This document shows positions 1-64,000 of a DNA stretch of 64,000 bases, piece by piece. A model generated the notes under the pieces. The model was not told the DNA's origin and made no database searches. It saw only the letters and a program-made list of their open reading frames with translations. The DNA is taken from positions 1,702,990-1,766,989 of the forward strand of contig CAWJXB010000006.1 in the NCBI GenBank assembly GCA_963846775.1, in the 5' to 3' direction. A program made the position numbers and the translations under genes. Origin of the DNA: an uncultured Verrucomicrobiae bacterium. GTDB taxonomy: Bacteria > Verrucomicrobiota > Verrucomicrobiia > Chthoniobacterales > UBA10450. Position 1 is the stretch's first letter; the number at the start of each line of letters is the position of its first letter.

Positions 1-829
1 CGACGACGGCCATTGCGTTCAAAACCACGAGCTGATGCGGCGCGCGGTTGAGTACGCCCGGATGTTCGATTTGCCTGTGCTCGATCATTGTCAGGATTAC
101 GATCTCGTCGGCAACGGTCTCGTGCACGAAGGACACTGGAGCACGCTCCTTGGTTTGCCTGGTTGGCCCGCAGCGGGAGAGGAAGCGATCGTAATGCGCA
201 ACATTTTGCTGGCGGACCTTTGCCAGCACCACATCCATTGCCAGCATATCAGCGCTGCGGGAAGTGTAAGCTTGATCCGCCAAGCGCGCACGAGAGGCGT
301 GAAAATCAGCGGGGAAGTTTGCCCTCACCACGTCGCATTGACCGATGAGTCGATCCAAAATTTTGATACGAATTACAAAATGAATCCACCGTTGCGCTCG
401 CAGCGCGATGTCGATGCGATCATCGAGGGTGTCGCCGACGGCACATTGTCGATCCTGTGCTCGGACCATGCTCCGCACGCGCACTTCGAAAAAGAAGTCG
501 AGTTCGATATGGCCCCATTCGGTATTCTCGGCTTGGAAACGGAGCTGGGGATTTTTCTCGATCTTCTCGTTCACAAACATCGCAAGATCGACCTCTCGCG
601 TCTGATTGAGATGTACACGGTCGAGCCGGCGCGCTTGCTCAGACTCGAGGCTGGCACGCTATCGATTGGGGCAAAGGCCGATGTGACGTTGATCGATCCC
701 GATTTGGAATGGACCGTTCACATCGACAATTTCCAATCGCTCTCGCGCAATTCTCCCTATCACGGCTGGAAATTGAAAGGCCGGGCGGTGCGGACAATCG
801 TCGCCGGACAAACCGTGTGGAAGTTGTAG
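1..829 (+). CDS. pyrC: dihydroorotase, C-terminal part (gene starts upstream of window)
   Basis: ORF open to the window edge. Amidohydrolase C-terminal region with the metal-ligand motif (LCSDHAPH) typical of PyrC-type dihydroorotases. Confidence 0.85.
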   Translation, partial: DDGHCVQNHELMRRAVEYARMFDLPVLDHCQDYDLVGNGLVHEGHWSTLLGLPGWPAAGEEAIVMRNILLADLCQHHIHCQHISAAGSVSLIRQARTRGVKISGEVCPHHVALTDESIQNFDTNYKMNPPLRSQRDVDAIIEGVADGTLSILCSDHAPHAHFEKEVEFDMAPFGILGLETELGIFLDLLVHKHRKIDLSRLIEMYTVEPARLLRLEAGTLSIGAKADVTLIDPDLEWTVHIDNFQSLSRNSPYHGWKLKGRAVRTIVAGQTVWKL

Positions 830-848
830 CAGCGGTCTGTGACAAACT
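826..848. repeat. REP-like palindromic unit (reverse orientation, truncated), overlapping pyrC stop
   Basis: gTAGcagcggtctgtgacaaac matches the reverse complement of GCGACGGTCACAGACCGCCGCTACA. Its TAG is the pyrC stop codon. Confidence 0.6.
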
Positions 849-889
849 CGGAATGCGATTTACAAGGCGCTTGGCACAGCGCCTCTCCA

Positions 890-1339
890 TCATCCGGTGT
901 AACCGCCGTGGATATAACTCTCCAGATGCGCGATGGTGGCGCTCTGGCACGAGATGATGTGCTTGACCAGGTCGCCAATGGAGATCACCCCGACAACCGT
1001 TCCGCCATCGACCACGGGTAAATGCCGAATGTGTTTGTCGGTCATCATGTGCAGACACTTCTCCACCGGCTCGCGCGGATGGGCGACGGTCACGTTCGGC
1101 GACATGATTTCAGCCACCTGCGTTTCGCGCGAGCGTTTCCCGCGCAGAAAAACTTTGCGGGTGTAATCGCGCTCGGAAATGATGCCCACCAGGCGCTCGG
1201 CCTCCATCACCAAAAGCGCGCCAACGTTCTTGCGGTCCATCATCTCGATCGCTTCGAACACTGTCGCGTCGTGCGCGATCGAGTAAATCTCATCGCTCTT
1301 GCTGTGCAGGATCGCGTCGATGGTGCCGCCAACGTCCAT
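890..1339 (-). CDS. CBS-pair domain protein
   Basis: Two tandem CBS motifs (TVFEAIEMM..., HLPVVDGG.VVGVISIGDLVK). Start taken at the internal Met (MDVGGT); the upstream 21 codons look non-coding. Confidence 0.7.
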   Translation of the reverse strand: MDVGGTIDAILHSKSDEIYSIAHDATVFEAIEMMDRKNVGALLVMEAERLVGIISERDYTRKVFLRGKRSRETQVAEIMSPNVTVAHPREPVEKCLHMMTDKHIRHLPVVDGGTVVGVISIGDLVKHIISCQSATIAHLESYIHGGYTG

Positions 1340-1608
1340 ATTCAACTCCAAGCCAATTAGGGCCAGAATCTTAGAATAGGGCAGTCCGGGGAGGGATGGC
1401 AATCAAATTCGCGGAGGTTCAGCGAGTCGGGGTGAGTATTATTGATGGTCAGTCGGACCGATCACCCTCACCTCAGTCCTCTTCCTTTGAGGGAGAGGAG
1501 GACACAGGCCACGAGTCACTTGGGGTTCAGGTCGGGAGGTCACACGCGAAGCGGCCAGGTCAGGGTTGTTTCGAATGTTCTTTCTTTCCATGAGAACGCA
1601 TTTCTTCG

Positions 1609-2781
1609 TTAACGTCCCGGCATCATCTCGAGCAAAACGCCTCTGAAATATTCCGTCTCGGGGATAGTCGGTAAAACCGGATGATCCAACGCTTGCTCGA
1701 AATGGCGTAATCTTCTGGCCGAGCGCCGAACATCGACCAGCGCGTCGGCAATGGTCTGCGAGAAGGCCGCATCGCTCACGTGATGTGAGCAGGAAAAAGT
1801 CGCGAGCAATCCGTCTTTCGACAGCAGCTTGAATGCGCGCACGTGTAACTCGCGATAGCCGCGCAAGGCATCGCGCAATCCGCTCTTGGTTTTCGTAAAC
1901 GATGGCGGATCAAGCACAATCAAATCGTATTGCGCTTCTGCTTTACCGGCATCGCGCAGAAACTGAAATACGTCCGCCTCGGTCCAGCGCACATTTGTTT
2001 TGTTACGCTCGGCGTTCCGTTTCGCCGCGGACAGATTATGGGAGCTTTCATCAACCGCCGTCACCTCCGCCGCGCTCGCGCGCGCGCAGATGAGCGCAAA
2101 CGCGCCTTGATTTGTGAAACAATCGAGCACGCGGCGGCCTTTCGCGTGTTGGGCCACGATCTCGTAATTTTGCCGTTGATCGAGATAGAAACCGGTCTTG
2201 TGTCCGCGCAGAAGATCGACCGCGAACTTTGCGCCGGCGATGTCGATCTCGATTAGCGCCGACGGCGCCGCGCTTGCCAAGACGCCAGTGCGCAATTCTA
2301 ATCCTTCGGCTTTTCGAATTGGCGCATCGTTGCGCTCGATGATTGTGACCTTCCCGAAAAGATCGACAATGGCCTCGGCGATCAAATTCTTCCGCAAATC
2401 CATTGCCAGGGTCAGCGTTTGTAAAACAAGATGATCGCCGTAACAATCGAGGACTACGCCGGGCAGACCGTCGCTCTCGCTCCAGACGATACGTCGCAAT
2501 TTAGGATCGACACCGCGCCGGTCGCGATACTCCGACGCCTGGGCAATCCGGCGCTTGAAAAAATCGAGATCGAGGTCCTGCTTTCGCCGCGAAAACCGGC
2601 GCGCCACGATCTGTGATTTCGAATTGTAAATCGCGCTTCCGATCAAATGATCGCGTCCGTCCTTGAGAGAAATCACATCGCCATCAGCCGGTTTGCCGAA
2701 AACTTTCAGCACCTCGCTGGAAAAAACCCAGTCGTGTCCGTGCAAAATTTGCGCGCGGGGTTTGACGACGAGTCCAGCCAT
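1609..2781 (-). CDS. rlmI: SAM-dependent 23S rRNA (cytosine-C5) methyltransferase, RlmI-like (PUA + class I MTase)
   Basis: N-terminal PUA-like region, central DPPSF and C-terminal class I MTase motifs, ~390 aa. Start set at the internal ATG (MAGLVVKP). Confidence 0.75.
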   Translation of the reverse strand: MAGLVVKPRAQILHGHDWVFSSEVLKVFGKPADGDVISLKDGRDHLIGSAIYNSKSQIVARRFSRRKQDLDLDFFKRRIAQASEYRDRRGVDPKLRRIVWSESDGLPGVVLDCYGDHLVLQTLTLAMDLRKNLIAEAIVDLFGKVTIIERNDAPIRKAEGLELRTGVLASAAPSALIEIDIAGAKFAVDLLRGHKTGFYLDQRQNYEIVAQHAKGRRVLDCFTNQGAFALICARASAAEVTAVDESSHNLSAAKRNAERNKTNVRWTEADVFQFLRDAGKAEAQYDLIVLDPPSFTKTKSGLRDALRGYRELHVRAFKLLSKDGLLATFSCSHHVSDAAFSQTIADALVDVRRSARRLRHFEQALDHPVLPTIPETEYFRGVLLEMMPGR

Positions 2782-2788
2782 ATTTAGA

Positions 2789-2850
2789 AAGTGAGAAGTG
2801 AGAAGTGAATGGTGAGAAGATAATCCCCAACCACGTCTCACTTCTCACTA
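2789..2850. repeat. tandem heptamer array (GTGAGAA x4) with inverted partner forming hairpin between divergent rlmI and purC starts
   Basis: gtgagaa gtgagaa gtgaatg gtgagaa ... tctcacttctcac; period 7, arms complementary. Confidence 0.7.
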
Positions 2851-2863
2851 ATCACAGCCGTTT

Positions 2864-3808
2864 ATGCAAACCTCGCCTCAAAGCTCAATCGATCTGACCG
2901 GAATCAAAAAACTGCGCAGCGGCAAGGTGCGCGAAGTTTTCGATCTCGGCGACACGCTTCTGTTCGTTGTGACCGACCGGCTTTCGGCGTTTGACGTGAT
3001 TTTATCCGACCCTATCCCGCACAAGGGCGCGGTGTTGAATCAGCTCTCCGCCTTCTGGTTCAAACGCTTCGGCAACTCCGACAGCCGTCGCGAGCAGGGC
3101 ATCGACAATCATTTTGTCACGGCAAACTTTGACGAATTTCCGGAGAATTTGCAGCCGTTCCGCGATCAACTTGCCGGACGTTCGATGATTGTCCGTAAAA
3201 CAAGACCGCTCCCGGTCGAATGTGTGGTGCGCGGTTATCTGGCCGGCTCCGGCTGGAAGGAATATCAGGAATCGCAAAGCGTATGCGGAATCAAATTGCC
3301 GGCGGGTTTGCAGCTCGCCTCGAAGTTACCGGAACCGATTTTCACGCCTGCGACCAAGGCCGAGGAAGGCCACGACGAAAACATCGACATGAAACGTTGC
3401 GCGCAGATTCTCGGCCCAAAAACGGCAGAGCAAGTGAAGAAGCTCAGTCTCGAGATTTACTCGCGCGGGCGGGATCACGCGGCGCAGCACGGGATCATCG
3501 TGGCCGATACGAAATTCGAATTCGGACAGATCGATCCGCCGCAGGACGGATCCGCCGTGGCGAACAATTGCTTGCTGTTGATTGACGAATGTCTTACGCC
3601 GGATTCGTCGCGGTTTTGGCCGGCTGATCAATATGTCGTCGGCCAAAGCCCGCCCAGTTTCGATAAACAATTTGTCCGCGACTATCTGGAAACGCTCGAT
3701 TGGGACAAAACCCCGCCCGCGCCGAAGTTGCCCGCCGACGTGATCGCGCGCACGGCAGCGAAGTATGTCGAAGCGTTCGAGCGATTGACTGGTGAGAGGT
3801 TAAGGTAG
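2864..3808 (+). CDS. purC: phosphoribosylaminoimidazole-succinocarboxamide (SAICAR) synthase
   Basis: Long-form PurC signatures (GKVREVFD, VVTDRLSAFDV, ADTKFEFG), 314 aa. Confidence 0.9.
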   Translation: MQTSPQSSIDLTGIKKLRSGKVREVFDLGDTLLFVVTDRLSAFDVILSDPIPHKGAVLNQLSAFWFKRFGNSDSRREQGIDNHFVTANFDEFPENLQPFRDQLAGRSMIVRKTRPLPVECVVRGYLAGSGWKEYQESQSVCGIKLPAGLQLASKLPEPIFTPATKAEEGHDENIDMKRCAQILGPKTAEQVKKLSLEIYSRGRDHAAQHGIIVADTKFEFGQIDPPQDGSAVANNCLLLIDECLTPDSSRFWPADQYVVGQSPPSFDKQFVRDYLETLDWDKTPPAPKLPADVIARTAAKYVEAFERLTGERLR

Positions 3809-3840
3809 GGCGCGCGGGCACTGCTTTTCCCAAGAACACG

Positions 3841-3866
3841 GCGACGGTCACAGACCGCCGCTACAG
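3841..3866. repeat. REP-like palindromic unit (forward), overlapping mdh stop
   Basis: gcgacggtcacagaccgccgCTAcag. The CTA is the reverse complement of the mdh TAG stop. Confidence 0.7.
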
Positions 3867-4841
3867 TAAGTCACTCACGAGCGATTTTTCTTCCTTCAAT
3901 TCGGCGACCGTCTTGTCGATCTTGTCGCGGCTGAATTCATTGATCGGGACACCTTGGACGATTTGCCATTTGCCGCCGTGGACGCGCACGGGAAACGATG
4001 AAATCAATCCTCGATCGACATGGTAACTTCCATCCGAACAAACGGCGACGCTATGCCAATCGTCACCGGCGGTGTCCTCCGTTAACGAGCGAACGCTGCC
4101 GATGACAGCGTTTGCGGCGGAAGCGGCCGAGGAAAGCCCGCGCGCTTTGATGACAGCAGCACCGCGTTGTTGCACCGTGGCGATGAAATCTTCCTTTAAC
4201 CATTTCTCGTCGCCGATGATCTCGCTGGCCGGGCGATTGTCGATCTTGGCGTTGTAAAAATCAGGATACTGGGTGGAGGAATGATTGCCCCAGATCGTCA
4301 TGTTCGTGACACGCGTAATCTGGACGCCGGCCTTGTGCGCAAGCTGAGCGCGGGACCGGTTTTCATCCAGTCGCGTCATGGCAAACCAGCGATCGGTCGG
4401 AATTTCCTTTGCGTTGTTCATCGCAATCAGGCAATTCGTGTTGCACGGATTTCCTATGACGAGAACGCGCACATCGGCGGCGGCATTCTTTTGCATCGCC
4501 TGCCCCTGGCCGATGAAAATTTTGCCGTTGATGCCGAGCAAATCTTTCCGTTCCATGCCGGCCTTGCGCGGGACGCTGCCGACGAGCAAGGCCCAGTTAA
4601 TGTCGCGAAAGCCTTCGTCGAGATCGGCTGTCGGCACGATCGAGTGGAGCAGCGGAAAGGCACAATCGTGCAGTTCCATTACCACGCCTTCGAGCGCACC
4701 AAGCGCGGGCGGGATTTCGACCAGATGGAGCGAGACGGGCTGGTCCTGGCCAAACATTTCGCCCGAAGCGATCCGGAAAACCAGCGCATAACCAATGTGA
4801 CCGGCCGCGCCGGTGACAGCGACTTTGATGGGTGACTTCAT
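3861..4841 (-). CDS. mdh: malate dehydrogenase (NAD), LDH2-family
   Basis: N-terminal Rossmann motif [12 protein letters not shown], catalytic region IWGNHS, 326 aa. Confidence 0.9.
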
Positions 4842-4884
4842 GATTCAATTAGCCACAGGGTCTGCCTTGGGCAATCCGGAAGGA

Positions 4885-5003
4885 TCAATGACGAATGTCG
4901 AATGTCTAATGACGAAGAAATGACGAAATCCAAATGACGAAAGTGATTCCTCGCTGCCTTTCGTCATTCATGAATTCGGATTTTCTTCGTCCATCGTCAT
5001 TAC
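4885..5003. repeat. tandem heptamer/octamer array (AATGACG-type) with inverted partner; long imperfect hairpin between malQ stop and mdh start
   Basis: aatgacg aatgtcg aatgtct aatgacg aag aaatgacg aaatcc aaatgacg aaag | ctttcgtcattcatgaattcggattttcttcgtccatcgtcatt. Confidence 0.7.
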
Positions 5004-6691
5004 GCGCGTCCCGTTTTCTCCAGCAACTTGCGAATCAGCGCCATTCGTTTTCGTTCCGCTCGGCTGGCGCGCAACTGCGCAATCGAGCGGTGCATTCGAC
5101 GCGTCCAATTCCCCGAAGCAGCGGTGCCGGGCACGTTGAAGCGATACTTGCACGCGAGCAGATCGGTGATCATGACCGAGGCGATCCACGATTCGCTCCG
5201 AAACAGCGCTTCCATGATCCGCGGATAAAAATCGCGGCTGTAATCGATCGATTCGCCCTTCGGCTGGAATCCGGCAAACTCGGCGATTTTGTTGAGAGCG
5301 TCGATGGATTGCTCCGATGTCGATGTGGGGTGCTCAATCGCCTCTTCCCACAACTTGCGTAACGGTTTGTGATCGTGCGTGGCGTAAGTCGCTACCGAGA
5401 CGCGATTGTATTCGCTCCCAGGGGTGACCCGGCCATGATACACTTCCCATTGCGGGATTTTGAATCCGGCGATTCCTAACGAGCGCAGACTGGGGCGGAC
5501 ATAATCGGGTACCGTCCCCAAATCTTCGCCAATTACCCGCGCGTCGCCCGACTCCTCCAGGACGGCGCGCAAATATTCTTCGCCTTCGCGCAAATTCGCG
5601 GCGCACTCTTCCGGATTGGAATCATTCCGCGGCGCAAAATGCGGGGCACGGCCGCCGGTCTTGGCCAACATCTCATTCCATTCCAGTGCCAGGAATTTTC
5701 GATTCTGCGATGGTCGCCACGGGAAAGCATAGATCCGATAAAAGCCGAGGACGTGATCGATCCGGAAAAGATGAAAAATGCGGCGGACAAAGCGGACCCG
5801 TTCCCGCCACCAATCGAAACGGCGCGTCCGCATCGCGTCCCAGCGATAAAGAGGGATGCCCCAGTTTTGTCCCCATTTTTGTGTAAACTTATCGTCTTTG
5901 AAGTATGGCTCCGGCGGCGCGCCGCCTGACCAGTCGAGCGCAAACTCGTCGTGCCGAGCAAAGACATCGGCGCTGTAGTAACTGATGCCGAACGGAATGT
6001 CGCCCATCAATGCCACACCGCGCTCTTCGGCGAACGCTTTGATCGCGCGCCACTGTTCGTGCGCGATCCATTGCACATAGCGAAAGAAATTCTCCCGCTT
6101 GGCAAATGCCGATTGTCGATCCAGCGGCAAATTGCATAACCACTCCCGCGCCGATCCCGGCGAGGGCGTCGGCCATCGGTCCCACGTTTCGTGCTCGCCA
6201 TTCTCTTCCATCAAGGCGCGGAACAGGGCGTAATGGTTCAGCCACGCCGCTTCTTTTTCACAAAATTTCCCGAAACTCGATTCGCGCTCAGCGCTCGCGT
6301 GGATGCAAAACCGGGCAAACGCGTTCTCCAACAACTGACGATTCAGTTTCCTGGTCTGCGGATATTTCACGGCCCCATGTCGAAGCGCCGCCAGATCGAA
6401 AGTCGTTAGGGTCGCAGAAAAGTCCTCCGCGCTCAAATCTTCCGGGCTGCCTGGCGCTAGATAAATCGTCGTTGGCTCGATCGCCATCGCACTAATGGCG
6501 TTGTAGGGACTGTTGTCACCTCCGATTTCATTGATCGGCAGAAGTTGCACCAGCTTGAACCCGGCGTCGGCTGCCCACTCGATGAATTGCCGCAGCGCCT
6601 CGGTGTCGCCGACTCCAAGATCGTCATCACGGCGCAACGCAAACAACGGCGCCAGAACACCGGCGATTTTCTTTTCGTGGGGGAGATCCAT
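5000..6691 (-). CDS. malQ: 4-alpha-glucanotransferase (amylomaltase, GH77)
   Basis: 563 aa with GH77 catalytic-region motifs (FRIDHVLGF, IGEDLG, ATHDH). Confidence 0.88.
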   Translation of the reverse strand: MDLPHEKKIAGVLAPLFALRRDDDLGVGDTEALRQFIEWAADAGFKLVQLLPINEIGGDNSPYNAISAMAIEPTTIYLAPGSPEDLSAEDFSATLTTFDLAALRHGAVKYPQTRKLNRQLLENAFARFCIHASAERESSFGKFCEKEAAWLNHYALFRALMEENGEHETWDRWPTPSPGSAREWLCNLPLDRQSAFAKRENFFRYVQWIAHEQWRAIKAFAEERGVALMGDIPFGISYYSADVFARHDEFALDWSGGAPPEPYFKDDKFTQKWGQNWGIPLYRWDAMRTRRFDWWRERVRFVRRIFHLFRIDHVLGFYRIYAFPWRPSQNRKFLALEWNEMLAKTGGRAPHFAPRNDSNPEECAANLREGEEYLRAVLEESGDARVIGEDLGTVPDYVRPSLRSLGIAGFKIPQWEVYHGRVTPGSEYNRVSVATYATHDHKPLRKLWEEAIEHPTSTSEQSIDALNKIAEFAGFQPKGESIDYSRDFYPRIMEALFRSESWIASVMITDLLACKYRFNVPGTAASGNWTRRMHRSIAQLRASRAERKRMALIRKLLEKTGRA

Positions 6692-6698
6692 TTGGGAA

Positions 6699-6788
6699 GG
6701 TGAGAAGTGATCAGTGATCCGCGATCCGTGAACAGTTTACGCAGCGTTGCTTCATGCTGATCACTGATCACCGATCACAACTCTATTT
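6699..6788. repeat. tandem heptamer array (GTGAnnn x5) with inverted partner; hairpin immediately upstream of malQ start
   Basis: gtgagaa gtgatca gtgatcc gcgatcc gtgaaca ... gatcactgatcaccgatcac. Confidence 0.7.
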
Positions 6789-8151
6789 CGACTCCTGGCG
6801 TAGGCACAATCACCTCCGCGTTAGGCAATTCTGCGCTCAACGTCGCGCGCATCCATTCCACCGCCGACACATCGCCGTGCACGAGCACGACTTTTTGCGG
6901 CGACACCTTCTTCGCGTACGCAATCAACGTCTCGCGCGAGGCGTGGGCGCTGAATTGGAACTGCTTCAAATTGCACCGGACGTGCTGGGGCGCTTCATCT
7001 GGATCGAGCTGAACTTCGCTCCCCGGCGCGGCATCGCGCAGCAATCCCGCCGGAGATTCCGGATCGGCGTAGCCGACAAAAAAGATCGACTGCTGCGGAT
7101 TCTCCACCAGGCGATGCGCGAAAATGTTTGAGAGCGTTTTGGGCGTCATCATTCCGCTGGAGAGCGCATAGACGCGGCCCGGACGCGGCGCCGCGTCGTG
7201 AATCGTTGCGCCATTCAACACGAACGGGGCCATATCATCCATCAACTGCAGACGCGGCAATTGCCTGCGGCTCATTCCGGCGCGGCGATCGTAAATCTTG
7301 GTCATCTTCGAGCTCAAACCTCCGATATAAATCGGAAAATCCCGCTGCAACTGGTCGCGCCTAAATTTGCCAAGCATAGCCAGAACTTCCTGCGTTTTGC
7401 CTAAGGCGAAGACCGGGATGAGCGCGCAGCCACCACCCTGGAAAGCGTCCTCGATCGCTGCGGCCAGAAGGCGTTCTTCGGCAGCGCGCGTCCAATCAGC
7501 CGGTTGAGCGTGATCGCCGCGGGTGCATTCCATGATCAGAATGTCGATCCCTTCGTCGGGAAAGACCGCCGCTTGCATGATCGTTTGATCGTCGAAGTTC
7601 ACATCGCCCGTGTAGAAAACCGTGCCACCTTCGCCGCGGAGCAGAATTCCAGTGGAACCGAGGACGTGACCAGCATCGTAGAGCTCGAAGGACAATGGGC
7701 CGGTCTCGTTCGGCGGGACGCGCTCGCCCGAAATCGAGAGGCGCTGCCGCATCGGACACGACTGCCAAAGATCTGACGCGCGATCGGTCTCACGATGGGT
7801 GAAGAGCGGATACAACATTGTGCCCAGCTCTTCGCGCTGGCGCATCATCACGTTGACGGAGTTATGCAGTAGCACATCGCCAATGTCGGCCGTGGCGTCG
7901 GTCATGAAGACGCGCGCACGCGGTTGCCGTCGCATCAGTACCGGTAACGTCCCGATGTGGTCCTGGTGCGCGTGCGAGATCAGGATCGCGTCAATTGGTC
8001 GATCCGCGATCGGTTTGAAATTTGGTAGCGCATCTTCGCCGACGTTTTTTGGGTGCATCCCGCAATCGAGTACGATCCGGTGCCCCGCGATTTCCAGATA
8101 ATATGAGTTCGCGCCGATCTCAGTGTGCCGCGTCAGATTGATGAATTTCAA
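6775..8151 (-). CDS. MBL-fold metallo-hydrolase, beta-CASP family (RNA-metabolising nuclease-like)
   Basis: HxHxDH metallo-beta-lactamase motif (SHAHQDHIG) plus a beta-CASP-like C-terminal region, 458 aa. Confidence 0.75.
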   Translation of the reverse strand: MKFINLTRHTEIGANSYYLEIAGHRIVLDCGMHPKNVGEDALPNFKPIADRPIDAILISHAHQDHIGTLPVLMRRQPRARVFMTDATADIGDVLLHNSVNVMMRQREELGTMLYPLFTHRETDRASDLWQSCPMRQRLSISGERVPPNETGPLSFELYDAGHVLGSTGILLRGEGGTVFYTGDVNFDDQTIMQAAVFPDEGIDILIMECTRGDHAQPADWTRAAEERLLAAAIEDAFQGGGCALIPVFALGKTQEVLAMLGKFRRDQLQRDFPIYIGGLSSKMTKIYDRRAGMSRRQLPRLQLMDDMAPFVLNGATIHDAAPRPGRVYALSSGMMTPKTLSNIFAHRLVENPQQSIFFVGYADPESPAGLLRDAAPGSEVQLDPDEAPQHVRCNLKQFQFSAHASRETLIAYAKKVSPQKVVLVHGDVSAVEWMRATLSAELPNAEVIVPTPGVEIEL

Positions 8152-8183
8152 GACGGCAAAGCGTTGCGGATACCCCTTGGAAT

Positions 8184-8250
8184 GTAGCGGCGGTCTGTGA
8201 CCGTCGCCATCTCTTGGAAAAAGTTTGCGACGCTCATAGAGCGCCGCTAC
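8184..8250. repeat. REP-like pair (inverted + forward unit with ~18-bp spacer)
   Basis: gtagcggcggtctgtgaccgtcgc ... tgcgacgctcatagagcgccgCTAca. The second unit supplies the dipeptidase stop codon. Confidence 0.7.
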
Positions 8251-9284
8251 AGGAGCTGTTCAAAGATTCGCATCCAGTTTCGGTACAAAATTTTCTCGAT
8301 TTGCTCGTCGGTGAAGCCGCGCTCGATCAATTTTCGCGTCAGATTGCGCGCCTGCGAATGGTTCGTGAGGTCCGGGATAAAATGCGCTTTCGTCAGTTTG
8401 GCCTCGACCTCTTCCGCCGCCTCCTTGGGCAATTGCTGAAACAGGTACTCGCAAAAATCCAAGCCGATGCCAACGCCGTCGATGCCAATGAGACCAATTA
8501 CGTGCTCGATATGATCGATGTAATGATCAATCGTGCTTCCCTCCTGGGTCGGACTGACCAGGATCGCGTTCACGCCGACCACGCCGCCGCGTTGGCCGAT
8601 CGCTTTGATCTGATCATCGCTGATGTTCCTTTCCATGTCGTAAAATTTGCGCGTGTTAGTGTGCGAAACGATCAACGGTTTTTCCGTGAGATCGACAATA
8701 TCGGCAAAGCCTTGCGGGTTGATATGGGCCAGATCGACAATGATGCCGAGCCGCTCGCATTCGCGCACGATTTCACGTCCGAATTCCGTAAGTCCATCGC
8801 GTGAGGAACCGCTGGGTTTGAAAACGCCGCCGCTGCCGGCGGCGTTGCGACGGGCATGGGTCAGCCCGATCACGCGCACGCCGAGCTCGAAAAAAACGCG
8901 CAGCAGATTCGGATCTTCGCCTAACGGCTCGACTCCTTCCATCGTGATCACGAGCGCGATTTTCCTCGCCGCGCGCGCCTGCCGGATTTCCTTATACGTT
9001 TTGCAGATGACGAACTGTGGCGCGCTTGCGACTTCGCTGTACAACTGTGCGACCTGCCCCAACCCAACGCGCAATCCCATTTCCGGCAAATAGCGATCGT
9101 CGATGTAAATGGCCGCGCCAATGAGAGCGATGTTTCCCGCTTCGAACTCAGGTAAATAATGCGCGGTTAATTGGCCGGGCCGGTTCCGTTTCTCGTACAA
9201 ATCGAACGGTAAATCGAAATGAAGATCGATCAGGCCGGGCGCGTGAAGACGATTTACGCGTTGTTCGATTGACTCGTTAGGCAT
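8247..9284 (-). CDS. membrane dipeptidase (peptidase M19 family)
   Basis: 345 aa; renal-dipeptidase-fold motifs (DLHFDLPFDL, HTNTR, GIDGVGIGLDF). Confidence 0.85.
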   Translation of the reverse strand: MPNESIEQRVNRLHAPGLIDLHFDLPFDLYEKRNRPGQLTAHYLPEFEAGNIALIGAAIYIDDRYLPEMGLRVGLGQVAQLYSEVASAPQFVICKTYKEIRQARAARKIALVITMEGVEPLGEDPNLLRVFFELGVRVIGLTHARRNAAGSGGVFKPSGSSRDGLTEFGREIVRECERLGIIVDLAHINPQGFADIVDLTEKPLIVSHTNTRKFYDMERNISDDQIKAIGQRGGVVGVNAILVSPTQEGSTIDHYIDHIEHVIGLIGIDGVGIGLDFCEYLFQQLPKEAAEEVEAKLTKAHFIPDLTNHSQARNLTRKLIERGFTDEQIEKILYRNWMRIFEQLL

Positions 9285-9309
9285 CTCCTAGTTTTCGTTT
9301 GGTGTTTCC

Positions 9310-9963
9310 CTACGGTGCCAGCCGATCAATGTGCCACGACCCGTCGGCGCCACGCGCATAACGAAACCGATCGTGCAATCGATTCGGGCGGCCCTGCCAG
9401 AATTCCATCATGTCCGGCGTGAGGCGATAGCCTCCCCAGCGCGGTGGCAACGGAATCGGCTTATCGGCGTAACGCTCCCTCACCTCAGCCATGCGCGCGT
9501 CCAGCACACGCCGCCCATCGAGAACCTCGCTCTGATGCGACGCCCATGCGCCAAGCTGGCTCCCAATTGGGCGCGAATGGAAATAGCGGTCCGATTCTTC
9601 GTGCGAAGTTTTTTCGACCGGCCCCGTGATCCTGACCTGTCGATCCAGCTCGATCCAGTAAAACACGAGAGCCGCGTACGGATTTTCCGCCAAATGCCGG
9701 CCTTTCTCGCTTTCGTAATTCGTGAAAAAGACGAAGCCGTCGTGGCCGAAGCCTTTCAGCAGCACGACGCGCACTGACGGTTCCGCGTTGCGCCCGGCGG
9801 TGGCGAGACTCATTGCGTTGACGTCGCGAATGCCGGCCTCGATCGCCGAGGTGAACCAATTGCCGAATTGCTTGATCGGATCGGGATCGAGATCGCGCCG
9901 GCGCAAACCGTGGGCGGCGTGTTCGTAACGGGTAGCAGTCGGATCGAGCGACGCGTCAGACAT
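9310..9963 (-). CDS. pdxH: pyridoxamine 5'-phosphate oxidase
   Basis: C-terminal 217 aa of the longer ORF match PdxH (FMN-binding split barrel; RLHDRFRY near the C-terminus). The N-terminal 170 codons of the long ORF are Arg-rich junk, so the internal ATG at 9961-9963 is used. Confidence 0.85.
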   Translation of the reverse strand: MSDASLDPTATRYEHAAHGLRRRDLDPDPIKQFGNWFTSAIEAGIRDVNAMSLATAGRNAEPSVRVVLLKGFGHDGFVFFTNYESEKGRHLAENPYAALVFYWIELDRQVRITGPVEKTSHEESDRYFHSRPIGSQLGAWASHQSEVLDGRRVLDARMAEVRERYADKPIPLPPRWGGYRLTPDMMEFWQGRPNRLHDRFRYARGADGSWHIDRLAP

Positions 9964-10158
9964 GACGCGGACAATATCCGACCGAATCAAGTTGTCGATG
10001 CGCGCGTTTTCCGCATTGACGCCGGATCGACAACTCTGCGGGACGCGAACATGAAGACGCTTCTCGCGTAAATCCGATGTCCAGTCTGGGCGGGGCGACT
10101 TCGGGGGCTTGCAAATTTCTGTTGGCGCTGGGCAGAGAACCCATACAATAGTCCGGCG

Positions 10159-10368
10159 ATGAAAATTTCTTCCGACGATCAAAGAGGTATCGGCGTCATC
10201 CTCCTTTACACAGCGCTCCTTTTTTTCCTGATAGGTATGGCAGGCCACATGAAGGCCGATTTTCATTACCGCGCCGAAATTTTCACCGGTGGACTGACGA
10301 CGGCGGCGGTGCTGGCGACATTTGGCGTGATCATGCTCCTCGTCGCCGCGCGGCGAAAACAGAACTGA
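10159..10368 (+). CDS. small membrane protein (2 predicted TM helices), hypothetical
   Basis: 69-aa ORF with two hydrophobic helices in an otherwise empty 560-bp gap. Weak RBS; speculative. Confidence 0.3.
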   Translation: MKISSDDQRGIGVILLYTALLFFLIGMAGHMKADFHYRAEIFTGGLTTAAVLATFGVIMLLVAARRKQN

Positions 10369-10526
10369 CGCCAAGGAGCGACGGCTTCCCAGCCGTCGAG
10401 TGAAAGGTCGGGCGGCTGCCCAAGCCGCCGCTCCTCGGAGTTCTCGAATCCCTAAAAGTCCGGTGGCGGCCATTCATGGCCGCCACCGCGCCCTTTTGCC
10501 CGCCTCAGCGAGCACCCAGAGAGTGG

Positions 10527-10898
10527 TTATTCCTGCATCGCGCTGTGCAGTTTCTGATGCGCATCGCGCATTTCCTGGCGCGCCGCCTTCAGATCGTCCA
10601 ACTTCTTCTGCTGTTCCGGAGTGAGCAGTGGACGAATCTTCGACATCGTGTCGTCCATGATCGCATGCGTCTTCTGCATTGCGTCCTGATGGATGGCGAT
10701 GATCTGCGGTTTCGCTTGATCGATGATGGGTTGGACCTTGGCCTGTTGATCGGGAGTGAGGTTTAGCGTTTTGGTCATGTGTTCCAAGCCGCCAGCTCCG
10801 TGCCCGTGCCATTGATTGCCAGGCCCGGCCTGTGCTAAAACAAGTCCGCCCAGCGCGATAGCACAGATGGCGGCAAGTGTAAGAAGGTTTCGTTTCAT
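10527..10898 (-). CDS. Spy/CpxP-family periplasmic chaperone
   Basis: Signal peptide followed by repeated LTPDQQ / LTPEQQKKL motifs typical of the Spy/CpxP/LTXXQ family, 123 aa. Confidence 0.7.
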   Translation of the reverse strand: MKRNLLTLAAICAIALGGLVLAQAGPGNQWHGHGAGGLEHMTKTLNLTPDQQAKVQPIIDQAKPQIIAIHQDAMQKTHAIMDDTMSKIRPLLTPEQQKKLDDLKAARQEMRDAHQKLHSAMQE

Positions 10899-11058
10899 AG
10901 TTTTGGTATTTGGTTTGTTCTAATGACCCCGAAAAACTTCGGGGCGTTCATGGATTGGTGACCGGCCGGGGCAAAACGCGGTTACATTTTTTACGACGAA
11001 CGTGCGAATCTATTTGTCGCGGGCCGGCAGAGACAATCTACAGTGGACGCCACGGAAG

Positions 11059-12357
11059 ATGCCAAAGGTCCTCGCCAAAATTGTCGATGTTAAGCCGGTG
11101 GAAATCCGTGCGCTCTGGCTCGCTTTCGTTTTCAACTTCGTCATCCTCGCCGGCTACTACATTCTCCGCCCAATTCGCGAGGAAATCGGCGCGACCAGCG
11201 GCGTTGAAAATCTGCCGTGGATGTACACAGCCACGCTTATCGGCATGCTCATCGCGAACGCGCTCTTTGCCGCCATCGTGTCGCGCATGTCGCGCCGCAA
11301 GTTTCTGCCCATCGCCTACCGCTTCGCGATTGCCAATCTTTTCATTTTTTTCATTCTGATGCGTTTCGTCCCGCCGAACTGGCAATGGCTTCTGGCGCGC
11401 TCGTTCTTTGTCTGGGTCAGCGTCTTCAATCTTTTCGCGACGACGCTTTTCTGGGCCTTCATGACCGACCTGTTTACGGCCGAACAAGGCAAACGTCTTT
11501 TCGGGTTCATCGCCGTCGGCGGTTCGTTAGGCGCAATTCTTGGCCCGCTCGTGCCGACGTTCCTCGTCGATCGTCTCAGCACCGGCATTTTCTGCCTTAT
11601 GTCGGCGGCCATGTTCGAAATCGCGGCGCAATGCGTCCGTTTTTTTCCAGCCGAACCTGACGAGCATTCTCAGACCGAAACGGGCGAGAAACCGATCGGC
11701 GGAAACATTTGGGACAGCGTCACGCACATCGCCCGTTCACCGTACTTATTCGCGCTCGTCCTCTTCATCTTTATTTACACGCTGACGAATACCTGGGCCT
11801 ATTTTCAACAGGCTGATCTCACGCAGCATCAGTTGGCGGACAAATCGGCCCGCACTGCATTCTTTGGTAAACTGGATTTCTCGGTCAACACCCTTACGGT
11901 GCTGATTCAACTGTGCCTAACTAGCCGATTACTGAAATGGTTTGGAGTAGGGTTCACGCTCGTTCTTATGCCGGCGCTCAGCGGGATTGGTTTTCTATCC
12001 ATTGGCTATGCCCCGATCCTAGTTGTGCTTGCGATTTTTCAAGTGGTGCGACGTGCCACTGGCTTCTCGCTGCTTCGTCCAGCGCGCGAGATTCTGTTCA
12101 CCGTTTTACGGCGGGAGGACAAATACAAAGCGAAAAGCGTGATCGACACATTCGGTTATCGCCTTGGCGATCAAGTGGGCGCGTGGTCGTATCGCGCGAT
12201 GCACGCCGTCGGTTTGGGCTTGAGCGCTATCAGCTTCATTGCTGTGCCACTCATCGTTGCGTGGTGCGCGTTGAGCGTTTGGCTGGGACGAAAACAAGCG
12301 GCATTGGCGCGTCAGCGCTGGACGGAAACCGAAGAGCGCCGAAACTTAGCGTCGTGA
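11059..12357 (+). CDS. MFS-type transporter, TLC (ATP/ADP translocase-like / Npt) family
   Basis: 12 predicted TM segments. N-terminal motif YYILRPIREE resembles the TLC-family signature. Start at the internal ATG (MPKVLAKI). Confidence 0.55.
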   Translation: MPKVLAKIVDVKPVEIRALWLAFVFNFVILAGYYILRPIREEIGATSGVENLPWMYTATLIGMLIANALFAAIVSRMSRRKFLPIAYRFAIANLFIFFILMRFVPPNWQWLLARSFFVWVSVFNLFATTLFWAFMTDLFTAEQGKRLFGFIAVGGSLGAILGPLVPTFLVDRLSTGIFCLMSAAMFEIAAQCVRFFPAEPDEHSQTETGEKPIGGNIWDSVTHIARSPYLFALVLFIFIYTLTNTWAYFQQADLTQHQLADKSARTAFFGKLDFSVNTLTVLIQLCLTSRLLKWFGVGFTLVLMPALSGIGFLSIGYAPILVVLAIFQVVRRATGFSLLRPAREILFTVLRREDKYKAKSVIDTFGYRLGDQVGAWSYRAMHAVGLGLSAISFIAVPLIVAWCALSVWLGRKQAALARQRWTETEERRNLAS

Positions 12358-13505
12358 TTTATCTCGATTACAACGCCACCACGCCGCTCTGCGATCGCGC
12401 GCGCGAGGCGATGCTGCCGTACCTCGAGCCCTACTTTGGTAATCCCTCGAGTGTCCACGCCGCCGGGCGCGAAGCGCGCGCCGCGATCGATAACGCGCGC
12501 GACGAAATCGCGGCCTTACTACGAGTTAAATCTTCCGAATTGATTTTCACCGGCGGTGGCACCGAGTCGTGCAATCTCGCCGTGCTTGGTCTGGCCCGAT
12601 GCGGCATGTCGCACGGCGGCCACGTCATCTCGAACAAAGCCGAGCATCACGCCGTGCTCAACGCGATCCAGCATCTGGAGAAACGCGAAGGCTTCGAGGT
12701 AACGTGCCTGAATGTTTCGCGCGACGGAATTGTCGATCTTGATCAGTTGGCCGATTCCATACGGCCGGAAACGCGGCTCGTTTCCATCATGACCGCGAAC
12801 AACGAGACTGGCGTGATCCAACCGTTGCGCGAAATTTCCGGGATTTGCCGGGCCAAAGGCGTCCTTTTGTACAGCGACATGGTTCAATCGTTTGGGAAAA
12901 CGAAGATCGACATATCGCTGGTCGATGCTGCCAGTTTCGCCGCGCACAAATTCCATGGGCCAAAGGGCGCAGGTCTGCTTTTCTTGCGCAGCGGATTGTC
13001 GATTCAACCGATCATGTTTGGCGGCGCGCACGAGAACGAGCGCCGGCCGGGGACGGAAAACGTCGCGGCAATCGCCGGCATGGCCGCTGCGGCGGAGTGG
13101 ATTGAACAACACCGTGATCAGGAGAGAGAAAAAAAAATGCGTAACGCATTGTGGAATCGAATCGCCACGATTTTTCCCGACGCTGCCCAGAACGGCGATC
13201 CCGAGAGCCGATTAGCGAACACACTGAACCTCAGTTTCCCCGGCATCGATTCGGAAACAATGCTGATGGCTCTCGATCTAGAAGGCGTTTGTGCCTCGAG
13301 CGGCTCGGCCTGCATGGTCGGCTCCGTCGTCGCATCACACGTCCTGCTCGCAATGGGTTTGCCGATCGAACGCGCCAGTTCAGCCATCCGGTTCTCGCTC
13401 GGTAAATGGACGACCGAAGAAGAAATTGATGCAGCAGCGGCGGCGATTGAGCGCATCCTCGACCGGTTGAAAAAATCAAAACACGAGGAGTATGCCGCTG
13501 TTTAG
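12354..13505 (+). CDS. cysteine desulfurase (NifS/IscS family, PLP-dependent)
   Basis: Class V aminotransferase motifs (YLDYNATTP, SAHKFHGPKG with PLP-Lys, active-site SSGSAC). GTG start overlaps the stop of the upstream transporter (GTGA). The long N-terminal extension of the raw ORF lies inside the transporter gene and is rejected. Confidence 0.88.
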   Translation: MIYLDYNATTPLCDRAREAMLPYLEPYFGNPSSVHAAGREARAAIDNARDEIAALLRVKSSELIFTGGGTESCNLAVLGLARCGMSHGGHVISNKAEHHAVLNAIQHLEKREGFEVTCLNVSRDGIVDLDQLADSIRPETRLVSIMTANNETGVIQPLREISGICRAKGVLLYSDMVQSFGKTKIDISLVDAASFAAHKFHGPKGAGLLFLRSGLSIQPIMFGGAHENERRPGTENVAAIAGMAAAAEWIEQHRDQEREKKMRNALWNRIATIFPDAAQNGDPESRLANTLNLSFPGIDSETMLMALDLEGVCASSGSACMVGSVVASHVLLAMGLPIERASSAIRFSLGKWTTEEEIDAAAAAIERILDRLKKSKHEEYAAV

Positions 13506-14082
13506 GCAGCTCGAGCTCGCTCTTGTCGGGCAGGCGCTCCGGCGGCCGGCTGCATCGACGGCAAGCGAGGCTCTTGCCCTACGATCGCGGGCGCGCCAGC
13601 TTCTGCGCGCCAATGGGGCCGCGCGAATTGCTCGCGAACTTCGGGTAAACTGGAATCCGCGATTGAAAACATGCGCCGGGCGCGCCGATTATCGCGCGAA
13701 ACTGATCACGTTGAATCCGCAACTCATCCATCATCCTGGAGAGATTGATCGTACCCTGCGACACGAGCTCGCGCATCTGCTTGCCCAATTCCGAGCTGGC
13801 CGCCGCCGGATTTCGCCGCATGGTCGGGAATGGCGGCAAGCGTGCCACGATCTTGGCATCGCCGATGAGAAACGTTGTCACAGTCTCCCATTCGCAACGA
13901 TTAACCCGCGACGCCGCTTCCTCTACCGTTGCCCCAAGTGCGCGCGCGACTTCCCGCGTGTCCGCCGGATTCGCCATTGCCTCGCGTGCCTGGCCTGTTG
14001 CCGCGCTCATTCCCGCGGCAACTTCGATCCCCGTTTCCGATTGCGCCTGGTTGAAAACAGCAAAGCGTCTCCATTCGCCTGA
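13492..14082 (+). CDS. SprT-like zinc metalloprotease family protein
   Basis: HExxH (HELAHL) followed by a C-terminal CxxC...CxxC zinc ribbon, 196 aa. Confidence 0.65.
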   Translation: MPLFRQLELALVGQALRRPAASTASEALALRSRARQLLRANGAARIARELRVNWNPRLKTCAGRADYRAKLITLNPQLIHHPGEIDRTLRHELAHLLAQFRAGRRRISPHGREWRQACHDLGIADEKRCHSLPFATINPRRRFLYRCPKCARDFPRVRRIRHCLACLACCRAHSRGNFDPRFRLRLVENSKASPFA

Positions 14083-14103
14083 TAGCTTGGAAACGTGACC
14101 GGC

Positions 14104-14272
14104 CTTGGGTAGCGCATGCGTCACGCGTGTCTGGCCAGCGCGTCTCGCGATGGTGAACTTCTCTTAGCGCGCTGCCTCGGCCGAAATCCCGGATCGAGGG
14201 AAGATCGTTTCGGCGCGATGCCGAAAGTCCGAGCCGGACTGGCATCAGCACGCAAGACGCGTGCGCCACCCA
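14104..14272. repeat. structured ~170-bp repeat element with terminal inverted repeats (MITE-like), copy A
   Basis: Ends gggtagcgcatgcgtcacgcgtg / cacgcaagacgcgtgcgccaccc are inverted repeats. Internal hairpin tttcggcgcgatgccgaaa. The right half is ~95% identical to the 23634-23722 copy. Confidence 0.65.
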
Positions 14273-14279
14273 AAACAAA

Positions 14280-15365
14280 TCAAAGTCGCGGCGGCGAAAT
14301 CGTTAAAAACGCTGCCACTTCGATCTCGGCAGTCTGGGGGAACATATCGAGTGGAGTGACGGAATTGATCCTGAATTGTGTCTGCAATTCTTTCAGATCG
14401 CGGGCGAGGGTGGATGGATTGCAGGAAACATAAATGAGCGTTTCTGGCGCAAGATCGACAATCGCTTTGCGCACGCCGGGACTGAGGCCGGTAGCGGGCG
14501 GATCAACAATGACGGTAGTGCCGCGTGGCACCACGCTCACCCCTTTGGGATAAGCGGCTGACACAGCCGCCTCTACACCTTCGACCTCGCCGGCAACGTA
14601 AGTTTCTTTCGGCGTTGCGTTCCGTTTCGCTTCGGCAATCGCGAATCTGTCCCAGTCGATCCCGATCACGCGTTCGAATTTGTCGAGCAACGCTTTGGCG
14701 AAAAAACCGGCACCGCAATAAGCGTCGATCAACAAATCCTGATTTGGCGGGACAAGATCGACAATCAGATCGCACAGCGCATTTGCCACTGGGTCGTTGG
14801 TCTGCGAAAAAGTGCGTGAGTGTGTTTTAGCCCGCAGTGTGTAGTGCCCATCAGGGGGATTTTGCGCGCGCAAATCGACCAGGCCGCGATTGACTTCGTC
14901 GATGGCAATCGGGCAACGCTCGATGTCGATCAAACGATGAGAATCGCGTCGAAAGAAACCGATCACGCCATCTTCGACGTGGACGGTGATGCGATTGCGA
15001 TAGCCGTACTGTTGCGGCGATGGAATGATCGGGCGCATCGGCGGATGGTCAATCTTACCGATGCGGCAGAGGAGGTCATGCGCCTGTCGCGATTTGATGG
15101 TGAGCTGATGCTCGTAATCGATGTGTTGATAGGCACAGCCGCCGCATCGGCCGAAATACGGGCACGGCGGCGCGGCGCGATGGAACGACGGTTCCTTTAC
15201 ATCGGCCAGCTCAGCCTCCGCGAATTGTTTGCGCTCGCGGACGATCCTGGCACTAACGAGTTCGCCTTCGATCACGTAGGGCACAAACACCACCTTGCCG
15301 CTTGCGCGTCCGACGCCTTTCCCGCCAAAACCGATGTCTTCGATTTTAAGATCAACCAGCTGCAT
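14280..15365 (-). CDS. rlmD: 23S rRNA (uracil-C5)-methyltransferase, RlmD/RumA family (TRAM + Fe-S + MTase)
   Basis: N-terminal TRAM-like region, 4-Cys cluster (CPYFGRCGGC...C), class I MTase motifs, C-terminal catalytic SCNPSTLARD. Start at the internal ATG (MQLVDLKIED). Confidence 0.8.
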   Translation of the reverse strand: MQLVDLKIEDIGFGGKGVGRASGKVVFVPYVIEGELVSARIVRERKQFAEAELADVKEPSFHRAAPPCPYFGRCGGCAYQHIDYEHQLTIKSRQAHDLLCRIGKIDHPPMRPIIPSPQQYGYRNRITVHVEDGVIGFFRRDSHRLIDIERCPIAIDEVNRGLVDLRAQNPPDGHYTLRAKTHSRTFSQTNDPVANALCDLIVDLVPPNQDLLIDAYCGAGFFAKALLDKFERVIGIDWDRFAIAEAKRNATPKETYVAGEVEGVEAAVSAAYPKGVSVVPRGTTVIVDPPATGLSPGVRKAIVDLAPETLIYVSCNPSTLARDLKELQTQFRINSVTPLDMFPQTAEIEVAAFLTISPPRL

Positions 15366-15424
15366 AAAGCGAAAGTTCCGAGCACTATTGAGCCCACATC
15401 GGGCGCCTTCGGTTTGAAGCTCGG

Positions 15425-17497
15425 TTATGCCCACTCTGCTGGCGCGTGGAGTTTGGCGGTTTCGCCTGCCATGGCGCGTTCGATGGCGGCCTCGAGCTTT
15501 TCCAGCTTGATTGGCTTAACCAGATGATCGGAGAAACCGGCCTGTAAACTTCTTTCAATGTCGCCATTGGTGCCAAAACCGCTGATGGCGATGCCCGGAA
15601 TGGCGCTGATGGCGCGGAGTTGAAGCATCAAATCCATGCCGCTGCCATCGGGCAAGGAAATGTCGCTGATGAGCAGATCGAATCGGTCGCGCACCGCGGT
15701 CTCGAGGGCGGAGCGGAGGTCGTGGGCGGCGGCGACGAGATGTCCGCGTCTAACGAGTAAACGCTCGAGGGCATCACAGGTGTCCTGGTGATCGTCCACC
15801 AGCAGGATACGTAACATGCGGCGGTCTTCGGACGCGGCATCCGCGCTGGTCGAACCCGGAATTTCCAGCCGCGGCGAGACGGTTGACATCGACAAGGTGA
15901 ATGTTGATCCTCGACTACTGCCTTCGCTGCGCGCAACCAGAGCTCCGCCGTGCGCTTGCGCGAGCGATTTGGAAATGGCCAGTCCGAGCCCGAGCCCGCC
16001 AAACCCGCGCTCGACCGATCGGTTGCCCTGTTCGAACGGATCGAAAATCCGCTCCATCAGCTCGGGCTCGATGCCGACACCGGTGTCGTGCACGCTGAGG
16101 TGGAGCGTTTGCGCCGCCGGATTTTCAGACGAGATCACGATTTCGCCATTCTCCGGCGTAAATTTGATCGCGTTCTTGAGCAGGTTCCAAATGATCTGCT
16201 GAAACTTCGCCGCGTCGGCCGAGACGTGGTGCGCGCCGGCGCGAAGATTTACGTGCACGCGTAGATTTTTCAACGCGGCTTCCGGGCGGCAAATTTCGAC
16301 CACGTTTGAGATCGCGCGGTGCGCGTTGATGATGTCGAAGCTCAAACGCAATTTGTCTTTAGCGATGCGGGTGAGATCGAGCAGATCATCAATCAACTGG
16401 CTTTCCAATTCGACGTTGCGCCGGATCATCGCGAGCGCCTCTTTCGATTCTTCTGCGCTGGCGGGGCTGGTCTCGAGGGTGTCGAGAGCGGTGATGACCG
16501 GAGTGAGTGGCGTCCGCAACTCGTGCGAAAGCATGGCGAGGAAATTGTCCTTCGTGCGATTGGCCGCTTCGACGACGGCTTTTTGCTGTTGAAGCATGTT
16601 CTCGATTCTGCGCTGTTCCGTCATTCCGGCGGAGAGGGCCAGGGCGGTGATCGTCAGCACCGCGGTCCAAGCTTGCAACGTCAGGAGCGATTGGTTTTCC
16701 GTTTCCATCGTAAACGGACCAAACCGATGCAACGTTCCCCAAATCGCGACGGCCGATAGAATGAAAATGCCGGTGGCGGTTTCGCGCTGGGTGAAGCGGA
16801 ACGCAGTCCAGATCATGATCGGGCCGCAGACGAACGAGAGGGGATAGTTGTGGATCGACAACGAATTCCAGCCGCCGAAAACGAGTTCTGAGAGAACAAA
16901 AAGCAGGAACAGAAGAACGCCGACTTCAACCGCATCGCGCCGGCTCCATTGTCGCTGCGATTTCGAGGCCCAAAGCAGAATGAGTGGCGCAACGACCAGA
17001 TCGCCCGCCGCATCGCCCAGCCACCACGTCGCCCAGATCGCGCCGTAGTTTGCCCATCCGGCCAACCCGCTGAGCGCGAGACTTGTTACGCCGAAGATTG
17101 GACTAATGAGCGTGCTCAGGATGGCGACGAGTGCGAATTTGAAAACACCCTGTGGCCGATCGAAGACGCGCGTGCCTCCAGCGTAACGATTGATCAGCCA
17201 CGCGCCGCAAACGGCTTCCAGCGTGTTTCCCATGGCGATCCCGAGGCACGTTACGATGCTGCCCATGCTCGGGGCGTTGGTGACGTTAACAAGAAACGCG
17301 CCGAGGAAAATCGCCGGCCAAGTTCGGTAGCCGAGCAAGAGGAGAACGGCGAGTGCGATCCCGGCCGGCGGCCATACTGGCGACGCACTTCTGTGGAGAA
17401 ACGCCAGGTGTAGACTGAGCTTGCCGGCGACGAAATAGATCAACGTCAACGTCAAGATGCTGATGACCGGTAGCGTGGAGAAACGTCGCAGTTGCAT
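15425..17497 (-). CDS. hybrid sensor histidine kinase/response regulator with N-terminal MASE1-like membrane sensor domain
   Basis: About 8 TM helices at the N-terminus, HisKA H-box (LSHELRTPLT), HATPase_c G-boxes, C-terminal REC domain (LLVDDH...D). Confidence 0.85.
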   Translation of the reverse strand: MQLRRFSTLPVISILTLTLIYFVAGKLSLHLAFLHRSASPVWPPAGIALAVLLLLGYRTWPAIFLGAFLVNVTNAPSMGSIVTCLGIAMGNTLEAVCGAWLINRYAGGTRVFDRPQGVFKFALVAILSTLISPIFGVTSLALSGLAGWANYGAIWATWWLGDAAGDLVVAPLILLWASKSQRQWSRRDAVEVGVLLFLLFVLSELVFGGWNSLSIHNYPLSFVCGPIMIWTAFRFTQRETATGIFILSAVAIWGTLHRFGPFTMETENQSLLTLQAWTAVLTITALALSAGMTEQRRIENMLQQQKAVVEAANRTKDNFLAMLSHELRTPLTPVITALDTLETSPASAEESKEALAMIRRNVELESQLIDDLLDLTRIAKDKLRLSFDIINAHRAISNVVEICRPEAALKNLRVHVNLRAGAHHVSADAAKFQQIIWNLLKNAIKFTPENGEIVISSENPAAQTLHLSVHDTGVGIEPELMERIFDPFEQGNRSVERGFGGLGLGLAISKSLAQAHGGALVARSEGSSRGSTFTLSMSTVSPRLEIPGSTSADAASEDRRMLRILLVDDHQDTCDALERLLVRRGHLVAAAHDLRSALETAVRDRFDLLISDISLPDGSGMDLMLQLRAISAIPGIAISGFGTNGDIERSLQAGFSDHLVKPIKLEKLEAAIERAMAGETAKLHAPAEWA

Positions 17498-17631
17498 CGC
17501 CGGACCGTCCGTCTCGTATTTCTACGACGCTATCAAGCCCGGTCAAATGGCGGGGATCAGTTCATCTCCAGAAACATTCAACCTGCCGCAATGCTCGCCT
17601 CTGAATTGGATGTTGAACGTTGGACAACCTG

Positions 17632-17668
17632 CCCCGTTTCTTTTTTTCGGGGTTGGGCGTTTTCTGAA
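17632..17668. repeat. 35-bp hairpin repeat (CCCCG-T-rich-CGGGG + TTGGGCGTTTTCT), intergenic copy
   Basis: ccccgtttctttttttcggggttgggcgttttct; 27 of 28 positions identical to 48131-48158. Confidence 0.6.
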
Positions 17669-17734
17669 GCCCGCACCCAAGAACGGTGGGCAGTGTTTCC
17701 TCCACCGGTCAGCCGCTGGATGATACCGCCCGCA

Positions 17735-18139
17735 TTAGTAATCCCGGCAATACGGATATTTCGTTTCGAACCCAAGCTCAGGCGGAAATTCCGAGTAGCC
17801 AGCGTGAATGTACGGAACCTGGGGTGGCAGCATCGGATAATAACTCTCACGCCATACCGGAGCGGGAAACGTCAGAATTTCAATCAGACCGGCGATGTGC
17901 CTCGTCGCGGATCGTCCCACCCCGCGCACCACGCCGTAACCTGCCGCCGCGGCGTTTCCTTCCTTCGTGTTGATCGTGGTCACGGTCACAAAAACTTCCG
18001 CCGGGGCGAAAAGGAAATTGACCAGCCCGCGTCCGAGTTTTCGGGTCCGGCCATAATCGTTCGATGGCGGATCTTGAATATCGGCCAGAGCGGTGCTGGC
18101 TAGGCCGGCAATGAGAGCGAGGAGCGTGAGCTTTTTCAT
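17735..18139 (-). CDS. secreted hypothetical protein (signal peptide)
   Basis: 134 aa with a clear N-terminal signal peptide (MKKLTLLALIAGLASTALA). Family not recognised. Possibly an exosortase-associated small secreted protein (low confidence). Confidence 0.5.
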   Translation of the reverse strand: MKKLTLLALIAGLASTALADIQDPPSNDYGRTRKLGRGLVNFLFAPAEVFVTVTTINTKEGNAAAAGYGVVRGVGRSATRHIAGLIEILTFPAPVWRESYYPMLPPQVPYIHAGYSEFPPELGFETKYPYCRDY

Positions 18140-18238
18140 AGGAAACCTCCCACGAACAGATAAACAATTTTCGGCGCCAGACGCAATGGTTTTGATTTGC
18201 CGAGTCTTTCGACAGAGTCGCAGACGCCGGGGTAGCGC

Positions 18239-18643
18239 TTATTCCCGCACGATCGGGTTTTCGCGGCAGCAGATCTCCAGCTTGTTGCCGTCAAGATCCT
18301 CGAAGAAGAACGCGTAATACCCTGGGCTGTAACCTTGGCAGATTTCCGGACCTTCCAGCGTTCGGCCACCGATTTCGCGCACGAGTTGGGCGATGCGATC
18401 GACTTCGTCGCGCGTGTCGGCCCAAAAGGCGATGCGCGTCCCGTTCGGTTGATGCTGTCGATCTTCGGTGAAACCGAAGAAGTCCGACGGCTTATCCGGA
18501 CCGACCGAGTAAAACGTTGCCCACGTGTCATCCGAACGGTCGCAGGTGAAACCGAGCGCGGGCAGGAGCTTTTCGTAAAACCGCATCGCGCGCTGAAAAT
18601 CCTTTACTCGCAGATCGATGTGATCGAGGCGTCGCGTTTTCAT
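18239..18643 (-). CDS. VOC-family (glyoxalase/bleomycin-resistance fold) protein
   Basis: HIDLRV...FY paired beta-alpha-beta-beta-beta module. Start at the internal ATG (MKTRRLDHIDL), which overlaps the upstream gene by 4 bp. Confidence 0.65.
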   Translation of the reverse strand: MKTRRLDHIDLRVKDFQRAMRFYEKLLPALGFTCDRSDDTWATFYSVGPDKPSDFFGFTEDRQHQPNGTRIAFWADTRDEVDRIAQLVREIGGRTLEGPEICQGYSPGYYAFFFEDLDGNKLEICCRENPIVRE

Positions 18644-19056
18644 TTGCCTGATTTTCGATTGCTTCGCCGAATCATCAACTTTAGTCCCGACCACGTTTCA
18701 TCGACCGCGCAGACCTTTATATCCACCAGTCCGAGCGGCAATGCGACATGGCGGATCACGTTCTCGGTCATATCGGTCGGGATTCCCGCAGATTTCTTCG
18801 GCCACGAGATCCAAAGCGCAGCATCGTCCGCGATGGTTCCGCTGAGCCATGGCAGATGTTTCTCCAAAACGCGTCGTTCTTTGACAAACAAATGAACGAA
18901 TTTCGTTTTTCCGACCGGACGCGTCGCAAAATTTACTCCGCTGGGAATCGGCTCGAGCAGCTTCCGGTAATTATCGGGAGGATCAATCGCAACCACTATC
19001 ATTCCCGGCTTGATTCCCAGCTTCTGCGCAAGCGGCGTTTTTGAATAACCAGCCAT
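18640..19056 (-). CDS. DUF3052-domain protein
   Basis: N-terminus MAGYSKTPLAQKLGIKPG is the conserved start of the DUF3052 family, 138 aa. Confidence 0.55.
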   Translation of the reverse strand: MAGYSKTPLAQKLGIKPGMIVVAIDPPDNYRKLLEPIPSGVNFATRPVGKTKFVHLFVKERRVLEKHLPWLSGTIADDAALWISWPKKSAGIPTDMTENVIRHVALPLGLVDIKVCAVDETWSGLKLMIRRSNRKSGK

Positions 19057-19150
19057 TAGCGAAGTGTTTTACCGAGCGCAGGTGCCTTGGCAAGAAACCC
19101 GGCGCGCCTGATGGATTACCGGAAAAATTCTGGTTGCGTCCGGAAACTAT

Positions 19151-19181
19151 ATATACCACATTAGTTTCCTAAGTGGCATAT
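19151..19181. promoter_or_regulatory. putative TetR operator (imperfect palindrome) overlapping AT-rich -10-like region upstream of the TetR/efflux operon
   Basis: ATATACCAC-attagtttcctaa-GTGGCATAT; arms match 8 of 9 positions as inverted repeats. 47 bp upstream of the TetR start. Confidence 0.45.
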
Positions 19182-19227
19182 CCTTCAAGGGACTCGACAC
19201 CGATTACGAGGCTGGGAGGAACAAGAC

Positions 19228-19854
19228 ATGAGCCGCGCAAACAAATCACAACCGCGTAAGCGAGCCAATGATTCGATTCATCGGCGAATTGTCGACGCGG
19301 CGAGGTTGCACTTTTTCAGTCATGGATTCCGCAGCGTGACCATGGACGATCTGGCGGGCGAACTGGGAATCAGCAAGAAAACGCTCTACACGTATTTTCC
19401 CGGCAAGATCGAACTGCTCGAGGCCGTGTTGGCCGATAAATTCGCCGGCGTCGAAGCCAGACTGAAGGACGCTGCATGCGCGCATCGGCATAATTTCCTG
19501 GCGACTTTGCACGAATTACTGGCCGGGACCCAACGCGAACTGGACGAGATCAAGCCGCCATTCATGCGCGACATGCGTCAGAAGGCGCCGCAGGTATTCA
19601 AAGTGGTCGAGCGCCGCCGGGCTGCGTTGATTCAGCGTTACTTCGGAAACCTTTTCGTCGAAGGGCAGCGATCCGGAATGGTCCGCAAAGATGTTCCGGT
19701 CAAACTGATCATCGAAATTCTGCTAGCGATTGTTCAGGCGATCATGAATCCGCCTAAGATGGAAGAGCTCGGGATGATGCCGAGGGAAGGCTTCGCCGGA
19801 ATTCTCAAGATTGTTCTCGAAGGCGCGCTGACGTCGAAGGGGCGAAAGGAATGA
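19228..19854 (+). CDS. TetR/AcrR-family transcriptional regulator (CecR/YbiH-like by context)
   Basis: N-terminal TetR HTH (RRIVDAARLHFFSHGFRSVTMDDLAGELGISKKTLYTYF). Sits directly upstream of the HlyD/ABC/ABC-2 genes with a 4-bp overlap. Confidence 0.85.
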   Translation: MSRANKSQPRKRANDSIHRRIVDAARLHFFSHGFRSVTMDDLAGELGISKKTLYTYFPGKIELLEAVLADKFAGVEARLKDAACAHRHNFLATLHELLAGTQRELDEIKPPFMRDMRQKAPQVFKVVERRRAALIQRYFGNLFVEGQRSGMVRKDVPVKLIIEILLAIVQAIMNPPKMEELGMMPREGFAGILKIVLEGALTSKGRKE

Positions 19855-20723
19855 ACGCATTGTTTGCTAGCCACGCACGACCACTGCTCCGCGCGGCGGT
19901 CGTTTTGGCATTACTTCTCATTCTGGCTGGTTGTCGCGCTCGAAAAAACACCGTTTCAGGAACAATTGAAGTGGATGAAGTCCACGTCGGCCCGCGTTCG
20001 GGCGGGCGAGTCGAGAAGATTTTCGCGTGGGAAGGAGACAAACTACGGGCCGGCCAGCCGATCGTACAACTCGAAGCGACGGAATTGAAAGCGCGGCGCG
20101 ATCTGGCCCAGGCCCAGATCGACACGGCCATTCACGATGCCGATGCGCAGCAGGCGCAACTCGATTTTTTGCGTGACGACGCGAAGCGGCAGCAGGACTT
20201 GCTCAAACGCAAAGTCGTTTCGCCTAACGATACTGAGCGCGCGGTCAGCGCGGCCCGAGCGCAGCAAAAGAATGTCGAGGCCGCACGAATGCGTGTGACC
20301 CAAGCGCGGGCACAATTGGCCGATGTCGACGCGCAGTTGGCCGAGATGCAAGTGATTGCGCCCGAGGATTCAGTCCTGGAAGTCTTGAGCGTGAAAGTGG
20401 GCGACGTCCTTCCGGCCAATCGCGAAGTCGCAACCCTGCTGCTGACCCGACATCTGTGGGTGCGCGTCTACGTTCCCGAAACCTGGCTCGGTTTGATCAA
20501 GGTGAGAGAAGAGGTCCGTGTCCAAGTCGATTCGTTTCCGCATGTCGATTTTCCCGGCAAGGTTGAGCAGATCAATCGCCAGGCCGAGTTCACGCCGCGG
20601 AACGTGCAAACCGTCGGCGACCGTATCAAACAAGTCTTTGGCGTGAAAGTTCGGCTGCCTAACAATGATGATCGCCTCCGCGCCGGCATGGCCGCGGATG
20701 TGTATTTCCCGAACGTGGATTGA
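19851..20723 (+). CDS. HlyD-family secretion protein (YbhG-like periplasmic adaptor)
   Basis: N-terminal TM/lipoprotein-like anchor, coiled-coil region, beta-barrel C-terminus, 290 aa. Confidence 0.8.
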   Translation: MNALFASHARPLLRAAVVLALLLILAGCRARKNTVSGTIEVDEVHVGPRSGGRVEKIFAWEGDKLRAGQPIVQLEATELKARRDLAQAQIDTAIHDADAQQAQLDFLRDDAKRQQDLLKRKVVSPNDTERAVSAARAQQKNVEAARMRVTQARAQLADVDAQLAEMQVIAPEDSVLEVLSVKVGDVLPANREVATLLLTRHLWVRVYVPETWLGLIKVREEVRVQVDSFPHVDFPGKVEQINRQAEFTPRNVQTVGDRIKQVFGVKVRLPNNDDRLRAGMAADVYFPNVD

Positions 20724-20737
20724 CCGGAACGAACAAA

Positions 20738-21718
20738 ATGGAAACGAACGGACACGCCGGCGCGATGATCGAAATCGATGGGCTGACGAAACGTTTTGGG
20801 ACGTTCACCGCTGTCGATCACGTTTCGTTTTCGGTCCGGAAAGGTTCCATCTTTGGGTTTCTCGGGCCGAATGGGTCGGGCAAAACGACGCTGATTCGCA
20901 TGCTTTGCGGCATTCTTGAGCCGAGTGATGGCACCGCGCGGATCGGCGGACACGACATCATCAAAGAAGGCGGCGCGATCAAGGAGATGATTGGATACAT
21001 GTCGCAACAATTTTCGCTCTACGACGAATTGACCACGAACGAAAATCTGACCTTCGCCGGACGGCTCTACGGTGTGCGCGGCCGCGAGTTGGAAAAACGA
21101 CGCGGCGAAATGATCGAGATAGCACATTTGAATAATTACGTCGACCGGCGCGCGTCTCAGCTCTCCGGTGGTTTGCGGCAGCGGCTCGCCATGGCCTGCT
21201 CACTCATGCACAGACCGACGGTGCTTTTTCTGGATGAGCCGACTGCAGGTATCGACCCCGTGGCGCGGCGCGAGCTGTGGGACCTGCTTTTCCAATTCGC
21301 CGCCGGCGGCATGACGCTTTTCGTCACCACGCATTACATGGATGAAGCCGAACGCTGCGATCATGTCGGCTATATTTACATGTCGAAGTTGATCGTGTGC
21401 GGCGAGCCGGACGACCTGAAGAAAATGGAAGAAGTGAATCCGCCGGGCACGCGCCGGCTCGATGTCACCTGCGATCACGTGACAACAGCTCTGCAAGCAA
21501 TGCGCCAGATGGAGGGAGTCCACGGCGCGACAGTCTTCGGTCAATCGATGCACCTGCTTGTCAATGAAGATGTCTCGCACGCTCAGATTGAGGAAAAACT
21601 GCGGAGTGTTGGGATTAGCCACGCCGAGGTCCATGAGATCGGACCGTCGCTCGAGGATGTTTTCGTGACGTTGAGTGCGAAGCGCTCCGAAAGCGCGAAA
21701 GAAAGGAAGGCCGCATGA
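20738..21718 (+). CDS. ABC transporter ATP-binding protein (ABC-2 type)
   Basis: Walker A (GPNGSGKTT), ABC signature LSGGLRQR, Walker B (LFLDEPT). Confidence 0.9.
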   Translation: METNGHAGAMIEIDGLTKRFGTFTAVDHVSFSVRKGSIFGFLGPNGSGKTTLIRMLCGILEPSDGTARIGGHDIIKEGGAIKEMIGYMSQQFSLYDELTTNENLTFAGRLYGVRGRELEKRRGEMIEIAHLNNYVDRRASQLSGGLRQRLAMACSLMHRPTVLFLDEPTAGIDPVARRELWDLLFQFAAGGMTLFVTTHYMDEAERCDHVGYIYMSKLIVCGEPDDLKKMEEVNPPGTRRLDVTCDHVTTALQAMRQMEGVHGATVFGQSMHLLVNEDVSHAQIEEKLRSVGISHAEVHEIGPSLEDVFVTLSAKRSESAKERKAA

Positions 21719-22836
21719 AAAACTTGTTTCGAGGTTTTCGCGCGATTCTCTACAAGGAATTCATTGTCGTCTTTCGCGACCGCACCGCGCTGTTTTTCAT
21801 GTTTTTTCCGCCCCTCGTGCAGATTATCGCCTTTGGGTTTGCGCTTGATCTCGATGTGAAACACATGCCGACGGCGCTGTTAAACCAGGACCGGACATTC
21901 GAGAGCCGGCAATTGATCGACGGGTTCGTTAACACCGACACGTTTCGCATCGTAAAAGTGGTCGGCAGCCCGGAGGAACTGGCTGCGACCATCCGGCGTG
22001 GCGAAGCTTATCTGGGCATCGAAATTCCGCCGAATTTTGCTCGTGATTTGCGTGCCCGCCAGACCGCCTACGTCCAGGTGTTGATCGATGGTTCGAGCTC
22101 GACCACTGCGCTGCAAGCGCTGAATACCGGAATCGGCGTGACGTTCAACAACTCGCTCAAGCAGCTCGTGCAAGAATCCGGACGCAGCGGCATCCCGATC
22201 GAAATCCGGCCTCAAGTGCTCTACAATCCCGCGCTCAAGAGCCCGAACTTCTTTGTGCCGGGCGTGATCGGCATTGCGTTACAACTAGCCACCGTTTTTT
22301 CCACCGCGCTCTCGCTGGTGCGCGAACGCGAGCGCGGCACGCTCGAGCAATTGCTCGTTAGTCCGCTCTCGCGCTGGGGATTGATGCTCGGCAAGATCGT
22401 GCCCTACCTCTGCATCGCAATGACAATGGCCGCGATCCTGTTCGCCATCCTGCGCTGGATTTTTTTCGTCCCGATCCAGGGCAGCGTGATCGCGCTATTT
22501 ATCTCGGCGTTCTTTTACATTTTCACGCTGCTTAGCCTTGGCCTGCTAATTTCAACAAAAGCGCAAACGCAAATGGAGGCTTTCCAACTGGCGCTCGTGT
22601 TCCTGCTGCCGGGCGTCTTTTTCTCAGGTTTCATTTTTCCGCGCGAAACGATGCCGTGGATTTTCTCCGCTCTCGGTGCGTGCATGCCGGTCACGTATTT
22701 CATCAAATTGATGCGGGCCATCATCCTGCGCGGCGCGAGTTTCGCCGAGTTCTGGACATCGCTGGCAGTGCTCGCTGCGATGGGCGCGGCGCTTTTTTCG
22801 CTCTGCGCGGTGCGGTTCCGGAACAAACTCGGATGA
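21715..22836 (+). CDS. ABC-2 family transporter permease (YbhS/YbhR-like)
   Basis: 373 aa. N-terminal TM, large periplasmic loop, then 5 TM helices; typical ABC-2 permease topology. 4-bp overlap with the ATPase gene. Confidence 0.8.
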   Translation: MKNLFRGFRAILYKEFIVVFRDRTALFFMFFPPLVQIIAFGFALDLDVKHMPTALLNQDRTFESRQLIDGFVNTDTFRIVKVVGSPEELAATIRRGEAYLGIEIPPNFARDLRARQTAYVQVLIDGSSSTTALQALNTGIGVTFNNSLKQLVQESGRSGIPIEIRPQVLYNPALKSPNFFVPGVIGIALQLATVFSTALSLVRERERGTLEQLLVSPLSRWGLMLGKIVPYLCIAMTMAAILFAILRWIFFVPIQGSVIALFISAFFYIFTLLSLGLLISTKAQTQMEAFQLALVFLLPGVFFSGFIFPRETMPWIFSALGACMPVTYFIKLMRAIILRGASFAEFWTSLAVLAAMGAALFSLCAVRFRNKLG

Positions 22837-22976
22837 CGAAACGCGTTCTGCGTTTTGCGTTAGTCGTTAGCGGATTGGAGAAAGTGATCGCGAAGGTCGC
22901 AGATGGAAATGGATTGTAGGGCAGGGCGCTCCGCCGGCCACGGCAGCCGACGCGGTTAGCCTACGAATTTGCTCCG

Positions 22977-23573
22977 TTAGCCCGTCACATCGCCGGTCAA
23001 GAATCGTCGCACGCCGAGTGCCCAGATCAGTAGCGTGATGAGCAAATACCAGGCAAAGAAGCGATCGTAACCGCGTCGGCGCGCGATCAAGCCTCCGCTG
23101 GCGATGAGCGCATAATGGCTCGCGTAAGGGAGATACCAGATGGGATGGAACAGCTCGCCGCGGATGCCCGTCTGGGTGATGTCGAGCAGGCACATCAGAA
23201 TGAAGGTCGAATAAAAGCCGACGCGGTTTCGCTCGAAGCGGGCCTGATGCTCTTCCTCTTCGGAAAGGTCGGGCGGATATAGAAAAACCGTTAACAGATA
23301 GAGTGTGATTGTCCAGACGATGAGGACAAGAAATTCATCAAAACTCCACTTCAGATCGGTATTCCATTTAAATGTGACCCACCATTGTAGAACGAGAAGT
23401 AACAGCGTCGCGGCGGTGAGGACGATACGGACTTCGTCCATCGGATTTTTCTCGCGCCGGTAAAATGCGCGCCCGGCGCCAGCCAGCAAATTCGTTACGC
23501 CAAGGCCGACTACGATCGACATCAGCGTGACGATGAACTCGAAACTGCTCATCAAGTTCGATGCGTTTTGCAT
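22977..23573 (-). CDS. hypothetical integral membrane protein
   Basis: 198 aa with about 5 hydrophobic helices; no recognisable family. Confidence 0.45.
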   Translation of the reverse strand: MQNASNLMSSFEFIVTLMSIVVGLGVTNLLAGAGRAFYRREKNPMDEVRIVLTAATLLLLVLQWWVTFKWNTDLKWSFDEFLVLIVWTITLYLLTVFLYPPDLSEEEEHQARFERNRVGFYSTFILMCLLDITQTGIRGELFHPIWYLPYASHYALIASGGLIARRRGYDRFFAWYLLITLLIWALGVRRFLTGDVTG

Positions 23574-23633
23574 GGCGCGACCAACCTAGCGCAACCGCAC
23601 GCAGAAGATCGAGCGACAAATGGCAGCTCGCGC

Positions 23634-23722
23634 GGGTGGCGAAGGATTGGGTAGCGCACGCGTCTCGCGTGCTGATGCCAGTCCGGCTCGGACTTTCGGC
23701 GTCGCGCCGAAACACGCTTTCC
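23634..23722. repeat. partial (half) copy of the MITE-like structured repeat, copy B
   Basis: gcgcacgcgtctcgcgtgctgatgccagtccggctcggactttcggcgtcgcgccgaaac matches the reverse complement of 14200-14265. Confidence 0.65.
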
Positions 23723-23939
23723 TTTGGCACCCTCTGCAGCGAGAAATGAAATCTCAGTTCTTCGAGACTCGAACAGTTATTTGAGCGACCAGGCCGACTG
23801 TACCGGGTGGGGTAGCGCCGCTCGGTCAGGTCGCATTAGCAGGCAGGAGTCACAGTGCAGTAAAATGGATCAAACAGAGCCTGGCCCGGTGCAGAGCATC
23901 TGCGAAGCCAGTGGCGGAGCGCCGCGATGGCGCAAAATC

Positions 23940-25043
23940 TCAGCTCTCCCGTTCGCCGCGGATAAATTGCTCGACGCAGCGATAGGCTTCGTCGTCAGTC
24001 ATTTGCACGGGAGGATGCTTCGAGAAAAAGGCGGAGGGAGAATGCAGGACGCCGCCGATGCCGCGGTCGAGCGCGAGTTTACAACACCGGATCGAGTCGA
24101 TGGCGATGCCGGCGGAATTCGGTGAATCTTCGACGGAAAGCTTCACGTCGATCTCCATCGGCACGTTGCCGAAGAGACGACCTTCGACTCGGATAAACGC
24201 GATCTTGTTGTCGAGCTGCCAGGGAACGTAATCGCTCGGGCCGATATGAATATTTTCATCGGCCAGCCGCTCGCCGATGACCGATTGCACCGCCTCGGTC
24301 TTGGAGGTTTTCTTCGAGGCGAGTCGGGTACGATTGAGCATATTGAGGAAATCGGTGTTGCCGCCGGTGTTCAATTGATACGTGCGTTCAACCTTGACGC
24401 CCCGTTTGCGGAAAAGATCGACAATCATGCGATGCAAGACCGTCGCGCCGAGCTGCGCTTTGATGTCGTCGCCGATGAGGGGCAGATTTTTCTCGGCGAA
24501 TTTTTTTGCCCAGACCGGATCGCTGGCGATGAAGACCGGGATATTGTTGACAAAGCCCATTCCAGCTTGGAGCGCGCAACTGGCATAAAACCGGGTCGCT
24601 TCTTCCGAGCCGACCGGAAGATAATTCACCAGCAGCTCGGCCGAAGAATTTTTCAGCTCGGCGATGACTTGCTCGCGGGTGGATTCTTTTTCGAGCGGCA
24701 GGAATGTGCGAAGCGGATCCTGGTCGCGCATGTGCGGCGCATAACTATCGAGGACACAGCCCATCTTCACGATTGCGCCGGTAAGCTTGATTTTTTCGCA
24801 GAAAATTTTCGTGCAATTCGGCGGGGAGAAGATGGCCTTGCTGACATCGAGGCCGACCTTGCGGCGGTCGATGTCGAATGCGGCCACGACTTCGATGTCG
24901 TTCGGGTGATACGGACCAATCTGGCGATGCATCAGACCGACGCTGGTGCCATTGGGAGAGGCACCGTTGTAAAAGTTGATTCCTTGGACAAGTGAGCTGG
25001 CGCAGTTGCCGACGCCAACGATTGCGATTCGAATTTTTCTCAT
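23940..25043 (-). CDS. ino1: myo-inositol-1-phosphate synthase (inositol-3-phosphate synthase, archaeal/bacterial type)
   Basis: 367 aa. N-terminal NAD-binding IAIVGVGNCASSLVQG and conserved MIPS core motifs. Confidence 0.85.
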   Translation of the reverse strand: MRKIRIAIVGVGNCASSLVQGINFYNGASPNGTSVGLMHRQIGPYHPNDIEVVAAFDIDRRKVGLDVSKAIFSPPNCTKIFCEKIKLTGAIVKMGCVLDSYAPHMRDQDPLRTFLPLEKESTREQVIAELKNSSAELLVNYLPVGSEEATRFYASCALQAGMGFVNNIPVFIASDPVWAKKFAEKNLPLIGDDIKAQLGATVLHRMIVDLFRKRGVKVERTYQLNTGGNTDFLNMLNRTRLASKKTSKTEAVQSVIGERLADENIHIGPSDYVPWQLDNKIAFIRVEGRLFGNVPMEIDVKLSVEDSPNSAGIAIDSIRCCKLALDRGIGGVLHSPSAFFSKHPPVQMTDDEAYRCVEQFIRGERES

Positions 25044-25243
25044 TCGGGGTTGATAAAACTTTTAAGCTAGCCGCAGACTTACGGGAAAGACAAGGTGCAA
25101 GTTACGGCAAGCTCATGGGGTTAGCTGCTAAAAAGTGCGGGATTTTGCACCGACTCGCGCCGGCTTGCAAGAACTGTTATAACTAGAAACGCGAGAGGGA
25201 TTCTTATTGAACATGGAGGCCCTCGCGAGGAGATACACGAAAA

Positions 25244-26629
25244 ATGCGTCTAAAGACATCTGCGGGCCTGCTCCTTTTGGCATCGGTCCTGGCCGTCGCA
25301 GCACGAGCCGCCAAGCCGACCTACGACATCGATCAGGCAGTCGCGCTGGCCCAGGGGCAGAACCCGGAAATCATCATCGCGCGAAAACAAGTCGAGGCGG
25401 CACGCGGCGATCTGCTCTCGGCGCGTTCGGGATATTTGCCATCGGTGGTCTCGACCGGTTTGCTCGATAAACGGCAGTATCAAGAGCAAACAAATCTGCG
25501 CAAAGAGGATTACAATGCATCGGTAAAATTGTTGCAGAATGTTTATACCGGTGGCGCGGTCGCGAGTCAGTTAGCGATCGCGCGATTGAACGTCGAAAAA
25601 CAGGAGTATGAGCTTCAGGAAGTCGTCAACCGGGTCGCGATGGAGGTCCGGATCGCGTTCAACGAATTGTTGCTCAACCGAGCGAAAGTTCGCGTCCATG
25701 AAGATTCCGTTCGCGTTTTGGAAGAGGAGCTCAAATCCCAGGAGGAGCGACTCAGCGCCGGGATTGTAGGGACACTCAACGTCCAGCGTGCGCAAGTCGC
25801 GTTGGCGAATGAACGCCCCGAACTTTACAATGCGCAGACGCAATTAAAGAACTCATATCTGCGGCTCGGCGAAGTGTGCGGGATTGCGTTCGAGCCGGCC
25901 GCGGAGGAAGCGCCGTTTGAGATTGCCGGGGAACTGCAAGTGCATTCGCCTCAACCCGATTTGATCGAATGCCTCGCCCGGGCGGACGCCAACCGCGGCG
26001 TGATCAAAGAGCGCGAGAACGATATCACAATCCAGGATCGACAATACACGCTCGACCAGAGCGAGCTGCGCCCGCAGGTGCAATTTTTCTCCGGTTACGA
26101 AGCCTACAGCGAGAGGGATCCGGCGGTTGGCCCGGAGTTCAACCACGGCTATCTCGTCGGCGTAACTGCGAACTGGCACGTGTTTGACGGATTTGCGACA
26201 AAAGGAAAACTTCAGGCCACCCGCGCCCGCCGCGAGGCGGCCGCTCAAGCTCTCGATGCGGCCCGGCGTTCCGTGGCGGCCGAAGTTCGGAGCGCGTTTT
26301 TCGATTTCGATCAAGCGGCGCGAGTGCTCGAGACGGAAATCAAAAACGGGCAGATTGCGGATGAATCTTTGGAAATCGCCAAGAGCAACTTCGCGGCCGG
26401 TCTGGGCACGCAACTCGACATTTTACAGGCTGCGACCGACGTGACCCGCACGCGCACGACACGGCTGACTGCGATTTATTTGCACAATGTAGCCTTGGCA
26501 CGATTGGCCCAGGCGTGCGGCGGATCACTCGAAACGCTTGCTTTTAATCCGCAGGCCAAAAACGAGCCGAAAAACGAACAGCGCGTTTCGGACATTCCTC
26601 AGCCACCGAAGAAACGAACGAATCGATGA
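25244..26629 (+). CDS. TolC-family outer-membrane efflux protein (paralog 1)
   Basis: Signal peptide and two repeated alpha-helical/beta-barrel halves typical of outer membrane factors, 461 aa. Confidence 0.8.
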   Translation: MRLKTSAGLLLLASVLAVAARAAKPTYDIDQAVALAQGQNPEIIIARKQVEAARGDLLSARSGYLPSVVSTGLLDKRQYQEQTNLRKEDYNASVKLLQNVYTGGAVASQLAIARLNVEKQEYELQEVVNRVAMEVRIAFNELLLNRAKVRVHEDSVRVLEEELKSQEERLSAGIVGTLNVQRAQVALANERPELYNAQTQLKNSYLRLGEVCGIAFEPAAEEAPFEIAGELQVHSPQPDLIECLARADANRGVIKERENDITIQDRQYTLDQSELRPQVQFFSGYEAYSERDPAVGPEFNHGYLVGVTANWHVFDGFATKGKLQATRARREAAAQALDAARRSVAAEVRSAFFDFDQAARVLETEIKNGQIADESLEIAKSNFAAGLGTQLDILQAATDVTRTRTTRLTAIYLHNVALARLAQACGGSLETLAFNPQAKNEPKNEQRVSDIPQPPKKRTNR

Positions 26630-27972
26630 ACGGGCGAATTCAGTTTCCGAGGAGCGCAGGCCGAGGGTCTGTCGCATCCGGCGTGGTTTTTCTTCTTACA
26701 GCCTGGGGCGTTCAAACGAGTCATGCGATCACCCTGGAAGGCGTGCTCCAAACTGCTCTGGAGAAAAATCCTGCGATTTTGCAGGCGAAAGCAAATGTGG
26801 AGCAAGCCGCGGGGCGACGCCTGGTGTTTCGGTCGATCGCGTGGCCTTCCGCGCGATTGAATGTTCCAGCGGGCGTGCAGGGCGGACATCGCGCCGGGGA
26901 AAGCACGAAAGGCTTCGTTTTCGCGCAAGGATCGTTTGTGCAGCCGATTTTTAATGCCGCGATTCCATCATCATTACGACGTGGAGATGTCGATCTTCTC
27001 ATCGCCCAACAGCAATTGAACGTGGCCGTGACAGAACAACTCCATGCCGCGCGGCTGGCATTTTATTCGGCGCTCTACAATCGCGCCCTACAAACCCTGC
27101 GTGAAGAACAACGGCAACGCCTGGACGAAAACGTTGCCAGCCAAAAGCAGCGTTATGAAGCCGGGCTAACCGATCGCAGCGCGTTCGCCAGCGCGACCGT
27201 GGAAGCGCGCGAACTCGACTCGCAGGTGGAGAGCGCCGGGCGCGATTACAAACAGGCGCGACTGAATCTCGCCCTCGCGATGGGCAAGGATCCTTCGCAA
27301 AACCTGCCGGAACCGCAGGGCGAGCTCGAATTCTCGCCGCGAACTGTCGATCTTGAATCGGAGACAAAAACAGCACTCGAACGTCGACCCGATCTTCAAT
27401 TGGCGCGTGCGCTGGTCCGCGCGGCAAACGAGGACCAAAGGATTATCGAGGCTGGCTGGTACCCGCTCGCGACGGCATACGTTGCGGGGCATTACTTGCC
27501 GATCACGGGGATTCACCGTGAAGGTTCTACGAGCCGCACGAACGATTTTATTTCATCCGAAGTTCGCGCGGGCGCGAACTACACGTGGCGCGTGATCGAC
27601 ACCGGCGCCGTGACGGGTGCAGTTCGAAAAGCGCGGGCCGCACGCGAGATCAATGAGGTGGCCTTGCAGAAACTGGAAACAAACGTGGCCCGGGAACTGT
27701 TGCGAATTCACAACGATCTGGGCGCGATTGAGGCGCGGCACAAATCCCTCGGGTCCGCGGAAAACGCCGCCCAAGAGAGCACACGGACCGTCGAACAAAA
27801 TCTGGCCGGCGGCCTGGCCTCTCAGCTCGAATATCGCCTAACGCAAAACGGTTACCTCGAAACGCGGAGTGGCTTGCTTAGCGCTGCGTATTTTTACAAT
27901 GTCTCGTTGGCGGAGTGGGACCGTGCCACGGGCCGGTACTTTCAATTTTCCGAGGCAGGCGCGGGCCGTTGA
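26626..27972 (+). CDS. TolC-family outer-membrane efflux protein (paralog 2)
   Basis: Same architecture as the upstream gene, 448 aa; 4-bp ATGA overlap with paralog 1. Confidence 0.8.
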   Translation: MNGRIQFPRSAGRGSVASGVVFLLTAWGVQTSHAITLEGVLQTALEKNPAILQAKANVEQAAGRRLVFRSIAWPSARLNVPAGVQGGHRAGESTKGFVFAQGSFVQPIFNAAIPSSLRRGDVDLLIAQQQLNVAVTEQLHAARLAFYSALYNRALQTLREEQRQRLDENVASQKQRYEAGLTDRSAFASATVEARELDSQVESAGRDYKQARLNLALAMGKDPSQNLPEPQGELEFSPRTVDLESETKTALERRPDLQLARALVRAANEDQRIIEAGWYPLATAYVAGHYLPITGIHREGSTSRTNDFISSEVRAGANYTWRVIDTGAVTGAVRKARAAREINEVALQKLETNVARELLRIHNDLGAIEARHKSLGSAENAAQESTRTVEQNLAGGLASQLEYRLTQNGYLETRSGLLSAAYFYNVSLAEWDRATGRYFQFSEAGAGR

Positions 27973-28243
27973 TTTTTATTACGGCGCCCCTGTCTCTTCC
28001 CCTTAACGGCTGTAGTGTGCGCTTTCTTGAGCGCATAGCTCCAAGACGTGGAAGTGACAAATCCGCTGGGACGGCGGAACCTGCCGCCGCAGATATGCTT
28101 TCTGCGGTGGCTGCATTGTTGCTTATTAGCGCTAACACATACGTTGACCTTAATCACTCGTTCGATAACGATGATCACATACACGCTGCCCAGCGATTTT
28201 GGGTGAACCGCCCGTAGCTGTGCATTGTCAAACACCGCTCACC

Positions 28244-29404
28244 ATGATGAAAGTGCCGGAATCACCGAGGTTTTTGTGGGTTGGCGCGCCTGCGTTCGTA
28301 ATTATTTGTGCGGTGGTCTATTACTATTTGATCATGCCGGTCGCAGAAGTGGCGGTGGTGCGTCGCGGCACAGCCATCTCGGCGGTCTATGGCACGGTGC
28401 GGATTGAGCCGGCGTTTGTCGTGCATGTCCGCGCACAAAACGGCGGGTTCATCCAACTGGCCGAGCCCTTTACCGCAGGGCGCGGCGCGATCGGCAAACC
28501 GGTGGAGAAAAGTCAGTTGCTGGCGACCATTGCCGACGAAGAGACGGCGCGAGAATTAAAACAGGCGGAAGTCGATTTGCAGGCGGCACAGGAACGCGCC
28601 GCTTTGCCATTGCCCTCATCGGAATTACTCAAGGCGGCGCAGGATAATTTACAGCGACTCGAAAAAGTCGTGGCCTCGGGCAACGTCCCGACGGTTGAAT
28701 TCGAGCGGGCGAAATCGGAAGTGAATCGGCTGCGCGGAGCAGTCGAAGCCGAGCGGATCGAGCGCGACCGGAATCTTGGAGCGCTCGATCAAGCTCGAAA
28801 GAAACTCCAAGCGCAGATGCAAAGCTCCGAGATCCGTTCGCCAATGGATGGCCTGCTGACCAACGTGCTCACCATCGACGGCGAGCTGGTGAAAGATGGT
28901 AACGAGCTTTTTACCGTGTCATCGCGCAAAAATTATGTGCGCGGCGAAGTGAACGAAGAAGACGTGGGCGAGATCAAACCGGGAATGCCAGCGCGAATCC
29001 AGCTCTATGCCTACCGGACGCGATCGTTCGCGGCGCGCGTCACGTCGATTCAACCCGCGGCCGATCCGACGACGCAGCGTTATACTATCGTCCTCGACCT
29101 GGAGAATCCGCCCGACAATTTGATGGCCGGCATGACCGGCGAAATGAACATCATAACCGGGACCCACAAGGAGGTGTTACTCGTCCCGACGCGGGCGCTG
29201 ATGGTCGATCAAGCGCTCCTGATCAAAAATAATGTCGTTAGGCGAAGAACGATACAGGTTGGCTATCGGACGCTCGATTTCGCCGAAGCGATGAGCGGTC
29301 TGTCCGAAGGCGACCGCGTCATCGTGACCGACCAGGACAAATTCCGCCCCGGCCAGCCGGTCCGTCAGCGCAAGATCGACTTCCGCTCTGGGAAGAAACA
29401 GTGA
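28244..29404 (+). CDS. efflux transporter periplasmic adaptor (HlyD/MacA-like membrane fusion protein)
   Basis: N-terminal TM anchor, long coiled-coil, barrel-sandwich/beta-barrel C-terminus. Start at MMKVPESP. Confidence 0.75.
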   Translation: MMKVPESPRFLWVGAPAFVIICAVVYYYLIMPVAEVAVVRRGTAISAVYGTVRIEPAFVVHVRAQNGGFIQLAEPFTAGRGAIGKPVEKSQLLATIADEETARELKQAEVDLQAAQERAALPLPSSELLKAAQDNLQRLEKVVASGNVPTVEFERAKSEVNRLRGAVEAERIERDRNLGALDQARKKLQAQMQSSEIRSPMDGLLTNVLTIDGELVKDGNELFTVSSRKNYVRGEVNEEDVGEIKPGMPARIQLYAYRTRSFAARVTSIQPAADPTTQRYTIVLDLENPPDNLMAGMTGEMNIITGTHKEVLLVPTRALMVDQALLIKNNVVRRRTIQVGYRTLDFAEAMSGLSEGDRVIVTDQDKFRPGQPVRQRKIDFRSGKKQ

Positions 29405-29510
29405 GTCCAACAAAGAAAACTGACAGGGCGCGACCGCCAGGCGCGCCAAATCGTGGAACTTTCGGTGTGGACAGCCCGGCGGTCGGTCTCTACCACTTCG
29501 TGAAGATGCA

Positions 29511-30746
29511 ATGACGCCGCCGCTTTACATTGCGCTGCGGTTTTTGACTCACCGGAAACGCGCGCTGTTGCTGAGCCTGAGTGGTGTCGTTTTCGGCGTG
29601 GCGATTTTCATTTGCACGCAAGCTCAGACTCAAGGATTCGCCCAGTACTTCATCGACTCGACCATCGGCAGCAATGGCGCACTCGTGTTGAGATCGCGGT
29701 TTCAGCCGCGTTACGAGCAGCTAATGGTCCAAGCCAAAAATTCGAACGGGACGCCACGCCGTCTTTATTTCGAGGGGATTAGAAATCCTAACGAGATCAT
29801 GCGCGTGAGCCGGCGGTTCTCCAATGTGCTGGCATGTTCTCCAGTGTTGCGCGGAACGGTCAGCGCCCGCGCCGGATTTGAAAACGCGACGGTCGATCTT
29901 TTCGGGATCGATCCGGCGTTGCATGCGCAGACGACCGATCTTTTGCATCAACTGGTCGCGGGCAAGTTCGACGATTTCCGGAACAACACCAGCTCGGTGA
30001 TCCTCGGCACCAAGCTGGCGGAAACGCTCGACGCCGGAATCGGCGACACAGTGCAATTGCTTTCGCCGAGCGGAGAATACTGGCGTTTCACCGTGGCGGC
30101 GCTCGCTCGCGCCGGCGTGGGCACGATCGATGCAACGCGTGTCTATGCCCACGCGCGCGTCGCGCAGACGCTGCTGCAACGGCCGTTCGGCGCGTCGAGC
30201 ATTATTTACAAACTGCGCGATCCCGATCGCGCTCCGGCCCTGGCGAAGCAGTTTGAGAGTTTATTTCAACACGAAGCCTCAGGCTGGCAGGACCGCGAGG
30301 AATCCACCTTGCAGCTCTTTCTCACGCTCCGCGTTTCGGCCGGGGTCACAGTTTCGCTGATTATTTTGCTCGCCGGCTTTGGCATTTTCAACGTGCTGAC
30401 GATGTCTGTGCTCGCAAAAGTGAAAGAGATCGCGATTCTGCGGTCGATGGGCTATCGCAGGGTCGACATCTCAGCGATCTTTCTTTGGCAAGGCGCGCTC
30501 ATTGCCGCGGCGGGATCGCTGCTCGGCTGCGTGTTCGGCGCAATGATGACGTGGGGCATCTCGCACATCCCGATCCGAATCCGTGGACTGATCTACACCG
30601 ATTACTTTCTCGTGAGTTGGGATTGGCGGCATTACTTTGGGGCTACATTGCTCGCCATTATTGCCGTCTTTATCGCCAGCTACGTCCCAGCCCGGCGCGC
30701 CGCCGAACTGCCGCCGGTCGCAACCCTGCGCGGATCCAATGTATGA
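29511..30746 (+). CDS. ABC transporter permease, FtsX/MacB/LolE family
   Basis: 411 aa. TM1, ~230-aa periplasmic domain and 3 C-terminal TM helices. Confidence 0.8.
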   Translation: MTPPLYIALRFLTHRKRALLLSLSGVVFGVAIFICTQAQTQGFAQYFIDSTIGSNGALVLRSRFQPRYEQLMVQAKNSNGTPRRLYFEGIRNPNEIMRVSRRFSNVLACSPVLRGTVSARAGFENATVDLFGIDPALHAQTTDLLHQLVAGKFDDFRNNTSSVILGTKLAETLDAGIGDTVQLLSPSGEYWRFTVAALARAGVGTIDATRVYAHARVAQTLLQRPFGASSIIYKLRDPDRAPALAKQFESLFQHEASGWQDREESTLQLFLTLRVSAGVTVSLIILLAGFGIFNVLTMSVLAKVKEIAILRSMGYRRVDISAIFLWQGALIAAAGSLLGCVFGAMMTWGISHIPIRIRGLIYTDYFLVSWDWRHYFGATLLAIIAVFIASYVPARRAAELPPVATLRGSNV

Positions 30747-30781
30747 CCTTCCCCTTCAACGCTTTAACGAGTTAACGCATT

Positions 30782-31525
30782 ATGAACGGCCAAGCCTGTC
30801 TTAGCTGCCGCGACCTCGAGCGCTACCTTGGCGAAGAAGAGGAACGCGTCCATGCGCTCCGCGGCGTTTCGCTCGATTTGGAACCAGGAACAATCCACGC
30901 CGTGGTTGGTCCGTCCGGTTGCGGCAAGAGCACGCTACTTTACATTCTCGGCCTGCTCGATCATCCCGATTCTGGTGGCGTCTCGATCGGCGCCGCGTCT
31001 GTGTCGCATTTGAGTGACGACGAGCTGTCGCACAAGCGAAACGAACTCATCGGTTTCATTTTTCAGTTCCACTTTCTGATGGAGGATTTCACCGCCCAGG
31101 AAAACGTGATGATCCCGATGCGGAAGCTGGGCCGGTCGTCGGAGGAGCAAATGCGCCAGCGCGCGGCCGTTCTGCTGGAAGCGGTTGGCTTAGGCGAAAA
31201 AATCCGCCGACCGAGCCGGCATCTTTCCGGCGGCGAGCAACAGCGGGTCGCGATCGCGCGGGCGCTGGCAAACGATCCCAGTGTGATTCTGGCCGACGAA
31301 CCGACCGGCAATCTCGATACCGCAAATTCCGAGCGCGCCTTTGGGCTTCTGCAATCGATTGTGCAGCAAGGAAAGAAAGCGTTACTTCTCGCGACGCATA
31401 ACCCTGCCATTGCCGAGGCCTGTGATTGGATTCACGAAATGAAAGATGGCCGAATCCTCGCGAGTCATCCGCGCGGGCCGGCGCGCATTCTGCATCAGTC
31501 ATTACTCACGACCCACGATCTGTAG
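30782..31525 (+). CDS. ABC transporter ATP-binding protein (MacB/LolD-like)
   Basis: Walker [10 protein letters not shown], signature [15 protein letters not shown], Walker [12 protein letters not shown]. Confidence 0.9.
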
Positions 31526-31539
31526 GAGAGCCTGGCCGC

Positions 31540-31595
31540 TTCGCGTCAATTTTAACGTTCAACCTGAACGCTCAACGTCCAATGCTCAAAAAAAG
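31540..31595. repeat. degenerate tandem repeat (CGYTCAA-N-AA, period ~13) in convergent intergenic region
   Basis: cgtcaattttaa cgttcaacctgaa cgctcaacgtccaa tgctcaaaaaaa. Confidence 0.4.
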
Positions 31596-31607
31596 CGCAC
31601 GTGCGGA

Positions 31608-32393
31608 CTATGCTGCGGGCGGTTCGCTCTTTCTTATTAATGGCGTAAAGATGTCGATGGGGATCGGCAGAAATGTCGTCGTGTTATGCTCGCTGGAAAT
31701 TTCGCGCATCGTCTGAAGGAAGCGCAATTGCAGCGCGATCGGTTCCTTGCTCATCATCGCCGCCGCCTGCACCATTTTCTCCGCCGCTTGAAATTCGCCT
31801 TCGGCGTTAACGATCTTGGCCCGGCGCTCCCGCTCGGCCTCGGCTTGTTTGGCCATGGCGCGCTTCATCGTATCGGGTAGCGCAACGTCTTTTACTTCGA
31901 CAGCGGTAACTTTGATGCCCCAGGGATCGGTTTGCCGATCAATGATCTCCTGCAACGTCATGTTGATCTTCTCGCGGTGGGCCAGCAGCTCATCCAGCTC
32001 GGCCTGACCCAGCACGCTCCGCAAGGTCGTCTGGGCGATCAGCGAGCTGGCTTTCAGAAAATTTTCCACTTTCACCACAGCCGCTTCCGGATCGACCACA
32101 CGAAAGTAGAGAACCGCATCCACGCTCACCGGCACGTTATCGCGGGTCATGACTTCCTGCCGAGGCACGTCGATGGTGACCACGCGCAGATCCATGCGCA
32201 CCATACGATCGACAATCGGGATAAGGAAAATCAAGCCCGGTCCTTTTGCGCCTAACAACTTTCCAAGCCGAAAAATCACGCCCCTCTCGTATTCGCGCAG
32301 AATTCGGATGGCTTGCGGCAAAATAATGATGGCAAGAATAACGAGCGGCACAGCCCAACTGATGATCCGCGGCAAAGCTTCGATCGGTGACAT
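31608..32393 (-). CDS. SPFH/band-7 (stomatin-like) family protein
   Basis: N-terminal TM anchor, SPFH core (REYERGVIFRLGK...), coiled-coil C-terminus, 261 aa. Confidence 0.85.
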   Translation of the reverse strand: MSPIEALPRIISWAVPLVILAIIILPQAIRILREYERGVIFRLGKLLGAKGPGLIFLIPIVDRMVRMDLRVVTIDVPRQEVMTRDNVPVSVDAVLYFRVVDPEAAVVKVENFLKASSLIAQTTLRSVLGQAELDELLAHREKINMTLQEIIDRQTDPWGIKVTAVEVKDVALPDTMKRAMAKQAEAERERRAKIVNAEGEFQAAEKMVQAAAMMSKEPIALQLRFLQTMREISSEHNTTTFLPIPIDIFTPLIRKSEPPAA

Positions 32394-32516
32394 GGCTTAT
32401 CCTCCTGTAGTTGAGGAAAGTCAGACACGAATTGCACAAATTGTCACGAATCTTCGGCGGGTGACCCGCTGGAACCAGTCGTCCGGATTCGTGAAATCCG
32501 TGGCACGCCGAGCGAC

Positions 32517-32996
32517 TCAGCGAGCATCGTAAACAAACGGTACTCGGACTTTAGCCGCTACCGGTTTTCCGTTTTTCTTGGCCGGCTCGAATTTCCAATA
32601 CTGAACGGCTCGGATCGCATGGGTGGCAAAGAAGTGGTAAGTCGCGCCGATTATGACGAAGTCTCTCGTATTTCCCTTCTCGTCGATCGTGAAGCCGATC
32701 ACGGCGGCGCCGGGGTTACCCTTTCTTAATTGCGCAATCGGATAGGCCGGGGCTTCTCCGCTGATAAATCGCGGCGGTATGTCAAACTGGTGCGATGTCG
32801 CGCCCATGTATTGCATTCGCGCCGCTGGGATGGCGTGACCCTCCCTGGTTGGCGGTCGGTGTTCCGACAAATAGTCGGCGACCATCTTTCTGAGTTCCTC
32901 ACGTGGAATCGTAGGATCGGCCTGCGACTTAGGCTCAGCCACCGCGGTGGCGCCCACTGCCAGTCCAATAATCATACATACACAAGAGATCTTCAC
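32517..32996 (-). CDS. secreted TonB C-terminal-domain protein
   Basis: GTG start gives the signal peptide MKISCVCMIIGLAVGATAVA. The C-terminal ~90 aa resemble the TonB_C fold and are paralogous to the C-terminal module of the adjacent rmlA ORF. Confidence 0.5.
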   Translation of the reverse strand: MKISCVCMIIGLAVGATAVAEPKSQADPTIPREELRKMVADYLSEHRPPTREGHAIPAARMQYMGATSHQFDIPPRFISGEAPAYPIAQLRKGNPGAAVIGFTIDEKGNTRDFVIIGATYHFFATHAIRAVQYWKFEPAKKNGKPVAAKVRVPFVYDAR

Positions 32997-33203
32997 GAGA
33001 TGTGAGTTTAGACTATGGAATTCGCACATGAAGCTGTCAGGGGTCAATTTGGACGCGGCATGGTTTGATCTTCCGTTGACTCCAATTTCGCCGGCTGCCG
33101 GCAGTTTGAGAAGGAGAACAGTCACCGCGGCTGCGGACACCAGCGGTGGGGACAGGGGTGTGTTCGCCTTTGGGCAGCTATCGATGACGCCCATCGATCT
33201 AGC

Positions 33204-34478
33204 TTACTTATCTACCCAGATTGGATACTCGACGACGACGGCGGAATTACCTGAAAGGAAGAATTTGATGGGAACCCAGACTTTGCTGACAGTGTGCGGC
33301 TTGAATCTCCATTGTAGGAGCGCCTGGACCGCAGCCTGATCGAGTATTTTGCTGCGTGTGCTGACTCCCATCTCTGCCTTGACAACATGGCCAGTTGCGG
33401 CGTCGATCGTTAGCATGGCAATCCCCGCTCCTGATTGACCTTTTTCGCGCGCGGCGCTCGGATATGCCGGATCTCGCACATAAAGCGCCAACTCGTCGGA
33501 TTCCTGCTTAGTGAGCTCAACAGGTTTAGCCCGTATGGGTTCCGCTGCGACGCAGAATGCAGTGAGGAACAGAGACAATTTAGACAAACGAGCATTCATG
33601 CCGTTTTCGGCCCTTCGGGTACTAACCATTTCAAGGTAACTGCGGTATTCGCCTTTCGGCAAGCGTCCGATGGCAGCGGATAGCTGGGCTTGATCGATGA
33701 AGCCCATGCGGAACGCGACTTCTTCCAGGCAGGCAATCTTCAGGCCTTGTCGATGTTCGATTGTAGCGATGTAATTGCCGGCTTCGAGCAAGCTCGTTTG
33801 CGTCCCGGTGTCGAGCCAGGCCATGCCACGGCCTAACAATTTTACATTGAGCTCACCGCGTTGGAGGTAAAGCAGATTCAGATCGGTGATCTCTAGTTCG
33901 CCGCGCGCTGACGCCCGTAGCGAACGCGCAAGATCGACCACGCGTTCGTCGTAAACATAGAGGCCGGGCACGGCGAAATGGCTCTTCGGCTGTTTCGGTT
34001 TTTCCTCGAGACTGATCGCTTTGCCGGCGGCGTCGAACTCGACTACGCCGTATCGCTCGGGATCACGCACTTGATAGCCGAAAATGCAGGCGCCGCGCTG
34101 GATGGCGAGCGCTTCGCGGAAAAAATCGAGTTTGCCATAGAAGATGTTGTCGCCCAGGATGAGCGCCGCACCGCAATCGCCGAGGAACTTTGCGCCGATC
34201 AGAAACGCCTGCGCGATCCCCTCCGGCTTCGGTTGCTCGGCGTAATCGAGACGGATGCCGAATTGCGAGCCGTTGCCAAGAAAATCGCGGAGCACAGGCA
34301 GATCTTTCGGCGTGGAAATGATCAAGATCTCGCGCAACCCGCAAAGCATGAGCGTGGCTAACGGATAACAAATCATCGGCTTGTCATAGACCGGCAAGAG
34401 CTGTTTGCAGACGATCTTGGTGATTGGGTAAAGACGCGTCCCCGCGCCGCCGGCAAGCAAGATGGCCTTCTTATTCAC
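33204..34478 (-). CDS. rfbA: glucose-1-phosphate thymidylyltransferase RmlA, read through in frame into a C-terminal signal-peptide + TonB-C-like module
   Basis: The first ~290 aa are canonical RmlA (MNKKAILLAGGAGTRLYPITK..., GRGMAWLDTGT). There is no stop where RmlA normally ends. The frame continues into MNARLSKLSLFLTAFCVAAEP..., a 131-aa signal-peptide + TonB_C-like unit. Confidence 0.8.
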   Translation of the reverse strand: MNKKAILLAGGAGTRLYPITKIVCKQLLPVYDKPMICYPLATLMLCGLREILIISTPKDLPVLRDFLGNGSQFGIRLDYAEQPKPEGIAQAFLIGAKFLGDCGAALILGDNIFYGKLDFFREALAIQRGACIFGYQVRDPERYGVVEFDAAGKAISLEEKPKQPKSHFAVPGLYVYDERVVDLARSLRASARGELEITDLNLLYLQRGELNVKLLGRGMAWLDTGTQTSLLEAGNYIATIEHRQGLKIACLEEVAFRMGFIDQAQLSAAIGRLPKGEYRSYLEMVSTRRAENGMNARLSKLSLFLTAFCVAAEPIRAKPVELTKQESDELALYVRDPAYPSAAREKGQSGAGIAMLTIDAATGHVVKAEMGVSTRSKILDQAAVQALLQWRFKPHTVSKVWVPIKFFLSGNSAVVVEYPIWVDK

Positions 34479-35599
34479 GGCTGAGGCCTCCCGGTTTCTC
34501 TGGCCGATTTAATTCCGATCTTTCGACCGAGCCGCAACCACCGCGATTCGCGCCACAGTCTTCGCACGGCCGACAACTCTGCTTTTGCCTCATTGAGCTC
34601 GCCTCGCAGCCGCAAATACTTTTGCTCGAGTCCAGCGCCGAACTGCGTCCCACTGACATGAAGATCCACCAAAAACCGGTTTGGAAATTCGCTCGCTTCG
34701 CTAAATTTCATCATTGTCTTGATGTGTGCCTGCACCTGGTCGCGAGGGCATTTGCTGAGCACGTGAGCAATGAGTGAGATGAAGAGATCAGCGCGAAAGC
34801 TTGATATGTTGCTCCAAGCCGCGCGCTGGTAAGCAGCAAGGGCCCGCCGCAAATCGAGTGAATCGGCAAGCTCCGGCGCGAGCGCAACCAGAAGATCCAC
34901 ATTCATCTCCATCAGTTCGCGCACAAGTGCTTCTGGCGGGGCCGAAATTGTGTTCGCCGAATGCACGCGATACGACAATAGCTCCTCATCGAGCACCGCG
35001 AGGCGGTCGTGCAACGCGCAATCGAGCAGAAAAAAGTAATCGTGAGCGTAGCGATATGATCGAAACGGGTGCTCGAGAAAGTATGTTCTACGTCCGGTAA
35101 GATTGCTGGTCGAAGCCAAAAAATTGGCCACGCCGAGCTGCTCGACGAGATCAAGTGATGAGCCGTGAATCGACCACGCGGCGGCGAACCACTTGGCCGA
35201 CGGATCAGAGGCGGCCAACTCGCGCCCGGCGCTATCGATCAGCTTTAGCCTGGTCGTGACTACATCGATCGCAGGCATCTCGTTCAGAAACGCCACACAT
35301 TTGGAAATACGCTCGCGGGCAAAGACATCGTCGGAGTTGAGGATGGCAACATAATCGCATCCGGCAGCCATCTCGATCCCGCGGTTGATCGCGGCGTGGG
35401 CACCCGCGTTCGGCTGCGTGTGCAATTCAATCCGCGGTTCCGCGAACGCGCGCACGATTTCGACTGAATCGTCAGTCGAGCCGTCATCGACGATTACAAT
35501 CTTATCGACGGTCTGCATCTGGGCGAGGACCGATCGGATCGCATCACCAATGTAGGCAGCGTGATTGTAGAGTGGAATGACGACAGCAATTTGTTTCAT
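34475..35599 (-). CDS. glycosyltransferase family 2
   Basis: GT-A fold motifs (VVIPLYNHAAYIGDAIRSVLAQ, DDGSTDDS, DxD). Start at the internal ATG (MKQIAVVIP). Confidence 0.8.
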   Translation of the reverse strand: MKQIAVVIPLYNHAAYIGDAIRSVLAQMQTVDKIVIVDDGSTDDSVEIVRAFAEPRIELHTQPNAGAHAAINRGIEMAAGCDYVAILNSDDVFARERISKCVAFLNEMPAIDVVTTRLKLIDSAGRELAASDPSAKWFAAAWSIHGSSLDLVEQLGVANFLASTSNLTGRRTYFLEHPFRSYRYAHDYFFLLDCALHDRLAVLDEELLSYRVHSANTISAPPEALVRELMEMNVDLLVALAPELADSLDLRRALAAYQRAAWSNISSFRADLFISLIAHVLSKCPRDQVQAHIKTMMKFSEASEFPNRFLVDLHVSGTQFGAGLEQKYLRLRGELNEAKAELSAVRRLWRESRWLRLGRKIGIKSARETGRPQP

Positions 35600-35719
35600 C
35601 GGCTCCACGTCTCGAGCTGATTGCGCCATTGTTGAAGAAACTCCTCCCGGATGTGTCCCTCTCTTGGACCAAATGGCCCGCGCCAGCGCGGCGGCTTCGG
35701 CTCTACAATGAAGCGACCG

Positions 35720-37468
35720 TCAAAATGGGCGCGGATTTTCGGGTCCGCAACACGACCGCCAGGTACAGATCGGTAGCAGGCGTTGCAGCACGTTTGACGG
35801 AAACGCCGGAGGGGACTCAATCGTCGCGCTGATCGTGACTTTTGCGAGACGCTGCAAGATCCATGCACAGAGCAAAGCGCGTGAATCTGTCGCGTGCACG
35901 TGGCGGATGCCCGCGCGCACAAGTTTCGGGCCAAGATAAAGGGCGACGCGGGCCGCTTCGAGATAATCGGCGGTCGGGCACACGCTCGGAAGCTCACGCC
36001 GCCAGCTCTCCACTTCATGCGCGCGCGCGCGATCCGCAAGCCATTCCGCTTCGATCACGAGCGCATCCGGCAAAAATTCCAGAGCGCGTACGAGATGCGC
36101 AGATCCCTTGGCTGGCGAAATTGAGCCTGAGCGCCAGACGTAAATCGGCGCACCCGCCAGAGTCATGAGCTCGCGATCCAACCCCGGCAATTTCCGATTA
36201 GGCCATTCCCAGACGAGATGGGCGCAGTGCTGCAACTGCGGCCTTGGAGGTTGAAAGGCAGCTGGCGGGACCGCGGCAGCTTCAAAAAGCTTCAAGAGCT
36301 GGGCGGCGGTTTTATCGACATCGAATGTTTCTTCGACCGTGCGCCTGCCTGCCGCGCCCAGTCTGGCCCGGAGTTGCCGATCGCCTAACAGCGATTCGAG
36401 CGCATTGGCGAGCCCCTCAACATCTCCCGGGGTAACGAGCAGGCCGTTCTCCCCATCCCGGACCATTTCCGGAACGCCTGCCAGTCGCGCCGAGACAACC
36501 GGCCGCGCGGTAGCCATGGCTTCAAGAATCACGGTCGGTAAAATGTCATTTGCGCCTTCGCGACTGACAGTACAGGCAAGAGCAAAAACATCTGAATCGA
36601 TCAGGCGATCCACCACTTCTTCCTGCGGTAGCGATCCTAGCAGCCGAACGAAACCGTCCAGGCCCGCCTCAGTAATTGCGCTTTGCAGCGCGTCCCGCAA
36701 CGGCCCCTCGCCGATGATTTCGCATTCAAATTCGAGGCCACGCTTTTTCAGGTCGGCGCAAGCGGAAATCAGGTGGCGAAAGCCTTTAAACTCGACCAAG
36801 CGGCCAATACTCAAGATGCGCGGCCGCAAATCAGGCAATCTCGGCGGAGCGGGTTTGAACTTTCGCAAATCGATGCCGTTATACACGCAGTGAATCTTTC
36901 CGGCCGCGTCCGGACATTTCTGGAGGATTAACTTGCGACTGTAGTCGCTCACGGCAATAACGAACGCAGCTTCGCGGCACATTTCACGCAGCAGCTCGTC
37001 GCTACCGACATCGAGCATGAAGTCCTGCGCGTGCGCGGTGAAGCTGAACCCGATCTTGCTGATCGCTTTGACGAACAGGGCGGTGTGGGTGGCATGGCTG
37101 GCGAAATGAACGTGAAAATGCGCGATGCCACTGCGAACGAAATGTTCGGAAAAAAAAAGCGCATTAAGCGCGCGTTGCTCGGCTTTGAAGCTCGGGCCAT
37201 ATCGTGCCTCGTGTTCCGCGACAAGAGCGGCAGGCCAGATGCCATCGCGGCGTGCCAGCTGTCCCATTAGCCGCACCACTTCCGGAGGCGGCGCGTAGCG
37301 AATTTCCGCGCGCAAATTCGCCCTGTGTCCATGACGAAGACTCGTGAACGGCGGATGGAACGAGCCAATTTCGAGCTCCACGCCTTGCCGCTCTAGGGCG
37401 AGCATTTCAGTATCGCAGAACGTCTGCGAAATCACTGGATATCGCGAGTAGAGGTATCCAAGGCGCAT
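35720..37468 (-). CDS. glycosyltransferase family 4 (GT-B) with ~180-aa C-terminal extension
   Basis: GT4 donor-binding region (EGFGLP-like: EAMATARPVVSARLAGVPEMV), 582 aa. Confidence 0.75.
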   Translation of the reverse strand: MRLGYLYSRYPVISQTFCDTEMLALERQGVELEIGSFHPPFTSLRHGHRANLRAEIRYAPPPEVVRLMGQLARRDGIWPAALVAEHEARYGPSFKAEQRALNALFFSEHFVRSGIAHFHVHFASHATHTALFVKAISKIGFSFTAHAQDFMLDVGSDELLREMCREAAFVIAVSDYSRKLILQKCPDAAGKIHCVYNGIDLRKFKPAPPRLPDLRPRILSIGRLVEFKGFRHLISACADLKKRGLEFECEIIGEGPLRDALQSAITEAGLDGFVRLLGSLPQEEVVDRLIDSDVFALACTVSREGANDILPTVILEAMATARPVVSARLAGVPEMVRDGENGLLVTPGDVEGLANALESLLGDRQLRARLGAAGRRTVEETFDVDKTAAQLLKLFEAAAVPPAAFQPPRPQLQHCAHLVWEWPNRKLPGLDRELMTLAGAPIYVWRSGSISPAKGSAHLVRALEFLPDALVIEAEWLADRARAHEVESWRRELPSVCPTADYLEAARVALYLGPKLVRAGIRHVHATDSRALLCAWILQRLAKVTISATIESPPAFPSNVLQRLLPICTWRSCCGPENPRPF

Positions 37469-37516
37469 CGAGATCGACCATTACGCGCGGTGGACAGAAT
37501 AGCAATGCACTCGGCC

Positions 37517-37834
37517 TCAGGAAAACCGGACATCTTTGCCCGGATCCATCTCGAAATCGAGCGTTAATGAATCCGCCGTGTTGGGCTTGATGGTTTCCTC
37601 CATGAATTTCACGAAAATTGGGTCCTCGCGGAAGATGGCGTATTTGTCCATCGATTCGAAGTCGATGGCGATGAAAAACGGCCAGGGCAATTCCGGATCG
37701 ACCCGTTTGCCGCACTTGATGCTGAGCACCTCGGGGATTTTCAGAAGCTGCATGCGCGCGTTCATCATCATCTCTTCGACACGCGCGGGAGTGACCTCCG
37801 GTTTGAGCTTGTAGAGGACGACGTGATGAATCAT
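37517..37834 (-). CDS. Dabb-family stress-responsive alpha/beta-barrel protein
   Basis: 105 aa, MIHHVVLYKLKPE... typical Dabb fold signature. Confidence 0.65.
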   Translation of the reverse strand: MIHHVVLYKLKPEVTPARVEEMMMNARMQLLKIPEVLSIKCGKRVDPELPWPFFIAIDFESMDKYAIFREDPIFVKFMEETIKPNTADSLTLDFEMDPGKDVRFS

Positions 37835-37961
37835 GAAAGCTAAAGCTATTAGGCGGTTCAGGTGGAACGCGCAAGCAGGAATCAGAAGCTTGGGCAGTTC
37901 TCCATTATTGGATCGCCTTTTGTTCAGCGGGAAATTAAGTCTGAGTCGCCCCTAGCCGAAA

Positions 37962-39092
37962 ATGAAAGTGATCGCGATCATCAAGAGCAAATTGAGCCGA
38001 GCCGCAGGACTATTGCCGCACGATGATTGGCTCGCGCTCGGCTGGGTGTTGGCGATCAAGCTTCTGCTTCTCATCTTTGGCATAAGAAGTTTTCAAACGC
38101 TTGGAAATAGTGTCGCCCCGGGCTGGCTAGAAATCTGGAACCGCTGGGATTCGATTCATTACCTCGACGTCGCCCAATTTGGTTATCGCTCGTCGAGCAC
38201 GCTCAAAGCCTGGTTCTATCCATTGTTTCCGTGGTTGACCCGGGCAGTGGCGTGGATCACCGGGAATTATCTTGCGAGCGCTTTCATCGTTTCGGGCGCG
38301 GCCCTCCTGATTGCGGCCATCCTCTTGCGCCGGCTCGTTCAACTCGACTATCCACCAGACGTCGCCCGGCGCGCTGTCTGGTTCTTCCTCATTTTCCCGA
38401 CTGCATATTTTCTCCACATTGGCTACAGCGAAAGCCTTTTTCTCGCGCTCGCGCTCGGATCAATCTTTGCGGCGCGACGCGGGAGATGGTGGCCGGCGGG
38501 AGCCCTCGGGGCGCTGGCGTGGGCGACTCGTCCCACCGGAATCGTTCTCGTGCCGACCCTCGCCGTGGAAGCTGCCCACCAATTGATCACTACGAAACGC
38601 TGGAACTGGGGCTGGCTCTGGATCGGATTCGTGCCGCTCGGGTTCGCCGCGTATCTTTTCCTCAATTGGAAAGTCTCAGGCGAGCCGTTCGCATTTCTGC
38701 AAATGCGCAAACCGCTTTTTGCGATGTCGTTCGCCTGGCCTTGGGTTGGAATCCGCGAAGCGATCGGGAATCTGCGTCGTCCGCCAAATGACGCCGAGAT
38801 AGTCGGTGCCCAGGAATTGTATTTCGTCGCCCTCAGCTTTGTTTGCCTGGTTGTCAGTTGGATTAAGCTGCGGCCGCTTTACGCCGTCTGGATGACTGGA
38901 AACTGGCTGTTGTTCACCTGTGTTACCTTCATCGAAAGCGCGCCACGCTACGCGGTCACGCTTTTCCCAATTTTCATCCTATTCGCGCTGCTCGCGAAGA
39001 ACCGCTTCTGGAACGGGATCATTACTGTGTGGTCGGTTTTATTTCTTGCTCTCTTTGTCAGCCTTTTTGTCCGCGGCTGGTGGGCGTTTTAG
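37962..39092 (+). CDS. GT-C-fold membrane glycosyltransferase (putative mannosyltransferase)
   Basis: 376 aa, ~10 TM helices, conserved acidic/aromatic first loop (WDSIHYLDVAQFGY). Resembles the PIG-V/DUF2029/GT87-type mannosyltransferases. Confidence 0.5.
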   Translation: MKVIAIIKSKLSRAAGLLPHDDWLALGWVLAIKLLLLIFGIRSFQTLGNSVAPGWLEIWNRWDSIHYLDVAQFGYRSSSTLKAWFYPLFPWLTRAVAWITGNYLASAFIVSGAALLIAAILLRRLVQLDYPPDVARRAVWFFLIFPTAYFLHIGYSESLFLALALGSIFAARRGRWWPAGALGALAWATRPTGIVLVPTLAVEAAHQLITTKRWNWGWLWIGFVPLGFAAYLFLNWKVSGEPFAFLQMRKPLFAMSFAWPWVGIREAIGNLRRPPNDAEIVGAQELYFVALSFVCLVVSWIKLRPLYAVWMTGNWLLFTCVTFIESAPRYAVTLFPIFILFALLAKNRFWNGIITVWSVLFLALFVSLFVRGWWAF

Positions 39093-39299
39093 CTGATCGG
39101 AATTCGCCATACTCCGACAAGTTTCAACGTCTCCGGTTCGGGAGATTCGTGGCGCAGGCATTTCGGTCGATCCGGACTCGAACGAGTTAGAAGAATTCGG
39201 GAGATTGATCGACGCGAAAGATTGTTCTTAAAGGCGCGGACCGGTAGTTTGTTCGGCGAAGTTGCCCCTTTTCGCCGCGCAATTAAGATCGACGTCATC

Positions 39300-39899
39300 A
39301 TGACGACGATTGGACCAAGCAAATACGGAGCGAAGGAAATCGCGCAGCTTTTCCCCAGTCTGATGCAGATCAAAGAGGAATCGCTCCGGGAAAAAGTAGC
39401 GGCGGTTTGGAATGAAGCGATCACGACCGGCTGTGGCGGGAAGGGCTGGACGTTCGACGAATTGCGCTCGGTGAAATTTACGCTGCTGGCCGGCGATATC
39501 GACATGACGTTCGTCGAGCATCTGAACTCCTGTGCTTTGCAATGCATCGCCATCGCTGATGTGTTGGAGGGGGCATTCCGTTGTGGCATCCCGATCCGCC
39601 GCGATTATCTCATCGCGGGAGCGCTGCTGGCAGATGTCGGCAAGCCACTCGAGTATGATAAGGACGCCTCCGGCAACGTGATCCAGGGCACGTTCGGCCA
39701 GCAGGTGCGGCATCCGTTCAGCGGTGTCGCACTCGCGCACAAGCATGGTCTGCCCGGCGAGGTCTTACACATCATCGCCACCCACAGCCATGAAGGTGAC
39801 AAAGTCGAGCGCTCTATCGAGTCGATCATTTTTCATCACGCCGACTTTGTCGATTTCGACATCGCCAAACTCCTCGGCAAACGGGCCGGGAAAAAATGA
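39300..39899 (+). CDS. HD-domain phosphohydrolase family protein
   Basis: H...HD...H...H...D metal ligands (LLADVGK..., HSHEGD). Start at the internal ATG (MTTIGPS). Confidence 0.6.
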   Translation: MTTIGPSKYGAKEIAQLFPSLMQIKEESLREKVAAVWNEAITTGCGGKGWTFDELRSVKFTLLAGDIDMTFVEHLNSCALQCIAIADVLEGAFRCGIPIRRDYLIAGALLADVGKPLEYDKDASGNVIQGTFGQQVRHPFSGVALAHKHGLPGEVLHIIATHSHEGDKVERSIESIIFHHADFVDFDIAKLLGKRAGKK

Positions 39900-39936
39900 A
39901 CTTGTCCATCCTCGCGTTGTCTGAACGAACACGAAA

Positions 39937-40758
39937 TTGATTCGCCGGAATTTTAGTAGTCGGGCGCGCCAGCTTTCAGGCGGTGATGCGATTCTTATTT
40001 CCATCCCGAAAAGCGGCCGGACATGGCTGCGCACATTTCTCTGCGCTTATTTTTGCCAGCGGTACGGGCGCGAGTTCACGCTCGATCCGCAACGTTATGT
40101 CGATCTTACGATTCCACGCCTAGTCTATTCGCACGATGTGTTTGAACATCGGACGAAAGGAAGCTGGTGGGACCGGTTGCGCGGTAAATATCTCGTGCCC
40201 GCGCGCGAATGGCGAAGTGCGAAAAAGATCATCCTGCTGGCAAGAGATCCGCGGGATTGTTTTGTCTCGCTCTATTTGCAGATGACGCGTCGCACGGCGG
40301 AGACGCCGGCCAAGCTAAAACAGAAAGCCACCAGTGAAATGTTACGGGACGGACGATTCGGCATCCGCGCGATGGTGCGGACGATGAACGACTGGTTGAA
40401 CGAACTCACCCGCCACGACCATTTCGCCTTACTGCGATACGAGACGATCCGGGCCGCGCCAGCAGAGAAATTTCGCGAGTTGCTAGAATGGTTAGGCGAA
40501 AATGATGTCGACTTGCCGATCTTGGAGGGGGCGGTGGATTTTTCCTGCTTCGAGAACATGCAGAAAATGGAAGCAGCCTGGGCTTTCGATTCCAAAATCC
40601 TCCAGCCCGGGGATGCGCGCGACCGGGAATCGTTCAAAGTGCGCCGCGGAAAAATCGGCGGATTCGAAGATTACTTGTCGATCGGCGATCAACAATATGC
40701 CGCCGAGGCGATGAAGAGTTTACATCCTCGGTTTGGCTACGCGCCGTTAACGAATTAA
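39937..40758 (+). CDS. sulfotransferase-family protein
   Basis: PAPS 5'-phosphosulfate-binding loop PKSGRTW and 3'-PB region (LARDPRD), 273 aa. Confidence 0.6.
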   Translation: MIRRNFSSRARQLSGGDAILISIPKSGRTWLRTFLCAYFCQRYGREFTLDPQRYVDLTIPRLVYSHDVFEHRTKGSWWDRLRGKYLVPAREWRSAKKIILLARDPRDCFVSLYLQMTRRTAETPAKLKQKATSEMLRDGRFGIRAMVRTMNDWLNELTRHDHFALLRYETIRAAPAEKFRELLEWLGENDVDLPILEGAVDFSCFENMQKMEAAWAFDSKILQPGDARDRESFKVRRGKIGGFEDYLSIGDQQYAAEAMKSLHPRFGYAPLTN

Positions 40759-40809
40759 ATCTTGGCACGGCAGCAGGTTGAAGTTTAATCTTTCCATTGA
40801 CGTTGTCGA

Positions 40810-41331
40810 TTGCACGACATGCAAACACTGCGGCGAAGAACGATACTCGGTTTCGCGCTTACGCTCTTTTTATCGATCGTTGCCGCACAGTCGCAGCAGC
40901 GAGGCGAGAGCGATGGAGCGGTGCATGTAAGAATGATCGTCAATTCGGACGGCTCGCGCACGACTTTCATGTTCAACGATGTCGAACGGAAATGCGTTGC
41001 CACGACTACGAGCGAAGACGGGAAATTGCGTGAGAAAGTTCGTTACGAGCTCGATGAGGCCGGGCGTTTTTTGACGGGGCGCATCTTCGGTCCGGACGGT
41101 AAACTTAAATTCAAGAGCCGCTACAAATACGACAGCACCGAGCGAATGGAGAAAGAAACGCAGATGAACGAGCAAGGCGATCTGCTGCACCGGATCATTT
41201 ACAGCTATGATCAAACCGGCAGACCGACTGGTTATTCCGTGTTCGATGCAAACGGGAAACTGGAGAATCGACTGATGGTCCCGACGCCGAGTGCCCCGAT
41301 CAAACCCCGGGGTCGAAAAATCAAGGAGTGA
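40810..41331 (+). CDS. secreted hypothetical protein
   Basis: Signal peptide (TILGFALTLFLSIVAAQSQQ). Repeated DGK/DGS-L motifs. No recognised family. Confidence 0.45.
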   Translation: MHDMQTLRRRTILGFALTLFLSIVAAQSQQRGESDGAVHVRMIVNSDGSRTTFMFNDVERKCVATTTSEDGKLREKVRYELDEAGRFLTGRIFGPDGKLKFKSRYKYDSTERMEKETQMNEQGDLLHRIIYSYDQTGRPTGYSVFDANGKLENRLMVPTPSAPIKPRGRKIKE

Positions 41332-41577
41332 GGGCCTCCCAGCCGCTACGCACCGCCTGGCGGCTAGGAAAGCCGTCGAGTGGGAGGCCGCAGTTTCGCC
41401 AGGGTCGACATGATCCAAAGTTCCCAACGTAGTTGCGAAACGATTGGTCGGCACGACTGAGAATAAGCGCGCTTGGAGCAACATAGGGTGTTGCATCGAA
41501 TACGGCCTCTGCCTGAGCGCAGCCTTGGCCGCGGTTCGCGGTTGCTAGGGCGCGCAAAGAGGGTTACAAACTGCACC

Positions 41578-42261
41578 GTGATTGACTATATCCAGAAGGG
41601 CGGATTGCTGATGTGGCCAATTCTGGTCTGCAGCATCATCGCCATCGCCGTTTTTTTAGAGCGACTTTTTTATTTTCACCGCGCGACGATTCACGTCGGC
41701 GAGTTTTTGAAGGGACTGTCGAACTTGATTCAGCGTCGGAATTTTGCCGAGGCTTTGCATGAATCGGCCGGGACGCCGGGGCCGGTGGCGCGGGTGATTC
41801 ATGCGGCCATTATCCGGCACGATGCACCGCGGACGGAGCTGCGCGACATCGTGCAGGAAGCGGGACAACTGGAAGTGCCGAAGCTGGAGCGCTTCCTCGG
41901 TGTGCTGTCGACGATCGCGTTTCTCGCGCCGCTCCTTGGCTTGTTAGGCACGGTCGCGGGCATGATCGACGCGTTTGGCACGATTTCAGCGAGCGGTGGT
42001 TATGTAACCGTGACCGAGCTTTCCCGCGGCATTTACAAGAGTTTGCTCACCACGGCCGCTGGTCTCGTCGTCGCGACGCCTACGTTTGTGGCCTATAGTT
42101 ATCTCTCGTCGCGTGTTACGACGATGTTGCACGACATGGAACGCGCTGGGATCGAGATCGTTCACATGTTGACGGAAAGCCGGCCGATCAGCGGCATTAT
42201 CAGCTTCCAGCAGCCCGATGAAGCAGCTGCGCGTGAGCGCGAGGCACGGCAGGATCTTTAA
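41578..42261 (+). CDS. exbB: MotA/TolQ/ExbB proton-channel family protein
   Basis: 3 TM helices and the conserved C-terminal TM2/TM3 region (LGLLGTVAGMIDAF). GTG start chosen; an ATG at 41611 is also possible. Confidence 0.8.
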   Translation: MIDYIQKGGLLMWPILVCSIIAIAVFLERLFYFHRATIHVGEFLKGLSNLIQRRNFAEALHESAGTPGPVARVIHAAIIRHDAPRTELRDIVQEAGQLEVPKLERFLGVLSTIAFLAPLLGLLGTVAGMIDAFGTISASGGYVTVTELSRGIYKSLLTTAAGLVVATPTFVAYSYLSSRVTTMLHDMERAGIEIVHMLTESRPISGIISFQQPDEAAAREREARQDL

Positions 42262-42380
42262 CCACGAATCAACACGAATTGAGAGTTTCAAGCATTTCCC
42301 GGGAAGCTTTCAGCTTCCCCATCGGGAGCTATCTTCCATTCGCGTTGATTGGTGTCCATTAGTCATTAATTCAGCGCGAC

Positions 42381-42785
42381 ATGAAGCTCATTCGCACAAA
42401 AAATTACCACTTCGGCTGGCTGGTTGTTTGTCCGCTGCTCGACATCGCTTTTTTGATGGTGTTTTTCCTCCTGCTCAGCTCGCATTTTCTTTTGCAGCAG
42501 GGCGTTTCGGTCTCGATGCCGTTATCGCGGTTTGTCCTGGGGCCGCAATTGAACCAGCAAATCATTAGCATCACCGGTGGCGCGTCGCCCGCGATTTATT
42601 TTCGTGAACAACGAGTCACACTCGAACAACTCGGGCCGATGCTCGACGCGGCCAAACGCGACGGGCAATCGATCATCATTAAGGCGGATCGGCTGACGCC
42701 GTACGAATTGGTGGTCGAAGTTACGAACGCGGCGCTGGAGCACGGGATTACCTCCGTAGCCTTGGCTGGAGTGCCGCCGCAATGA
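42381..42785 (+). CDS. exbD: biopolymer transport protein ExbD/TolR
   Basis: Single N-terminal TM then a periplasmic domain, 134 aa. Confidence 0.8.
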   Translation: MKLIRTKNYHFGWLVVCPLLDIAFLMVFFLLLSSHFLLQQGVSVSMPLSRFVLGPQLNQQIISITGGASPAIYFREQRVTLEQLGPMLDAAKRDGQSIIIKADRLTPYELVVEVTNAALEHGITSVALAGVPPQ

Positions 42786-42860
42786 ATGCGTTTGTCGTCG
42801 GGATTGTTCGGTCAGCGCTGAGGAGGCATCATCTTCCGCTACCGTCGGCGGGACAGCTTT

Positions 42861-43658
42861 GTGTTTGCCATGAATGGGATGGCTAATTTCCCGCTTCTTT
42901 TTCAATGGGAACCGCCACGTGCACGGCGAGGAGCGATCATTCTTTTTTTGATTCTATCGCTGTTGGCGCATGCATTCTGTTTTTACCTGTTTCAGGTTGT
43001 TTATCCGCCAACGGTCGCGCTTTTGCCGCCGCCGGCGCGGGTTAGTTTGATCGCGGCTCATTCCGCGGAAGGTCAGACCCTGCTGTCCTGGATTGAATCG
43101 GAGGACCCGGCGCTGGCGTTTACGACCGTGCGTCCAACTGAAGGAAAACTTCGCGCATTGCCGAAGATAGCGCACGTCCCTTCGTATCGGACGCATCAGC
43201 CGATGCTAAAAGAAGCGCCGCCACTGGCTGTCGATATCAACCCGCCGAGCACGCGACCACCGGCGCCGATTCCGATCGTGCGTCGGAATGTCGAGCCCTT
43301 AACCAATCAAAAGATCCCGACGACGATTTCGTTTTCGGATGAGCTAAGTTCGTTAGGCGCTGCCATCATGCCGCCGTTCAAGCTCACCGCGAGCAATACG
43401 GAAGCGCCGCAAAACATGCGATTTCGCGTCGCCGTCGCTCCTGGCGGCGAAGTGCATTATTGTTTCCCTCTCACCAGTTCTGGCGACGCGGCCCTGGACG
43501 AACAAGCGCGCCAGGCCATCGCGCTTTGTCGGTTCCCGGGAACAACCAATCATCGACCGCCCACGGCCAACGCGCTGGTTTGGGGAATCGTCACTCTCGA
43601 TTGGGGCAATGATGTTGCGCCACCGTCCGCCCCACCGACATCCGCCCCGATTCGTTAA
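42861..43658 (+). CDS. TonB-like energy transducer (divergent)
   Basis: N-terminal TM anchor, Pro-rich spacer, C-terminal TonB_C-like domain. Directly downstream of exbBD. Confidence 0.6.
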   Translation: MFAMNGMANFPLLFQWEPPRARRGAIILFLILSLLAHAFCFYLFQVVYPPTVALLPPPARVSLIAAHSAEGQTLLSWIESEDPALAFTTVRPTEGKLRALPKIAHVPSYRTHQPMLKEAPPLAVDINPPSTRPPAPIPIVRRNVEPLTNQKIPTTISFSDELSSLGAAIMPPFKLTASNTEAPQNMRFRVAVAPGGEVHYCFPLTSSGDAALDEQARQAIALCRFPGTTNHRPPTANALVWGIVTLDWGNDVAPPSAPPTSAPIR

Positions 43659-43682
43659 CGACCTGGCCCGCGAGCATCGAGG

Positions 43683-43970
43683 TTGCGGTTTCGATTTCGC
43701 AAGCCGGGAGGCATGCGCTACTCTTCTCCCGTGATTCAAGTCAGTCTCACCGCGCTAATCACGATTTATTTGCTGCTTTTTCTTGCGGCGGTTTTCCTCC
43801 TCTGGATATTGGGGGAATGGAATCGCCGCCGGCGCGAACGTCGGGCCTTGCGCTATCGACTGCGCTGCGTGATTTGCGCGTTTGAGTTTGAAGATCGGAC
43901 CGACGCGCTGCTTCCGCGGTGTCCGCGCTGCGGCAGCCTAAACGAGCGATTCAAACTGGAACGAATTTGA
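43683..43970 (+). CDS. small membrane protein with C-terminal CxxC...CxxC zinc ribbon, hypothetical
   Basis: One TM helix then CVIC...CPRC. True start is probably the internal Met (MRYSSP). Confidence 0.35.
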   Translation: MRFRFRKPGGMRYSSPVIQVSLTALITIYLLLFLAAVFLLWILGEWNRRRRERRALRYRLRCVICAFEFEDRTDALLPRCPRCGSLNERFKLERI

Positions 43971-43971
43971 T

Positions 43972-45150
43972 ATGGGAATGTGGATTGGCCGCAACCGCAA
44001 GGCGCGCGTGACGTATGGCTTCGATGAAATCGCGCTCGTGCCGGGACGTGTCACGATTAACCCGAACGAAGTCGATACCACATTTCGGTTGCCGCGAAAA
44101 AATGCGGAGCCGCTCGTGTTAAAGATTCCGGTGCTGGCCAGCGCGATGGATGGCGTGGTCGATGTTCGGTTCGCGATTGCGATGAGCCAGCTCGGCGGCC
44201 TGGCCGTGCTGAATCTCGAAGGCGTGCAGACCCGCTACAAAAGCCCCAGGGAAGTCCTGCAAAAAGTTGTCGATGCTGATAAGTCGCAGGTCACCGCGTT
44301 GCTGCAAAAAATTTATCAGGAACCGGTCCAGGAAAATCTGATCGCAGCTCGGATCAAGGAGATCAAGGACAGCGGCGCGTTGGCAGCGGTTAGCTCGATC
44401 CCGCAGCGCGCGGCCGAGTTTGGGAAGATCGCCGAGGAAGCGGGCGCGGATGTTTTCGTCGTGCAAAGCACCGTCTCAACCGTCCGCCACGTTTCGTCGG
44501 AGTATCAGTCGCTCGATCTGGAAAAATTTTGCCACGAAATGCGGATCCCGGTCATCGTCGGCAACACGGTCGGTTACGACGTTACGTTCGAGATCATGGA
44601 ATGTGGGGTGGCGGCGGTGTTGATCGGTGTGGGGCCAGGCGCGGCATGCACGTCGCGCGGCGTGCTCGGGCTGGGCGTCCCGCAAGTGACCGCCACAGTC
44701 GATTGCGCCGCGGCGCGCGACGCCTATTTCAAGAAGACCGCGCGATACGTGCCGATTATCACGGATGGCGGGATGAGCAAAGGGGGCGATGTTTGCAAAG
44801 CGTTGGCCTGCGGTTCCGATGCAGTCATGATCGGAAGCGCGTTTGCCCGTGCCGAAGAAGCGCCAGGATGCGGGTATCACTGGGGCATGGCTACGCCGCA
44901 CGCGAATCTCCCGCGCGGCACGCGCATTCGAGTTGGCACGACCGGAAGACTGAAACAGATTCTCTTTGGCCCGGCTGAAGTGGACGACGGCAGCCAAAAT
45001 CTTGTCGGCGCGATCACCACCTGCATGGGCAATGTCGGCGCGCGCTCGATTGCCGAATTTCAACAAACGGAAATCATCATCGCGCCGTCGATCCGTACCG
45101 AAGGCAAGCTGTTCCAAACCGTGCAAAACGTCGGGATGGGAACAAGCTGA
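43972..45150 (+). CDS. IMP dehydrogenase-family protein lacking CBS subdomain (GuaB3-like)
   Basis: TIM-barrel IMPDH/GMPR motifs (active-site Cys loop GVGPGAACTSRGVLGLGVPQ), 392 aa, no CBS pair. Confidence 0.8.
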   Translation: MGMWIGRNRKARVTYGFDEIALVPGRVTINPNEVDTTFRLPRKNAEPLVLKIPVLASAMDGVVDVRFAIAMSQLGGLAVLNLEGVQTRYKSPREVLQKVVDADKSQVTALLQKIYQEPVQENLIAARIKEIKDSGALAAVSSIPQRAAEFGKIAEEAGADVFVVQSTVSTVRHVSSEYQSLDLEKFCHEMRIPVIVGNTVGYDVTFEIMECGVAAVLIGVGPGAACTSRGVLGLGVPQVTATVDCAAARDAYFKKTARYVPIITDGGMSKGGDVCKALACGSDAVMIGSAFARAEEAPGCGYHWGMATPHANLPRGTRIRVGTTGRLKQILFGPAEVDDGSQNLVGAITTCMGNVGARSIAEFQQTEIIIAPSIRTEGKLFQTVQNVGMGTS

Positions 45151-45198
45151 GCGGAACTTGTTGGCTAAAGCTGTCAGCTGCCCTTACCGCAATTACGA

Positions 45199-46449
45199 AT
45201 GAACTTTGATCGTCGAGTCGTTATTACCGGCATGGGCGTGATCACGCCGGTCGGGAACGATTTGGAAACCTTCTGGACGAGCCTGAAGAACGGCGTCAGC
45301 GGGATTCGCCGAATCGAAGCGTTCGATACCACCGCTTACGACACCAAGATCGCCGGCGAAGTGCGCGGGTTCGACCCAAAGCCATTCTTTAAGAATCCGA
45401 AGGATGTGCGGCGGAGCGATCGGTTCGGCCAATTCGCCATGGCTGCGGCGAAGATGGCATTGGACGATAGTGGGGTCGATCTGAGCGCGGAACGGCGCGA
45501 TCGCTTCGGTGTGATCGTGAGCAGCGGCATCGGCGGATTAAAAACTTTGGAGGAACAACACACGATTTTGTTAACCAAGGGGCCGTCCCGGAGCTCGCCC
45601 TTTACCATTCCAATGTTGATCAGCAACATCGCCGGCGGCTTGATCTCAATGGAGTTCGGTTTGAAAGGTCCGAATCTCTGCATCGTGACCGCGTGTGCGA
45701 CTTCGGCCAATGCCATCGGCGAATCGTGGCGCATGATTAAGTTCGGCGATGCAGACATCTTTCTCGCTGGCGGTTCGGAAGCGGCGATTGTTGAAATTGG
45801 CGTGGCCGGATTTTCGGCGATGAGAGCGCTGAGCCGGCGAAATGCCGAGCCGGAGCGCGCCTCGCGCCCGTTCGATCGCGACCGGGATGGATTTGTGATG
45901 AGCGAAGGCGCCGGCGTGGTCGTGGTCGAGGAGCTGGAACGTGCCAAAGCGCGCGGCGCGAAGATTTACTGCGAAATCGCCGGTTACGGTTTAAGCGCGG
46001 ACGCGTATCACATGACCGCGCCCCCGCCGGACGGTGAGGGCGCAGCGCGCGCCATGCAGATGGCGTTGAATCGGGCGCAGATTGCGCCGGAAGAGGTCGA
46101 TTACATCAACGCCCACGCTACCTCCACTGACATCGGCGACGTGTGCGAGACGCGTGCCATCAAAACCGTGTTTGGCGAACGCGCGCACAAAGTGGCCATC
46201 AGCGCGACCAAATCGATGACTGGCCATTTGTTAGGCGGGGCGGGGGCGGTCGAGATGGCCGCGTGCGCCCTGAGCATTCGCGATGGAATCATTCCGCCGA
46301 CGATCAATCTCGAACACCCGGATGAAGGGTGCGACCTGGATTACACGCCAAACAAGGCGCGGGAAAAGAAAGTGCGGATCGCGCTCAACAACGCCTTCGG
46401 TTTCGGTGGGCACAACGCCACCCTCGTGGCGAAAGCCTTCGAAGAATAG
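45199..46449 (+). CDS. fabF: beta-ketoacyl-[acyl-carrier-protein] synthase II
   Basis: 416 aa; active-site Cys (ACATSANAIG), His-His (HATST, GHLLGGAG) and C-terminal NAFGFGGHNA. Confidence 0.92.
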   Translation: MNFDRRVVITGMGVITPVGNDLETFWTSLKNGVSGIRRIEAFDTTAYDTKIAGEVRGFDPKPFFKNPKDVRRSDRFGQFAMAAAKMALDDSGVDLSAERRDRFGVIVSSGIGGLKTLEEQHTILLTKGPSRSSPFTIPMLISNIAGGLISMEFGLKGPNLCIVTACATSANAIGESWRMIKFGDADIFLAGGSEAAIVEIGVAGFSAMRALSRRNAEPERASRPFDRDRDGFVMSEGAGVVVVEELERAKARGAKIYCEIAGYGLSADAYHMTAPPPDGEGAARAMQMALNRAQIAPEEVDYINAHATSTDIGDVCETRAIKTVFGERAHKVAISATKSMTGHLLGGAGAVEMAACALSIRDGIIPPTINLEHPDEGCDLDYTPNKAREKKVRIALNNAFGFGGHNATLVAKAFEE

Positions 46450-46564
46450 ATTCCTTCACACATTGGCTTGTCGCTTTGAAACCGTACCACTACCGCCTAC
46501 GAACTTGTTTCACCTAACCCGGTTGAAACGATCAGTTTTGACGAGGAAACACTTCAAACAGGTT

Positions 46565-47032
46565 CTAGTGATCGGCAAAGACTGGCCCGGCGGAAATGTC
46601 TGCGGCGGTGAATTCGAAAACGTGTTCCTTGGCGCGGAGGGTTTTTAGAAGCACCGCCAGATTTTGCGCGGCTTGCGCGGCGTAAAAGCGTACCAGACCG
46701 ACCGTGGTGCGCTTGCCGAAGACCGCAATCATGATCGTTTCATCATCGACCGAATTCATAAAAATGTGGCTGCTGTTGCCCTGATGAAAGAGCGCATTGA
46801 ACTCGACTTCGCCGATCCGGCGGGCGAGCTCACACGTGGCGGCAAATGAACCGGCGGCAAGCGCGGCCATGATCGTGACATCCACAGCCTCCCGTTCGCC
46901 GAACTGTGAGATTACGTTGCCGCCGCGATCAATCACAATCGTCAAATCGCCCTCGGCTTTGTGCACGAACTCGGCCAAAATGGCGTCAAGTGCGGCGACG
47001 TCTTCGATCGTCAGGGCGGGAATTCCGTTCAT
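46565..47032 (-). CDS. mglB: roadblock/LC7-domain protein, MglB-like GTPase-activating protein
   Basis: 155 aa roadblock fold. The C-terminal block (TTVGLVRFYAAQAAQNL) aligns with the MglB TSLGLVRLRIKKASDEL region. 4-bp overlap with the upstream mglA. Confidence 0.75.
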   Translation of the reverse strand: MNGIPALTIEDVAALDAILAEFVHKAEGDLTIVIDRGGNVISQFGEREAVDVTIMAALAAGSFAATCELARRIGEVEFNALFHQGNSSHIFMNSVDDETIMIAVFGKRTTVGLVRFYAAQAAQNLAVLLKTLRAKEHVFEFTAADISAGPVFADH

Positions 47033-47700
47033 GGGGAAGCTTCCTTCTCTTCCGCAGCGCCATGCTGCACTGGGATCGCCACCGGCGGCGGCGGAGTGTG
47101 CGGCAGATCACTTTGTTTGCTAAATTTATGAAGCAAAATCTGCGAAACCGCATTGAGGGCGGAGAATACGTTTTGTCCGGTACTGGAAATGGCCTCGAAA
47201 CTTTGTAATCGCTTCTTCCGGTTGTTCAGAGTGTATTCGAGATAATTGATCGGTGCGACATTCGGCAGATCCCGCTTGTTATACTGAAGCACGAGCGGTA
47301 TGTCGTCGATGTTGGCGTTTTGGAGGGCGAGATTCTCGCTCAGATTCTTGAAGCTTTCCACGTTCTCCTCCATTTTCTCCCATTGGGAATCGGCCACAAA
47401 AACGAGACCATCGGTGCTGCGCAACACGAGCTGGCGGGTAGCGTTGTAAATCACCTGACCCGGCACGGTATAGAGCTGGAACTTCGTCACGAAGCCTTTG
47501 ATCACGACCGCATTCAGCGGTAAAAAATCGAAGAACAAGGTACGGTCGGCAGCCGTGGCCAACGAAACCAGTTCGCCACGATTTTTCGGACTGATCCGCT
47601 GATGGATGTAAGCCAGGCTCGTCGTCTTCCCGCACAGCGCGGGCCCGTAGTAAACGATCTTGAATTGGATTTCGCGGCTGGCGTAATTAACGATCGACAT
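47029..47700 (-). CDS. mglA: Ras-like small GTPase MglA
   Basis: Near-colinear with Myxococcus MglA: (SIVNYASREI)QFKIVYYGPALCGKTT, TLFFDFLPL, LYTVPGQV, DGLVFVADSQ, LQYNKRDLPN. Start at the internal ATG (MSIVNY). Confidence 0.9.
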   Translation of the reverse strand: MSIVNYASREIQFKIVYYGPALCGKTTSLAYIHQRISPKNRGELVSLATAADRTLFFDFLPLNAVVIKGFVTKFQLYTVPGQVIYNATRQLVLRSTDGLVFVADSQWEKMEENVESFKNLSENLALQNANIDDIPLVLQYNKRDLPNVAPINYLEYTLNNRKKRLQSFEAISSTGQNVFSALNAVSQILLHKFSKQSDLPHTPPPPVAIPVQHGAAEEKEASP

Positions 47701-49762
47701 GCGAGGGTTCCGGATAGGCTTGTGAGACTTGCTGGAGAAGCTGCGCCAGTTGCTCACGCGTTTCGGTGCTGAGGTCCTGGCCGTTTTTGTGCCAGGCAGT
47801 CAGGCAAAGTTTGTCTTGCTTGAAAAAGGTCAGGCTCGAATCACCACAATGCAGCGACATTGCCACGAGCCCGCCAAGTCTTGTGTCTTCGAGGTGATTG
47901 TCGATCTTGTCGATCAGCGCTGGCGCGATGGAACAGATCCCTTCGGCCTGCAAATCGCCCGGGATGTTACCCGCCAGGCTGAGGCCGTCCGTGAACGAGA
48001 CGGTGCAACCGGCCACGCCAGTGAGACCACTGGCGCGAGCAATTGCGCGTTTGGCGTCGATCGCTTCCGCCTTGGCCGAGGCTCCGGCAGACGGTTCGAT
48101 CTTTTCTTCAGTTGGACGTTGGGCAGCCCGCCCCGTTTCTTTTTTTACGGGGTTGGGTGTCGGGCGTTGGGCGTTTTCTTTGCCACTCTGAAAACGTTTC
48201 GCGTCCTCCTCCGCTTTGAGCGAAAATGGCGTCTCGAATTTCTCGGTCACCGCTTCCTGTTCCTGGTCCGCGCGCACGCGCAGCGCCGTGACTGGAAACT
48301 GCTTCACGATTTCTGGCAACGGGAGCGTCACCGCTGTCTCGTTAGGATCAACCAGGAAGAGCGGCCGATACGCTTCGGGCACGGCCCGTTCGAAAATGCG
48401 CGCCGGGATACTAACGCGACCAGACGCCAACTGTGGCTCTATCATCGACGACGGAAATTCCACGCGCGCGTCTTCCGGAACGCTCATCGGGCTGCCGTTC
48501 AATTGAAATGGCGGCAACTCGCTCAGGACCGCCTGGAGCGACAAGATAATGTTGCGCTCGCCCTTTCCGCCTGGTGTCGGCGCGACCGGCTGCCTCGGGG
48601 ACGGCTCAGATTTTGCGGCAGGCTCGATCCCCGGCACGAGGGTAAACTTGGGGCGAATATCGTTGCTCGGCGCTTTAACCGCGAACGGAACCGGCGGAAG
48701 CGGCGGTTGATCGAGAGCGACTGTCTCGTTAGGCTTCTGCGCCGGGGCCGCGACGGCCGATTCAGGTTCAGACGCCGAAATTGGAACGGGCGGCCCGCTT
48801 GAGGCTGGAACTCTCTCAGCGGCGGGCGCGCCCGTCCCGTTCGGTGGAAGATGGAACGGAATCTCTCTGGCGGCCGGTGTGGCAATACCATCATCGGCGC
48901 GTGGGGTTTGCAGGGTCGCTGGAGGAGAAGCAGCGGGAGCTGAAGTAAGCGCTCCCAAATCCCGCAGCGAAATCTTTGGCCGGCGGGACCGTGTCGGAGT
49001 TTCCTCGGAAACCTTTTGCTTTGGTTTCGCTAATTGCAGAACGGCGGGTTCAGGCTCGGCTTCGGCGATTGTTTTCGCAATCGCGGGCTCCACTTTCATC
49101 GGCGGCTGCGTCGATGTTTGCAACGGCTCGATCTCGGTGCCAAAGCGCTCCGTGTCCTCGATCGTGACCTGCAAGATCGGCGTGTCGAGCTGGGGCAAAT
49201 TTTCATCGCGTTCTTGATCGTTGCGCACGTGAAAATTGTGGAATTGCTCGAGCACTTTCGCATAGGGAAGCGGGACCGGAGTGGCGTCTCCTGGCGCGAC
49301 GACGTTGACAAAAATTTCCGGCGCCTGTTCATAGATGCTCGCCAGTGGCACACTCGGCTTGCCCTTAGCCATGCCCTTTTCGATCTCCGATGCCATGAGA
49401 ACAATGGTGCGCGCGGCATCAATTTCCTTGGTTGGTTTAATGGCGGTGTTCGGCAACTGATCCAGAATGTCAGACACTTGGAGAGAAATGGTGCGTCGGA
49501 TTTCCGCTTCGGGAGTGCGTTCATTCAGGGGCCGAGCCGTCAAGGGGTCGAGTGCACGAGCGGAGTTCTTCGCCCCCAGAAACGGATCGGACCCGCTCCC
49601 TGGGCGGTTCGCGCTCGGCATCACCGTCTTACTCAAACGCTGATCCTTTGACTTCACTGCCCGCACCATCGGTGGTGCCGCCGGCTTGCTTTTCCCGAAT
49701 GGAAAAAAACGCGCCTTCGCTTTAATGACAAGATCGACAAACGGCAGGTTCATAACGCTCAC
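47687..49762 (-). CDS. Pro/Ala-rich 691-aa protein with internally duplicated motif and C-terminal roadblock/LC7-like domain
   Basis: Low-complexity Pro-rich central region. A ~35-aa motif occurs twice (IYEQAPEIFVNVVAPGDATPVPLPYAKVLEQF and IFERAVPEAYRPLFLVDPNETAVTLPLPEIVKQF). The last ~120 aa resemble a roadblock fold. Confidence 0.6.
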   Translation of the reverse strand: MSVMNLPFVDLVIKAKARFFPFGKSKPAAPPMVRAVKSKDQRLSKTVMPSANRPGSGSDPFLGAKNSARALDPLTARPLNERTPEAEIRRTISLQVSDILDQLPNTAIKPTKEIDAARTIVLMASEIEKGMAKGKPSVPLASIYEQAPEIFVNVVAPGDATPVPLPYAKVLEQFHNFHVRNDQERDENLPQLDTPILQVTIEDTERFGTEIEPLQTSTQPPMKVEPAIAKTIAEAEPEPAVLQLAKPKQKVSEETPTRSRRPKISLRDLGALTSAPAASPPATLQTPRADDGIATPAAREIPFHLPPNGTGAPAAERVPASSGPPVPISASEPESAVAAPAQKPNETVALDQPPLPPVPFAVKAPSNDIRPKFTLVPGIEPAAKSEPSPRQPVAPTPGGKGERNIILSLQAVLSELPPFQLNGSPMSVPEDARVEFPSSMIEPQLASGRVSIPARIFERAVPEAYRPLFLVDPNETAVTLPLPEIVKQFPVTALRVRADQEQEAVTEKFETPFSLKAEEDAKRFQSGKENAQRPTPNPVKKETGRAAQRPTEEKIEPSAGASAKAEAIDAKRAIARASGLTGVAGCTVSFTDGLSLAGNIPGDLQAEGICSIAPALIDKIDNHLEDTRLGGLVAMSLHCGDSSLTFFKQDKLCLTAWHKNGQDLSTETREQLAQLLQQVSQAYPEPSHVDR
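48131..48178. repeat. 35-bp hairpin repeat, copy inside Pro-rich protein coding sequence
   Basis: ccccgtttctttttttacggggttgggtgtcgggcgttgggcgttttct; encodes ...NPVKKETG... on the minus strand. Confidence 0.6.
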
Positions 49763-51477
49763 TGGTCCTCCGCCGTAACGCGCCAGACTTCTTCCAGCGT
49801 GGTGATACCTTCCAGCGCCTTCTCGATTCCAACCTTGCGCAATGTTTTCATTCCTTCGTTCATCGCCTGGTTCTTAATAACCGCAGCCGAAGCGCGTTTA
49901 ATGACGAGCCGCCGGATCGTTTCCGTCACGGTCAGCGCCTCGATAATGGCGACGCGTCCCACATAGCCGCGGCCCTTGCACCGATCACATCCGGAGCCGC
50001 GATAAAAAACTGTATTCTCTCGATCTCGCAGGGCGAGCCGCTCGAGCAGCTCCGGCTCGGGCTTGAATTCATCTTTGCAGTTGGGGCAGACTCGCCTAAC
50101 GAGACGCTGGGCGCAGGTCATGAGAATGGAGCTGGAAATCAAGAACGGCTCGATCCCCATGTCGTCCAGGCGGGTGATCGCACCAGCCGCGTCGTTCGTG
50201 TGGAGCGTGCTTAACACCTGGTGACCGGTCAACGCCGCTTTGACCGCGATGTCGGCAGTCTCGTTGTCACGAATTTCTCCCACCATCACGATGTCGGGAT
50301 CCTGTCGCAGGATCGAGCGAAGCGCGGATGAAAAATCCAAACCGATGTCGCTGCGTACGGCGACCTGGTTCACCCCCATCAGCTCGTATTCGATCGGGTC
50401 TTCCACCGTCACGATGTTGTATTGTGGATTGTTCAGCTCGTGCAGAACGGAGTAAAGCGTCGTGGTTTTGCCCGAACCAGTCGGGCCCGTCACCAGGATC
50501 ATTCCGTGCGGCGCATCGATCGCTTTGCGGAATTTCTCCAGAGTTTCCTGGTCCATGCCTAACTGATCGATCCCGCCGGAAAGGGATGTCTTATCCAGAA
50601 TACGAATCACAATTTTCTCGCCGTGCGCCGTTGGCAGAATCGAGATACGAAGATCGACATCTTTGCCCATGACCCGGACCCGGAAACGCCCATCCTGCGG
50701 CAGACGGCGCTCCGCGATATTCAGCCCGGCCAAAATTTTCATGCGCGAAGTGATGGCAAGCTGAAGCGCTTTCGGCGGCGACTCGGCCGGGAGCAGCTCG
50801 CCATCGACACGGTAACGCAATTTCAGCGCCGTATGGAACGGTTCGATGTGAATGTCTGACGCTTTTTCCTTCACGGCCTGCGCCAGGATCAAATTCACCA
50901 TCTTAATCACGGGCGCGTCGTCGCCGTCGGTCGCCAGACGCTCCAGATCGATCTCTTCGTGTTTGGCCACGTGCACTTTCACGTCGGACGCCTGCACCGC
51001 CGCTTCGGCCGCTTTCTTCAACGCCTGGCTCATGTTGCCGACGCCGTGAATCCCGCTCAGCATTTCGGTGACCGCTTTCTCGGTGGCGATCATCGGGACG
51101 ATCTCGAGCTGGACGCGACGCTTCAGGTCGTCCATGGCCAACACGTTGGTCGGATCGGCCATGGCGACGAAGAGTTTGCCGTTTAAGCGCGCGATCGGCA
51201 CTAACTTGTTCGTCTTGGCCATCTCCCGCGGCACCAGCGCCGTAATCTCTTCGGGCACACGCACCTTTGTCAGGTTCACGGGCGGCGTATTCAGGCACCG
51301 GCCCGTGCTGAACGCCATGTCCTGTTCAGTGACGAATTGTCGTTCCGTCAGGATCTTCAGCAACCGGCCACCCTCGGCTTTTTGAATGTCGAGCGCCTCG
51401 CGCAATTGCGCCGGCAAAAGCAGTCCGTCCTCAATCAGGACGTCGGCGATGCGCTCTCCAAAAGATTTCGTTTTCAT
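49759..51477 (-). CDS. pilB: GspE/PilB-family secretion ATPase (type IV pilus assembly ATPase-like)
   Basis: N-terminal T2SSE_N domain, Walker A GPTGSGKTT, Asp/His boxes, tetracysteine CPNC...CDRC. Start at the internal ATG (MKTKSFGER). Confidence 0.88.
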   Translation of the reverse strand: MKTKSFGERIADVLIEDGLLLPAQLREALDIQKAEGGRLLKILTERQFVTEQDMAFSTGRCLNTPPVNLTKVRVPEEITALVPREMAKTNKLVPIARLNGKLFVAMADPTNVLAMDDLKRRVQLEIVPMIATEKAVTEMLSGIHGVGNMSQALKKAAEAAVQASDVKVHVAKHEEIDLERLATDGDDAPVIKMVNLILAQAVKEKASDIHIEPFHTALKLRYRVDGELLPAESPPKALQLAITSRMKILAGLNIAERRLPQDGRFRVRVMGKDVDLRISILPTAHGEKIVIRILDKTSLSGGIDQLGMDQETLEKFRKAIDAPHGMILVTGPTGSGKTTTLYSVLHELNNPQYNIVTVEDPIEYELMGVNQVAVRSDIGLDFSSALRSILRQDPDIVMVGEIRDNETADIAVKAALTGHQVLSTLHTNDAAGAITRLDDMGIEPFLISSSILMTCAQRLVRRVCPNCKDEFKPEPELLERLALRDRENTVFYRGSGCDRCKGRGYVGRVAIIEALTVTETIRRLVIKRASAAVIKNQAMNEGMKTLRKVGIEKALEGITTLEEVWRVTAEDQ

Positions 51478-52373
51478 GACCCCGGCGAACCCTTGGCCGA
51501 ATCGAGCCGGTAAATTCCCTGCAACGTCTTCACAATGGCCGACGGCCGGGCCAGGTACCACATCACGGTGTAATCGACCGATTGCTGCACCGCTTCGCGC
51601 CCGGCGGCATCGAACGGATTGCAGCACGCCACCATCATCGTTCGGCTAACTAGATCGAACGGCGCGAAGAGCCGGCCCAGCGTGAGGTGTTCCGGCAACA
51701 TCGGCGCGATTTGCCGGTCCACATCGTAATACTCGAGCGGCACGTAAGCGAACTTGGTTCGGTCGATCAGGGCCGAAAGGATTTTTTCCGACTTCTCGAT
51801 ATTATCCTTGCACAAATGGTCTAACAATGAGGCTGCGATCGTTTGTGGCGGCAGTTCCTTGTTCATTTGGTCCACCGCTTTCACCGCCGGTTTCACTTCC
51901 TCTTCCGGGAAGAGTTGTTGAACGATGAGAAATTTTGCGAGCTGATCGGTGCCGCGTTCGTGCAAACTGCTGACTTTACCAACGTTAGCGCCCGGAACGA
52001 TATCGATCAACGCGCCCTCCGCTTCGCCGGCGCCATTGGGGCCGGCCGATTTCGCCGCTGTCGCGCCTGCGGCCTGCAAGCGGGCCTCGATCTCGCCCAA
52101 CATCGCCAGGATGTCGGGCGCGTTCGGTTCTTTCCCAAGCACAACCTCGCATTCCTGCATCGCGTGGGCGTACGAACCCGCGGCGAAATACGCCTCCGCC
52201 AGCCGGCGAGACGTACGCAAAGAATCGGCGTCTCGACCGACTTTCCGGTAAGCCTCCTTCAGAATTTCCAGCGATTGATAGTCGTCGGGTTGGGTTTGAG
52301 TAATTGCCTCAAACATCTCGATCGTCTGGACGATCTGTGTATGTTCTTGTTTCGACAGACTGTGTCCCAGCAC
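51474..52373 (-). CDS. stand-alone GspE-N (T2SSE_N)-like domain protein with TPR-like N-terminus
   Basis: C-terminal ~100 aa (LLDHLCKD...YVPLEYYDVD...LGRLFAPFDLVSRTMMVACCNPFD) resemble the N-terminal domain of PilB/GspE ATPases. 4-bp overlap with pilB. Confidence 0.5.
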   Translation of the reverse strand: MLGHSLSKQEHTQIVQTIEMFEAITQTQPDDYQSLEILKEAYRKVGRDADSLRTSRRLAEAYFAAGSYAHAMQECEVVLGKEPNAPDILAMLGEIEARLQAAGATAAKSAGPNGAGEAEGALIDIVPGANVGKVSSLHERGTDQLAKFLIVQQLFPEEEVKPAVKAVDQMNKELPPQTIAASLLDHLCKDNIEKSEKILSALIDRTKFAYVPLEYYDVDRQIAPMLPEHLTLGRLFAPFDLVSRTMMVACCNPFDAAGREAVQQSVDYTVMWYLARPSAIVKTLQGIYRLDSAKGSPGS

Positions 52374-52494
52374 GTCGCCCTAAAAAAGCTAGAAATATGC
52401 CCCTCGCTCGCTATCGCGACCGAAAAGGAGTGGAATTACACAAATTACCTATAATCCGGGGCATCCTCTTTCCTGATTGTTCGTGAAATTGGCG

Positions 52495-52570
52495 TTAAAA
52501 AAGTCGGAAAAAACAACCTTTTCTCCGAAATTTAGCAAAAAGGGGCGCTGCAATTCGAAAAGGAAGAAGA
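52495..52570 (+). promoter_or_regulatory. conserved ~75-bp upstream element (copy 1, before PMT-like TPR gene)
   Basis: ttaaaaaagtcggaaaaaacaaccttttctccgaaatttagcaaaaaggggcgctgcaattcgaaaaggaagaag; ~75% identical to 54681-54757. Confidence 0.55.
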
Positions 52571-52598
52571 AGTGTCCGCGGTTGCCAAAGCCTGGTCT

Positions 52599-52674
52599 GT
52601 AGCGGCGCGTCTATGACCGTCGCCATCTCTCAGCCCTCCAGTTTGCGACGGTCGCAGACTGCCGCTACAATCGC
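52599..52674. repeat. REP-like pair inserted in 5' leader of the PMT-like TPR gene
   Basis: gtagcggcgcgtctatgaccgtcgcc - 20-bp spacer - tgcgacggtcgcagactgccgctacaatcgc. Confidence 0.7.
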
Positions 52675-52692
52675 TCGCAGGGTGCCTTTGCC

Positions 52693-54561
52693 ATGAACTT
52701 AACCGGGTTGCGGCAGCATACTCGTTGCGCCGCTTTATTGATCGCGCTTGCCGTATTGCCGTACCTACAGACCCTCAGTCACGATTTCATCAACTACGAC
52801 GATAATCTATATGTCACCGAGAACCATCATGTCCAACAAGGCCTGACCTTGCCCGCAATCTCGTGGGCGTTTACCACATTCAAAGGCGGCAACTGGCATC
52901 CCCTGACGTGGCTCTCGCACATGCTGGACATAAACATCTGGGACGGATGGCCGGGCGGGCATCATCTCACGAACGTCGCGCTCCACGCCGCAAATACACT
53001 GTTGTTATTCCTGATTCTACTGGAAATGACCGGTGGCCTCTGGCGGAGCGCTCTGGTCGGCGCTCTTTTTGCCGTGCATCCGCTCCATGTGGAATCGGTT
53101 GCCTGGATTGCCGAACGCAAAGACGTCCTCAGCACTTTTTTTGGCTTGCTTGCTCTCTGGGCTTATCTCGCATATACGCGCCGGCCCTCAGCCAAACAAT
53201 ATTTGGCCATGACCGGTTTTTTCATTCTCAGCCTGATGGCGAAACCGATGCTGGTCACTTTCCCCTTTCTGCTTTTGTTGCTTGATGTCTGGCCACTAAA
53301 ACGATGGAGGCTCGGTCCAGTCGATAGCGAAGGCCGCAGAAGCCATCTCGCCAATGGTAGGGACGGCTCGCCGGTCGATCCGCATCGAGTGTCCCACGAT
53401 GCGGCAATAAAACGCGCTATTCTGGAGAAACTTCCGCTGTTCGTCGTCGCTGCGATGTTCAGTGTGATCGCCATCGTCTCACAACGCGGCACGGGGGCCC
53501 TCGGCGGGCTTGTCGCGTTTCCGCTTTCAACTCGGATCGTCAACGCCTTTGTCGGATACGCGTTGTATCTCGAAAAGCTGGTCGCGCCCGTGAATCTGGC
53601 GGTTTTCTATCCACATCCTGGTCACTGGCCGATGCTTCAAGTCGCGGTGAGTGTTGCCATCCTGTTGGGGATTACCGTCGTTGCCATCTGGCAGCGAGGT
53701 CGGCGGCCATGGCTGCTGATCGGCTGGTTGTGGTTTGTTGGAATGCTCGTTCCAGTAATCGGTTTGATCCAGATCGGTATGCAATCGATCGCCGATCGAT
53801 ATACCTATTTCCCGGCGATCGGCGCTTTCATAATGATCGCGTGGAGCATTCCCGCTGCGATGCCGCCGATGGCAAAGCGCGCGGTGATCGGCGCGGCATG
53901 CATCTGCATTCTTGGCCTAACAATAATGACATGGCGCCAGATTTCCTACTGGCAAAATAGCCGGACGCTCTTTACTCACGCTCTTGCGGTCACGCGCGGT
54001 AATTTCATCGCACACCAAAATCTTGGGAGTGTCTTCGAAGGGGATGGGAACCTCAACGCTGCGCTCGAACAATACCGCTGGGCCGCCAGCGAATTCCCAG
54101 GATACGGAAGGATTCACGAAAACATCGGGAACGTCTTGCTGAAACAGGGCCGTTATCCGGAAGCGTTAGCAGAATTTAAGAGCGCCATCGATCTCGACCC
54201 GCATTCCTCAAGTGCCTTCAACAGCATCGGATCTATCGCGCTCATGAATCAGCAATACGACGATGCGGCGAAGTACTTCCGACGCGCTGTTGAGCTCGAC
54301 CCCGATAACGTTCCCGCGCACATTAACTTCGGCACATCCTTGGTAAAGCTTGGCCGATACGATCAAGCGATTGCGCAATTGGCTCCGATCACGCGAGCGG
54401 AGCCAAAGCGTATTGTGGCCAGAACGAACCTCGCTCGCGCTCTGGCCGGTCGTGGGAATGTCGATCAAGCCATCGCCGAATTGCACCAAATTCTTCAGAT
54501 GCAGCCCGAGTACGCTCCGGCCCGCGAAGCTCTGCAAGAGATTCAAATCAATCGACGATAA
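52693..54561 (+). CDS. PMT-like (DUF1736-type) membrane glycosyltransferase with C-terminal TPR repeats
   Basis: Conserved N-terminal FINYDDNLYVTEN...GLT motif, ~11 TM helices, then 5-6 TPR repeats, 622 aa. Confidence 0.8.
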   Translation: MNLTGLRQHTRCAALLIALAVLPYLQTLSHDFINYDDNLYVTENHHVQQGLTLPAISWAFTTFKGGNWHPLTWLSHMLDINIWDGWPGGHHLTNVALHAANTLLLFLILLEMTGGLWRSALVGALFAVHPLHVESVAWIAERKDVLSTFFGLLALWAYLAYTRRPSAKQYLAMTGFFILSLMAKPMLVTFPFLLLLLDVWPLKRWRLGPVDSEGRRSHLANGRDGSPVDPHRVSHDAAIKRAILEKLPLFVVAAMFSVIAIVSQRGTGALGGLVAFPLSTRIVNAFVGYALYLEKLVAPVNLAVFYPHPGHWPMLQVAVSVAILLGITVVAIWQRGRRPWLLIGWLWFVGMLVPVIGLIQIGMQSIADRYTYFPAIGAFIMIAWSIPAAMPPMAKRAVIGAACICILGLTIMTWRQISYWQNSRTLFTHALAVTRGNFIAHQNLGSVFEGDGNLNAALEQYRWAASEFPGYGRIHENIGNVLLKQGRYPEALAEFKSAIDLDPHSSSAFNSIGSIALMNQQYDDAAKYFRRAVELDPDNVPAHINFGTSLVKLGRYDQAIAQLAPITRAEPKRIVARTNLARALAGRGNVDQAIAELHQILQMQPEYAPAREALQEIQINRR

Positions 54562-54680
54562 TTTTGCCGGGCATTTGCCCGCGCATTGAATAACTCTCAC
54601 GTTTCCCGCCACGCCATGGGTCTTTCCGAGAAGAGCAGTTGGCGCAGGGTCGGTCGCGCCCGCAATTTCCACTCAAAATT

Positions 54681-54757
54681 TTCAAAAAAGGGTGGAAAAA
54701 GCTTGACCTTTTATCCGAAATCTATCAAAACGGACGCTGTAATTCTAACGAGGAGAA
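54681..54757 (+). promoter_or_regulatory. conserved ~75-bp upstream element (copy 2, before PEP-CTERM gene)
   Basis: ttcaaaaaagggtggaaaaagcttgaccttttatccgaaatctatcaaaacggacgctgtaattctaacgaggagaa; ends in RBS 5 nt before the ATG. Confidence 0.55.
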
Positions 54758-54761
54758 TATT

Positions 54762-55445
54762 ATGAGCCCAGAAAACCGAAAACTGAGTCCCCGTATTGAC
54801 GGTCGTTTGGCCGCGTATGCAACCCTGGCAGGTGCCGCCTTAGCCGCGCCGGCTGTCCCGAACGCTGATGCCACTATCGTTTACAGCGGAATCGTCAACT
54901 TTAATATCCCGAGCACGACGGCTGGCATTTATTTGAACGTCGTCACTGGCGTCACCTCGACGACTCCCGCCGGCGCTCCCGGCTGGGACCTGAACCCATG
55001 GAGCAGCAGCTCCCTCGAAATCTGGGGAAATAATTCCGCCAGCCCTAATGATGGTGTTCTGGACAACTTCACGGGAGGCGCAGCTGGTTCAGTCGATAAT
55101 CTTCCGGTTGGAGCTGTCATCGACGCCTCGTGGAACTATGGCAGAACCGATTCTACGGTTGAAACGTCCGGCCCCACTGCCTTTAATCTCAACAGCAGCA
55201 ACAACATTTTTGGATTCCGGTTCTTGAACGAATCTACCGGTGTATATGACTTCGGCTGGGCGCGGGTTTCGCTTTCCGGGACCTTAGGCGGCCAGCCACG
55301 GGCGATTGTGGAGTATGCCTACGAGGACACGGGCGCGGCAATTATGGCCGGCCAAGTTCCAGAGCCTTCTACCATGGCTCTGCTGGGCGTGATGGCAGCA
55401 GGTGCACTTGGCGTGCGCGCCTGGCGCAAGAGTAAGAAGTCGTAA
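54762..55445 (+). CDS. PEP-CTERM sorting-domain protein
   Basis: Signal peptide. C-terminus VPEPSTMALLGVMAAGALGVRAWRKSKKS is the PEP motif + TM + basic tail. AGGAGA RBS 7 nt upstream. Confidence 0.85.
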   Translation: MSPENRKLSPRIDGRLAAYATLAGAALAAPAVPNADATIVYSGIVNFNIPSTTAGIYLNVVTGVTSTTPAGAPGWDLNPWSSSSLEIWGNNSASPNDGVLDNFTGGAAGSVDNLPVGAVIDASWNYGRTDSTVETSGPTAFNLNSSNNIFGFRFLNESTGVYDFGWARVSLSGTLGGQPRAIVEYAYEDTGAAIMAGQVPEPSTMALLGVMAAGALGVRAWRKSKKS

Positions 55446-55477
55446 TCCACGGGCTATTTCGTTTCTTTCTCCAAGGA

Positions 55478-55519
55478 GCCCGCGCGGACGTGAGTGTCGC
55501 GCGGGCTTCTGTTTTTCTG
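55478..55519 (+). terminator. Rho-independent terminator downstream of PEP-CTERM gene
   Basis: agcccgcgcg-gacgtgagtgt-cgcgcgggct stem-loop (10-bp GC stem) followed by tctgtttttct. Confidence 0.7.
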
Positions 55520-55640
55520 GGAGAGCGCCCTGCCTGCCTTCGGCAGAAAAGGCGAACGCCCGCCACGGGTACTAGCGGCCGGTACATATAGGATCGACAA
55601 TCGATTTGCCGATGTAACGATGTAACCATTCAACGACGAT

Positions 55641-56330
55641 ATGAAGGTCTCTGTTGTCATCCCATGCTTCAACGAACGCGACACGATCGAACGAATCATT
55701 GACGCGGTGCGCAGAGCACCGCTGGCAGATCGCGAAATCATCGTGGTGGATGACGGCTCAAACGATGGAACGACGTCCGTTCTGAAGGAGCGAATCACGC
55801 CTCTGGTGGATCGCATTATCTATCAACGTGGCAACCAGGGGAAAGGCGCCGCTCTCCGGGCCGGGTTCGCTGCCGCCAGCGGTGAGGTGATTCTCGTGCA
55901 GGATGCCGACCTCGAATACGACCCGGCGGAGTATCCCATTCTGCTTGAGCCTATCTTTTCCGGCGAAGCGGATGCGGTTTTCGGCTCGCGCTTCATGGGC
56001 GGCGGGCCGCATCGCGTTCTATATTTCTGGCACATGGTTGGAAACAAGTTCCTCACGCTGCTCTCAAACATGTTTACAAATCTCAACCTCACGGATGTGG
56101 AAACCGGCTCTAAAGCCTTTCGCGCATCAGTACTTAAGACGCTGGACTTGAGTGAGGACCGCTTCGGATTCGAGGTGGAGATCGCGGCGAAACTGGCTAA
56201 AACGCGCTGCCGGATTTATGAAGTCGGCGTTTCCTACAGCGGCCGCACATACCTTGAGGGGAAGAAAGTGAATTGGAAAGATGGGGTCCACGCGATCTAC
56301 GCCATTCTGCGTTACAATTTGCTTCCATGA
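55641..56330 (+). CDS. GT2 polyprenol-phosphate glycosyltransferase (Ppm1/DPM1/GtrB-like)
   Basis: 229 aa soluble GT-A (VVIPCFNE, DDGSNDGT, QDADLE DxD). Confidence 0.85.
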   Translation: MKVSVVIPCFNERDTIERIIDAVRRAPLADREIIVVDDGSNDGTTSVLKERITPLVDRIIYQRGNQGKGAALRAGFAAASGEVILVQDADLEYDPAEYPILLEPIFSGEADAVFGSRFMGGGPHRVLYFWHMVGNKFLTLLSNMFTNLNLTDVETGSKAFRASVLKTLDLSEDRFGFEVEIAAKLAKTRCRIYEVGVSYSGRTYLEGKKVNWKDGVHAIYAILRYNLLP

Positions 56331-56692
56331 GAGGAAATCATTCGTGCGGATTCATCGCCGCTCTTGCCGGCGCACACCAAAGCGACGGACCTCGTTGACG
56401 CAGCCCACGCAAGGGGAATAATCCCACTATGACTCTCACCGCTTGACGGTAAGAAGCGCGGCGTGCTGCCTGGAGCAAAGCCGGGAGGCGTTTTCGCCTG
56501 CGAGCAAAAGGCGAATACAATTCTTCTGCGCCGCGTTCACCGAACCGTCTCGCGCAAGAAATTGACCAAGGCACAGGCGCTCAAGGCAGTCCGCGGTTGG
56601 AAAGCGTTGCGCGGCGTGAAGTGGGAAGAACTGCGCGCCAGAGAGTCTTGATTCGGCTCAATCGAACTTATCGAGCCGCCGCTTTCATGAGT

Positions 56693-56725
56693 TTGCGACG
56701 GTCACAGACCGCCGCTACAATCGCC
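56693..56725. repeat. REP-like palindromic unit (forward)
   Basis: tgcgacggtcacagaccgccgctacaatcgcc; identical core to the 3841 copy. Confidence 0.7.
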
Positions 56726-56806
56726 CCAGCGTTGGGCGTGGGCTTTCTTTTAGCAACAAAGATCGACTGAAGGTTCAGCACAACGTTGCGACAGAGTCAG
56801 AATACG

Positions 56807-58834
56807 ATGAACTCCTCTCCGCTGGCCAATCCTTCACGCGTCCTAGTGATCGGTTGGGACGCGGCCGATTGGCAGGTGATCCATCCGTTGGTTGACAATG
56901 GGCTCATGCCCACTCTCCAACGCTTGATCGAAGGCGGTGTGATCGGGAATCTGGCGTCGCTCTCGCCGATGCTTTCACCGATTCTCTGGACTAGCATCGC
57001 TACGGGCAAACGCGCCTACGCTCACGGTGTGCGCGGGTTCATCGAGCCGCTTCCCGATCGTTCCGGCCTCCATCCCGTCGGGACGCGCTCCCGAAAATGC
57101 AAAGCGCTTTGGAATATCGCCTCGCAATCGAACCGCAAAAGCGTGATCTGCGGCTGGCAAGCGAGTCATCCGGCGGAGCCGATTCAGGGCGCGATGGTGT
57201 CGAATCTCTTTTGCATCCCGCCGCTAAATTCAACGCCGGATTCATGGTTAATCCCTGAAGGAAGTGTTCAGCCGCCAGCACTGGCCAGCGAGCTCGCGGA
57301 GCTGCGGGTGCATCCACGGGAAATCGAAGCGACGCCGATTCAGCAGTTGATCCCGCGGGCAGCTGAGCTGGACCAGAAGGATTTGCTTGTCCAACGCCGC
57401 CTGACTTTGTTGACCGAGCGCCTCGCGGAAGTGATCAGCGTTCACGCCGTCGCGACCGAGCTACTGGAAAGAGAACCCTGGGATTTCGGCGCAGTTTATT
57501 ACGAATGCATCGACCAGGTCGGGCACGAGTTCATGTCCTTCCATCCGCCGCGATTACCCGAGATTAGCGAACGCGAATTCGAATTTTATCGCGACGTGAT
57601 AACCGGCGTTTACCGATTCCATGATCTAATGCTGGCGCGCCTCGTCGAGCTGGCGGGACCGAGCGCACACATTATGATTGTTTCCGATCATGGATTCGAA
57701 AGCGGGGCGCGCCGGCCCCGCGGGCGAGTCGAGCCAGCAAAGTGGCATCGGCCACAGGGAATTTTCGTGCTGCATGGCCCGGGGATTCGAGCGGACGAGA
57801 GAATCGAGGGCGCAACCTTGCTCGACATCGCCCCGAGCGCGCTTACCTTGCTTGGGTTGCCCATTGGCGAGGACATGGAGGGCAAACCTCTGGTCAGCGC
57901 GTTCGAGAAACCGCCGGATATCAAACGAATTCCGTCATGGGAAAAGGTAGCGGGCGAAGACGGGCATCTTCCGCCTCGGGCCGGGGATGAAGATCCGGCC
58001 GCTGCACAGGCCGTGCTGCGCCAGTTTATTGCCCTTGGCTATGTCAACGCGCCCGGTGATGACACGCTGCGGCTTATTTCCCTGGCCGAGGACGAATCCG
58101 ATTTCAATGTCGCCGTCAGTTTGTGCGAGGCCGGGCGCGCGCGCGAAGGCAAAGAACTTCTGGCCAAGCTGATAGCCCGAAGACCCGACGAACCGCAGCC
58201 GCGCTATTGGATGGCCTTTGCTCAGGCCTGCCTCAGCGCGCAAACACCTCACGAAGCGGCACCCGCGCTTGATGCGCTAGAGCGAACTCAGCCGGACGCG
58301 CCGCAAACGCTTGTCCTGGGTGGGGTGTTGGCCTGGGTGCGCGGCGATATGGAAGGCTGTGCCGAGGCTTTCCATAAAGCGGAACGCGTTGCTCCTAACG
58401 ACCCAATCACCCAAACGTATCTCGGCCGGCTTTACTTGCGTCAGCGCCGATGGCCGGAAGCCGAGCGCGCCTTCCGGCTCGCACTGAGGGTCAATCCAGA
58501 CATGCCTGAGGCACATTATGGATTGAGCGTGGCGCTGCCACGGCAAAATTTCGTCGAACAAGGAATCGATCACGCTTTGCTGGCCGTGGGTCTGCGCCAC
58601 GAATTTCCCGAGGCGCATTTCCAGCTCGGCGCGTTGCTCTCGCGGATGGGGTGGTTCGAACGGGCCATTCAGGCTTTTGAGATGTCGCTCCGGATGCGCC
58701 CCGGCTTCGTTCTGGCCCATCGTTATCTCTCGCGCATTTACCCTCGCATCGGGCGATCCGATCTGGCCGAGCGCCACCGCAAGGAAGCCGCCCGTCTTTT
58801 GGAAATGCGCGTGCCCCAGCCAATTGCGGATTAG
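56807..58834 (+). CDS. alkaline-phosphatase-superfamily (type I phosphodiesterase/nucleotide pyrophosphatase) protein with C-terminal TPR repeats
   Basis: N-terminal VLVIGWDAADW and the metal-ligand region of AlkP-core enzymes. The C-terminal ~250 aa are TPR repeats. Confidence 0.7.
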   Translation: MNSSPLANPSRVLVIGWDAADWQVIHPLVDNGLMPTLQRLIEGGVIGNLASLSPMLSPILWTSIATGKRAYAHGVRGFIEPLPDRSGLHPVGTRSRKCKALWNIASQSNRKSVICGWQASHPAEPIQGAMVSNLFCIPPLNSTPDSWLIPEGSVQPPALASELAELRVHPREIEATPIQQLIPRAAELDQKDLLVQRRLTLLTERLAEVISVHAVATELLEREPWDFGAVYYECIDQVGHEFMSFHPPRLPEISEREFEFYRDVITGVYRFHDLMLARLVELAGPSAHIMIVSDHGFESGARRPRGRVEPAKWHRPQGIFVLHGPGIRADERIEGATLLDIAPSALTLLGLPIGEDMEGKPLVSAFEKPPDIKRIPSWEKVAGEDGHLPPRAGDEDPAAAQAVLRQFIALGYVNAPGDDTLRLISLAEDESDFNVAVSLCEAGRAREGKELLAKLIARRPDEPQPRYWMAFAQACLSAQTPHEAAPALDALERTQPDAPQTLVLGGVLAWVRGDMEGCAEAFHKAERVAPNDPITQTYLGRLYLRQRRWPEAERAFRLALRVNPDMPEAHYGLSVALPRQNFVEQGIDHALLAVGLRHEFPEAHFQLGALLSRMGWFERAIQAFEMSLRMRPGFVLAHRYLSRIYPRIGRSDLAERHRKEAARLLEMRVPQPIAD

Positions 58835-59197
58835 GCGGCCGTTAACAGTTAGGACTGTTCAACGTCGAAGCGACACCTTGTTTCTCTTTTTTTGTCCCGG
58901 GGCAAGGTCAACTCACGGTCGAAATTCGAATCCTACATTGAAGTTGAGGACACGCGGAAGAGCGCGATAAGATTTTTTCCTTCATGCGTGTTCCAGGAAA
59001 GAATTTGTGGGGAGCCAGCAGGGTGATGGTGATTTGCCTGGCGGACCTTGCAGGCCCAGGGCTCGGGTCCGTTAGGCAAATGCTTTCTACTTGAACACGT
59101 TGTCATTCTGAGCGAAGCGAAGAATCTCTGATTGGTTCAGAGTGAGCCATGCCAAGACAATGACCAGAGATGTTTCTCCCGCGACTGCGGGATCAAC

Positions 59198-60232
59198 ATG
59201 ACAAAAGAGCGCCACGAATTCGCCAGCGATAATACTGCCCCGATTTGTCCCGAAGTCTGGGATGCCCTGGCAAAAGCAAACCGCGCCGCCGCCGCGTCCT
59301 ATGGTGAAGACGAATGGAGTGCGCGACTACACGAACGTGTCCGCGACCTGTTCGAAGCCGATTGCGAGAGCTTTCTTGTCTTTAACGGCACGGCTGCGAA
59401 TGCGCTGGCGCTGGCGCAGCTTTGCCAGCCGTTTCACAGCATCGTTTGTCACGAACGCGCCCACATTGAAACCGACGAGTGCGGCGCGCCGGAATTTTTC
59501 TCCGGCTCTAAACTGCTGGTCGCGCGTGGCGATCACGGTAAAATCGACATTGGCGAGGCGCAATCGGTCATTGGTCGCCAGCCGGAACTACACGCGCAGA
59601 AGCCGCGGGTCATCAGTCTGGCGCAAGCGACAGAGTTGGGCACAGTTTACCAACGGCACGAGATTCGCGCGCTGAGCGAATTGGCCCTTGAACGGTCGCT
59701 CTTCATCCACATGGATGGCGCACGCTTCGCCAATGCCGTGGCGTCGCTTGACTGCGCCCCGAAAGAAATCTCGTGGCAGTCCGGGGTCGATGTTCTCTGT
59801 TTCGGCGGCACCAAAAACGGGCTCGCTGCGGGGGAGCTGGTTGTGTTTTTTAAGAAGGAATTGGCGCGCGAATTCGATTACCGGATCAAACAAGCCGGGC
59901 AGCTCGGTTCGAAAATGCGGTTTCTGGCTGCGGGCTGGCTTGCGCTTCTCGAAAACGATCTTTGGCTGCGCAATGCCGAACAGGCCAATGCGGCCGCGCG
60001 CCGGCTGGCGGAAAAGCTCCGCGGGCTAACGAACATTAGCATTTTGTTTCCGGTGGAAGCGAACGCGATTTTTGTTCGTTTGGAAGAGCGAATCGCACAC
60101 GCGCTGCAAGCAGCCGGCTGGCATTTCTACAGGTTTATTGAGCCTGATGTTTATCGCTTCATGTGTTCGTGGGCGACCAGCGAGCGCGCCACTGAAGATC
60201 TTGTCGCGGAAGTAAAACGTGCGTGGAAGTGA
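59198..60232 (+). CDS. ltaE: low-specificity L-threonine aldolase
   Basis: Beta-eliminating lyase fold with PLP-Lys region (GGTKNG), 344 aa from the internal ATG (MTKERHEFASDN). Confidence 0.85.
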   Translation: MTKERHEFASDNTAPICPEVWDALAKANRAAAASYGEDEWSARLHERVRDLFEADCESFLVFNGTAANALALAQLCQPFHSIVCHERAHIETDECGAPEFFSGSKLLVARGDHGKIDIGEAQSVIGRQPELHAQKPRVISLAQATELGTVYQRHEIRALSELALERSLFIHMDGARFANAVASLDCAPKEISWQSGVDVLCFGGTKNGLAAGELVVFFKKELAREFDYRIKQAGQLGSKMRFLAAGWLALLENDLWLRNAEQANAAARRLAEKLRGLTNISILFPVEANAIFVRLEERIAHALQAAGWHFYRFIEPDVYRFMCSWATSERATEDLVAEVKRAWK

Positions 60233-60282
60233 TGAACCGCCTAAAAATTGCGCCCGGCGCGCGAAGTCGTATAAAGCACGCA

Positions 60283-60834
60283 ATGCCGCATCACGCGCAA
60301 TCGTTTTTGTTGCTTAACCTGTCGATCCTGACAGGAACCGCGTTGGGTGGGTGCAGCGTCGCTCACGATGCTGCCTCCGTGACGTATCACGCTGCATCCG
60401 CAACGTACCATGCTGCATCCACAACGTATCATGCTGCATCCACAACGTACCACGCGGTCACTGTGCCGGTGCGAATCATTAGGCGGAACGTTGCCCATCG
60501 ACTGCCTCCCGACGCTCATGGGGAAAACACGACCACGAGCGTCGTGACCGAAACGGCCCCGACAACTCCGGATTCTTCGATCGCGACGACGCCTGCAACG
60601 CCCCGGAAGTCCGCCCCCCCGCAAAAGGCCGCGGTCTTCTCGAAGGCTAAAGCTTCGCCAACTCCAGGTGCCGTGCCGCGTGTGCAATTTCCAATCGCCG
60701 AGCGGGTTCCCGGCAAATCCGGATTGGTGATGAGCCCGTTCGATCCGGAAGCAAGATATGTCGACGTCAGCGGTTACGCCTCCGGCAGTAAAGTGAAGGA
60801 TCCGTGGACGGAGAAGATTTTCATTGTGCCGTAG
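60283..60834 (+). CDS. lipoprotein with four tandem (V/A/T)TYHAAS heptapeptide repeats and Thr/Pro-rich linker
   Basis: Signal peptide with lipobox-like LGGC. Repeats encoded by four 21-bp tandem units (60380-60463). Confidence 0.5.
   Translation: MPHHAQSFLLLNLSILTGTALGGCSVAHDAASVTYHAASATYHAASTTYHAASTTYHAVTVPVRIIRRNVAHRLPPDAHGENTTTSVVTETAPTTPDSSIATTPATPRKSAPPQKAAVFSKAKASPTPGAVPRVQFPIAERVPGKSGLVMSPFDPEARYVDVSGYASGSKVKDPWTEKIFIVP
60380..60463 (+). repeat. 4 x 21-bp in-frame tandem repeat inside lipoprotein gene
   Basis: gtgacgtatcacgctgcatcc / gcaacgtaccatgctgcatcc / acaacgtatcatgctgcatcc / acaacgtaccacgcggtcact. Confidence 0.8.
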
Positions 60835-60904
60835 ACGCTCCTTGAGGACTTGACCGGTTTAACCGGTCAAGTCTAACGACTTCGCGTAACAGTTGACCCG
60901 GGCC

Positions 60905-61129
60905 TTATGGGTCTTGTGCGTCTTTGGTCCGCTTACGCGCTTGTTCGGCGACTTCGCGAGCGCGATCGATGGAATGTTTAGCCCAGTCGTGCTCGGACAC
61001 CTGGCGGGGCGGTGCAGGCGTCACAACCGATGCATGCTCGTTTGGCACCGGAGCGGTTTCGCTGTTTTTCTGCCAGAGATAAAGAATGCCCAAGCCTGCG
61101 ATAATGAGGAAGGGCAAGTAACGCCGCAT
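60905..61129 (-). CDS. small membrane-anchored hypothetical protein
   Basis: 74 aa with one N-terminal TM helix. Confidence 0.35.
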   Translation of the reverse strand: MRRYLPFLIIAGLGILYLWQKNSETAPVPNEHASVVTPAPPRQVSEHDWAKHSIDRAREVAEQARKRTKDAQDP

Positions 61130-61277
61130 GCTTTTTATTCAGCAGATCATGAGCCAGCAGGGCGCGCCGGCTGAGAATTTCCGCGGTCCGACCGAACCTC
61201 GGGAGCGCGCATAAAAAAGTCATTCTCTTGGGTTCGGCAAGCGCGCCGAACACGAACACGGTTACTACCTTCTCTTG

Positions 61278-61610
61278 TCACTCGCGCCTCTGCTTTTCGA
61301 CGAGGTGGCGCAGCTGGCGTTCCATTGTCTTGAACGCGTCGTGGATGACTTTTTTAAGCGGTTCGTGTGAGCCGTTGTCGTTTTGTTGTTCATCGGCTAC
61401 GAGCTCGTGGCGCGGTCTCACCGTCACGTCGATTCGACAACGATAAGGGTTGCCTTTTTGATGGGTGTGATTGGTTTGCTCGATCGCGATATCACATCGG
61501 TTGATGTGGTCGCAAAAACGTTCCAATCTCGCGGCATAGTCGAGAATAGTACTCTCAATGAGATCGGATTTCTCCACCCCCCGATAGCTGATTTTCACTG
61601 GCAGTTGCAT
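61278..61610 (-). CDS. hpf: ribosome hibernation-promoting factor (HPF/RaiA family)
   Basis: 110 aa; MQLPVKISYRGVE... beta-alpha-beta-beta-beta-alpha pattern of the YfiA/HPF family. Confidence 0.75.
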   Translation of the reverse strand: MQLPVKISYRGVEKSDLIESTILDYAARLERFCDHINRCDIAIEQTNHTHQKGNPYRCRIDVTVRPRHELVADEQQNDNGSHEPLKKVIHDAFKTMERQLRHLVEKQRRE

Positions 61611-61657
61611 GCTCTAAGTTAAGCCGCATCGGCGCTAGTGAGAAGCGAAATTGTGCT

Positions 61658-62125
61658 TCAAATCTGCTGCAACGACCGGAAGTGCGACGTGAGTTTGGCC
61701 GGCTCGATCTTGACCAAGTCGGAATTCACGTGTTCCACGATGCGCTGGCGGACAGCCGCCGGCAGAAGATCGACAATCGCGTTGTGGATTTCCGCCGGCG
61801 CAGCAAGGGACCAGGCTTCCTTTCCGTTGCGCGAGACAACATCGACAATTCGATCGGCCAATTGTTTGCAGAGGCGCCGCTCCGTCTCCGTCTCCAATTG
61901 CGTTCGTTCGGCAATGGATCCGTGCCCATGATGCCCGCTCGCGCCATTGCTGACGCGGAACCGCCCCGCCTGGTCGGTCACTTTGTCGAGCAATCGGCCG
62001 TGGGCATCGGTCAGGTTCAATGCCTGGATAAGCTGGAGACTGGGGCCGCGAGTGGGAGTTTCATTAACACGGTAAGCTTTCAGACTGCCCCGATCTGTGA
62101 CGATCACTAAAGAAGTTGCTGTCAT
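61658..62125 (-). CDS. host-attachment-protein family (PF10116-like) protein
   Basis: Block-wise similarity to the Hap family (LVIVTDRGSLKAYRVNE; TDQAGRFRVSNGASGHHGHGS; SLAAPAEIHNAIVDLL). Confidence 0.5.
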   Translation of the reverse strand: MTATSLVIVTDRGSLKAYRVNETPTRGPSLQLIQALNLTDAHGRLLDKVTDQAGRFRVSNGASGHHGHGSIAERTQLETETERRLCKQLADRIVDVVSRNGKEAWSLAAPAEIHNAIVDLLPAAVRQRIVEHVNSDLVKIEPAKLTSHFRSLQQI

Positions 62126-62199
62126 TTTCCTATCTAATCTAAAATCGCGTCCTAACGCAACATCGCGTCCATGTGATTCGTAAGCAGGACCCGGCGAAG

Positions 62200-64000
62200 C
62201 TATTTTTTTGCCGTCGTGCCGAGCTGGGCGAACAGAAATGCATAGATGTCCGCTTGTTGTTTGATTCGCTCGCTTAATGCCGTGCCGATTCCATGACCGG
62301 CGCTTGTACTCGTGCGCAACAAAATCGGATTACTCGATTTGTTAGCTTCGTCCAGACGCGCGGTCATTTTGCGGGAATGATAAGGCGCCACGCGGCCGTC
62401 GTTGGCACCGGTCATCAGCAAGATCGACGGATATTTCGTTCCATCGACAACATGATGATAGGGCGAATAAGCGTAGAGCGCTTTGAATTGGTCTGGATCT
62501 TTTACCGTCCCAAACTCCGTTACATTGAAGGCGCCATTGGGCGCCAGCTCGACCCGGAGCATATCGTAAATCCCGACTGAGGAGACAACGGCGTGCATCA
62601 GATCGGGATGCTGCGTGATCAGCGCGCCCATCAGCAACCCGCCGTTGCTCCCACCTTCAATGGCGAGCTTTTGCGGACGCGTCCATTTTTCTTTAATCAA
62701 ATATTCTGCCGCCGCGGCGAAATCATCGAACACGTTTTGTTTCTTAGTGAGATTGCCGGCCTTATGCCACTCCTCGCCAAACTCGCCGCCGCCGCGAATG
62801 TTCGCGACCACGTAAACGCCCCCGCGATCGAACCAGAGTCGTCTCGTGAAATCGAAACTCGGCGACATGCTGATGCTGTAACCGCCGTAGCCATAAAGCA
62901 GCGTGGGATTATTGCCGTCGAGCTTCGTTCCCTTTTTCCGGACAATGTTTAGCGGAACCTTCGCGCCGTCTTTGGAAGGCGCGAACTCGCGCGTCACTTC
63001 GATATCGGCAAACGACACCGGCGATGTATTGACCAGTGCCGTCTTCACCGACTCAGTTTTTCCTCCAGCCAAATGGAACCAGGCCGGCGACTCGGTATAA
63101 CTGACATCGCGGAACAGCAGCGAACTGTCTTCCAGCGACTCCATTTCCGAAATCGTCGAGACATTCGGAATTGGAATGATTCTCTCGTCTTTGCTGTCGA
63201 GCGCGAAACGGCGCAGCTGGGACGGGCCGCCCAGCAAATCTACAACGTAAAGCGCATCCGCGGTCGGCTCCACCTGTTGAATCACCGCTTCGCCTGGCGG
63301 AACGATCATCGTTGCCTTGGCCAATTCCGGCGTGTCCAGCGGCAGACGCAAGACTTTCCCGCGCGGAGCATCGGCGCGCGAAAGCAGATACAGGGCGTTG
63401 TCACGTCCCAAACGCGCTATTCGAACCTGATCGCTGAAGTGCGTGATTTGCTTCCAGGCACCGTCCGGCGCAAGCAGATAATGAGCGAACTCGCCGCCGT
63501 CGCCATTCGCCACCGCAGCCAAAATGTATTTTCCGTCTTGTGACGCAGCCAGTTGGATCTCGGCGATGCGCGGAAAGTCTTTACCGATCGCGTATGTGTC
63601 GTCGGTATCCGGCGTGCCGAGCTTATGGAAATAAACCTGCTGATAGAAGTTCAGGTCGGCATCGGGCCGTTCGCCCTTGCGCGGAAAGCGCGTGTAATAA
63701 AGACCAGTGCCGTCCGCATTCCAGGCCGCGCTTCCGCCGGCCGTTGGATATTGCACATGCGCGATGGTGTCCGGGAGCGCCTTCCCAGTTTCGGTTTCGT
63801 AAATATGAAGCGTCCCATCTTCGCTTCCGCCTTTCGAAAGCGAAACAGCGACATATTTGCCATCGCGTGACGGAACAAACCAATCGATCGCAGTTGTGCC
63901 TTTGTTGTCGAGCGCATTCGGGTCGAGCACGATCCTCTCCGATTTCAAATCGTTAGCCGAGGCAAGCGTCACCAGCATCTGCTGCTGTTTCGGCGGCTGA
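62200..64000 (-). CDS. prolyl oligopeptidase-family serine peptidase (S9A), N-terminus beyond window
   Basis: Beta-propeller region followed by the alpha/beta-hydrolase catalytic domain (GGSNGG nucleophile elbow, catalytic Asp/His). ORF open to the window edge. Confidence 0.85.
   Translation of the reverse strand, partial: QPPKQQQMLVTLASANDLKSERIVLDPNALDNKGTTAIDWFVPSRDGKYVAVSLSKGGSEDGTLHIYETETGKALPDTIAHVQYPTAGGSAAWNADGTGLYYTRFPRKGERPDADLNFYQQVYFHKLGTPDTDDTYAIGKDFPRIAEIQLAASQDGKYILAAVANGDGGEFAHYLLAPDGAWKQITHFSDQVRIARLGRDNALYLLSRADAPRGKVLRLPLDTPELAKATMIVPPGEAVIQQVEPTADALYVVDLLGGPSQLRRFALDSKDERIIPIPNVSTISEMESLEDSSLLFRDVSYTESPAWFHLAGGKTESVKTALVNTSPVSFADIEVTREFAPSKDGAKVPLNIVRKKGTKLDGNNPTLLYGYGGYSISMSPSFDFTRRLWFDRGGVYVVANIRGGGEFGEEWHKAGNLTKKQNVFDDFAAAAEYLIKEKWTRPQKLAIEGGSNGGLLMGALITQHPDLMHAVVSSVGIYDMLRVELAPNGAFNVTEFGTVKDPDQFKALYAYSPYHHVVDGTKYPSILLMTGANDGRVAPYHSRKMTARLDEANKSSNPILLRTSTSAGHGIGTALSERIKQQADIYAFLFAQLGTTAKK

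Follow-up and report, generated by a model that had tools for sequence, protein, structure and literature searches.

The window, that is, the whole 64-kb stretch of DNA that was analysed, carries two divergent housekeeping genes near its start. On the minus strand lies an rlmI-like gene (1609-2781, ATG at 2781), which encodes a SAM-dependent methyltransferase of 390 aa with a PUA domain. On the plus strand lies purC (SAICAR synthetase, 2864-3808). With starts at 2781 (-) and 2864 (+), the two genes are therefore separated by a divergent spacer of 82 nt. It contains a complete palindrome and predicted stem-loop at 2790-2849, recovered by an inverted-repeat search and by folding both strands.

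The left (5') arm, on the plus strand at 2791-2818, consists of four heptamers, GTGAGAA GTGAGAA GTGAATG GTGAGAA. They are visible in the sequence, in a self-match scan and with Tandem Repeats Finder, which reports period 7 and 4.4 copies at 2789-2819. With at least three head-to-tail 7-nt units, the array belongs to the long heptanucleotide SSRs. TGA occurs in this arm in all three plus-strand frames. The apical region, GATAATCCCCAACCACG (2819-2836), was delimited by sequence, fold and relatives, and its inner pairing is weak. The right (3') arm, TCTCACTTCTCAC (2837-2849, plus strand), is the reverse complement of the left units by sequence, inverted-repeat search and fold. Its pairing extends imperfectly from 2824, and a degenerate fourth unit, TAATCAC, follows it up to 2855. 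When the imperfect inner pairs are included, the arms (2790-2815 and 2824-2849) measure 26 nt, are 85% complementary and enclose a loop of 8 nt. The first-pass annotation had recognised the four heptamers followed by their complement, but placed 25 nt between them; the gap is 18 nt. Its description of the divergent context, with arms ending 10-25 nt before the start codons, was close: 9 nt and 14 nt separate the stem from the two ATGs, and neither AUG is inside it.

Random simple-sequence DNA does not account for the element, as that annotation had also argued. Inverted repeats were counted at thresholds of 14/14 and 15/16 (18/20 gave none). The perfect 14/14 repeat in the rlmI-purC spacer is the only one in the window, and 40 shuffles contained none. 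Among periods 4-12, only period 7 reached at least 17 self-matches per 21-nt window, and it marks four loci in the window against zero in 60 block shuffles. The RNA fold of the plus strand has -32.2 kcal/mol (z -7.2), and that of the minus strand -34.1 kcal/mol (z -7.6). By its predicted fold, the heptamer array is one arm of a long hairpin, as in the hmw type. The element is thus a non-random, strand-symmetric and very stable stem-loop on either strand. As anticipated, both divergent transcripts are predicted to carry the same structure if they start upstream of the stem. Across the whole window, Rfam 15 gave no match at or above a family gathering score. At permissive E-values it returned only sub-threshold eukaryotic miRNA-precursor models, which amount to generic long hairpins.

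The design recurs with other heptamer words, also as first noted. The malQ-to-mdh spacer contains a sister hairpin of AATGACG / CGTCATT words at 4885-5001 (fold z -3.2). On the sense (minus) strand it starts directly 3' of the malQ stop (5000-5002) and ends about 45 nt upstream of the mdh ATG (4841). Likewise, the spacer between a beta-CASP RNase gene and malQ contains one of GTGAGAA/AGTGATC ... CTGATCA words at 6699-6778 (z -4.6). Its third repeat unit includes the RNase stop codon TGA (6775-6777), and its stem ends about 7 nt upstream of the malQ ATG (6691). Both sister hairpins begin precisely where the stop codon of the preceding gene lies, and both are free of U-tracts. Each spacer has its own low-complexity heptamer word, and the start-proximal arms are pyrimidine-rich in all three window hairpins. 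A single-arm period-7 array of GCGTTNT units (22843-22870, plus strand) was found by the self-match scan in a convergent spacer, with no hairpin partner.

The convergent purC-mdh spacer carries GC-rich REP-like stems instead of a heptamer hairpin. The window also holds a separate and genuine REP-like family, TGTAGCGGCGGTCTGTGACCGTCGCC.

The sequence GAAAGTGATYC occurs within or close to the apex of every hairpin in the window. We considered it as a mobile or binding core, or as a family signature, and dropped it. The enrichment of GAAGTGAT in the window is not significant (4 matches against 1.65 expected). Among 15 Chthoniobacterales loci, GAAAGTGATYC is confined to the orthologues of these spacers. 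GAAGTGA units may have expanded from it as a seed.

Start codons, promoters and temperature

An rlmI reading frame extending up to a GTG at 2841 was rejected as an artefact, since the array has no stop codons when read as TTCTCAC. Through this arm, rlmI is called with 405-410 aa instead of 390. Should the regularities described below hold genome-wide, heptamer hairpins would be relevant to gene calling, since a stop-free arm extends reading frames.

No Shine-Dalgarno core precedes the ATG of rlmI or purC. This absence is ordinary, because only 7 of 42 genes (~17%) in close relatives have such a core. A scan of 2500-7000 for sigma-70-like promoters returned two sites, both inside genes, and none in the spacers. 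The GATAAT in the window's loop was discarded as a promoter candidate; it is not conserved in the related loci L001, L003 and L085. The terminator scan gave no site at 2782-2863, where two gene starts flank the spacer. The features of an intrinsic terminator (G+C-rich stem, U-tract, location downstream of a gene) are not those of this element.

In folds computed for 10-80 C, the 3' arm of the stem remained paired throughout, with P(unpaired) of 0.08-0.25. The region around the purC AUG was open at every temperature modelled (P(unpaired) 0.64-0.70 at 10-37 C). At 50 C the minimum free energy is still -24.2 kcal/mol in the purC sense and -30.2 kcal/mol in the rlmI sense. The in silico folds show neither sequestration of a start or RBS nor melting in the physiological range, the two marks of an RNA thermometer. 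A stem that is folded at 10-80 C in silico and leaves both start codons uncovered does not qualify as a thermometer, and the analysis gave no support for a leader dedicated to sensing temperature or a signal. For rlmI and purC themselves, the consequences of the element are probably minor.

Spacer alleles in relatives

An exact match to the window's purC protein is not on record, and comparisons were made through relatives. Two alleles of the spacer were found. Type A, with GTGAGAA words, is present in the window, L001, L003 and L085. Type B, with CAACGTC...GAGCGTT words, is present in L002, L087, L089 and L090, and also in L005 with a nested insert. The apical region in relatives is AAGTGATCCCCACC or AAGTAATCCCCACCCC. 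Spacers are 88-98% identical within a type and about 45% between types, while their flanks are 90-97% identical. The flanks of L003 are nearest to type-B genomes, yet its spacer is type A. Two discrete alleles with unrelated words have been exchanged between lineages by recombination. A second spacer, between malQ and the RNase gene, likewise holds an unrelated repeat hairpin in its place in L001 and L085, where coding identity is 97-99%.

Within type A, the window has 4/3 units (left/right), against 3/4 in L001 and 4/4 in both L003 and L085, the flanks being 93-99% identical. This is the unit-number polymorphism between close strains that characterises heptanucleotide SSRs. The gain and loss of whole units on either arm is the signature of replication slippage.

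The stem is kept across alleles A and B while its sequence is wholly replaced; within-allele variants are too few for covariation. The folds of all alleles range from -32 to -55 kcal/mol (z -6.6 to -8.5). In type B, the start-proximal arms are G/T-rich (GAGCGTT and GACGTTG), so no arm or enhancer sequence is conserved. Most relatives have a hairpin in the spacer, and it persists down to a purC identity of about 63% (L015). In L007, also of the Chthoniobacterales, the rlmI-purC spacer is only 15 nt and has no hairpin. Within alleles, substitutions are fewer than at adjacent four-fold sites (e.g. 0.988 vs 0.875 identity, P = 1e-4). Together with the persistence of the hairpin to about 63% purC identity, this low substitution could mean that a generic reading of the element underestimates locus-specific selection.

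Period-7 hairpins across phyla and metagenomes

We sampled 1.27 Mb of purC-centred loci from Verrucomicrobiota, Acidobacteriota, Planctomycetota and Omnitrophota. Period 7 forms 50 clusters, against at most 10 for any other period of 4-12. The excess covers several phyla and many different words: period 7 dominates the tandem repeats in the Verrucomicrobiota, Acidobacteriota and Planctomycetota loci, and it is by a wide margin the most frequent tandem period in their intergenic DNA. Intergenic repeats with period 7 over-represented, as expected of heptanucleotide SSRs, are thus found in the window and in related loci. Orientation classes in this sample are uninformative, because the orthologous rlmI-purC spacers inflate the divergent class.

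GTGAGAA arrays occur on at least 120 metagenome contigs, with GC of 32-71%. Among the metagenome matches listed, the complement arm lies downstream of the array in 38 cases and upstream in none (P about 7e-12). For AATGACG arrays the counts are 9 and 0. The polarity of the class is fixed on both strands, with a purine-rich, TGA-containing arm 5' and a pyrimidine-rich arm 3'. TGA is over-represented in the heptamer words relative to permuted words; enrichment in these words for any stop codon is not significant (21 vs 22.5 expected, and 42 vs 36.6).

The gene context of the GTGAGAA hairpins was classifiable for 27 of the matches listed: 16 are convergent, 9 tandem and 2 divergent. The convergent share (16/27 among these matches, against a background of 24.5%) is enriched with P = 1.3e-4; contexts were assigned with a crude longest-ORF caller, and some matches may be orthologous and so not independent. 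Reading frames end -18 to +11 nt from the hairpin in the matches listed, which means that the hairpins usually adjoin stop codons. In a ribosomal-protein operon (L118), a heptamer hairpin follows nearly every stop codon and precedes the next Shine-Dalgarno site. The class is mostly found at gene ends, where it adjoins stop codons and is enriched between convergent genes and between cistrons. Strict polarity, stop-codon adjacency and convergent enrichment argue for selection on at least placement and orientation.

Interpretation and comparison with known systems

The rlmI-purC hairpin is part of a widespread and already partly described class. On balance we lean towards reading it as a heptanucleotide SSR palindrome within a broad class of REP-like extragenic hairpins made of repeats, and not as a gene-specific riboregulator. 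The arrays would arise by slippage, and either intrastrand template switching or selection for pairing may keep the arms complementary. Once transcribed, such an element would provide a generic long double-stranded stem at transcript boundaries. It might serve in 3'-end protection, in termination or as an RNase III-type processing site, as in Haemophilus hmw. The 3'-end role typical of the class does not apply to rlmI and purC, because their spacer is divergent. This copy would sit in the rarest context of the class. Most likely, it would either give both mRNAs a constitutive stem-loop near the 5' end or act as a barrier that separates the divergent units. It would be tunable by unit number only, dispensable, and neither a thermosensor nor a ligand sensor.

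Four other explanations were weighed against the palindrome class. It is possible, although we consider it doubtful, that the hairpin is a neutral by-product, the footprint of polymerase slippage that favours 7 nt and of quasi-palindrome correction, tolerated with no effect on rlmI or purC. The period-7 excess over phyla and many words would fit, and so would the turnover of whole-arm words and unit indels between close strains. The missing hairpin in L007 and the exchanged malQ-RNase spacer (L001, L085) agree with it as well. However, divergence by substitution within alleles is below that of neighbouring four-fold sites, and a long stem is kept at the same site in both alleles and in more distant relatives. 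The class-wide polarity, stop adjacency and convergent enrichment also imply selection. A dedicated bidirectional leader, as the first-pass annotation had proposed, is improbable. There, the hairpin would act as a regulatory or thermosensing 5' structure that sequesters a C/U/A-rich, Shine-Dalgarno-independent enhancer before both starts. The ATGs do stand 9 and 14 nt beyond a stem that is the same for both strands, most relatives keep a hairpin in this spacer, and the three window hairpins have pyrimidine-rich start-proximal arms. The noted lack of a Shine-Dalgarno site at both genes is also real, but it is shared genome-wide and, with 7 of 42 relatives' genes having the core, loses its standing as a special feature. 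Thermosensing conflicts with a stem predicted to remain paired from 10 to 80 C, with the AUGs outside it and the purC AUG region open. The supposed enhancer arm is not conserved, as the alternative allele has GAGCGTT and GACGTTG in that position, and L007 does without any hairpin, so the structure is not necessary there. No Rfam family matches. Finally, a family of 5' leaders is at odds with sister hairpins that start at stop codons and with a class tied mainly to gene 3' ends (16/27 convergent and 2/27 divergent among the metagenome matches listed).

We also regard it as unlikely that the element is a terminator or insulator, in which a bidirectional, U-tract-poor stem stops read-through or antisense transcription from one divergent gene into the other. 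In its favour, GTGAGAA hairpins adjoin stop codons and are enriched between convergent genes; the polarity gives a U/C-rich 3' arm in both directions, hence a weak RNA:DNA hybrid, and the rlmI-side tail is UUUCUAAAU. Against this, the consensus terminator scan is empty at 2782-2863, and the spacer has no gene 3' end. The same hairpins stand between ribosomal-protein cistrons (L118), where strong termination would be harmful, and the convergent purC-mdh spacer of this very genome has GC-rich REP-like stems instead. Least credible, and in our view very unlikely, is an element acting as DNA, either an array of sites for a repeat-binding protein or a cruciform answering negative supercoiling between divergent promoters. 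Divergent transcription favours cruciform extrusion, and the palindrome has a short loop. Tandem heptads do bind protein in some promoters, as the TTTTGAT repeats of the ctxAB promoter do (bioRxiv 10.1101/2021.05.14.444153). Nevertheless, alleles and neighbouring spacers differ by complete replacement of the word, units repeated every 7 bp do not keep in phase with the DNA helix, and most members of the class lie between convergent genes, where supercoiling is positive.

It is also possible, though we think it less likely than not, that heptamer hairpins are functionally selected, strand-symmetric boundary modules shared across phyla. Each would combine a fail-safe stop with a hairpin for RNA ends, processing or termination, its words could drift and be exchanged as cassettes, and the rlmI-purC copy would have been captured in a divergent spacer. 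Since a 7-nt period has no common factor with 3, on either strand UGA would occur in every frame of the 5' arm. The purine-first polarity of the arms may then be obligatory, with the stem starting at or in the stop codon. Literature searches found no statement of three regularities: the strict arm polarity (38:0 and 9:0 among the matches listed), the location at a stop codon or within it together with enrichment in convergent spacers, and the exchange of discrete hairpin alleles with unrelated words between flanks 90-97% identical. If the three hold genome-wide, a long-standing curiosity would become a defined class of transcript-boundary elements.

Several known systems resemble the palindrome class that we favour. 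REP/BIME, ERIC and Correia-type palindromes are transcribed, intergenic and often located right 3' of stop codons or between convergent genes. Their stems are strand-symmetric and affect mRNA stability, processing and termination. Transposases mobilise these families, whose scattered copies share a complex consensus, whereas heptamer hairpins are low-complexity arrays with site-specific words. In the window, spacer-specific words were found where REP/BIME elements would show many dispersed copies of one complex consensus.

The cyanobacterial STRR sequences, counted among the long heptanucleotide repeats, were reportedly described by Mazel in 1990. Small dispersed repeats are said to be embedded in Nostoc heptamer arrays (Elhai et al., 2008). 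According to the summaries of Mrazek (2007) in PMC4692102 and PMC4679880, heptanucleotide repeats are the most abundant long SSRs in most prokaryotes and are ascribed to polymerase slippage. In bacterial intergenic DNA no long simple repeats are more strongly over-represented, as has been recognised since 1990-2007. As summarised there, long heptanucleotide SSRs share with the present locus the tandem 7-nt units, intergenic location, several words per genome, variation in length and sequence between close relatives, and over-representation of period 7. Relative to the same summaries, the array here differs in being paired with an inverted copy into a long hairpin, and in its host, a Verrucomicrobiota (Chthoniobacterales / Udaeobacter-like) lineage. 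Literature searches returned no report of heptanucleotide repeats in this lineage, and the locus adds an example from soil Verrucomicrobiota.

The Xanthomonas GGGAATC and Nostoc GGGGA(T/C)T repeats (Rehm et al. 2015, PMC4692102) are likewise intergenic arrays retained between the same genes across related species, with extensive variation in length and sequence, and some form inverted pairs capable of stem-loops. They are G-rich and were studied as G-quadruplex formers, whereas GTGAGAA has no G-runs; the hairpin form is the rule here and the exception there. In Geobacter metallireducens, palindromic sites of tandem heptanucleotides (MTYCTGA, "class 3 global regulator binding sites", PMC2700814) are also multicopy and intergenic, with about five strand-switching heptamers and TGA in the word. 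Each of those families has one consensus word and was read as protein-binding sites, while in the present case the word differs from spacer to spacer and is swapped between alleles. The TAACTGA repeats of Beggiatoaceae and cyanobacteria, for which a role in translation was suggested (PMC4679880), similarly contain stop codons in the heptamer, are gene-oriented and lie a few nt from CDS boundaries. However, they are direct repeats (1 inverted case in 170) of a single word genome-wide, placed just upstream of start codons.

For the action of such a hairpin, the (ATCTTTC)n hairpin in the 5'-UTR of Haemophilus influenzae hmw1A/hmw2A (PMC12721329) is the one precedent that has been dissected experimentally. 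RNase III cleaves it, with an effect on expression, which is inversely related to unit number. As here, a heptamer repeat of variable unit number makes one arm of a long hairpin. In hmw, at least 11 units pair with a non-repeat, G-rich arm, whereas 3-4 units stand on both arms here. The polarity is opposite, with the pyrimidine arm first, and hmw is a contingency locus of a surface adhesin, while the present hairpin stands in front of housekeeping genes.

The heptanucleotide palindrome between rlmI and purC

The rlmI-like PUA/SAM methyltransferase gene (1609-2781, minus strand) and purC (2864-3808, plus strand) are separated by 82 nt. This spacer holds a left array of GTGAGAA GTGAGAA GTGAATG GTGAGAA (2791-2818), an apical region of 18 nt between 2818 and 2837, and a right arm TCTCACTTCTCAC (2837-2849). 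Tandem Repeats Finder describes the array as period 7 with 4.4 copies. A repeat finder places the palindrome arms at 2790-2815 and 2824-2849, each of 26 nt and 85% complementary. The first-pass annotation had described this array and its complement correctly, and only its 25-nt gap between the arms needs correction, to 18 nt. RNA folding gives a stable stem on both strands (-32.2 kcal/mol, z -7.2 for the plus-strand RNA; -34.1 kcal/mol, z -7.6 for the minus-strand RNA).

Besides this palindrome, the 64-kb window has no perfect 14/14 inverted repeat whose loop is 60 nt or shorter, and 40 block shuffles of the window contained none. When periods 4-12 were tested, 21-nt windows with at least 17 self-matches were obtained for period 7 only, at four loci against zero in 60 shuffles. 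The element is a heptanucleotide simple-sequence-repeat palindrome. It is non-random and strand-symmetric, as the annotation claimed. A scan of the spacer for sigma-70-like promoters found none, and the Rfam family search gave no match. Provided that the two promoters are outside the stem, one 5' stem-loop would be common to both mRNAs.

The source-named purC homologues come from Chthoniobacterales and Verrucomicrobia, and the top species-representative match is a Candidatus Udaeobacter metagenome-assembled genome (MAG), at 78% identity. As the annotation stated, rlmI and purC are not preceded by a Shine-Dalgarno site. Nevertheless, this is the norm for the lineage: in two close relatives with called genes, a GGAG/GAGG/AGGA core occurs at -20 to -4 in 7 of 42 genes.

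Spacer alleles in relatives and neighbouring spacers

We compared contigs whose purC proteins are 86-99% identical to that of the window. The relatives share the gene order DHOase, CBS, rlmI, purC, mdh, malQ, beta-CASP RNase and M19 peptidase, and their rlmI-purC spacer has two discrete forms. Type A, with GTGAGAA arms, is found in the window and in contigs L001, L003/L004 and L085. Type B has left CAACGTC/CAACGCT and right GAGCGTT arms; it is found in L002, L087 and L089, and further in L090 and the Udaeobacter genome L005. The coding flanks are 90-97% identical in every pair compared. Spacers of one type share 88-98% identity, against ~45% for spacers of different types, with sharp boundaries. 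This pattern points to allele exchange by recombination, as does L003, which carries a type-A spacer, yet has flanks nearest to the type-B genomes. The first codons of purC travel with the spacer allele (MQTSPQSS versus MQIATQAS).

The type-A members differ mainly by whole heptamer units, a signature of slippage. The left/right unit counts are 4/3 in the window, 3/4 in L001 and 4/4 in L003 and L085. Within an allele, the identity exceeds that of four-fold sites in the adjacent 130 codons, with 0.95 against 0.81 (P = 2e-4) in one example and 0.988 against 0.875 (P = 1e-4) in a second. The comparison shows gain and loss of units on either arm, replacement of the word in whole arms, and recombinational exchange of alleles.

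Folding gave long stems for all spacer alleles, at -32 to -55 kcal/mol and with z between -6.6 and -8.5. More distant relatives carry hairpins of other words: GTCCAAC/GTTGGAC upstream of purC in L009 and L011, AGCAGGA/TCCTGCT in L010, and GTTCAAA/TTTGAAC in L015. In L007 (purC identity 78%), 15 nt separate the start codons and the hairpin is absent. These differing words and the lack in L007 argue that the hairpin is a long-lived tenant of the spacer, free in sequence and dispensable.

Other palindromes are nested in the type-B loop of L005. In this MAG, at ~150 nt upstream of purC, the arms are split by inserts such as GTCATTCCGAGCGGAGTCGAGGAATC..., and the region folds with z -12. In L090 (9778-10000), palindromic elements likewise interrupt the type-B arms in the loop. 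It seems that further small repeats insert at the hairpin apex.

The two further sites of the first-pass annotation (4885-5003 and 6699-6788) are real. The hairpin at 4885-5001, in the malQ-mdh spacer, uses AATGACG/CGTCATT words (fold z -3.2). The one at 6699-6778, between the beta-CASP RNase gene and malQ, uses AGTGATC/CTGATCA words (fold z -4.6). The fourth period-7 array of the window (22843-22870) has no partner arm. AATGACG hairpins are present in the malQ-mdh spacer of all relatives, and in L085 the whole 133 nt separating the malQ stop and the mdh ATG form a single hairpin of -64 kcal/mol. In the window, the malQ stop TAA (5000-5002) directly adjoins the stem, and the RNase stop TGA (6775-6777) falls in the third CCGATCA unit of its hairpin. 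Of the three hairpins in the window, two therefore start at a stop codon, which is typical of 3'-end or intercistronic elements and not of leaders.

The malQ-RNase spacer is also polymorphic. In the window (6692-6774) it is an 83-nt AGTGATC hairpin. L001 has an unrelated 248-nt palindrome of CACAGAT type with ACACAGATG-type repeats (6942-7189), despite a purC DNA 99% identical to that of the window, and L085 retains the left part alone. This spacer provides a second case of cassette-like replacement. The purC-mdh spacer, the sole convergent one nearby, has G+C-rich REP-like stems in place of heptamer hairpins. This genuine dispersed REP-like family, TGTAGCGGCGGTCTGTGACCGTCGCC, occurs at 811-843, 3836-3870, 8180-8256, 52609-52674 and 56683-56733. 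Its copies are often head-to-head pairs and lie mostly at gene 3' ends, the purC-mdh spacer included; 3840-3865 and 8183-8208 are 100% complementary across 26 nt.

The window presents other repeats. A 77-nt dispersed inverted repeat (14197-14273 and 23647-23723; intergenic, 91% complementary, 9.4 kb apart) lies within larger structured spacers at both copies (fold z -5.4 for 14083-14279), and may represent either a MITE-like element or an RNA missing from the annotation. Two 83%-identical copies (17612-17657 and 48111-48156) have GTTGGAC/GTTGGGC units flanking a small CCCCG-TTTCTTTTTTT-CGGGG stem. They share the GTTGGAC word with the purC-upstream hairpins of L009 and L011, and fall inside crude-call ORFs that may be wrong. 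A single-arm array in a convergent spacer (31545-31592; AACGTTC AACCTG AACGCTC AACGTCC AATGCTC, then an A-run) belongs to the word family of the type-B allele and of the left end of the L090 spacer. Intergenic hairpins at 42262-42380 (fold z -6.4) and 32394-32516 are built on CACGAAT/ATTCGTG words, lack a clean 7-nt period, and may have a link to the AATGACG/ACGAAT word family. The 21-nt tandem repeat ACGTACCACGCTGCATCCACA (60368-60455; 3.5 copies, alternatively scored as 42 nt x 2) falls in a predicted plus-strand coding region (60223-60834) and would encode a 7-residue peptide repeat. Finally, by the crude gene call, ~1 kb between divergent genes (10899-11936) has no convincing long ORF; it opens with a small G+C stem and continues into T-rich sequence.

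Fixed polarity and gene-boundary position of the heptamer hairpins

In 1.27 Mb of purC-centred loci, drawn from many phyla, we found 50 period-7 clusters, against at most 10 for each other period from 4 to 12. Period-7 arrays are present in Verrucomicrobiota, Acidobacteriota, Planctomycetota and Omnitrophota, often as an array plus an inverted array. A metagenome-contig scan for GTGAGAAGTGAGAAGTGA gave at least 120 stretches, from organisms with 32-71% G+C. Among the matches listed, 128 GTGAGAA arrays had enough flanking sequence, and a TTCTCAC arm (at least 12/14 matches) is located within 150 nt downstream in 38 and upstream in 0 (two-sided P ~7e-12). For AATGACG arrays in viral contigs, some of them duplicates, the complement arm is downstream in 9 and upstream in 0.

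Gene contexts in the metagenomes come from a crude longest-ORF call. Among the matches listed, 27 GTGAGAA hairpins could be classified: 16 are in convergent spacers, 9 in tandem and 2 in divergent ones, a convergent excess over the background of 24.5% (P = 1.3e-4). The rlmI-purC site, between two gene starts, is in the rarest context of the class among these matches. Flanking ORFs end -18 to +11 nt from the hairpin (matches listed; several cases checked by eye), and therefore the array itself often supplies the TGA at which the ORF stops. Of the listed single arrays located in tandem spacers, 17 are in the sense orientation and 4 in the antisense (P = 0.007).

The metagenome contig L118 (JFJP01022119.1, 12.7 kb) is a ribosomal-protein operon from S19 to L17, with SecY and RpoA. 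A GTGAGAA/TTGAAAA-type hairpin occupies nearly every intercistronic spacer, starting 0-4 nt past the stop codon and ending just ahead of the next Shine-Dalgarno site. From the stop-free arm, a naive ORF caller yields spurious 'SHFSLLTSHF' peptides. Compared with letter-permuted words, the heptamer words contain more TGA (17 against 10 expected, P = 0.006; in a second count, 30 against 15.7, P < 0.0005), and stop codons in general are not enriched.

Proposed origin and role, and known heptamer repeats

We propose that the arrays originate by replication slippage, which Mrazek et al. 2007, as cited in PMC4692102 and PMC4679880, proposed for the general excess of heptanucleotide repeats. Arm complementarity may be maintained by intrastrand template switching or by selection; in L087, for example, two adjacent changes convert GAACGAAGTGATTC to the better-paired GAACCAAGTGGTTC. 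In RNA, the generic role would be that of a long stem at transcript boundaries. A simple rationale can be given for the purine-first polarity: whichever gene enters the element, from either side, would meet UGA in all three frames immediately past its stop codon or as that codon itself, and the stop-free pyrimidine arm would be left on the far side. A reversed polarity would allow ORFs through the arm, the artefact seen when the rlmI ORF is extended to 410 aa via the TTCTCAC reading of the array.

The first-pass annotation read the hairpins as a family of 5' leaders, possibly thermosensing, with a hidden C/U/A-rich translation enhancer. Two findings contradict the leader family: hairpins in the window adjoin stop codons, and the class favours convergent spacers. 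The in silico folds do not support a thermosensor, as they keep the 3' arm paired throughout 10 to 80 C and the purC start region open at every temperature. The enhancer fits poorly with type B, in which the arms next to the start codons are G/T-rich, and with L007, which lacks the spacer. At rlmI-purC, we expect at most a constitutive effect, independent of the word and dependent on unit number. Candidates are stabilisation or processing through the 5' stem-loop, or a barrier between the divergent units. That this palindrome is a purely neutral passenger is a serious alternative to such a boundary stem.

Tandem heptamers in cyanobacteria are known as STRR. They are also described in Xanthomonas and Nostoc, with inverted pairs and variable orthologous spacers (PMC4692102), in Beggiatoaceae (PMC4679880), in Geobacter metallireducens, palindromic five-unit sites among them (PMC2700814), and in Nostoc DNA-repair gene promoters (bioRxiv 10.1101/2022.06.06.494920). 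The rlmI-purC element belongs to these known, poorly understood repeats. Our literature search found no tandem-heptamer report for Verrucomicrobiota. As far as we checked, three descriptive points are new: the polarity rule, the adjacency to stop codons and the cassette-like alleles. Their basis is crude gene calling and a set of hits that are perhaps not independent. For the fate of such a stem, the closest experimental precedent is the Haemophilus hmw 5' UTR, where RNase III cuts a heptamer-repeat hairpin and this cut is needed for expression (PMC12721329).

Follow-up and report, generated by a model that had tools for sequence, protein, structure and literature searches.

Between malQ and mdh, the window analysed here (the whole 64,000-nt stretch of DNA from an uncultured Verrucomicrobiae bacterium) carries a 158-nt spacer in which an array of heptameric words is mirrored by its own complement, raising the question of whether such an element serves the two genes that it separates. 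A sequence-only reading had described six AATGNCN words with a spacing of 7, 7, 7, 11 and 14, mirrored in a hairpin with one arm ending at the malQ stop codon, and had proposed that the hairpin acts as a terminator or insulator for malQ and as a structured leader for mdh. Its statements about the sequence were all verified. The words on the plus strand of the element (4887–5002) are AATGACG at 4887, AATGTCG at 4894, AATGTCT at 4901 and AATGACG at 4908, 4919 and 4933, and they are mirrored by the CGTCATT-type words CTTTCGTCATT (4958–4968), TTCGGATT (4975–4982), TTCGTCC (4986–4992) and ATCGTCATT (4993–5001). The malQ TAA is indeed the outermost part of the stem. The hairpin itself was thus borne out, but its arms, put at about 45 bp, are unequal (57 and 45 nt) and form ≈35 base pairs.

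The element is intergenic and consists of tandem 7-nt units in non-coding DNA, as expected of a heptameric simple sequence repeat (SSR). Part of the mdh-proximal arm (4887–4927) was scored by TRF as 6.3 copies of period 7. The inverted repeats found between the two arms (I1–I9) show that a reverse-complement array lies nearby in convergent orientation, the arrangement of a heptamer pair. The hairpin starts at the malQ stop codon and ends 12 nt short of a promoter-like pair of mdh. Since three independent assemblies (L081–L083) match the spacer at every base, an assembly artefact is excluded. Coordinates are collected in Table 1.

Table 1. Features of the malQ–mdh spacer, its neighbors and other repeat families (window positions unless a locus is named).
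Feature	Position	Strand	Remarks
malQ	5000–6691	−	GH77 4-alpha-glucanotransferase; gene call confirmed
mdh	3861–4841	−	Ldh/Mdh family; gene call confirmed
malQ stop codon TAA	5000–5002	−	outermost hairpin base pairs (TAATGACG)
malQ-proximal arm	4958–5002	−	5′ arm of sense RNA
Loop, 14 nt	4944–4957	−	sense strand GCAGCGAGGAAUCA; from folds and alignment A1
mdh-proximal arm	4887–4943	−	3′ arm of sense RNA, UUCGUCAUU-type array; six AATGNCN plus AAAG on + strand
Linker, 12 nt	4875–4886	−	sense GATCCTTCCGGA; from last word to −35-like hexamer
mdh promoter-like pair	4846–4874	−	−35-like TTGCCC 4869–4874, 17-nt spacer, −10-like TAATTG 4846–4851
AAGTGAG/CTCACTT sibling	2789–2850		fills spacer between divergent purC (ATG 2864) and methyltransferase
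AGTGATC/GATCACT sibling	6699–6788		from beta-CASP stop (6775–6777) to ≈10 nt before malQ ATG
CACAGAT/CACGGAT family, examples	L003 2696–2800; L038 3897–3992; L064 3912–3993		
GTAG REP copies	826–845; 3845–3864; 8184–8203 + 8231–8250; 52649–52668; 56699–56718		8184–8203 and 8231–8250 form an inverted pair
GTCATTC(T/C)GAGCGAAGCGA(A/G)GAATCTC family	59100–59131		also in spacers of L009, L032, L040, L042; L092

The spacer folds into an imperfect hairpin of ≈117 nt. The minimum free energy of 4842–5010 was −54.3 kcal/mol for the minus strand and −54.5 kcal/mol for the plus strand, compared to an average of −42 kcal/mol for shuffled sequences (z = −3.0 and −3.3, respectively). The 9-mer AATGACGAA occurs five times in the window, always within the element, where ≈1.06 copies would be expected window-wide. 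Four loci with a period of 7 were found in the window, versus zero or one for periods of 5, 6, 8 and 9, and three of the four are hairpins (4887–5002, 2789–2850 and 6699–6788), clustered within 4 kb. (The other, at 22843–22870, is a short direct repeat past a gene end and has no hairpin.) A detector for word arrays with a mirror, defined as at least two tandem words plus at least two mirrored words, returned two hits in the window and 28 in related loci totalling 652 kb, with no hit in shuffled sequences.

The two sibling hairpins share the architecture of the malQ–mdh element and use different words, as had been noted. That at 2789–2850 separates divergent gene starts, a setting that does not call for a terminator. 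(Judging by relatives, the methyltransferase starts at ATG 2781–2783, giving 390 aa, versus GTG 2841 in the ORF list.) At both sibling spacers, the word family differs among strains whose flanking proteins are 95–99% identical. In some 95% strains (L087 and L089/90), the corresponding site is occupied by a hairpin of AACGCTC words, and both sibling spacers display further 7-nt indels among relatives. In L081, a 248-nt CACAGAT element (1477–1724) is found where the window has its AGTGATC hairpin. The adjacent beta-CASP protein is identical to that of the window at 454 of 458 positions, and the gene ends beside the spacer have diverged, so the whole spacer was apparently imported by recombination, not by insertion. 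At the 6699–6788 site, the loop was observed to be more conserved than the arms.

A role in terminating or insulating malQ found no support. Intrinsic terminators were scanned for in 2600–7000 as a short GC-rich stem with a loop of 3–8 nt and at least five U within 8 nt after the stem, and no U-tract terminator was present at 4842–5003. The only terminator-like site near mdh is a GTAG-tagged REP hairpin after that gene (3841–3861), which fills the convergent mdh/purC spacer. Rfam yielded no match in the whole window at the gathering score; with E-values up to 5, only chance-level miRNA- and snoRNA-like matches on low-complexity hairpins were listed for 2700–6900. Among 27 elements located between co-oriented genes, the sense strand was the more stable in 13 and the antisense strand in 14 (Wilcoxon p = 0.64), and there was no excess of G·U pairs on the sense strand. 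The structure thus bears no mark of an RNA selected on one strand, and, apart from one compensatory pair (see below), the covariation, single-strand preference and curated family expected of a structured cis-regulatory RNA were not found for the element.

The proposed structured leader for mdh conflicts with the promoter-like pair that lies between the hairpin and the mdh ATG (4839–4841). AATC separates TAATTG from this codon, i.e., the −10-like hexamer ends 4 nt before it. Both hexamers are conserved in alignment A1, and the form TTGCyC ... GGCTAA(A/T) is kept across many Chthoniobacterales. Nearly all related loci contain a ...GTGGCTAA(A/T)... motif 4–8 nt before the mdh ATG, and where the unique tail is longer, this motif is preceded by TTGCyC at a distance of 17 nt. 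The 12-nt linker is identical at 10 of 12 positions in the distant ortholog L006. A consensus promoter scan listed nothing at the element, and a simple sigma-70 scan did not list TTGCCC-17-TAATTG, because its −10 hexamer is without the final T. We infer that this pair is the working promoter of mdh. A putative −10 hexamer so close to the ATG would place the transcription start at or next to the ATG, and if the pair is the promoter, the mdh mRNA would be leaderless or nearly so, with the hairpin upstream of the promoter. An RNA containing mdh would then include the hairpin only if transcription read through from malQ. Most of the mdh transcription is probably driven by this promoter, just downstream of the hairpin. 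The scarcity of Shine-Dalgarno-like motifs, present within 18 nt of the start in only 12 of the 52 called genes in the window, fits a leaderless or near-leaderless mdh mRNA, and the sequences suggest that leaderless or Shine-Dalgarno-independent initiation may be frequent in this lineage. In several genes of the window, A/T-rich boxes of the TAA(A/T) type were seen a few nucleotides before the ATG.

The mdh protein places the window in the Verrucomicrobiota, within the Chthoniobacterales and next to Ca. Udaeobacter MAGs, with a best genome match of 87% amino acid identity. The gene order casp–malQ–mdh is preserved in most of 80 related loci, across which the length of the malQ–mdh spacer ranges from 0 to 456 nt. 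The same AATGACG word occupies this spacer in L006, in which mdh has 84% amino acid identity. Many other loci have a hairpin made from another word, most commonly CACAGAT/CACGGAT with a 10–11-nt period; L055 has GAGAGTTGA words and L063 has CTCCAAG words. About a dozen spacers (e.g., those of L010, L036, L053, L056, L057 and L061) measure only 0–40 nt and have no hairpin. In some genomes malQ and mdh abut, which indicates that the gene pair functions without any hairpin. With spacers shortened, filled with other words or empty in relatives, the element appears to be dispensable for the malQ–mdh arrangement. The intact orthologs in the close relatives of the window and in L006 all form long hairpins (−36 to −49 kcal/mol); several spacers are hairpin-less, and that of L087 is unfolded (see below).

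Proteins 95–99% identical to the window mdh led to ten further contigs (L081–L090). The malQ–mdh spacers of the strains with 98–99% identity were identical to that of the window. The 95% strains contain the same element with the same loop core, ACGAGGAATC, and with arms that differ by whole units (alignment A1); at other loci, elements of the same word family have unrelated loops. The malQ-side arm is 14 nt, or two units, shorter in the window than in these relatives, and the mdh-side arm is without 21 nt in L084 and without 7 nt in L088 and L089. In three spacers of close relatives, the arm indels measured 7, 7, 7, 7, 14 and 21 nt, plus 6 and 47 nt, i.e., six of the eight that exceed 3 nt are multiples of 7. 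Such variation in unit number with retention of the gene context is typical of heptameric SSRs, and indels in multiples of 7 nt are the signature of slippage. The two arms gain and lose units independently of each other, which desynchronises their pairing.

It had also been argued that selection acts on structure and periodicity rather than on sequence. The conservation data point the other way. Between the window and the 95% strains, divergence was 0.19–0.28 at four-fold degenerate sites, 0.28 in the loop and 0.25 in the promoter-like tail, and 0.08–0.15 in the arms. Compared to L006, the arms are 72–80% identical and the tail about 50%. An arm divergence below the neutral level indicates that the AATGACG/CGTCATT words themselves are held constant, so that sequence is kept and not only structure. 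The same word also recurs at non-orthologous spacers and in at least 120 metagenome stretches. RNAalifold analysis of six orthologs gave 32 pairs, most of which never vary, and covariation, which had been suggested as a check, was limited to a single compensatory pair (G-C to A-U), a test constrained by register ambiguity inside the arrays. An apparent double change in L089 (G to A and C to T) was discarded, as the folds do not pair the positions concerned.

The 47-nt indel is found in L087, which has lost the entire malQ-side arm and with it the fold (−15 kcal/mol). Its remaining arm differs from the closest relatives at 12–13 of 43 positions, versus a divergence of 0.12–0.13 at four-fold sites, and the words in it are still valid variants of the family (TGTCATT, GGTCATT). 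This faster-than-neutral divergence after loss of the partner is the best hint in these alignments that pairing, or arm-to-arm correction, may matter.

Arrays of the AATGACG type are dispersed. They are found in the malQ–mdh spacer (in the close relatives of the window and L006), in the casp–malQ spacer (L026, L034, L039, L060 and L063) and after mdh (L013). In Chthoniobacterales loci, 39 of 58 period-7 arrays are accompanied by a mirror array (at least two reverse-complement words within 200 nt), and every word family keeps one fixed polarity. The pattern AATGACGAA-N10–40-TTCGTCATT was matched in at least 120 metagenome stretches, on contigs with 45–68% G+C from many different metagenome projects; no ortholog of the window was found on metagenome contigs. 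Most of the 80 matches inspected were multi-word mirrored arrays with unrelated loops, in which AATGACGAA is mixed with GCACGAA, AATCCGAA, AATGTCGAA and AAGGACGAA. (Taxonomic placement of a high-GC copy, L162, through its neighboring URO-D-family protein was uninformative.) One contig, L135, has reverse-complement copies of the AATGACG element, with flanks, at its two ends (101–186 and 4362–4460). Either these inverted copies bracket a 4.3-kb segment, or the palindrome led to a fold-back artefact in the assembly.

In the metagenome sample, the sides of the elements face 26 stops and 23 starts, giving no clean 5′ or 3′ rule, and two elements are intragenic. The elements abut stops, with a median distance of less than 10 nt, and the ORF upstream frequently terminates inside the first word or no more than 10 nt away from it. 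In 5–7 of 22 cases this word itself supplies the stop codon, TGA, mirroring the situation in the window, where the stop TAA is followed by TGACG. Distances to starts cannot be trusted, as every frame is open in CGTCATT arrays and the ORF caller extends genes into them. A first sample of gene contexts, dominated by orthologous sites, comprised 27 tandem, 10 divergent and one convergent spacer, and convergent spacers made up 1/38 and 1/16 of two samples, of which the first is not independent. This rarity hints at a non-random relation to gene starts. Two further ideas were set aside: stops in all frames of the inward-facing arm are a property of AATGACG and AAGTGAG but not of AACGCTC, and thus not a general rule, and the arms match −35 elements or anti-Shine-Dalgarno sequences too weakly to be mimics of either.

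We consider that the element is one copy of a lineage-wide set of intergenic palindromic heptamer satellites maintained by slippage, rather than a dedicated regulator of malQ or mdh, and assign this reading a probability of about 0.6. In each satellite, tandem copies of a 7-nt word (AATGACG at this locus, with the core AATGAC/CGAA) would be followed by a short unrelated loop and the reverse-complement array. The arrays would grow and be homogenised by replication slippage in 7-nt steps, while the mirror arrangement could arise by inverted duplication or template switching. Expansion would proceed until functional sequence is reached, in this case the malQ stop and, at the opposite end, the mdh promoter. 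In the orientation found here, AATGACG places a TGA in all three frames within three units, which would close an upstream ORF at the edge of the array. RNA reading through from malQ would fold into the ≈117-nt imperfect stem-loop starting at the stop codon, and this may slow 3′ exonucleases or RNA polymerase, making a weak barrier or 3′-end protection on such RNA possible. Nothing that we found marks the element as a dedicated regulator of either gene, and on present evidence the best reading is that any effect of the stem-loop on the malQ 3′ end would be incidental and dispensable, although it could have been co-opted. Several observations count against a satellite. The low divergence of the arms and their persistence out to L006 argue against a passive one, and selection or a trans-acting recogniser fits these data at least equally well. 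The fast divergence of the lone arm in L087 suggests that pairing itself is maintained. The clustering of three elements within 4 kb and their rarity in convergent spacers likewise weigh against this interpretation.

A selected RNA hairpin that terminates or insulates malQ and controls mdh as a structured 5′ leader is unlikely in our estimation. It would explain why the hairpin starts at the malQ stop upstream of mdh, why the intact orthologs fold, and why some hairpin is present in most orthologous spacers, and both the compensatory change and the partnerless L087 arm are in its favor. It is at odds with the lack of a U-tract, the stability without strand bias, the independent changes in arm length, the conserved promoter-like pair before the mdh ATG, the sibling between divergent starts and the absence of an Rfam family, as well as with the hairpin-less spacers of 0–30 nt (L010, L036, L053, L056, L057, L061 and others). 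The words might instead be sites for a sequence-specific factor, binding DNA or single strands, with the mirrored arrays as a cooperative platform. Candidates would be transposase-like, nucleoid-associated or regulatory proteins, or OB-fold or cold-shock-type proteins covering ≈7 nt per monomer; binding of one CspB monomer per heptamer is a suggestion discussed for other repeats (PMC4679880). Conservation of the words above neutral, the same words in genomes sharing only ≈69% malQ identity, and the fixed polarity of each family would all be accounted for, the lack of strand asymmetry is expected of a duplex or symmetric target, and the related CACAGAT family has the 10–11-nt period of the helical repeat. 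A 7-bp period, however, is not helically phased, the spacing varies (7, 11 and 14), at least seven unrelated words with one architecture would call for many different factors, the neighborhood of the elements yielded no candidate protein, and the elements are dispensable at orthologous sites, so that we regard such a factor as quite improbable.

Spread by transposition, as a MITE- or REP-like element whose arrays are terminal inverted repeats with transposase-binding sub-repeats, seems to us very unlikely. The arms do act as inverted repeats, members of the same family occur at non-orthologous spacers and come and go at orthologous ones, the CACAGAT family has a well-conserved terminal inverted repeat of ≈30 nt around variable internal sequence, and the genome also contains a classical GTAG REP family. 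Nevertheless, neither target-site duplications nor constant termini were seen among the copies, every copy has its own loop and unit order, slippage of units alters the arms in situ, and the replacement in L081, with its diverged flanking gene ends, points to recombinational import rather than insertion. A bolder variant, which we would call a long shot, is that the arrays of AATGACG/CGTCATT and of their sister word families, instead of being passive satellites, would be the cis sites of an undescribed recognition system of the Verrucomicrobiota. In one version, a heptamer-reading protein that binds single strands or duplex would keep the words constant from genus to genus, and the mirrored arrays would be switchable stem-loops that couple or uncouple neighboring genes, for example through factor- or temperature-dependent melting. 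Such a system would account for the conservation of the words above neutral, the fast divergence of the lone L087 arm, the single polarity of each family and the scarcity of arrays in convergent spacers.

The element is a Verrucomicrobiota addition to the functionally unexplained intergenic heptamer arrays in inverted pairs. Its exact repeat strings were not found in the literature searched. Tandem heptanucleotides are familiar from the STRR sequences of cyanobacteria, of which several words occur per genome in non-coding spacers and vary greatly between close relatives. Mazel et al. reportedly described these heptanucleotide sequences in 1990. STRR are mainly direct arrays, in which mirror pairing is not a defining trait, and their words are unrelated to those of the mirrored element described here.

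Three such heptanucleotides have been mentioned for Calothrix PCC 7601 (PMC4692102), and heptameric SSRs are the most abundant class of longer SSR in bacteria, a prevalence attributed to polymerase slippage (PMC4679880, PMC4692102). The closest match in architecture and evolutionary behavior is the GGGAATC array of Xanthomonas. Each Xanthomonas genome has ≈70 convergent inverted pairs that could form a stem-loop or cruciform, with gene context and paired type kept between species, variable length and unknown function (Rehm et al. 2015, PMC4692102). Like the malQ–mdh element, these arrays and the GGGGAYT arrays of Nostoc are tandem intergenic 7-nt units, convergent inverted pairs among them. 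Their words are G-rich and form G-quadruplexes, whereas AATGACG/CGTCATT has no G-runs, and neither this word nor AAGTGAG, AGTGATC and the others can form them. The Xanthomonas repeat also belongs to a different phylum, and in the Verrucomicrobiota several unrelated word families coexist, with about two thirds of the arrays mirrored.

The TAACTGA repeats of marine Beggiatoaceae and cyanobacteria resemble the element as stop-containing heptamers in spacers, often adjoining a coding region, with a word shared by distant lineages. They are almost always direct, with one inverted in 170 (MacGregor 2015, PMC4679880), and are repeated 2–6 times in an orientation toward the downstream start codon, without a hairpin (PMC4679880). 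In REP/BIME sequences (GTAG- or CGTC-tagged), which measure 20–40 bp and occur in high copy number with near-constant sequence, a stem of 5–13 bp carries a short loop and the tag at the end is left unpaired (Di Nocera et al. 2013, PMC3733652). They share with the element the dispersed intergenic palindromes that often abut gene ends, for which 3′-end protection or termination has been proposed, and the CGTC of their tag is present inside every word of the element. REPs are not made of tandem words, however, while the element has tandem-word arms, measures 117 nt and has no terminal tag. An intrinsic terminator likewise places a stem-loop directly after the stop codon, but the stem of the element is AT-rich, ≈117 nt, imperfect, equally stable on both strands and not followed by a U-tract, and members of its class are also found between divergent starts.

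Chthoniobacterales such as Ca. Udaeobacter rank with the most abundant bacteria of soils; their cultivation remains poor, and their non-coding sequences are all but uncharted. Mirrored heptamer arrays drawn from a few word families across genera fill many of the short spacers in these bacteria, which provides a practical rule for annotating such spacers and cautions against interpreting every hairpin as a custom-made riboswitch or terminator. The arrays change in 7-nt steps between strains and are possible strain-level markers. They also add a case without G-quadruplexes to the puzzle posed by the excess of heptameric repeats, frequently paired in inverted orientation, in the intergenic DNA of bacteria. 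Should it be true that a factor recognises the words, this would be a new regulatory or genome-maintenance system.

Other repeat families were observed in the window and its relatives. The CACAGAT/CACGGAT family has an inverted terminal block of ≈30 nt, TTAGCCACAGATgaaCACAGATtttCACAGAT, containing three words at a 10–11-nt period equal to the helical repeat. The outer end of this block, GTGGCTAA, coincides with the conserved box found just before mdh starts, and before malQ starts in several genomes. Within one element, the words are either all of the A or all of the G form, suggesting concerted change or two subfamilies. Six copies in the window, versus 0.01 expected, represent a REP-like family of GC-rich, GTAG-tagged hairpins, GTAGCGGCGGTCTGTGACCGTCGC. 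Another dispersed palindromic family has the core AGCGAGGAATC, which is also found in the loop of the malQ–mdh hairpin (4945–4955, minus strand). Finally, a 21/42-nt tandem repeat, ACGTACCACGCTGCATCCACA, is present in 3.5 copies at 60368–60455 (TRF score 113–128), inside a stretch of ≈1 kb (60233–61277) in which a codon-usage gene caller placed no gene; the repeat could be a coding region for heptapeptide repeats or could be non-coding.

Follow-up and report, generated by a model that had tools for sequence, protein, structure and literature searches.

A heptamer palindrome bridging a metallo-beta-lactamase stop codon and the malQ start codon in Chthoniobacterales is probably one copy of a labile class of junction elements

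Although heptamer repeats beside start codons, such as the STRR and TAACTGA repeats, were described decades ago, no function has been demonstrated for them. Direct repeats of the TAACTGA heptamer are found in marine Beggiatoaceae, some Cyanobacteria and Bacteroidetes, where they are mostly intergenic and oriented 'forward' to the start codon, the largest class ending 1 nt upstream of it (MacGregor, 2015; PMC4679880). Only about 10% of the TAACTGA-bearing spacers contain a canonical ribosome binding site (RBS), 14 repeat sets overlap the end of the upstream open reading frame (ORF), the forward orientation has stop codons in all frames, and close relatives often possess shorter, repeat-free spacers in place of the repeats (PMC4679880). 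TCACTGA is given as a one-base variant of the unit (Table 3 of PMC4679880), only one inverted set is reported in the Maribeggiatoa genome, and S1, cold-shock proteins or CsrA have been proposed as candidate readers (PMC4679880). Among the long simple-sequence repeats of prokaryotes, those with heptanucleotide units are the most frequent, possibly as a product of polymerase slippage (cited in PMC4679880). The cyanobacterial 7-bp STRR repeats form hairpins between hupS and hupL, for which roles in transcript stability or translational coupling have been suggested (PMC2670836). A search of the literature on repeats in Verrucomicrobia or Udaeobacter found nothing relevant.

The element considered here lies in a stretch of DNA of 64 kb, which is all that was analysed of this genome, is hereafter called the window and is placed by its flanking genes in the Chthoniobacterales. 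It occupies the junction between a gene for a metallo-beta-lactamase family protein (MBL) and malQ, for which an exact-protein look-up returned no record. The junction is composed of the following features.

5000 to 6691, minus strand: malQ, 4-alpha-glucanotransferase of family GH77, the downstream gene, with its ATG at 6691
6775 to 8151, minus strand: metallo-beta-lactamase / beta-CASP / RMMBL protein (MBL), the upstream gene
6700 to 6778: the malQ-upstream hairpin (E3), two inverted arrays of a heptamer with a TGATCA core
6759 to 6778, minus strand: 5' arm of E3, in gene sense GTGATCG GTGATCA GTGATC, with TGA in all three frames
6727 to 6758, minus strand: loop of 32 nt, AGCAUGAAGCAACGCUGCGUAAACUGUUCACG
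6707 to 6726, minus strand: 3' arm GATCGC G GATCACTGATCAC, which pairs with the 5' arm
6700 to 6706, minus strand: last heptamer TTCTCAC (GTGAGAA on the plus strand), unpaired in the RNA optimum
6692 to 6699, minus strand: G-free spacer of 8 nt, CTTCCCAA, from the last heptamer to the malQ ATG, without a Shine-Dalgarno (SD) motif

The element takes up the whole 83-nt spacer between MBL and malQ, which in the sense of the genes reads TTG TGA TCGGTGATCAGTGATC, the 32-nt loop, GATCGCGGATCACTGATCAC TTCTCAC CTTCCCAA ATG. The heptamers of the GTGAnnn type and their complement are exactly where a preliminary description of this DNA had located them, with GTGAGAA GTGATCA GTGATCC GCGATCC GTGAACA on the plus strand at 6700-6734 and GATCACTGATCACCGATCAC at 6759-6778. 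As that description also had it, E3 adjoins the malQ start, the ATG following 8 nt beyond the last heptamer and 15 nt beyond the last paired unit, and the distal arm overlaps the end of the upstream gene, the MBL stop TGA at 6777-6775 being the TGA inside the first heptamer. E3 thereby supplies the stop codon of the upstream gene. Read in the TCA phase, the sense 3' arm (TCGCGGA TCACTGA TCACTTC TCACCTT) is composed of TCACTGA-type units aimed at the malQ start, with one exact TCACTGA and the others degenerate, and the 5' arm is the complement of a TCACTGA-type unit, three times.

The malQ-upstream hairpin is real and non-random. In the 64-kb window, GTGANNNGTGANNNGTGA with at most one mismatch is matched 8 times versus 0.13 expected, all 8 matches being located within E3 or the rlmI/purC element listed below, and GTGATCNGTGATC is matched 4 times versus 0.34 expected. 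Folded as RNA, the spacer (taken as 89 nt) reaches -32.5 kcal/mol with a z of -3.4, 1 of 200 shuffled sequences being equally good, and forms a stem of 19 bp (13 bp plus 6 bp) that includes two G-U pairs; folded as DNA, it reaches -19.2 kcal/mol with a z of -3.5. Sense and antisense strands are equal in folding energy, and the arms pair in two registers 7 nt apart. Six GATC sites lie within 80 bp at a spacing of 7 bp.

The 20 nt that precede the malQ ATG contain none of the 4-mers of AAGGAGGTGA, which agrees with the earlier characterization of the leader as lacking an SD sequence. The same leader had been described as fully paired, which does not hold, as the AUG and the preceding 15 nt (UUCUCACCUUCCCAA) are free in the RNA minimum-energy structure and the register shifted by 7 nt, favoured by DNA parameters, additionally pairs only the UCAC of UUCUCAC. 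The proposal of a pyrimidine-rich leader facing a purine arm applies in its first half, the 15-nt tail being the only pyrimidine-rich portion of E3, but not in its second, with 13 purines in 22 and 10 in 20 positions of the two arms. An Rfam scan of window positions 2000-9000 at E<=1 gave no match to E3, the hairpins yielding chance microRNA-like matches only, and nothing was called at E3 by a promoter/terminator scan.

Two incidental features of the hairpin may be mentioned. A 14-codon mini-ORF, ATGAAGCAACGCTGCGTAAACTGTTCACGGATCGCGGATCACTGA, on the minus strand at 6711-6755, begins in the loop and is closed by a TGA of the 3' arm that lies 19 nt upstream of the malQ ATG; it is probably due to chance. 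The conserved 3' tail of 16S rRNA is GAUCACC, to which the GGTGATC in the 5' arm is complementary and which the 3' arm and tail of E3 resemble; as there is no rRNA gene in the window and the sister families are without this feature, the match may be coincidental.

E3 is the third heptamer-array hairpin of the window, as had been noted before, which in total contains three such hairpins and one single array, each built from a different unit. These, and the copies of a further repeat family, are as follows.

2789 to 2855, strand not assigned: E1, GTGAGAA/GTGATTA heptamer hairpin in the divergent rlmI/purC spacer
4887 to 5002, minus strand: E2, AATGACG/TTCGTCA heptamer hairpin from the malQ stop toward mdh
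31553 to 31590, plus strand: single-arm AACGTTC/AACGCTC heptamer array in a convergent spacer
3841-3864, 8184-8207, 8227-8250, 52645-52668 and 56695-56718: copies of the REP-like sequence GTAGCGGCGGTCTGTGACCGTCGC

E1, with a fold z of about -7, lies 8-9 nt from both start codons, the rlmI ATG at 2781 on the minus strand and the purC ATG at 2864 on the plus strand, and indeed shares the GTGAGAA word with E3. E2 contains the malQ stop codon TAA (5002-5000) within its first unit and belongs to the same family as the malQ-upstream element of 28 related genomes, and the AACGTTC/AACGCTC unit of the single array also builds a hairpin in the purC/rlmI spacer of four related loci (L008, L013, L026 and L045). 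A second copy of the GTGATC type was sought without success both in the window (64 kb) and in 90 bacterial loci, which gives no sign that this particular unit is dispersed within its own genome. Candidate -10/-35 promoter elements in the arms and loops (GATAAT in the E1 loop, TAAACT in the E3 loop) were rejected on account of poor spacings and the lack of scan support.

The REP-like family GTAGCGGCGGTCTGTGACCGTCGC, which consists of a GTAG head and a palindrome, has 5 copies in the window versus 0.01 expected. Two of them form an inverted doublet at 8184-8250, and both mdh (3863-3861) and the gene for an M19 dipeptidase (8249-8247) have as their stop codon the TAG within a GTAG head. The ATCYGTG/CACGAAT type is represented, as isolated units or in short inverted form, at 4842-4870 in the mdh leader, at 32440-32516 and at 42262-42380; one example is CCTGTGGCTAATTGAATC, which immediately precedes the mdh ATG. 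In many relatives the word GTGGCTAA is found repeatedly ahead of start codons, at distances that vary; a leaderless promoter as the reason for this recurrence was rejected, since the distance to the ATG ranges between 0 and 12 nt. Within a predicted ORF on the plus strand (60223-60834), positions 60368-60455 comprise 3.5 copies of the 21-nt tandem repeat ACGTACCACGCTGCATCCACA with 88% matches, which on translation would give a 7-residue repeat in the protein.

The malQ-upstream junction was compared among the 80 loci obtained in a scan with malQ, all from Chthoniobacterales or Udaeobacter-like Verrucomicrobiota and with at most 75% amino-acid identity. An AATGACG/TTCGTCA heptamer hairpin of about 115 nt is present in 28 of them, starting at the stop codon of an upstream helicase-like gene and ending with its 3' array 5-10 nt before the malQ ATG. 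About 32 loci of the 80 carry instead an ATCYGTG palindrome with sub-repeats of period 10-11, some of which enclose a GxxExxY-like ORF, while another long palindromic repeat occupies the junction in 12, a TTGTGTG type in 3, and a bare spacer of 11-12 nt with an SD-like AGGGA/AGGA in a further 3. The 3' arm of E3 stands in the place of the SD-like spacer of these element-free relatives, and SD-like 4-mers precede malQ in 1 of the 28 heptamer-bearing loci versus 17 of the 52 others.

The occupant of this junction is evolutionarily labile. On a neighbour-joining tree of malQ the classes of junction elements are interleaved, very close relatives included, and in one pair (L007 and L012) homology ends at the upstream stop codon and restarts at the malQ ATG. 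The sole relative with MBL-malQ adjacency, a single close relative from the metagenome scan (L081) with an MBL protein 92% identical, possesses in place of the hairpin a spacer of 216 nt (929-1144) that contains an ATCTGTG element and a decayed ORF, the remnant of a GxxExxY element; its similarity to the window ends precisely at the MBL stop and returns at the malQ ATG.

Within the AATGACG elements the arms are 88-93% conserved as compared with 63% for loop and spacer, at a malQ protein identity of only 65-70%, conservation being highest in the start-proximal arm (0.93). This observation points to constraint on the arms, concerted evolution or recent spread. The folding bias between strands is weak in this family (mean -1.9 kcal/mol, 17 versus 9), which together with the equal strand energies of E3 gives no support to selection at the RNA level. 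RNAalifold gave no consensus structure for 18 AATGACG elements because of gaps and register ambiguity.

At the malQ junction, a hot spot for such elements, they also nest in one another: in L041 (3930-3990) the AATGACG hairpin is interrupted by a GC-rich palindrome, and in L074 (3860-3960) a long palindromic repeat replaces its 5' arm. A compact element with a GxxExxY-like ORF between the inverted ends TTAGCCACAGAT and ATCTGTGGCTAA, each end with three sub-repeats of period 10-11, is found in L012 (2890-3345) and many other malQ loci, and ORF-less versions occupy the spacers on both sides of malQ, upstream of it and toward mdh, in numerous genomes. The two look like a pair of autonomous element and MITE, the ORF being flanked by inverted arrays of CACAGAT.

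Other orthologous junctions are occupied in a similar way. The divergent purC/rlmI spacer measures 14-21 nt in 14 of 21 loci and contains an AACGCTC/GCGTTGA heptamer hairpin in 4 of the 21, and in L056 a GTGATTA-GTGAGAT-GTGAGAG hairpin orthologous to E1. E1 and its orthologue both fold (-34 and -36 kcal/mol, respectively), with one unit position changed from A-U to U-A, a single example of a compensatory exchange. Both hairpins leave about 8 nt on each side of the spacer; as the flanks of E1 (8 and 9 nt) sum to the basal length, E1 resembles an insertion into the middle of a basal spacer, which would explain the constant distance of 8 nt from the ATG without invoking function. With the divergent purC and rlmI starts only 14-21 nt apart in most relatives (for example L006, 7894-7911), either both promoters are located inside the neighbouring coding sequences or the mRNAs are almost leaderless.

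The malQ-mdh spacer shows a mixture of CACAGAT palindromes, GTAG-headed REPs and the AATGACG hairpin, the latter in five loci and the window. At this junction AGTTGAG units form a hairpin in L073 and a lone array in L026, and L065 has a basal spacer of 24 nt. Altogether, hairpins in the related loci are built from AATGACG, AACGCTC, AGTTGAG and TTGGACG units and single arrays from ATCGAGC and AACATCA units. All 28 heptamer arrays with an inverted partner are intergenic in the related loci; arrays first flagged as coding were artefacts of over-extended ORF starts, as verified at the junctions. The AATGACG element has an identical orientation relative to transcription at three different junctions.

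Members of the class are also present in viral sequences. Three successive GTGATCN units (GTGATCNGTGATCNGTGATC) are found in 99 stretches of IMG/VR and three successive CGTCATT units in 33, whereby many contigs are near-duplicates, so that the GTGATC cases are not independent. An inverted partner accompanies 41 of 126 viral GTGATC arrays, invariably with the GTGATC arm first, followed by GATCAC, and never reversed; the hairpin is placed between a stop and a start codon in 23 of 43 cases, in a divergent spacer in 4 and in a convergent spacer in 3. Some viral hairpins combine GTGATCA, TAATCAG and TAACTGA units, a mixture that ties the unit of the window to the TAACTGA group. Arrays without inverted partner are oriented forward versus reverse in 28 versus 15 of 85 cases, a modest bias.

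One contig, IMGVR_UViG_3300049183_000013 (L105), carries seven copies of CCACYGATCACYGATCACYGATCACCCGGCACTT in the same orientation at gene junctions and with conserved flanks. In 4 of the 7 the upstream ORF ends at a TGA within the array and the next ATG follows 13-75 nt on, and one leader, GATCACTTCCCCAAAAC, is similar to the malQ leader GATCACTTCTCACCTTCCCAA. Together with the conservation of the AATGACG arms, these multi-copy forward arrays suggest more function than a neutral insertion needs. At three junctions of this contig (7366-7423, 8556-8601 and 12290-12340) a second heptamer array, the AACTGAA-like CTGAAAACTGAACACTGAAAAC, close to TAACTGA, separates the GATCAC array from the start codon that follows.

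Cumulatively, with a probability that we put at about 60%, E3 is one copy of a labile class of heptamer palindromes at stop-to-start junctions, similar to STRR and TAACTGA repeats, and not a conserved malQ-specific riboregulator. The class would colonise stop-to-start junctions both in the Chthoniobacterales (Verrucomicrobiota) and in certain phage contigs, and E3 would have arisen in the MBL-malQ spacer by insertion or expansion and be evolutionarily labile there. Replication slippage may account for the heptamer periodicity and for changes in copy number, while the inverted arrangement may be maintained by selection on pairing or by correction of one arm by the other. As to marks of mobility, E3 shows no target-site duplication (flanks GAGTT and CTTCCCAA), no terminal inverted repeat apart from the arrays themselves, and no transposase was identified.

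With respect to expression, MBL and malQ are probably co-transcribed, as only 8 nt extend from the hairpin to the ATG and leave no room for a promoter. Folding of the stem-loop in the common transcript would shorten the distance from the MBL stop to the malQ AUG, with only a short leader, unstructured and free of G, remaining ahead of the AUG, and malQ translation could be initiated without an SD sequence by coupling or re-initiation after termination at MBL. Alternatively, an RNA-binding protein with an OB fold, similar to S1 or Csp, might recognise the forward heptamer array, in line with the proposal made for TAACTGA. In either case the effect of E3 would be constitutive and not condition-sensing.

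A more far-reaching version of the latter possibility, in which the forward array is a protein-read, SD-independent signal for initiation or coupling in host and phage (S1, a cold-shock protein or similar) and the inverted arm serves to sequester it, is tentative and on balance unlikely. It is retained mainly on account of the seven same-orientation junction copies with conserved flanks in one phage contig and of the conservation of the AATGACG arms, above all of the start-proximal one; the scarcity of SD sequences in heptamer-bearing malQ loci, the similarity of the malQ and phage leaders and the forward bias and rare RBS of the published TAACTGA repeats are also in its favour. On the other hand, presence and absence of the array vary among close relatives, in other loci a plain SD spacer or an unrelated element serves at this junction, and the orientation bias of viral direct-only arrays is modest. 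Furthermore, the units differ widely (GTGATCA, AATGACG, GTGAGAA, AACGCTC, AGTTGAG), which is hard to reconcile with a single sequence-specific binder, and to our knowledge no protein that binds heptamer arrays has been described.

It is rather improbable that the heptamer palindromes constitute a mobile 'junction cassette' which inserts precisely from stop to start codon, provides stop codons in all frames of both strands and an SD-substituting forward array, and is common to Verrucomicrobia and phages. If it were so, gene punctuation would derive in part from a spreading element read by a heptamer-binding factor.

That E3 acts as a factor-independent terminator or as a 3'-end stabiliser of the MBL transcript is very unlikely. 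A stable stem-loop does begin at the MBL stop codon, T-runs such as TTTTCTTC or TTTTTTTG follow the AATGACG relatives, and REP-type hairpins stabilise upstream mRNA in E. coli. E3 is, however, followed by TTCTCACCTTCCC and not by a T-run, and instead of the short GC-rich stem, the loop of 3-8 nt and the U-run of intrinsic terminators it combines an atypical 19-bp stem and 32-nt loop with the tail UUCUCACC, at which the scan made no call. In addition, E1 is located between two divergent start codons where no gene ends, and termination at E3 would leave malQ without room for a promoter.

A role at the DNA level, whereby the GATC cluster or a cruciform would be used in binding, methylation, recombination or replication, is highly improbable: the regularly spaced GATC sites, the DNA fold and the folding without strand asymmetry are compatible with it, but the sister families AATGACG, GTGAGAA and AACGCTC are without GATC, the 7-bp spacing places successive sites on different faces of the helix, and no methylase or binding protein is in evidence. 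Hardly credible is finally a dedicated malQ riboregulator, the RNA thermometer or carbon-responsive leader of the preliminary description, as, despite the position of the hairpin next to a start codon without SD, positions -15 to -1 and the AUG which it should mask are unpaired, its stability of about -32 kcal/mol is far above that of known RNA thermometers, which like ROSE and fourU are weak hairpins occluding the SD or AUG, Rfam holds no match, the element is not kept in the closest relative (L081) or across the 80 loci, and similar elements are located at unrelated junctions. The earlier reading as a whole is partly supported.

The preferred reading of E3 as one copy of a labile class extends the phenomenon of start-proximal heptamer repeats to abundant soil Chthoniobacterales, the group which includes Udaeobacter, and to phage contigs. 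In these the arrays are often hairpins that bridge stop and start codon exactly, and one junction is repeatedly re-occupied by different palindromes. The malQ, mdh and purC/rlmI junctions with and without an element provide a comparative system in which SD replacement, coupling and tolerated parasites could be told apart, and the value lies more in this system than in the single malQ hairpin. For annotation, it follows as a warning that such hairpins are not each a gene-specific riboregulator or terminator.

Compared with the described systems, E3 resembles the TAACTGA repeats in its intergenic arrays of 7-nt units, though with a single exact TCACTGA among degenerate ones, which are oriented forward, end near the start codon without a canonical RBS, overlap the end of the upstream ORF and contain stops in all frames, and in the short repeat-free spacer of relatives; the scarcity of SD sequences in the heptamer-bearing malQ loci matches the TAACTGA pattern as well. 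Unlike TAACTGA repeats, the arrays of the window class are short (3-4 units), degenerate and paired with an inverted copy to form a hairpin, their unit varies by locus, and the host is a verrucomicrobium. With STRR, E3 has in common the intergenic, hairpin-capable 7-bp tandem unit between co-directional genes, whereas unit sequences and phylum differ from those of heterocystous cyanobacteria and STRR families are highly multi-copy within a genome.

An intercistronic stem-loop for coupling or differential mRNA stability is exemplified by the malE-malF REP of E. coli, and E3 is likewise a stable hairpin that separates the stop of the upstream cistron from the start of the downstream one, but, unlike such stem-loops, is not conserved at its junction. 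In common with REPs, BIMEs and MITEs, the E3 class comprises small intergenic palindromes with presence/absence polymorphism, shared junction hot spots and stop-codon overlap. Unlike REPs, in which a GTAG head precedes an imperfect palindrome of 20-40 nt and which come in many near-identical copies, E3 has no GTAG head, no RAYT or transposase partner was identified and its arms consist of tandem heptamers; nevertheless, the GTAG-headed REP of the same window supplies TAG stop codons to its neighbouring genes just as E3 supplies the TGA of MBL.

Follow-up and report, generated by a model that had tools for sequence, protein, structure and literature searches.

An apparent fusion of RmlA to a leader-bearing TonB_C domain in a Verrucomicrobiae genome traces to a single extra C found in one assembly

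In the stretch of DNA analyzed here (the window, 64,000 nucleotides from an uncultured Verrucomicrobiae bacterium), the frame of rmlA, which encodes glucose-1-phosphate thymidylyltransferase, continues into a hydrophobic leader and a TonB_C domain. The locus thus raises the question of whether a cytoplasmic enzyme and an exported domain are one protein in this organism, or whether the junction is a product of the sequence as assembled. The original prediction, made from the window alone, offered a lost stop codon or an internal translation start within rmlA. When the junction is placed beside its counterparts in related genomes, the native state of the locus is two genes under all three readings considered below, and the fusion of enzyme and secreted domain is traced to a single added base, present in one assembly alone, and is not biology of the organism. 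The features discussed are collected in Table 1.

Table 1. Positions of genes and insertions at the rmlA-TonB_C locus in the window
Feature	Position	Strand	Description
SPFH/Band_7 membrane protein	31608..32393	-	Pfam assignment; most consistent neighbor of TonB_C genes in relatives (synteny)
Second leader + TonB_C gene	32517..33029	-	170 aa from ATG 33029; alternative starts 32996 and 32975
131-aa protein gene	33204..33599	-	ATG 33599-33597, TAA 33206-33204; hydrophobic leader (residues 1-24) and predicted TonB_C fold
Fused 424-aa ORF	33204..34478	-	Complete RmlA, six odd residues, and the 131-aa leader/TonB_C module
rmlA, glucose-1-phosphate thymidylyltransferase	33596..34478	-	GTG start at 34478; native stop TGA 33598-33596
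CCC run with one extra C (CC in relatives)	33617..33619	-	Directly after GTAC; alignments with L001, L005-L008, L021, L022, L025, and L026
GT2-family glycosyltransferase	34475..35629	-	Stop overlaps rmlA start (GTGA); same tightly packed operon
GT4-family glycosyltransferase	35720..37468	-	Pfam assignment; 582 aa here, shortened by another private extra C
CC (C in relatives), frame-changing insertion	35762..35763	-	Directly after GTAC; seen against L024, L025, and L026

The fused frame and its junction in relatives

The continuity of the frame is a fact of the given sequence: the list of open reading frames and the translation give 424 codons with zero internal stops, as the original prediction had described, and the doubtful part is the correctness of positions 33617-33619. 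The enzyme is complete. TIGR01207, the RmlA equivalog profile, matches residues 4-285 over profile positions 1-284 of 286 with 433 bits (cutoff 360.65), and Pfam NTP_transferase scores 213 bits on the RmlA part. The RmlA match stops at ...YLEMV, and its close at residue 285 agrees with the end of homology that had been proposed near ...YRSYLEMVS; the same frame then runs on as STRRAENG to an in-frame ATG at 33599-33597, and reading from that ATG opens with MNARLSKLSLFLTAFCVAAEPIRAKP.... Residues 337-406 of the fused product match TonB_C PF03544 with 35 bits (cutoff 24.6), and the product also matches TIGR01352 with 36.2 bits (cutoff 27.1).

The source annotation calls this 424-aa product as well, and it is on record from one contig alone, the 2,284,794-bp source contig (P0359). 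An RmlA-TonB_C architecture was found in other genomes in 0 of the 27 module candidates and 0 of the best 120 matches to the whole open reading frame. Those best 120 matches are all RmlA only, at 290 to 326 aa, and the RmlA relatives span 286 to 326 aa. The RmlA of the window, 93 to 96% identical to that of close relatives, is not a stand-alone protein of ~290 aa, and one extra base explains this departure in length.

The junction was compared across eight related loci (L001, L005, L006, L007, L021, L022, L025, and L026), all from metagenome assemblies, at 87 to 98.5% nucleotide identity. Close homologues carry source names that point to Chthoniobacterales / Candidatus Udaeobacter, soil Verrucomicrobiota, and a scan of one genome collection gave distant relatives only. 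At every one of the eight, rmlA ends in ...VSTEGPKTA* or a close variant, with its TGA overlapping the next start as ATGA or GTGA; the 131-aa gene begins with GTG in L007 and with ATG elsewhere. In L001, rmlA encodes 293 aa and the 131-aa gene starts within its final four bases, and two contigs from short reads, the 4.4-kb L025 and the 11.3-kb L026, likewise carry the two genes as separate and overlapping. Only in the window do both genes occupy one frame. Aligned base by base, the window reads GTAGTACCCGAAGG where the relatives read GTA(G/T)TACCGAAGG. The extra C lies six codons before the native rmlA TGA and shifts rmlA into the reading frame of the gene downstream, so that from residue 288 onward EGPKTA becomes RRAENG (residues 288-293) and 131 residues are appended, a version found in the window alone. 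When the frame is repaired (window residues 1-287 plus EGPKTA), the resulting 293-aa RmlA occurs exactly in a public short-read assembly (P0308; L025).

Neither of the two explanations first put forward holds in light of this comparison. The stop codon was not lost, since the native TGA is kept at 33596-33598 and is out of frame through the extra C; a stop altered by point mutation, such as TGA to CGA, is likewise ruled out, as the alignments show an insertion with the TGA intact. The ATG at 33597-33599 is a genuine start codon, at which a stand-alone 131-aa protein is called in the closest relatives; a separate gene begins there, at a start that is conserved, and the codon is no internal start within rmlA. 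The accompanying suggestion that an assembly error or frameshift be looked for near 33600-33640 was apt, as the private extra C falls within that interval.

The layout of the surrounding genes gives the native overlap a possible function. On the reverse strand, the GT4 gene, the GT2 gene, rmlA, and the 131-aa gene follow one another in this order; GT4 and GT2 overlap by 34 nt in relatives, GT2 and rmlA by 4 nt (GTGA), and rmlA and the 131-aa gene by 4 nt (ATGA). ATGA stop/start overlaps mediate termination-reinitiation coupling in bacteria (Huber et al. 2019, PMC6728339), and because overlaps of this type couple translation, the 131-aa protein is probably made by termination-reinitiation from ribosomes that have just finished RmlA. 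The remainder of the rhamnose pathway (rmlBCD) was not found among the genes scanned nearby; an Rfam scan of the whole window gave no matches, and promoter and terminator consensus scans were not above chance.

Consensus error or recent mutation

The extra C in rmlA has a counterpart 2.1 kb upstream in the GT4 gene, both insertions lying within 2.2 kb. The GT4 protein of the window ends in ...LLPICTWRSCCGPENPRPF* at 582 aa, whereas those of L024, L025, and L026 have 623 aa, continuing ...LLPICTGGRVADPKIRAHFDGRF...FLQQWRNQLETWSR* and overlapping the GT2 start. This conserved 54-aa tail is still encoded in the window, out of frame, down to position 35596. The long tail is kept in nine homologues at 72 to 82% identity, and in the 90% identity cluster of this protein the 582-aa form comes from the source contig alone, most listed members having 623 aa. 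The comparison with L024 is particularly close: it is 99.95% identical to the window, with one substitution in 2139 bases and, as the sole indel, the extra C at 35762-35763.

We place a probability of about 0.7 on the extra bases being consensus errors of the long single-contig (2.28 Mb) assembly, which, to judge from the length of that contig, was presumably built from long reads. The insertions are private to the window, and both are most likely technical errors and not mutations. This reading is supported by the privacy of the insertions, their shared GTAC context, indel-free control contigs, and the lack of decay. With regard to privacy, the window and L026 are 98.5% identical over 11.3 kb, with 170 substitutions and four indels, all of a single base in short runs. 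Two of these are intergenic (37952 and 33032) and two are coding (33617-33619 and 35762-35763); three of the four are private to the window when checked against more than one relative, position 37952 being covered by L026 alone. For control, the GT4-GT2-rmlA-TonB_C block was compared among three short-read contigs, each taken from another sample; they differ from one another there by 26 to 84 substitutions and by zero indels, while the window shows 1 to 4 private one-base indels against each of them. DNA 98.4 to 99.95% identical is present in the short-read runs ERR11523651, SRR28624380, and SRR16915468.

With regard to context, both coding insertions follow directly on GTAC, as CTGTAC[C]TGG and TAGTAC[C]CGA. 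GTAC occurs 50 times in the 64 kb where base composition would give ~240, and its observed/expected ratio of 0.56 under a second-order model is the lowest of all 256 tetramers. Such avoidance suggests restriction-modification pressure and, with it, a modified motif in this organism. Only 28 of 12,340 homopolymer runs abut GTAC, and the chance of both insertions falling there is ~5e-6, or ~1e-3 after allowing for any tetramer, a statistic that rests on two events and was spotted after the fact. Nanopore assemblies are known to carry systematic homopolymer indels as well as errors concentrated at modified motifs (PMC10687267).

That the extra C is instead a real and very recent frameshift in this strain is the alternative that survives best, and we consider it unlikely. 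Its product would be RmlA with six altered residues and a 131-aa tail carrying an internal hydrophobic leader, and together with the truncated glycosyltransferase it would mark the onset of decay of a polysaccharide operon. Ribosomes would then miss the TGA and yield the 424-aa chimera; termination-reinitiation would be lost, and the small protein would be made, if at all, by independent initiation at ATG 33599. A GAAGGG 11 nt upstream of that ATG, read by eye, could support such initiation, and ribosomes translating through the GAAGGG/ATG site would interfere with it. In favor of a real frameshift, this is how the deposited sequence reads and how its annotation is called, and since the RmlA profile is untouched, the enzyme might tolerate the change. 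A pair of disabling changes within one operon would also suit relaxed selection after a first hit, and the reading as consensus error is weakened to the extent that two frameshifts in one operon resemble early operon decay.

Relaxed constraint is, however, not seen in the lineage of the window. Neither dN/dS nor private residues give any sign of it in rmlA, GT2, or the module: rmlA differs from that of L025 by 13 synonymous and 0 nonsynonymous changes, dN/dS is 0.12 for GT2 and 0.25 for the 131-aa module, and three residues of the module are private to the window, against 0 to 8 in other strains. Furthermore, a real origin would place one of the two insertions on a branch that has gained just one substitution over 2.1 kb, the GTAC context common to both insertions is not predicted by neutral mutation, and relatives at 1 to 2% divergence lack coding indels among themselves.

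The reading as consensus error has its own difficulties. The window is otherwise tiled by intact open reading frames, so the assembly is not grossly error-prone, a point in favor of a real frameshift. Tiling revealed no split genes elsewhere in the 64 kb and rules out pervasive frameshifting, the suspicious interval 42861-43970 consisting of separate genes. When removal of a single base was simulated at the 28 G/C-flanked GTAC sites, the four best candidates for further frameshifts, all near gene ends, looked correct; any motif-linked error is accordingly confined to 2 of 28 GTAC sites. The absence of split genes and the correctness of these four sites both weaken the case for error. Runs of two to three bases are not the classic long-homopolymer error site. 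The case is weakened further by the shortness of these runs, by the lack of any enrichment of substitutions at GTAC in the window, and by the published pattern, in which documented motif-linked nanopore errors are mostly mismatches or substitutions and not insertions (PMC10687267).

An evolved bifunctional RmlA-TonB_C protein, or partial frameshifting at ACC-CGA-AGG that would yield both RmlA and the fusion, is extremely improbable: the fused frame is open over all 424 codons, but it is found in one contig alone among billions of proteins, the separate ATGA/GTGA arrangement is kept and the shifted state absent in all eight relatives, ACC-CGA-AGG holds no slippery heptamer, and there is no evident rationale for joining a cytoplasmic tetrameric enzyme, by way of a signal peptide, to an exported domain. 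CGA and AGG are often rare codons, able to pause ribosomes.

The small TonB_C protein and its distant paralogue

The separate 131-aa gene encodes a protein of interest in its own right. Its 16 close relatives, at 74 to 93% identity, are all stand-alone proteins of 118 to 187 aa, most of them exactly 131 aa from the same methionine. An AlphaFold model built with 19 sequences has a mean pLDDT of 84.5, with values above 90 over residues ~30-115 and disorder over residues 1-22, and the top 15 PDB matches of this model in Foldseek are all C-terminal domains of TonB or of the TonB homologues FusB and HasB. The best match is Neisseria meningitidis TonB, with an rmsd of 1.5 Å over 77 columns and a target-normalized TM score of 0.81 to 0.83. 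As modeled, then, the 131-aa module has the TonB C-terminal fold, and the structure prediction that had been recommended bears out the initial assignment as TonB_C.

The leader, MNARLSKLSLFLTAFCVAAEPIRA, has a hydrophobic core of 12 residues and no histidine. Its layout, MNARLSK-LSLFLTAFCVAA-EPIRA, is conserved in relatives. Read by eye, with R4 and K7 ahead of a core from L8 to A19 and candidate cleavage between V-A-A and E or between I-R-A and K, it appears to be laid out as a putative, cleaved Sec/SPase I signal peptide; such peptides have a positive n-region, a hydrophobic core of 10 to 15 residues, and small residues at -3 and -1. The folded domain starts at residue ~27, and the protein has no proline-rich stretch.

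The 131-aa protein is not a canonical TonB energy transducer. Canonical transducers possess an N-terminal transmembrane helix with an S-x3-H (SHLS) motif that binds the motor, and a central region that spans the periplasm and is usually proline rich, the shortest reported being ~40 residues and the median 113 (PMC12204202). Such transducers also bind, by strand addition, the TonB boxes of transporters in the outer membrane. The nearest ExbB/ExbD genes in the window (41473-42785, forward strand) are ~8 kb away and come with a TonB-like gene of their own. This ExbB-ExbD pair is followed by a 265-aa protein (the three together at 41473-43658) that combines a helix bearing S-x3-H with proline-rich stretches and matches TonB_C below threshold. 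The anatomy of the 131-aa protein makes it plausible that small TonB_C proteins have a motor-independent role in the periplasm, as the original prediction had supposed.

Proteins of this kind are not unusual. An exhaustive search returned 2826 cluster representatives at E <= 1e-3, many of them one-domain proteins of 105 to 170 aa or two-domain proteins of ~210 aa, and in one Verrucomicrobiae genome the module is the first of two domains in a 283-aa protein. With thousands of short TonB_C-only proteins on record, these form a real, widespread, and unstudied family.

A second gene of the same design downstream had been placed at 32517-32996. The gene itself stands, with matches of 54.2 bits to PF03544 and 40.2 bits to TIGR01352; its start is ambiguous among ATG 33029 (170 aa, as in relatives), GTG 32996, and ATG 32975 (152 aa, the call made for the source genome). 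The two TonB_C copies share 29% identity over 58 residues, from which they appear to be old, distant paralogues, and this level of identity rules out a recent tandem duplication. The tandem duplication originally proposed is thus not supported, all the more as the second copy is variably present: it occurs in L021 and L026, is absent from L001, L006, L007, and L008, is reduced to a 105-bp remnant in L005, and is disrupted in L022, where 79 nt are deleted. Relatives can dispense with this copy.

Evolution is faster in the first copy than in the adjoining genes, with a dN/dS of 0.2 to 0.7 where rmlA has 0.05. Two allele classes are distinguished in this copy, and because the synonymous divergence of these classes (0.15 to 0.18) exceeds that of the adjacent rmlA (0.05), allelic exchange at this copy is suggested. 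In this Chthoniobacterales clade, the leader and TonB_C proteins are fast-evolving, variable in copy number, and present in two allele classes.

The link to surface-polysaccharide genes, which had been part of the original interest of the locus, is not conserved. Relatives at 76 to 81% identity carry one or more TonB_C genes beside Band_7 and a cluster of MacB-type efflux genes and lack rmlA upstream, so that the association of TonB_C with polysaccharide genes is a peculiarity of this clade.

Implications and comparison with known systems

As a biological discovery, the fused frame carries little weight, and it carries more as quality control. The presence, in a contig of 2.28 Mb, of two insertions that both sit beside GTAC and lie within 2.2 kb suggests a consensus error tied to that motif, and if this is true, other false fusions or truncations are possible in this genome and in similar assemblies. 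The most useful by-product of the analysis is a suspicion, open to testing, that single-base insertions in this assembly are linked to GTAC. The biology that comes with it is modest: in this clade of soil Verrucomicrobiota, small TonB_C proteins change rapidly and differ in copy number among relatives.

A bolder function can be imagined for these proteins. As a long shot, the leader and TonB_C proteins could be free periplasmic binders of TonB boxes, independent of an ExbB/ExbD motor and serving, for instance, as decoys for outer-membrane receptors or as their gatekeepers, and the coupling of one of them to RmlA could tie envelope-sugar synthesis to receptor gating. Still more exotically, the frameshift may be real and the chimera of RmlA, leader, and TonB_C may be made and used.

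In its fold, the module resembles the C-terminal domain of TonB (PF03544 and TIGR01352; N. meningitidis PDB 9DDZ and 9DC4 chain T; E. coli 1XX3 and 2GRX), and the two have the motifs P-x-YP, G-x-V, LD-x-AA, and W-x-F-x-P in common. Unlike TonB, the 131-aa protein lacks both the N-terminal helix that bears the S-x3-H motor-binding motif and the proline-rich spacer; ~7 residues lead from the leader to the fold, two extra strands lie at the C terminus, and the total length is 131 aa.

The insertions resemble nanopore consensus errors (PMC10687267) in altering the length of short runs by a single base, in occurring in one long-contig assembly only, and in recurring beside one depleted palindrome. 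They differ in that the runs here are of 2 to 3 bases, in that 2 of 28 comparable sites are affected, and in being insertions where the published errors are mainly substitutions.

The rmlA junction, for its part, is comparable to the ATGA-overlap pairs of PMC6728339: the rmlA TGA overlaps the next start by four bases in all relatives, and the GT2-rmlA junction of the window has an overlap of the same type (GTGA). It departs from those pairs in that the rmlA overlap is physically present in the window and the upstream frame skips the TGA, and coupling here is read from sequence. The engineered hsdM-hsdS fusion (PMC3510504) is a further parallel, as a one-base frame change at a coupled overlap sufficed there to give a single open reading frame. 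The hsdM-hsdS fusion was deliberate and joined two subunits of one enzyme, whereas the partners brought into one frame by the extra C in the window are unrelated and belong to different compartments.

Divergence and gain or loss of the TonB_C genes

The 131-aa TonB_C gene (33204-33599, minus strand) is a local divergence hotspot with 46 substitutions per kb relative to the related metagenomic locus L026, against 10-19 elsewhere. Comparison of six sequences identifies two allele classes, one formed by the window and its relatives L025 and L001 and the other by L021, L022, and L026. Synonymous divergence between these classes is 0.15-0.18, against 0.05 for the adjacent rmlA, an excess that suggests recombination or allelic exchange at this gene.

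The second TonB_C gene, a distant paralogue, lies immediately downstream. Compared with the related loci L001, L005, L006, L007, L008, and L022, the region at 32469-33195 is a presence/absence polymorphism, with approximately 730 bp containing the gene gone from four relatives with alike boundaries. Only about 105 bp, from the upstream part of the region, are left in L005, and the L022 gene carries deletions of 75 nt and 4 nt within the domain. Further along, at 31553-31565, where the ABC ATPase and Band_7 genes converge on an intergenic stretch, the window differs from L022 and L023 by a 13-nt indel; L021 has the longer form, as does the window.

A further arrangement is seen in L008 (positions 1-2226), an old assembly that several apparent frameshifts make hard to read: rmlA is separated from the 131-aa gene by an insertion with one or more additional TonB_C-like genes, and the last ~160 bp of rmlA are duplicated, with the copy placed in front of the 131-aa gene.

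Single-base differences and depletion of GTAC

A second private single-C insertion falls within the GT4 glycosyltransferase gene (see the table) and shortens the product to 582 aa, compared with the family-typical 623 aa. Coding for the 54-aa conserved tail persists out of frame as far as 35596. Both frame-changing insertions, in rmlA and in the GT4 gene, directly adjoin GTAC (2/2). This motif occurs 50 times in the window, compared with approximately 240 sites expected from base composition, and its observed/expected ratio under a second-order Markov model (0.56) is the lowest among the 256 tetramers. Taken together, the depletion and the position of both insertions suggest a GTAC-specific restriction-modification system in this organism, in which the motif would be modified.

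Two intergenic run-length differences could be either real or errors. The one at 33032 is seen against L021, L022, and L026, and L026 alone covers the site at 37952.

Features of the window discussed in this section
Feature	Position	Strand	Details
Run-length difference, intergenic	33032-33033		TT vs TTT, shortly before ATG 33029
Private single-C insertion	35762-35763	-	CC; within GT4 gene 35720-37468
Run-length difference, intergenic	37949-37952	-	GGGG vs GGG, ~10 nt upstream of ATG 37962
ExbB, ExbD, then 265-aa protein	41473-43658	+	MotA_ExbB 98 bits; ExbD 60 bits
118-aa ORF	47279-47635	-	Third-position GC 0.34 vs 0.6-0.75 for window genes
Host_attach / bacterial eRF1-like (baeRF family 12) gene	61278-62125	-	

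Other genes and relation to known TonB_C architectures

The 118-aa ORF, which has no Pfam match, may be foreign DNA or else a non-gene. Directly downstream of the baeRF family 12 gene, and in the same orientation, is a ribosome hibernation factor gene (Ribosomal_S30AE).

The 265-aa protein encoded after ExbD contains S-L-L-A-H within its N-terminal helix together with proline-rich stretches, and its TonB_C match is subthreshold (16 bits); this protein is probably the region's canonical motor-linked transducer. Among relatives of the window module, a 283-aa protein encoded in a Verrucomicrobiae genome (L002, 3758-4609) carries TonB_C-like domains in tandem, two in all, of which the first is 45% identical to the module. 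This two-domain design, at ~210 aa, also occurs in many of the module's best database relatives, some of which carry three to five domains.
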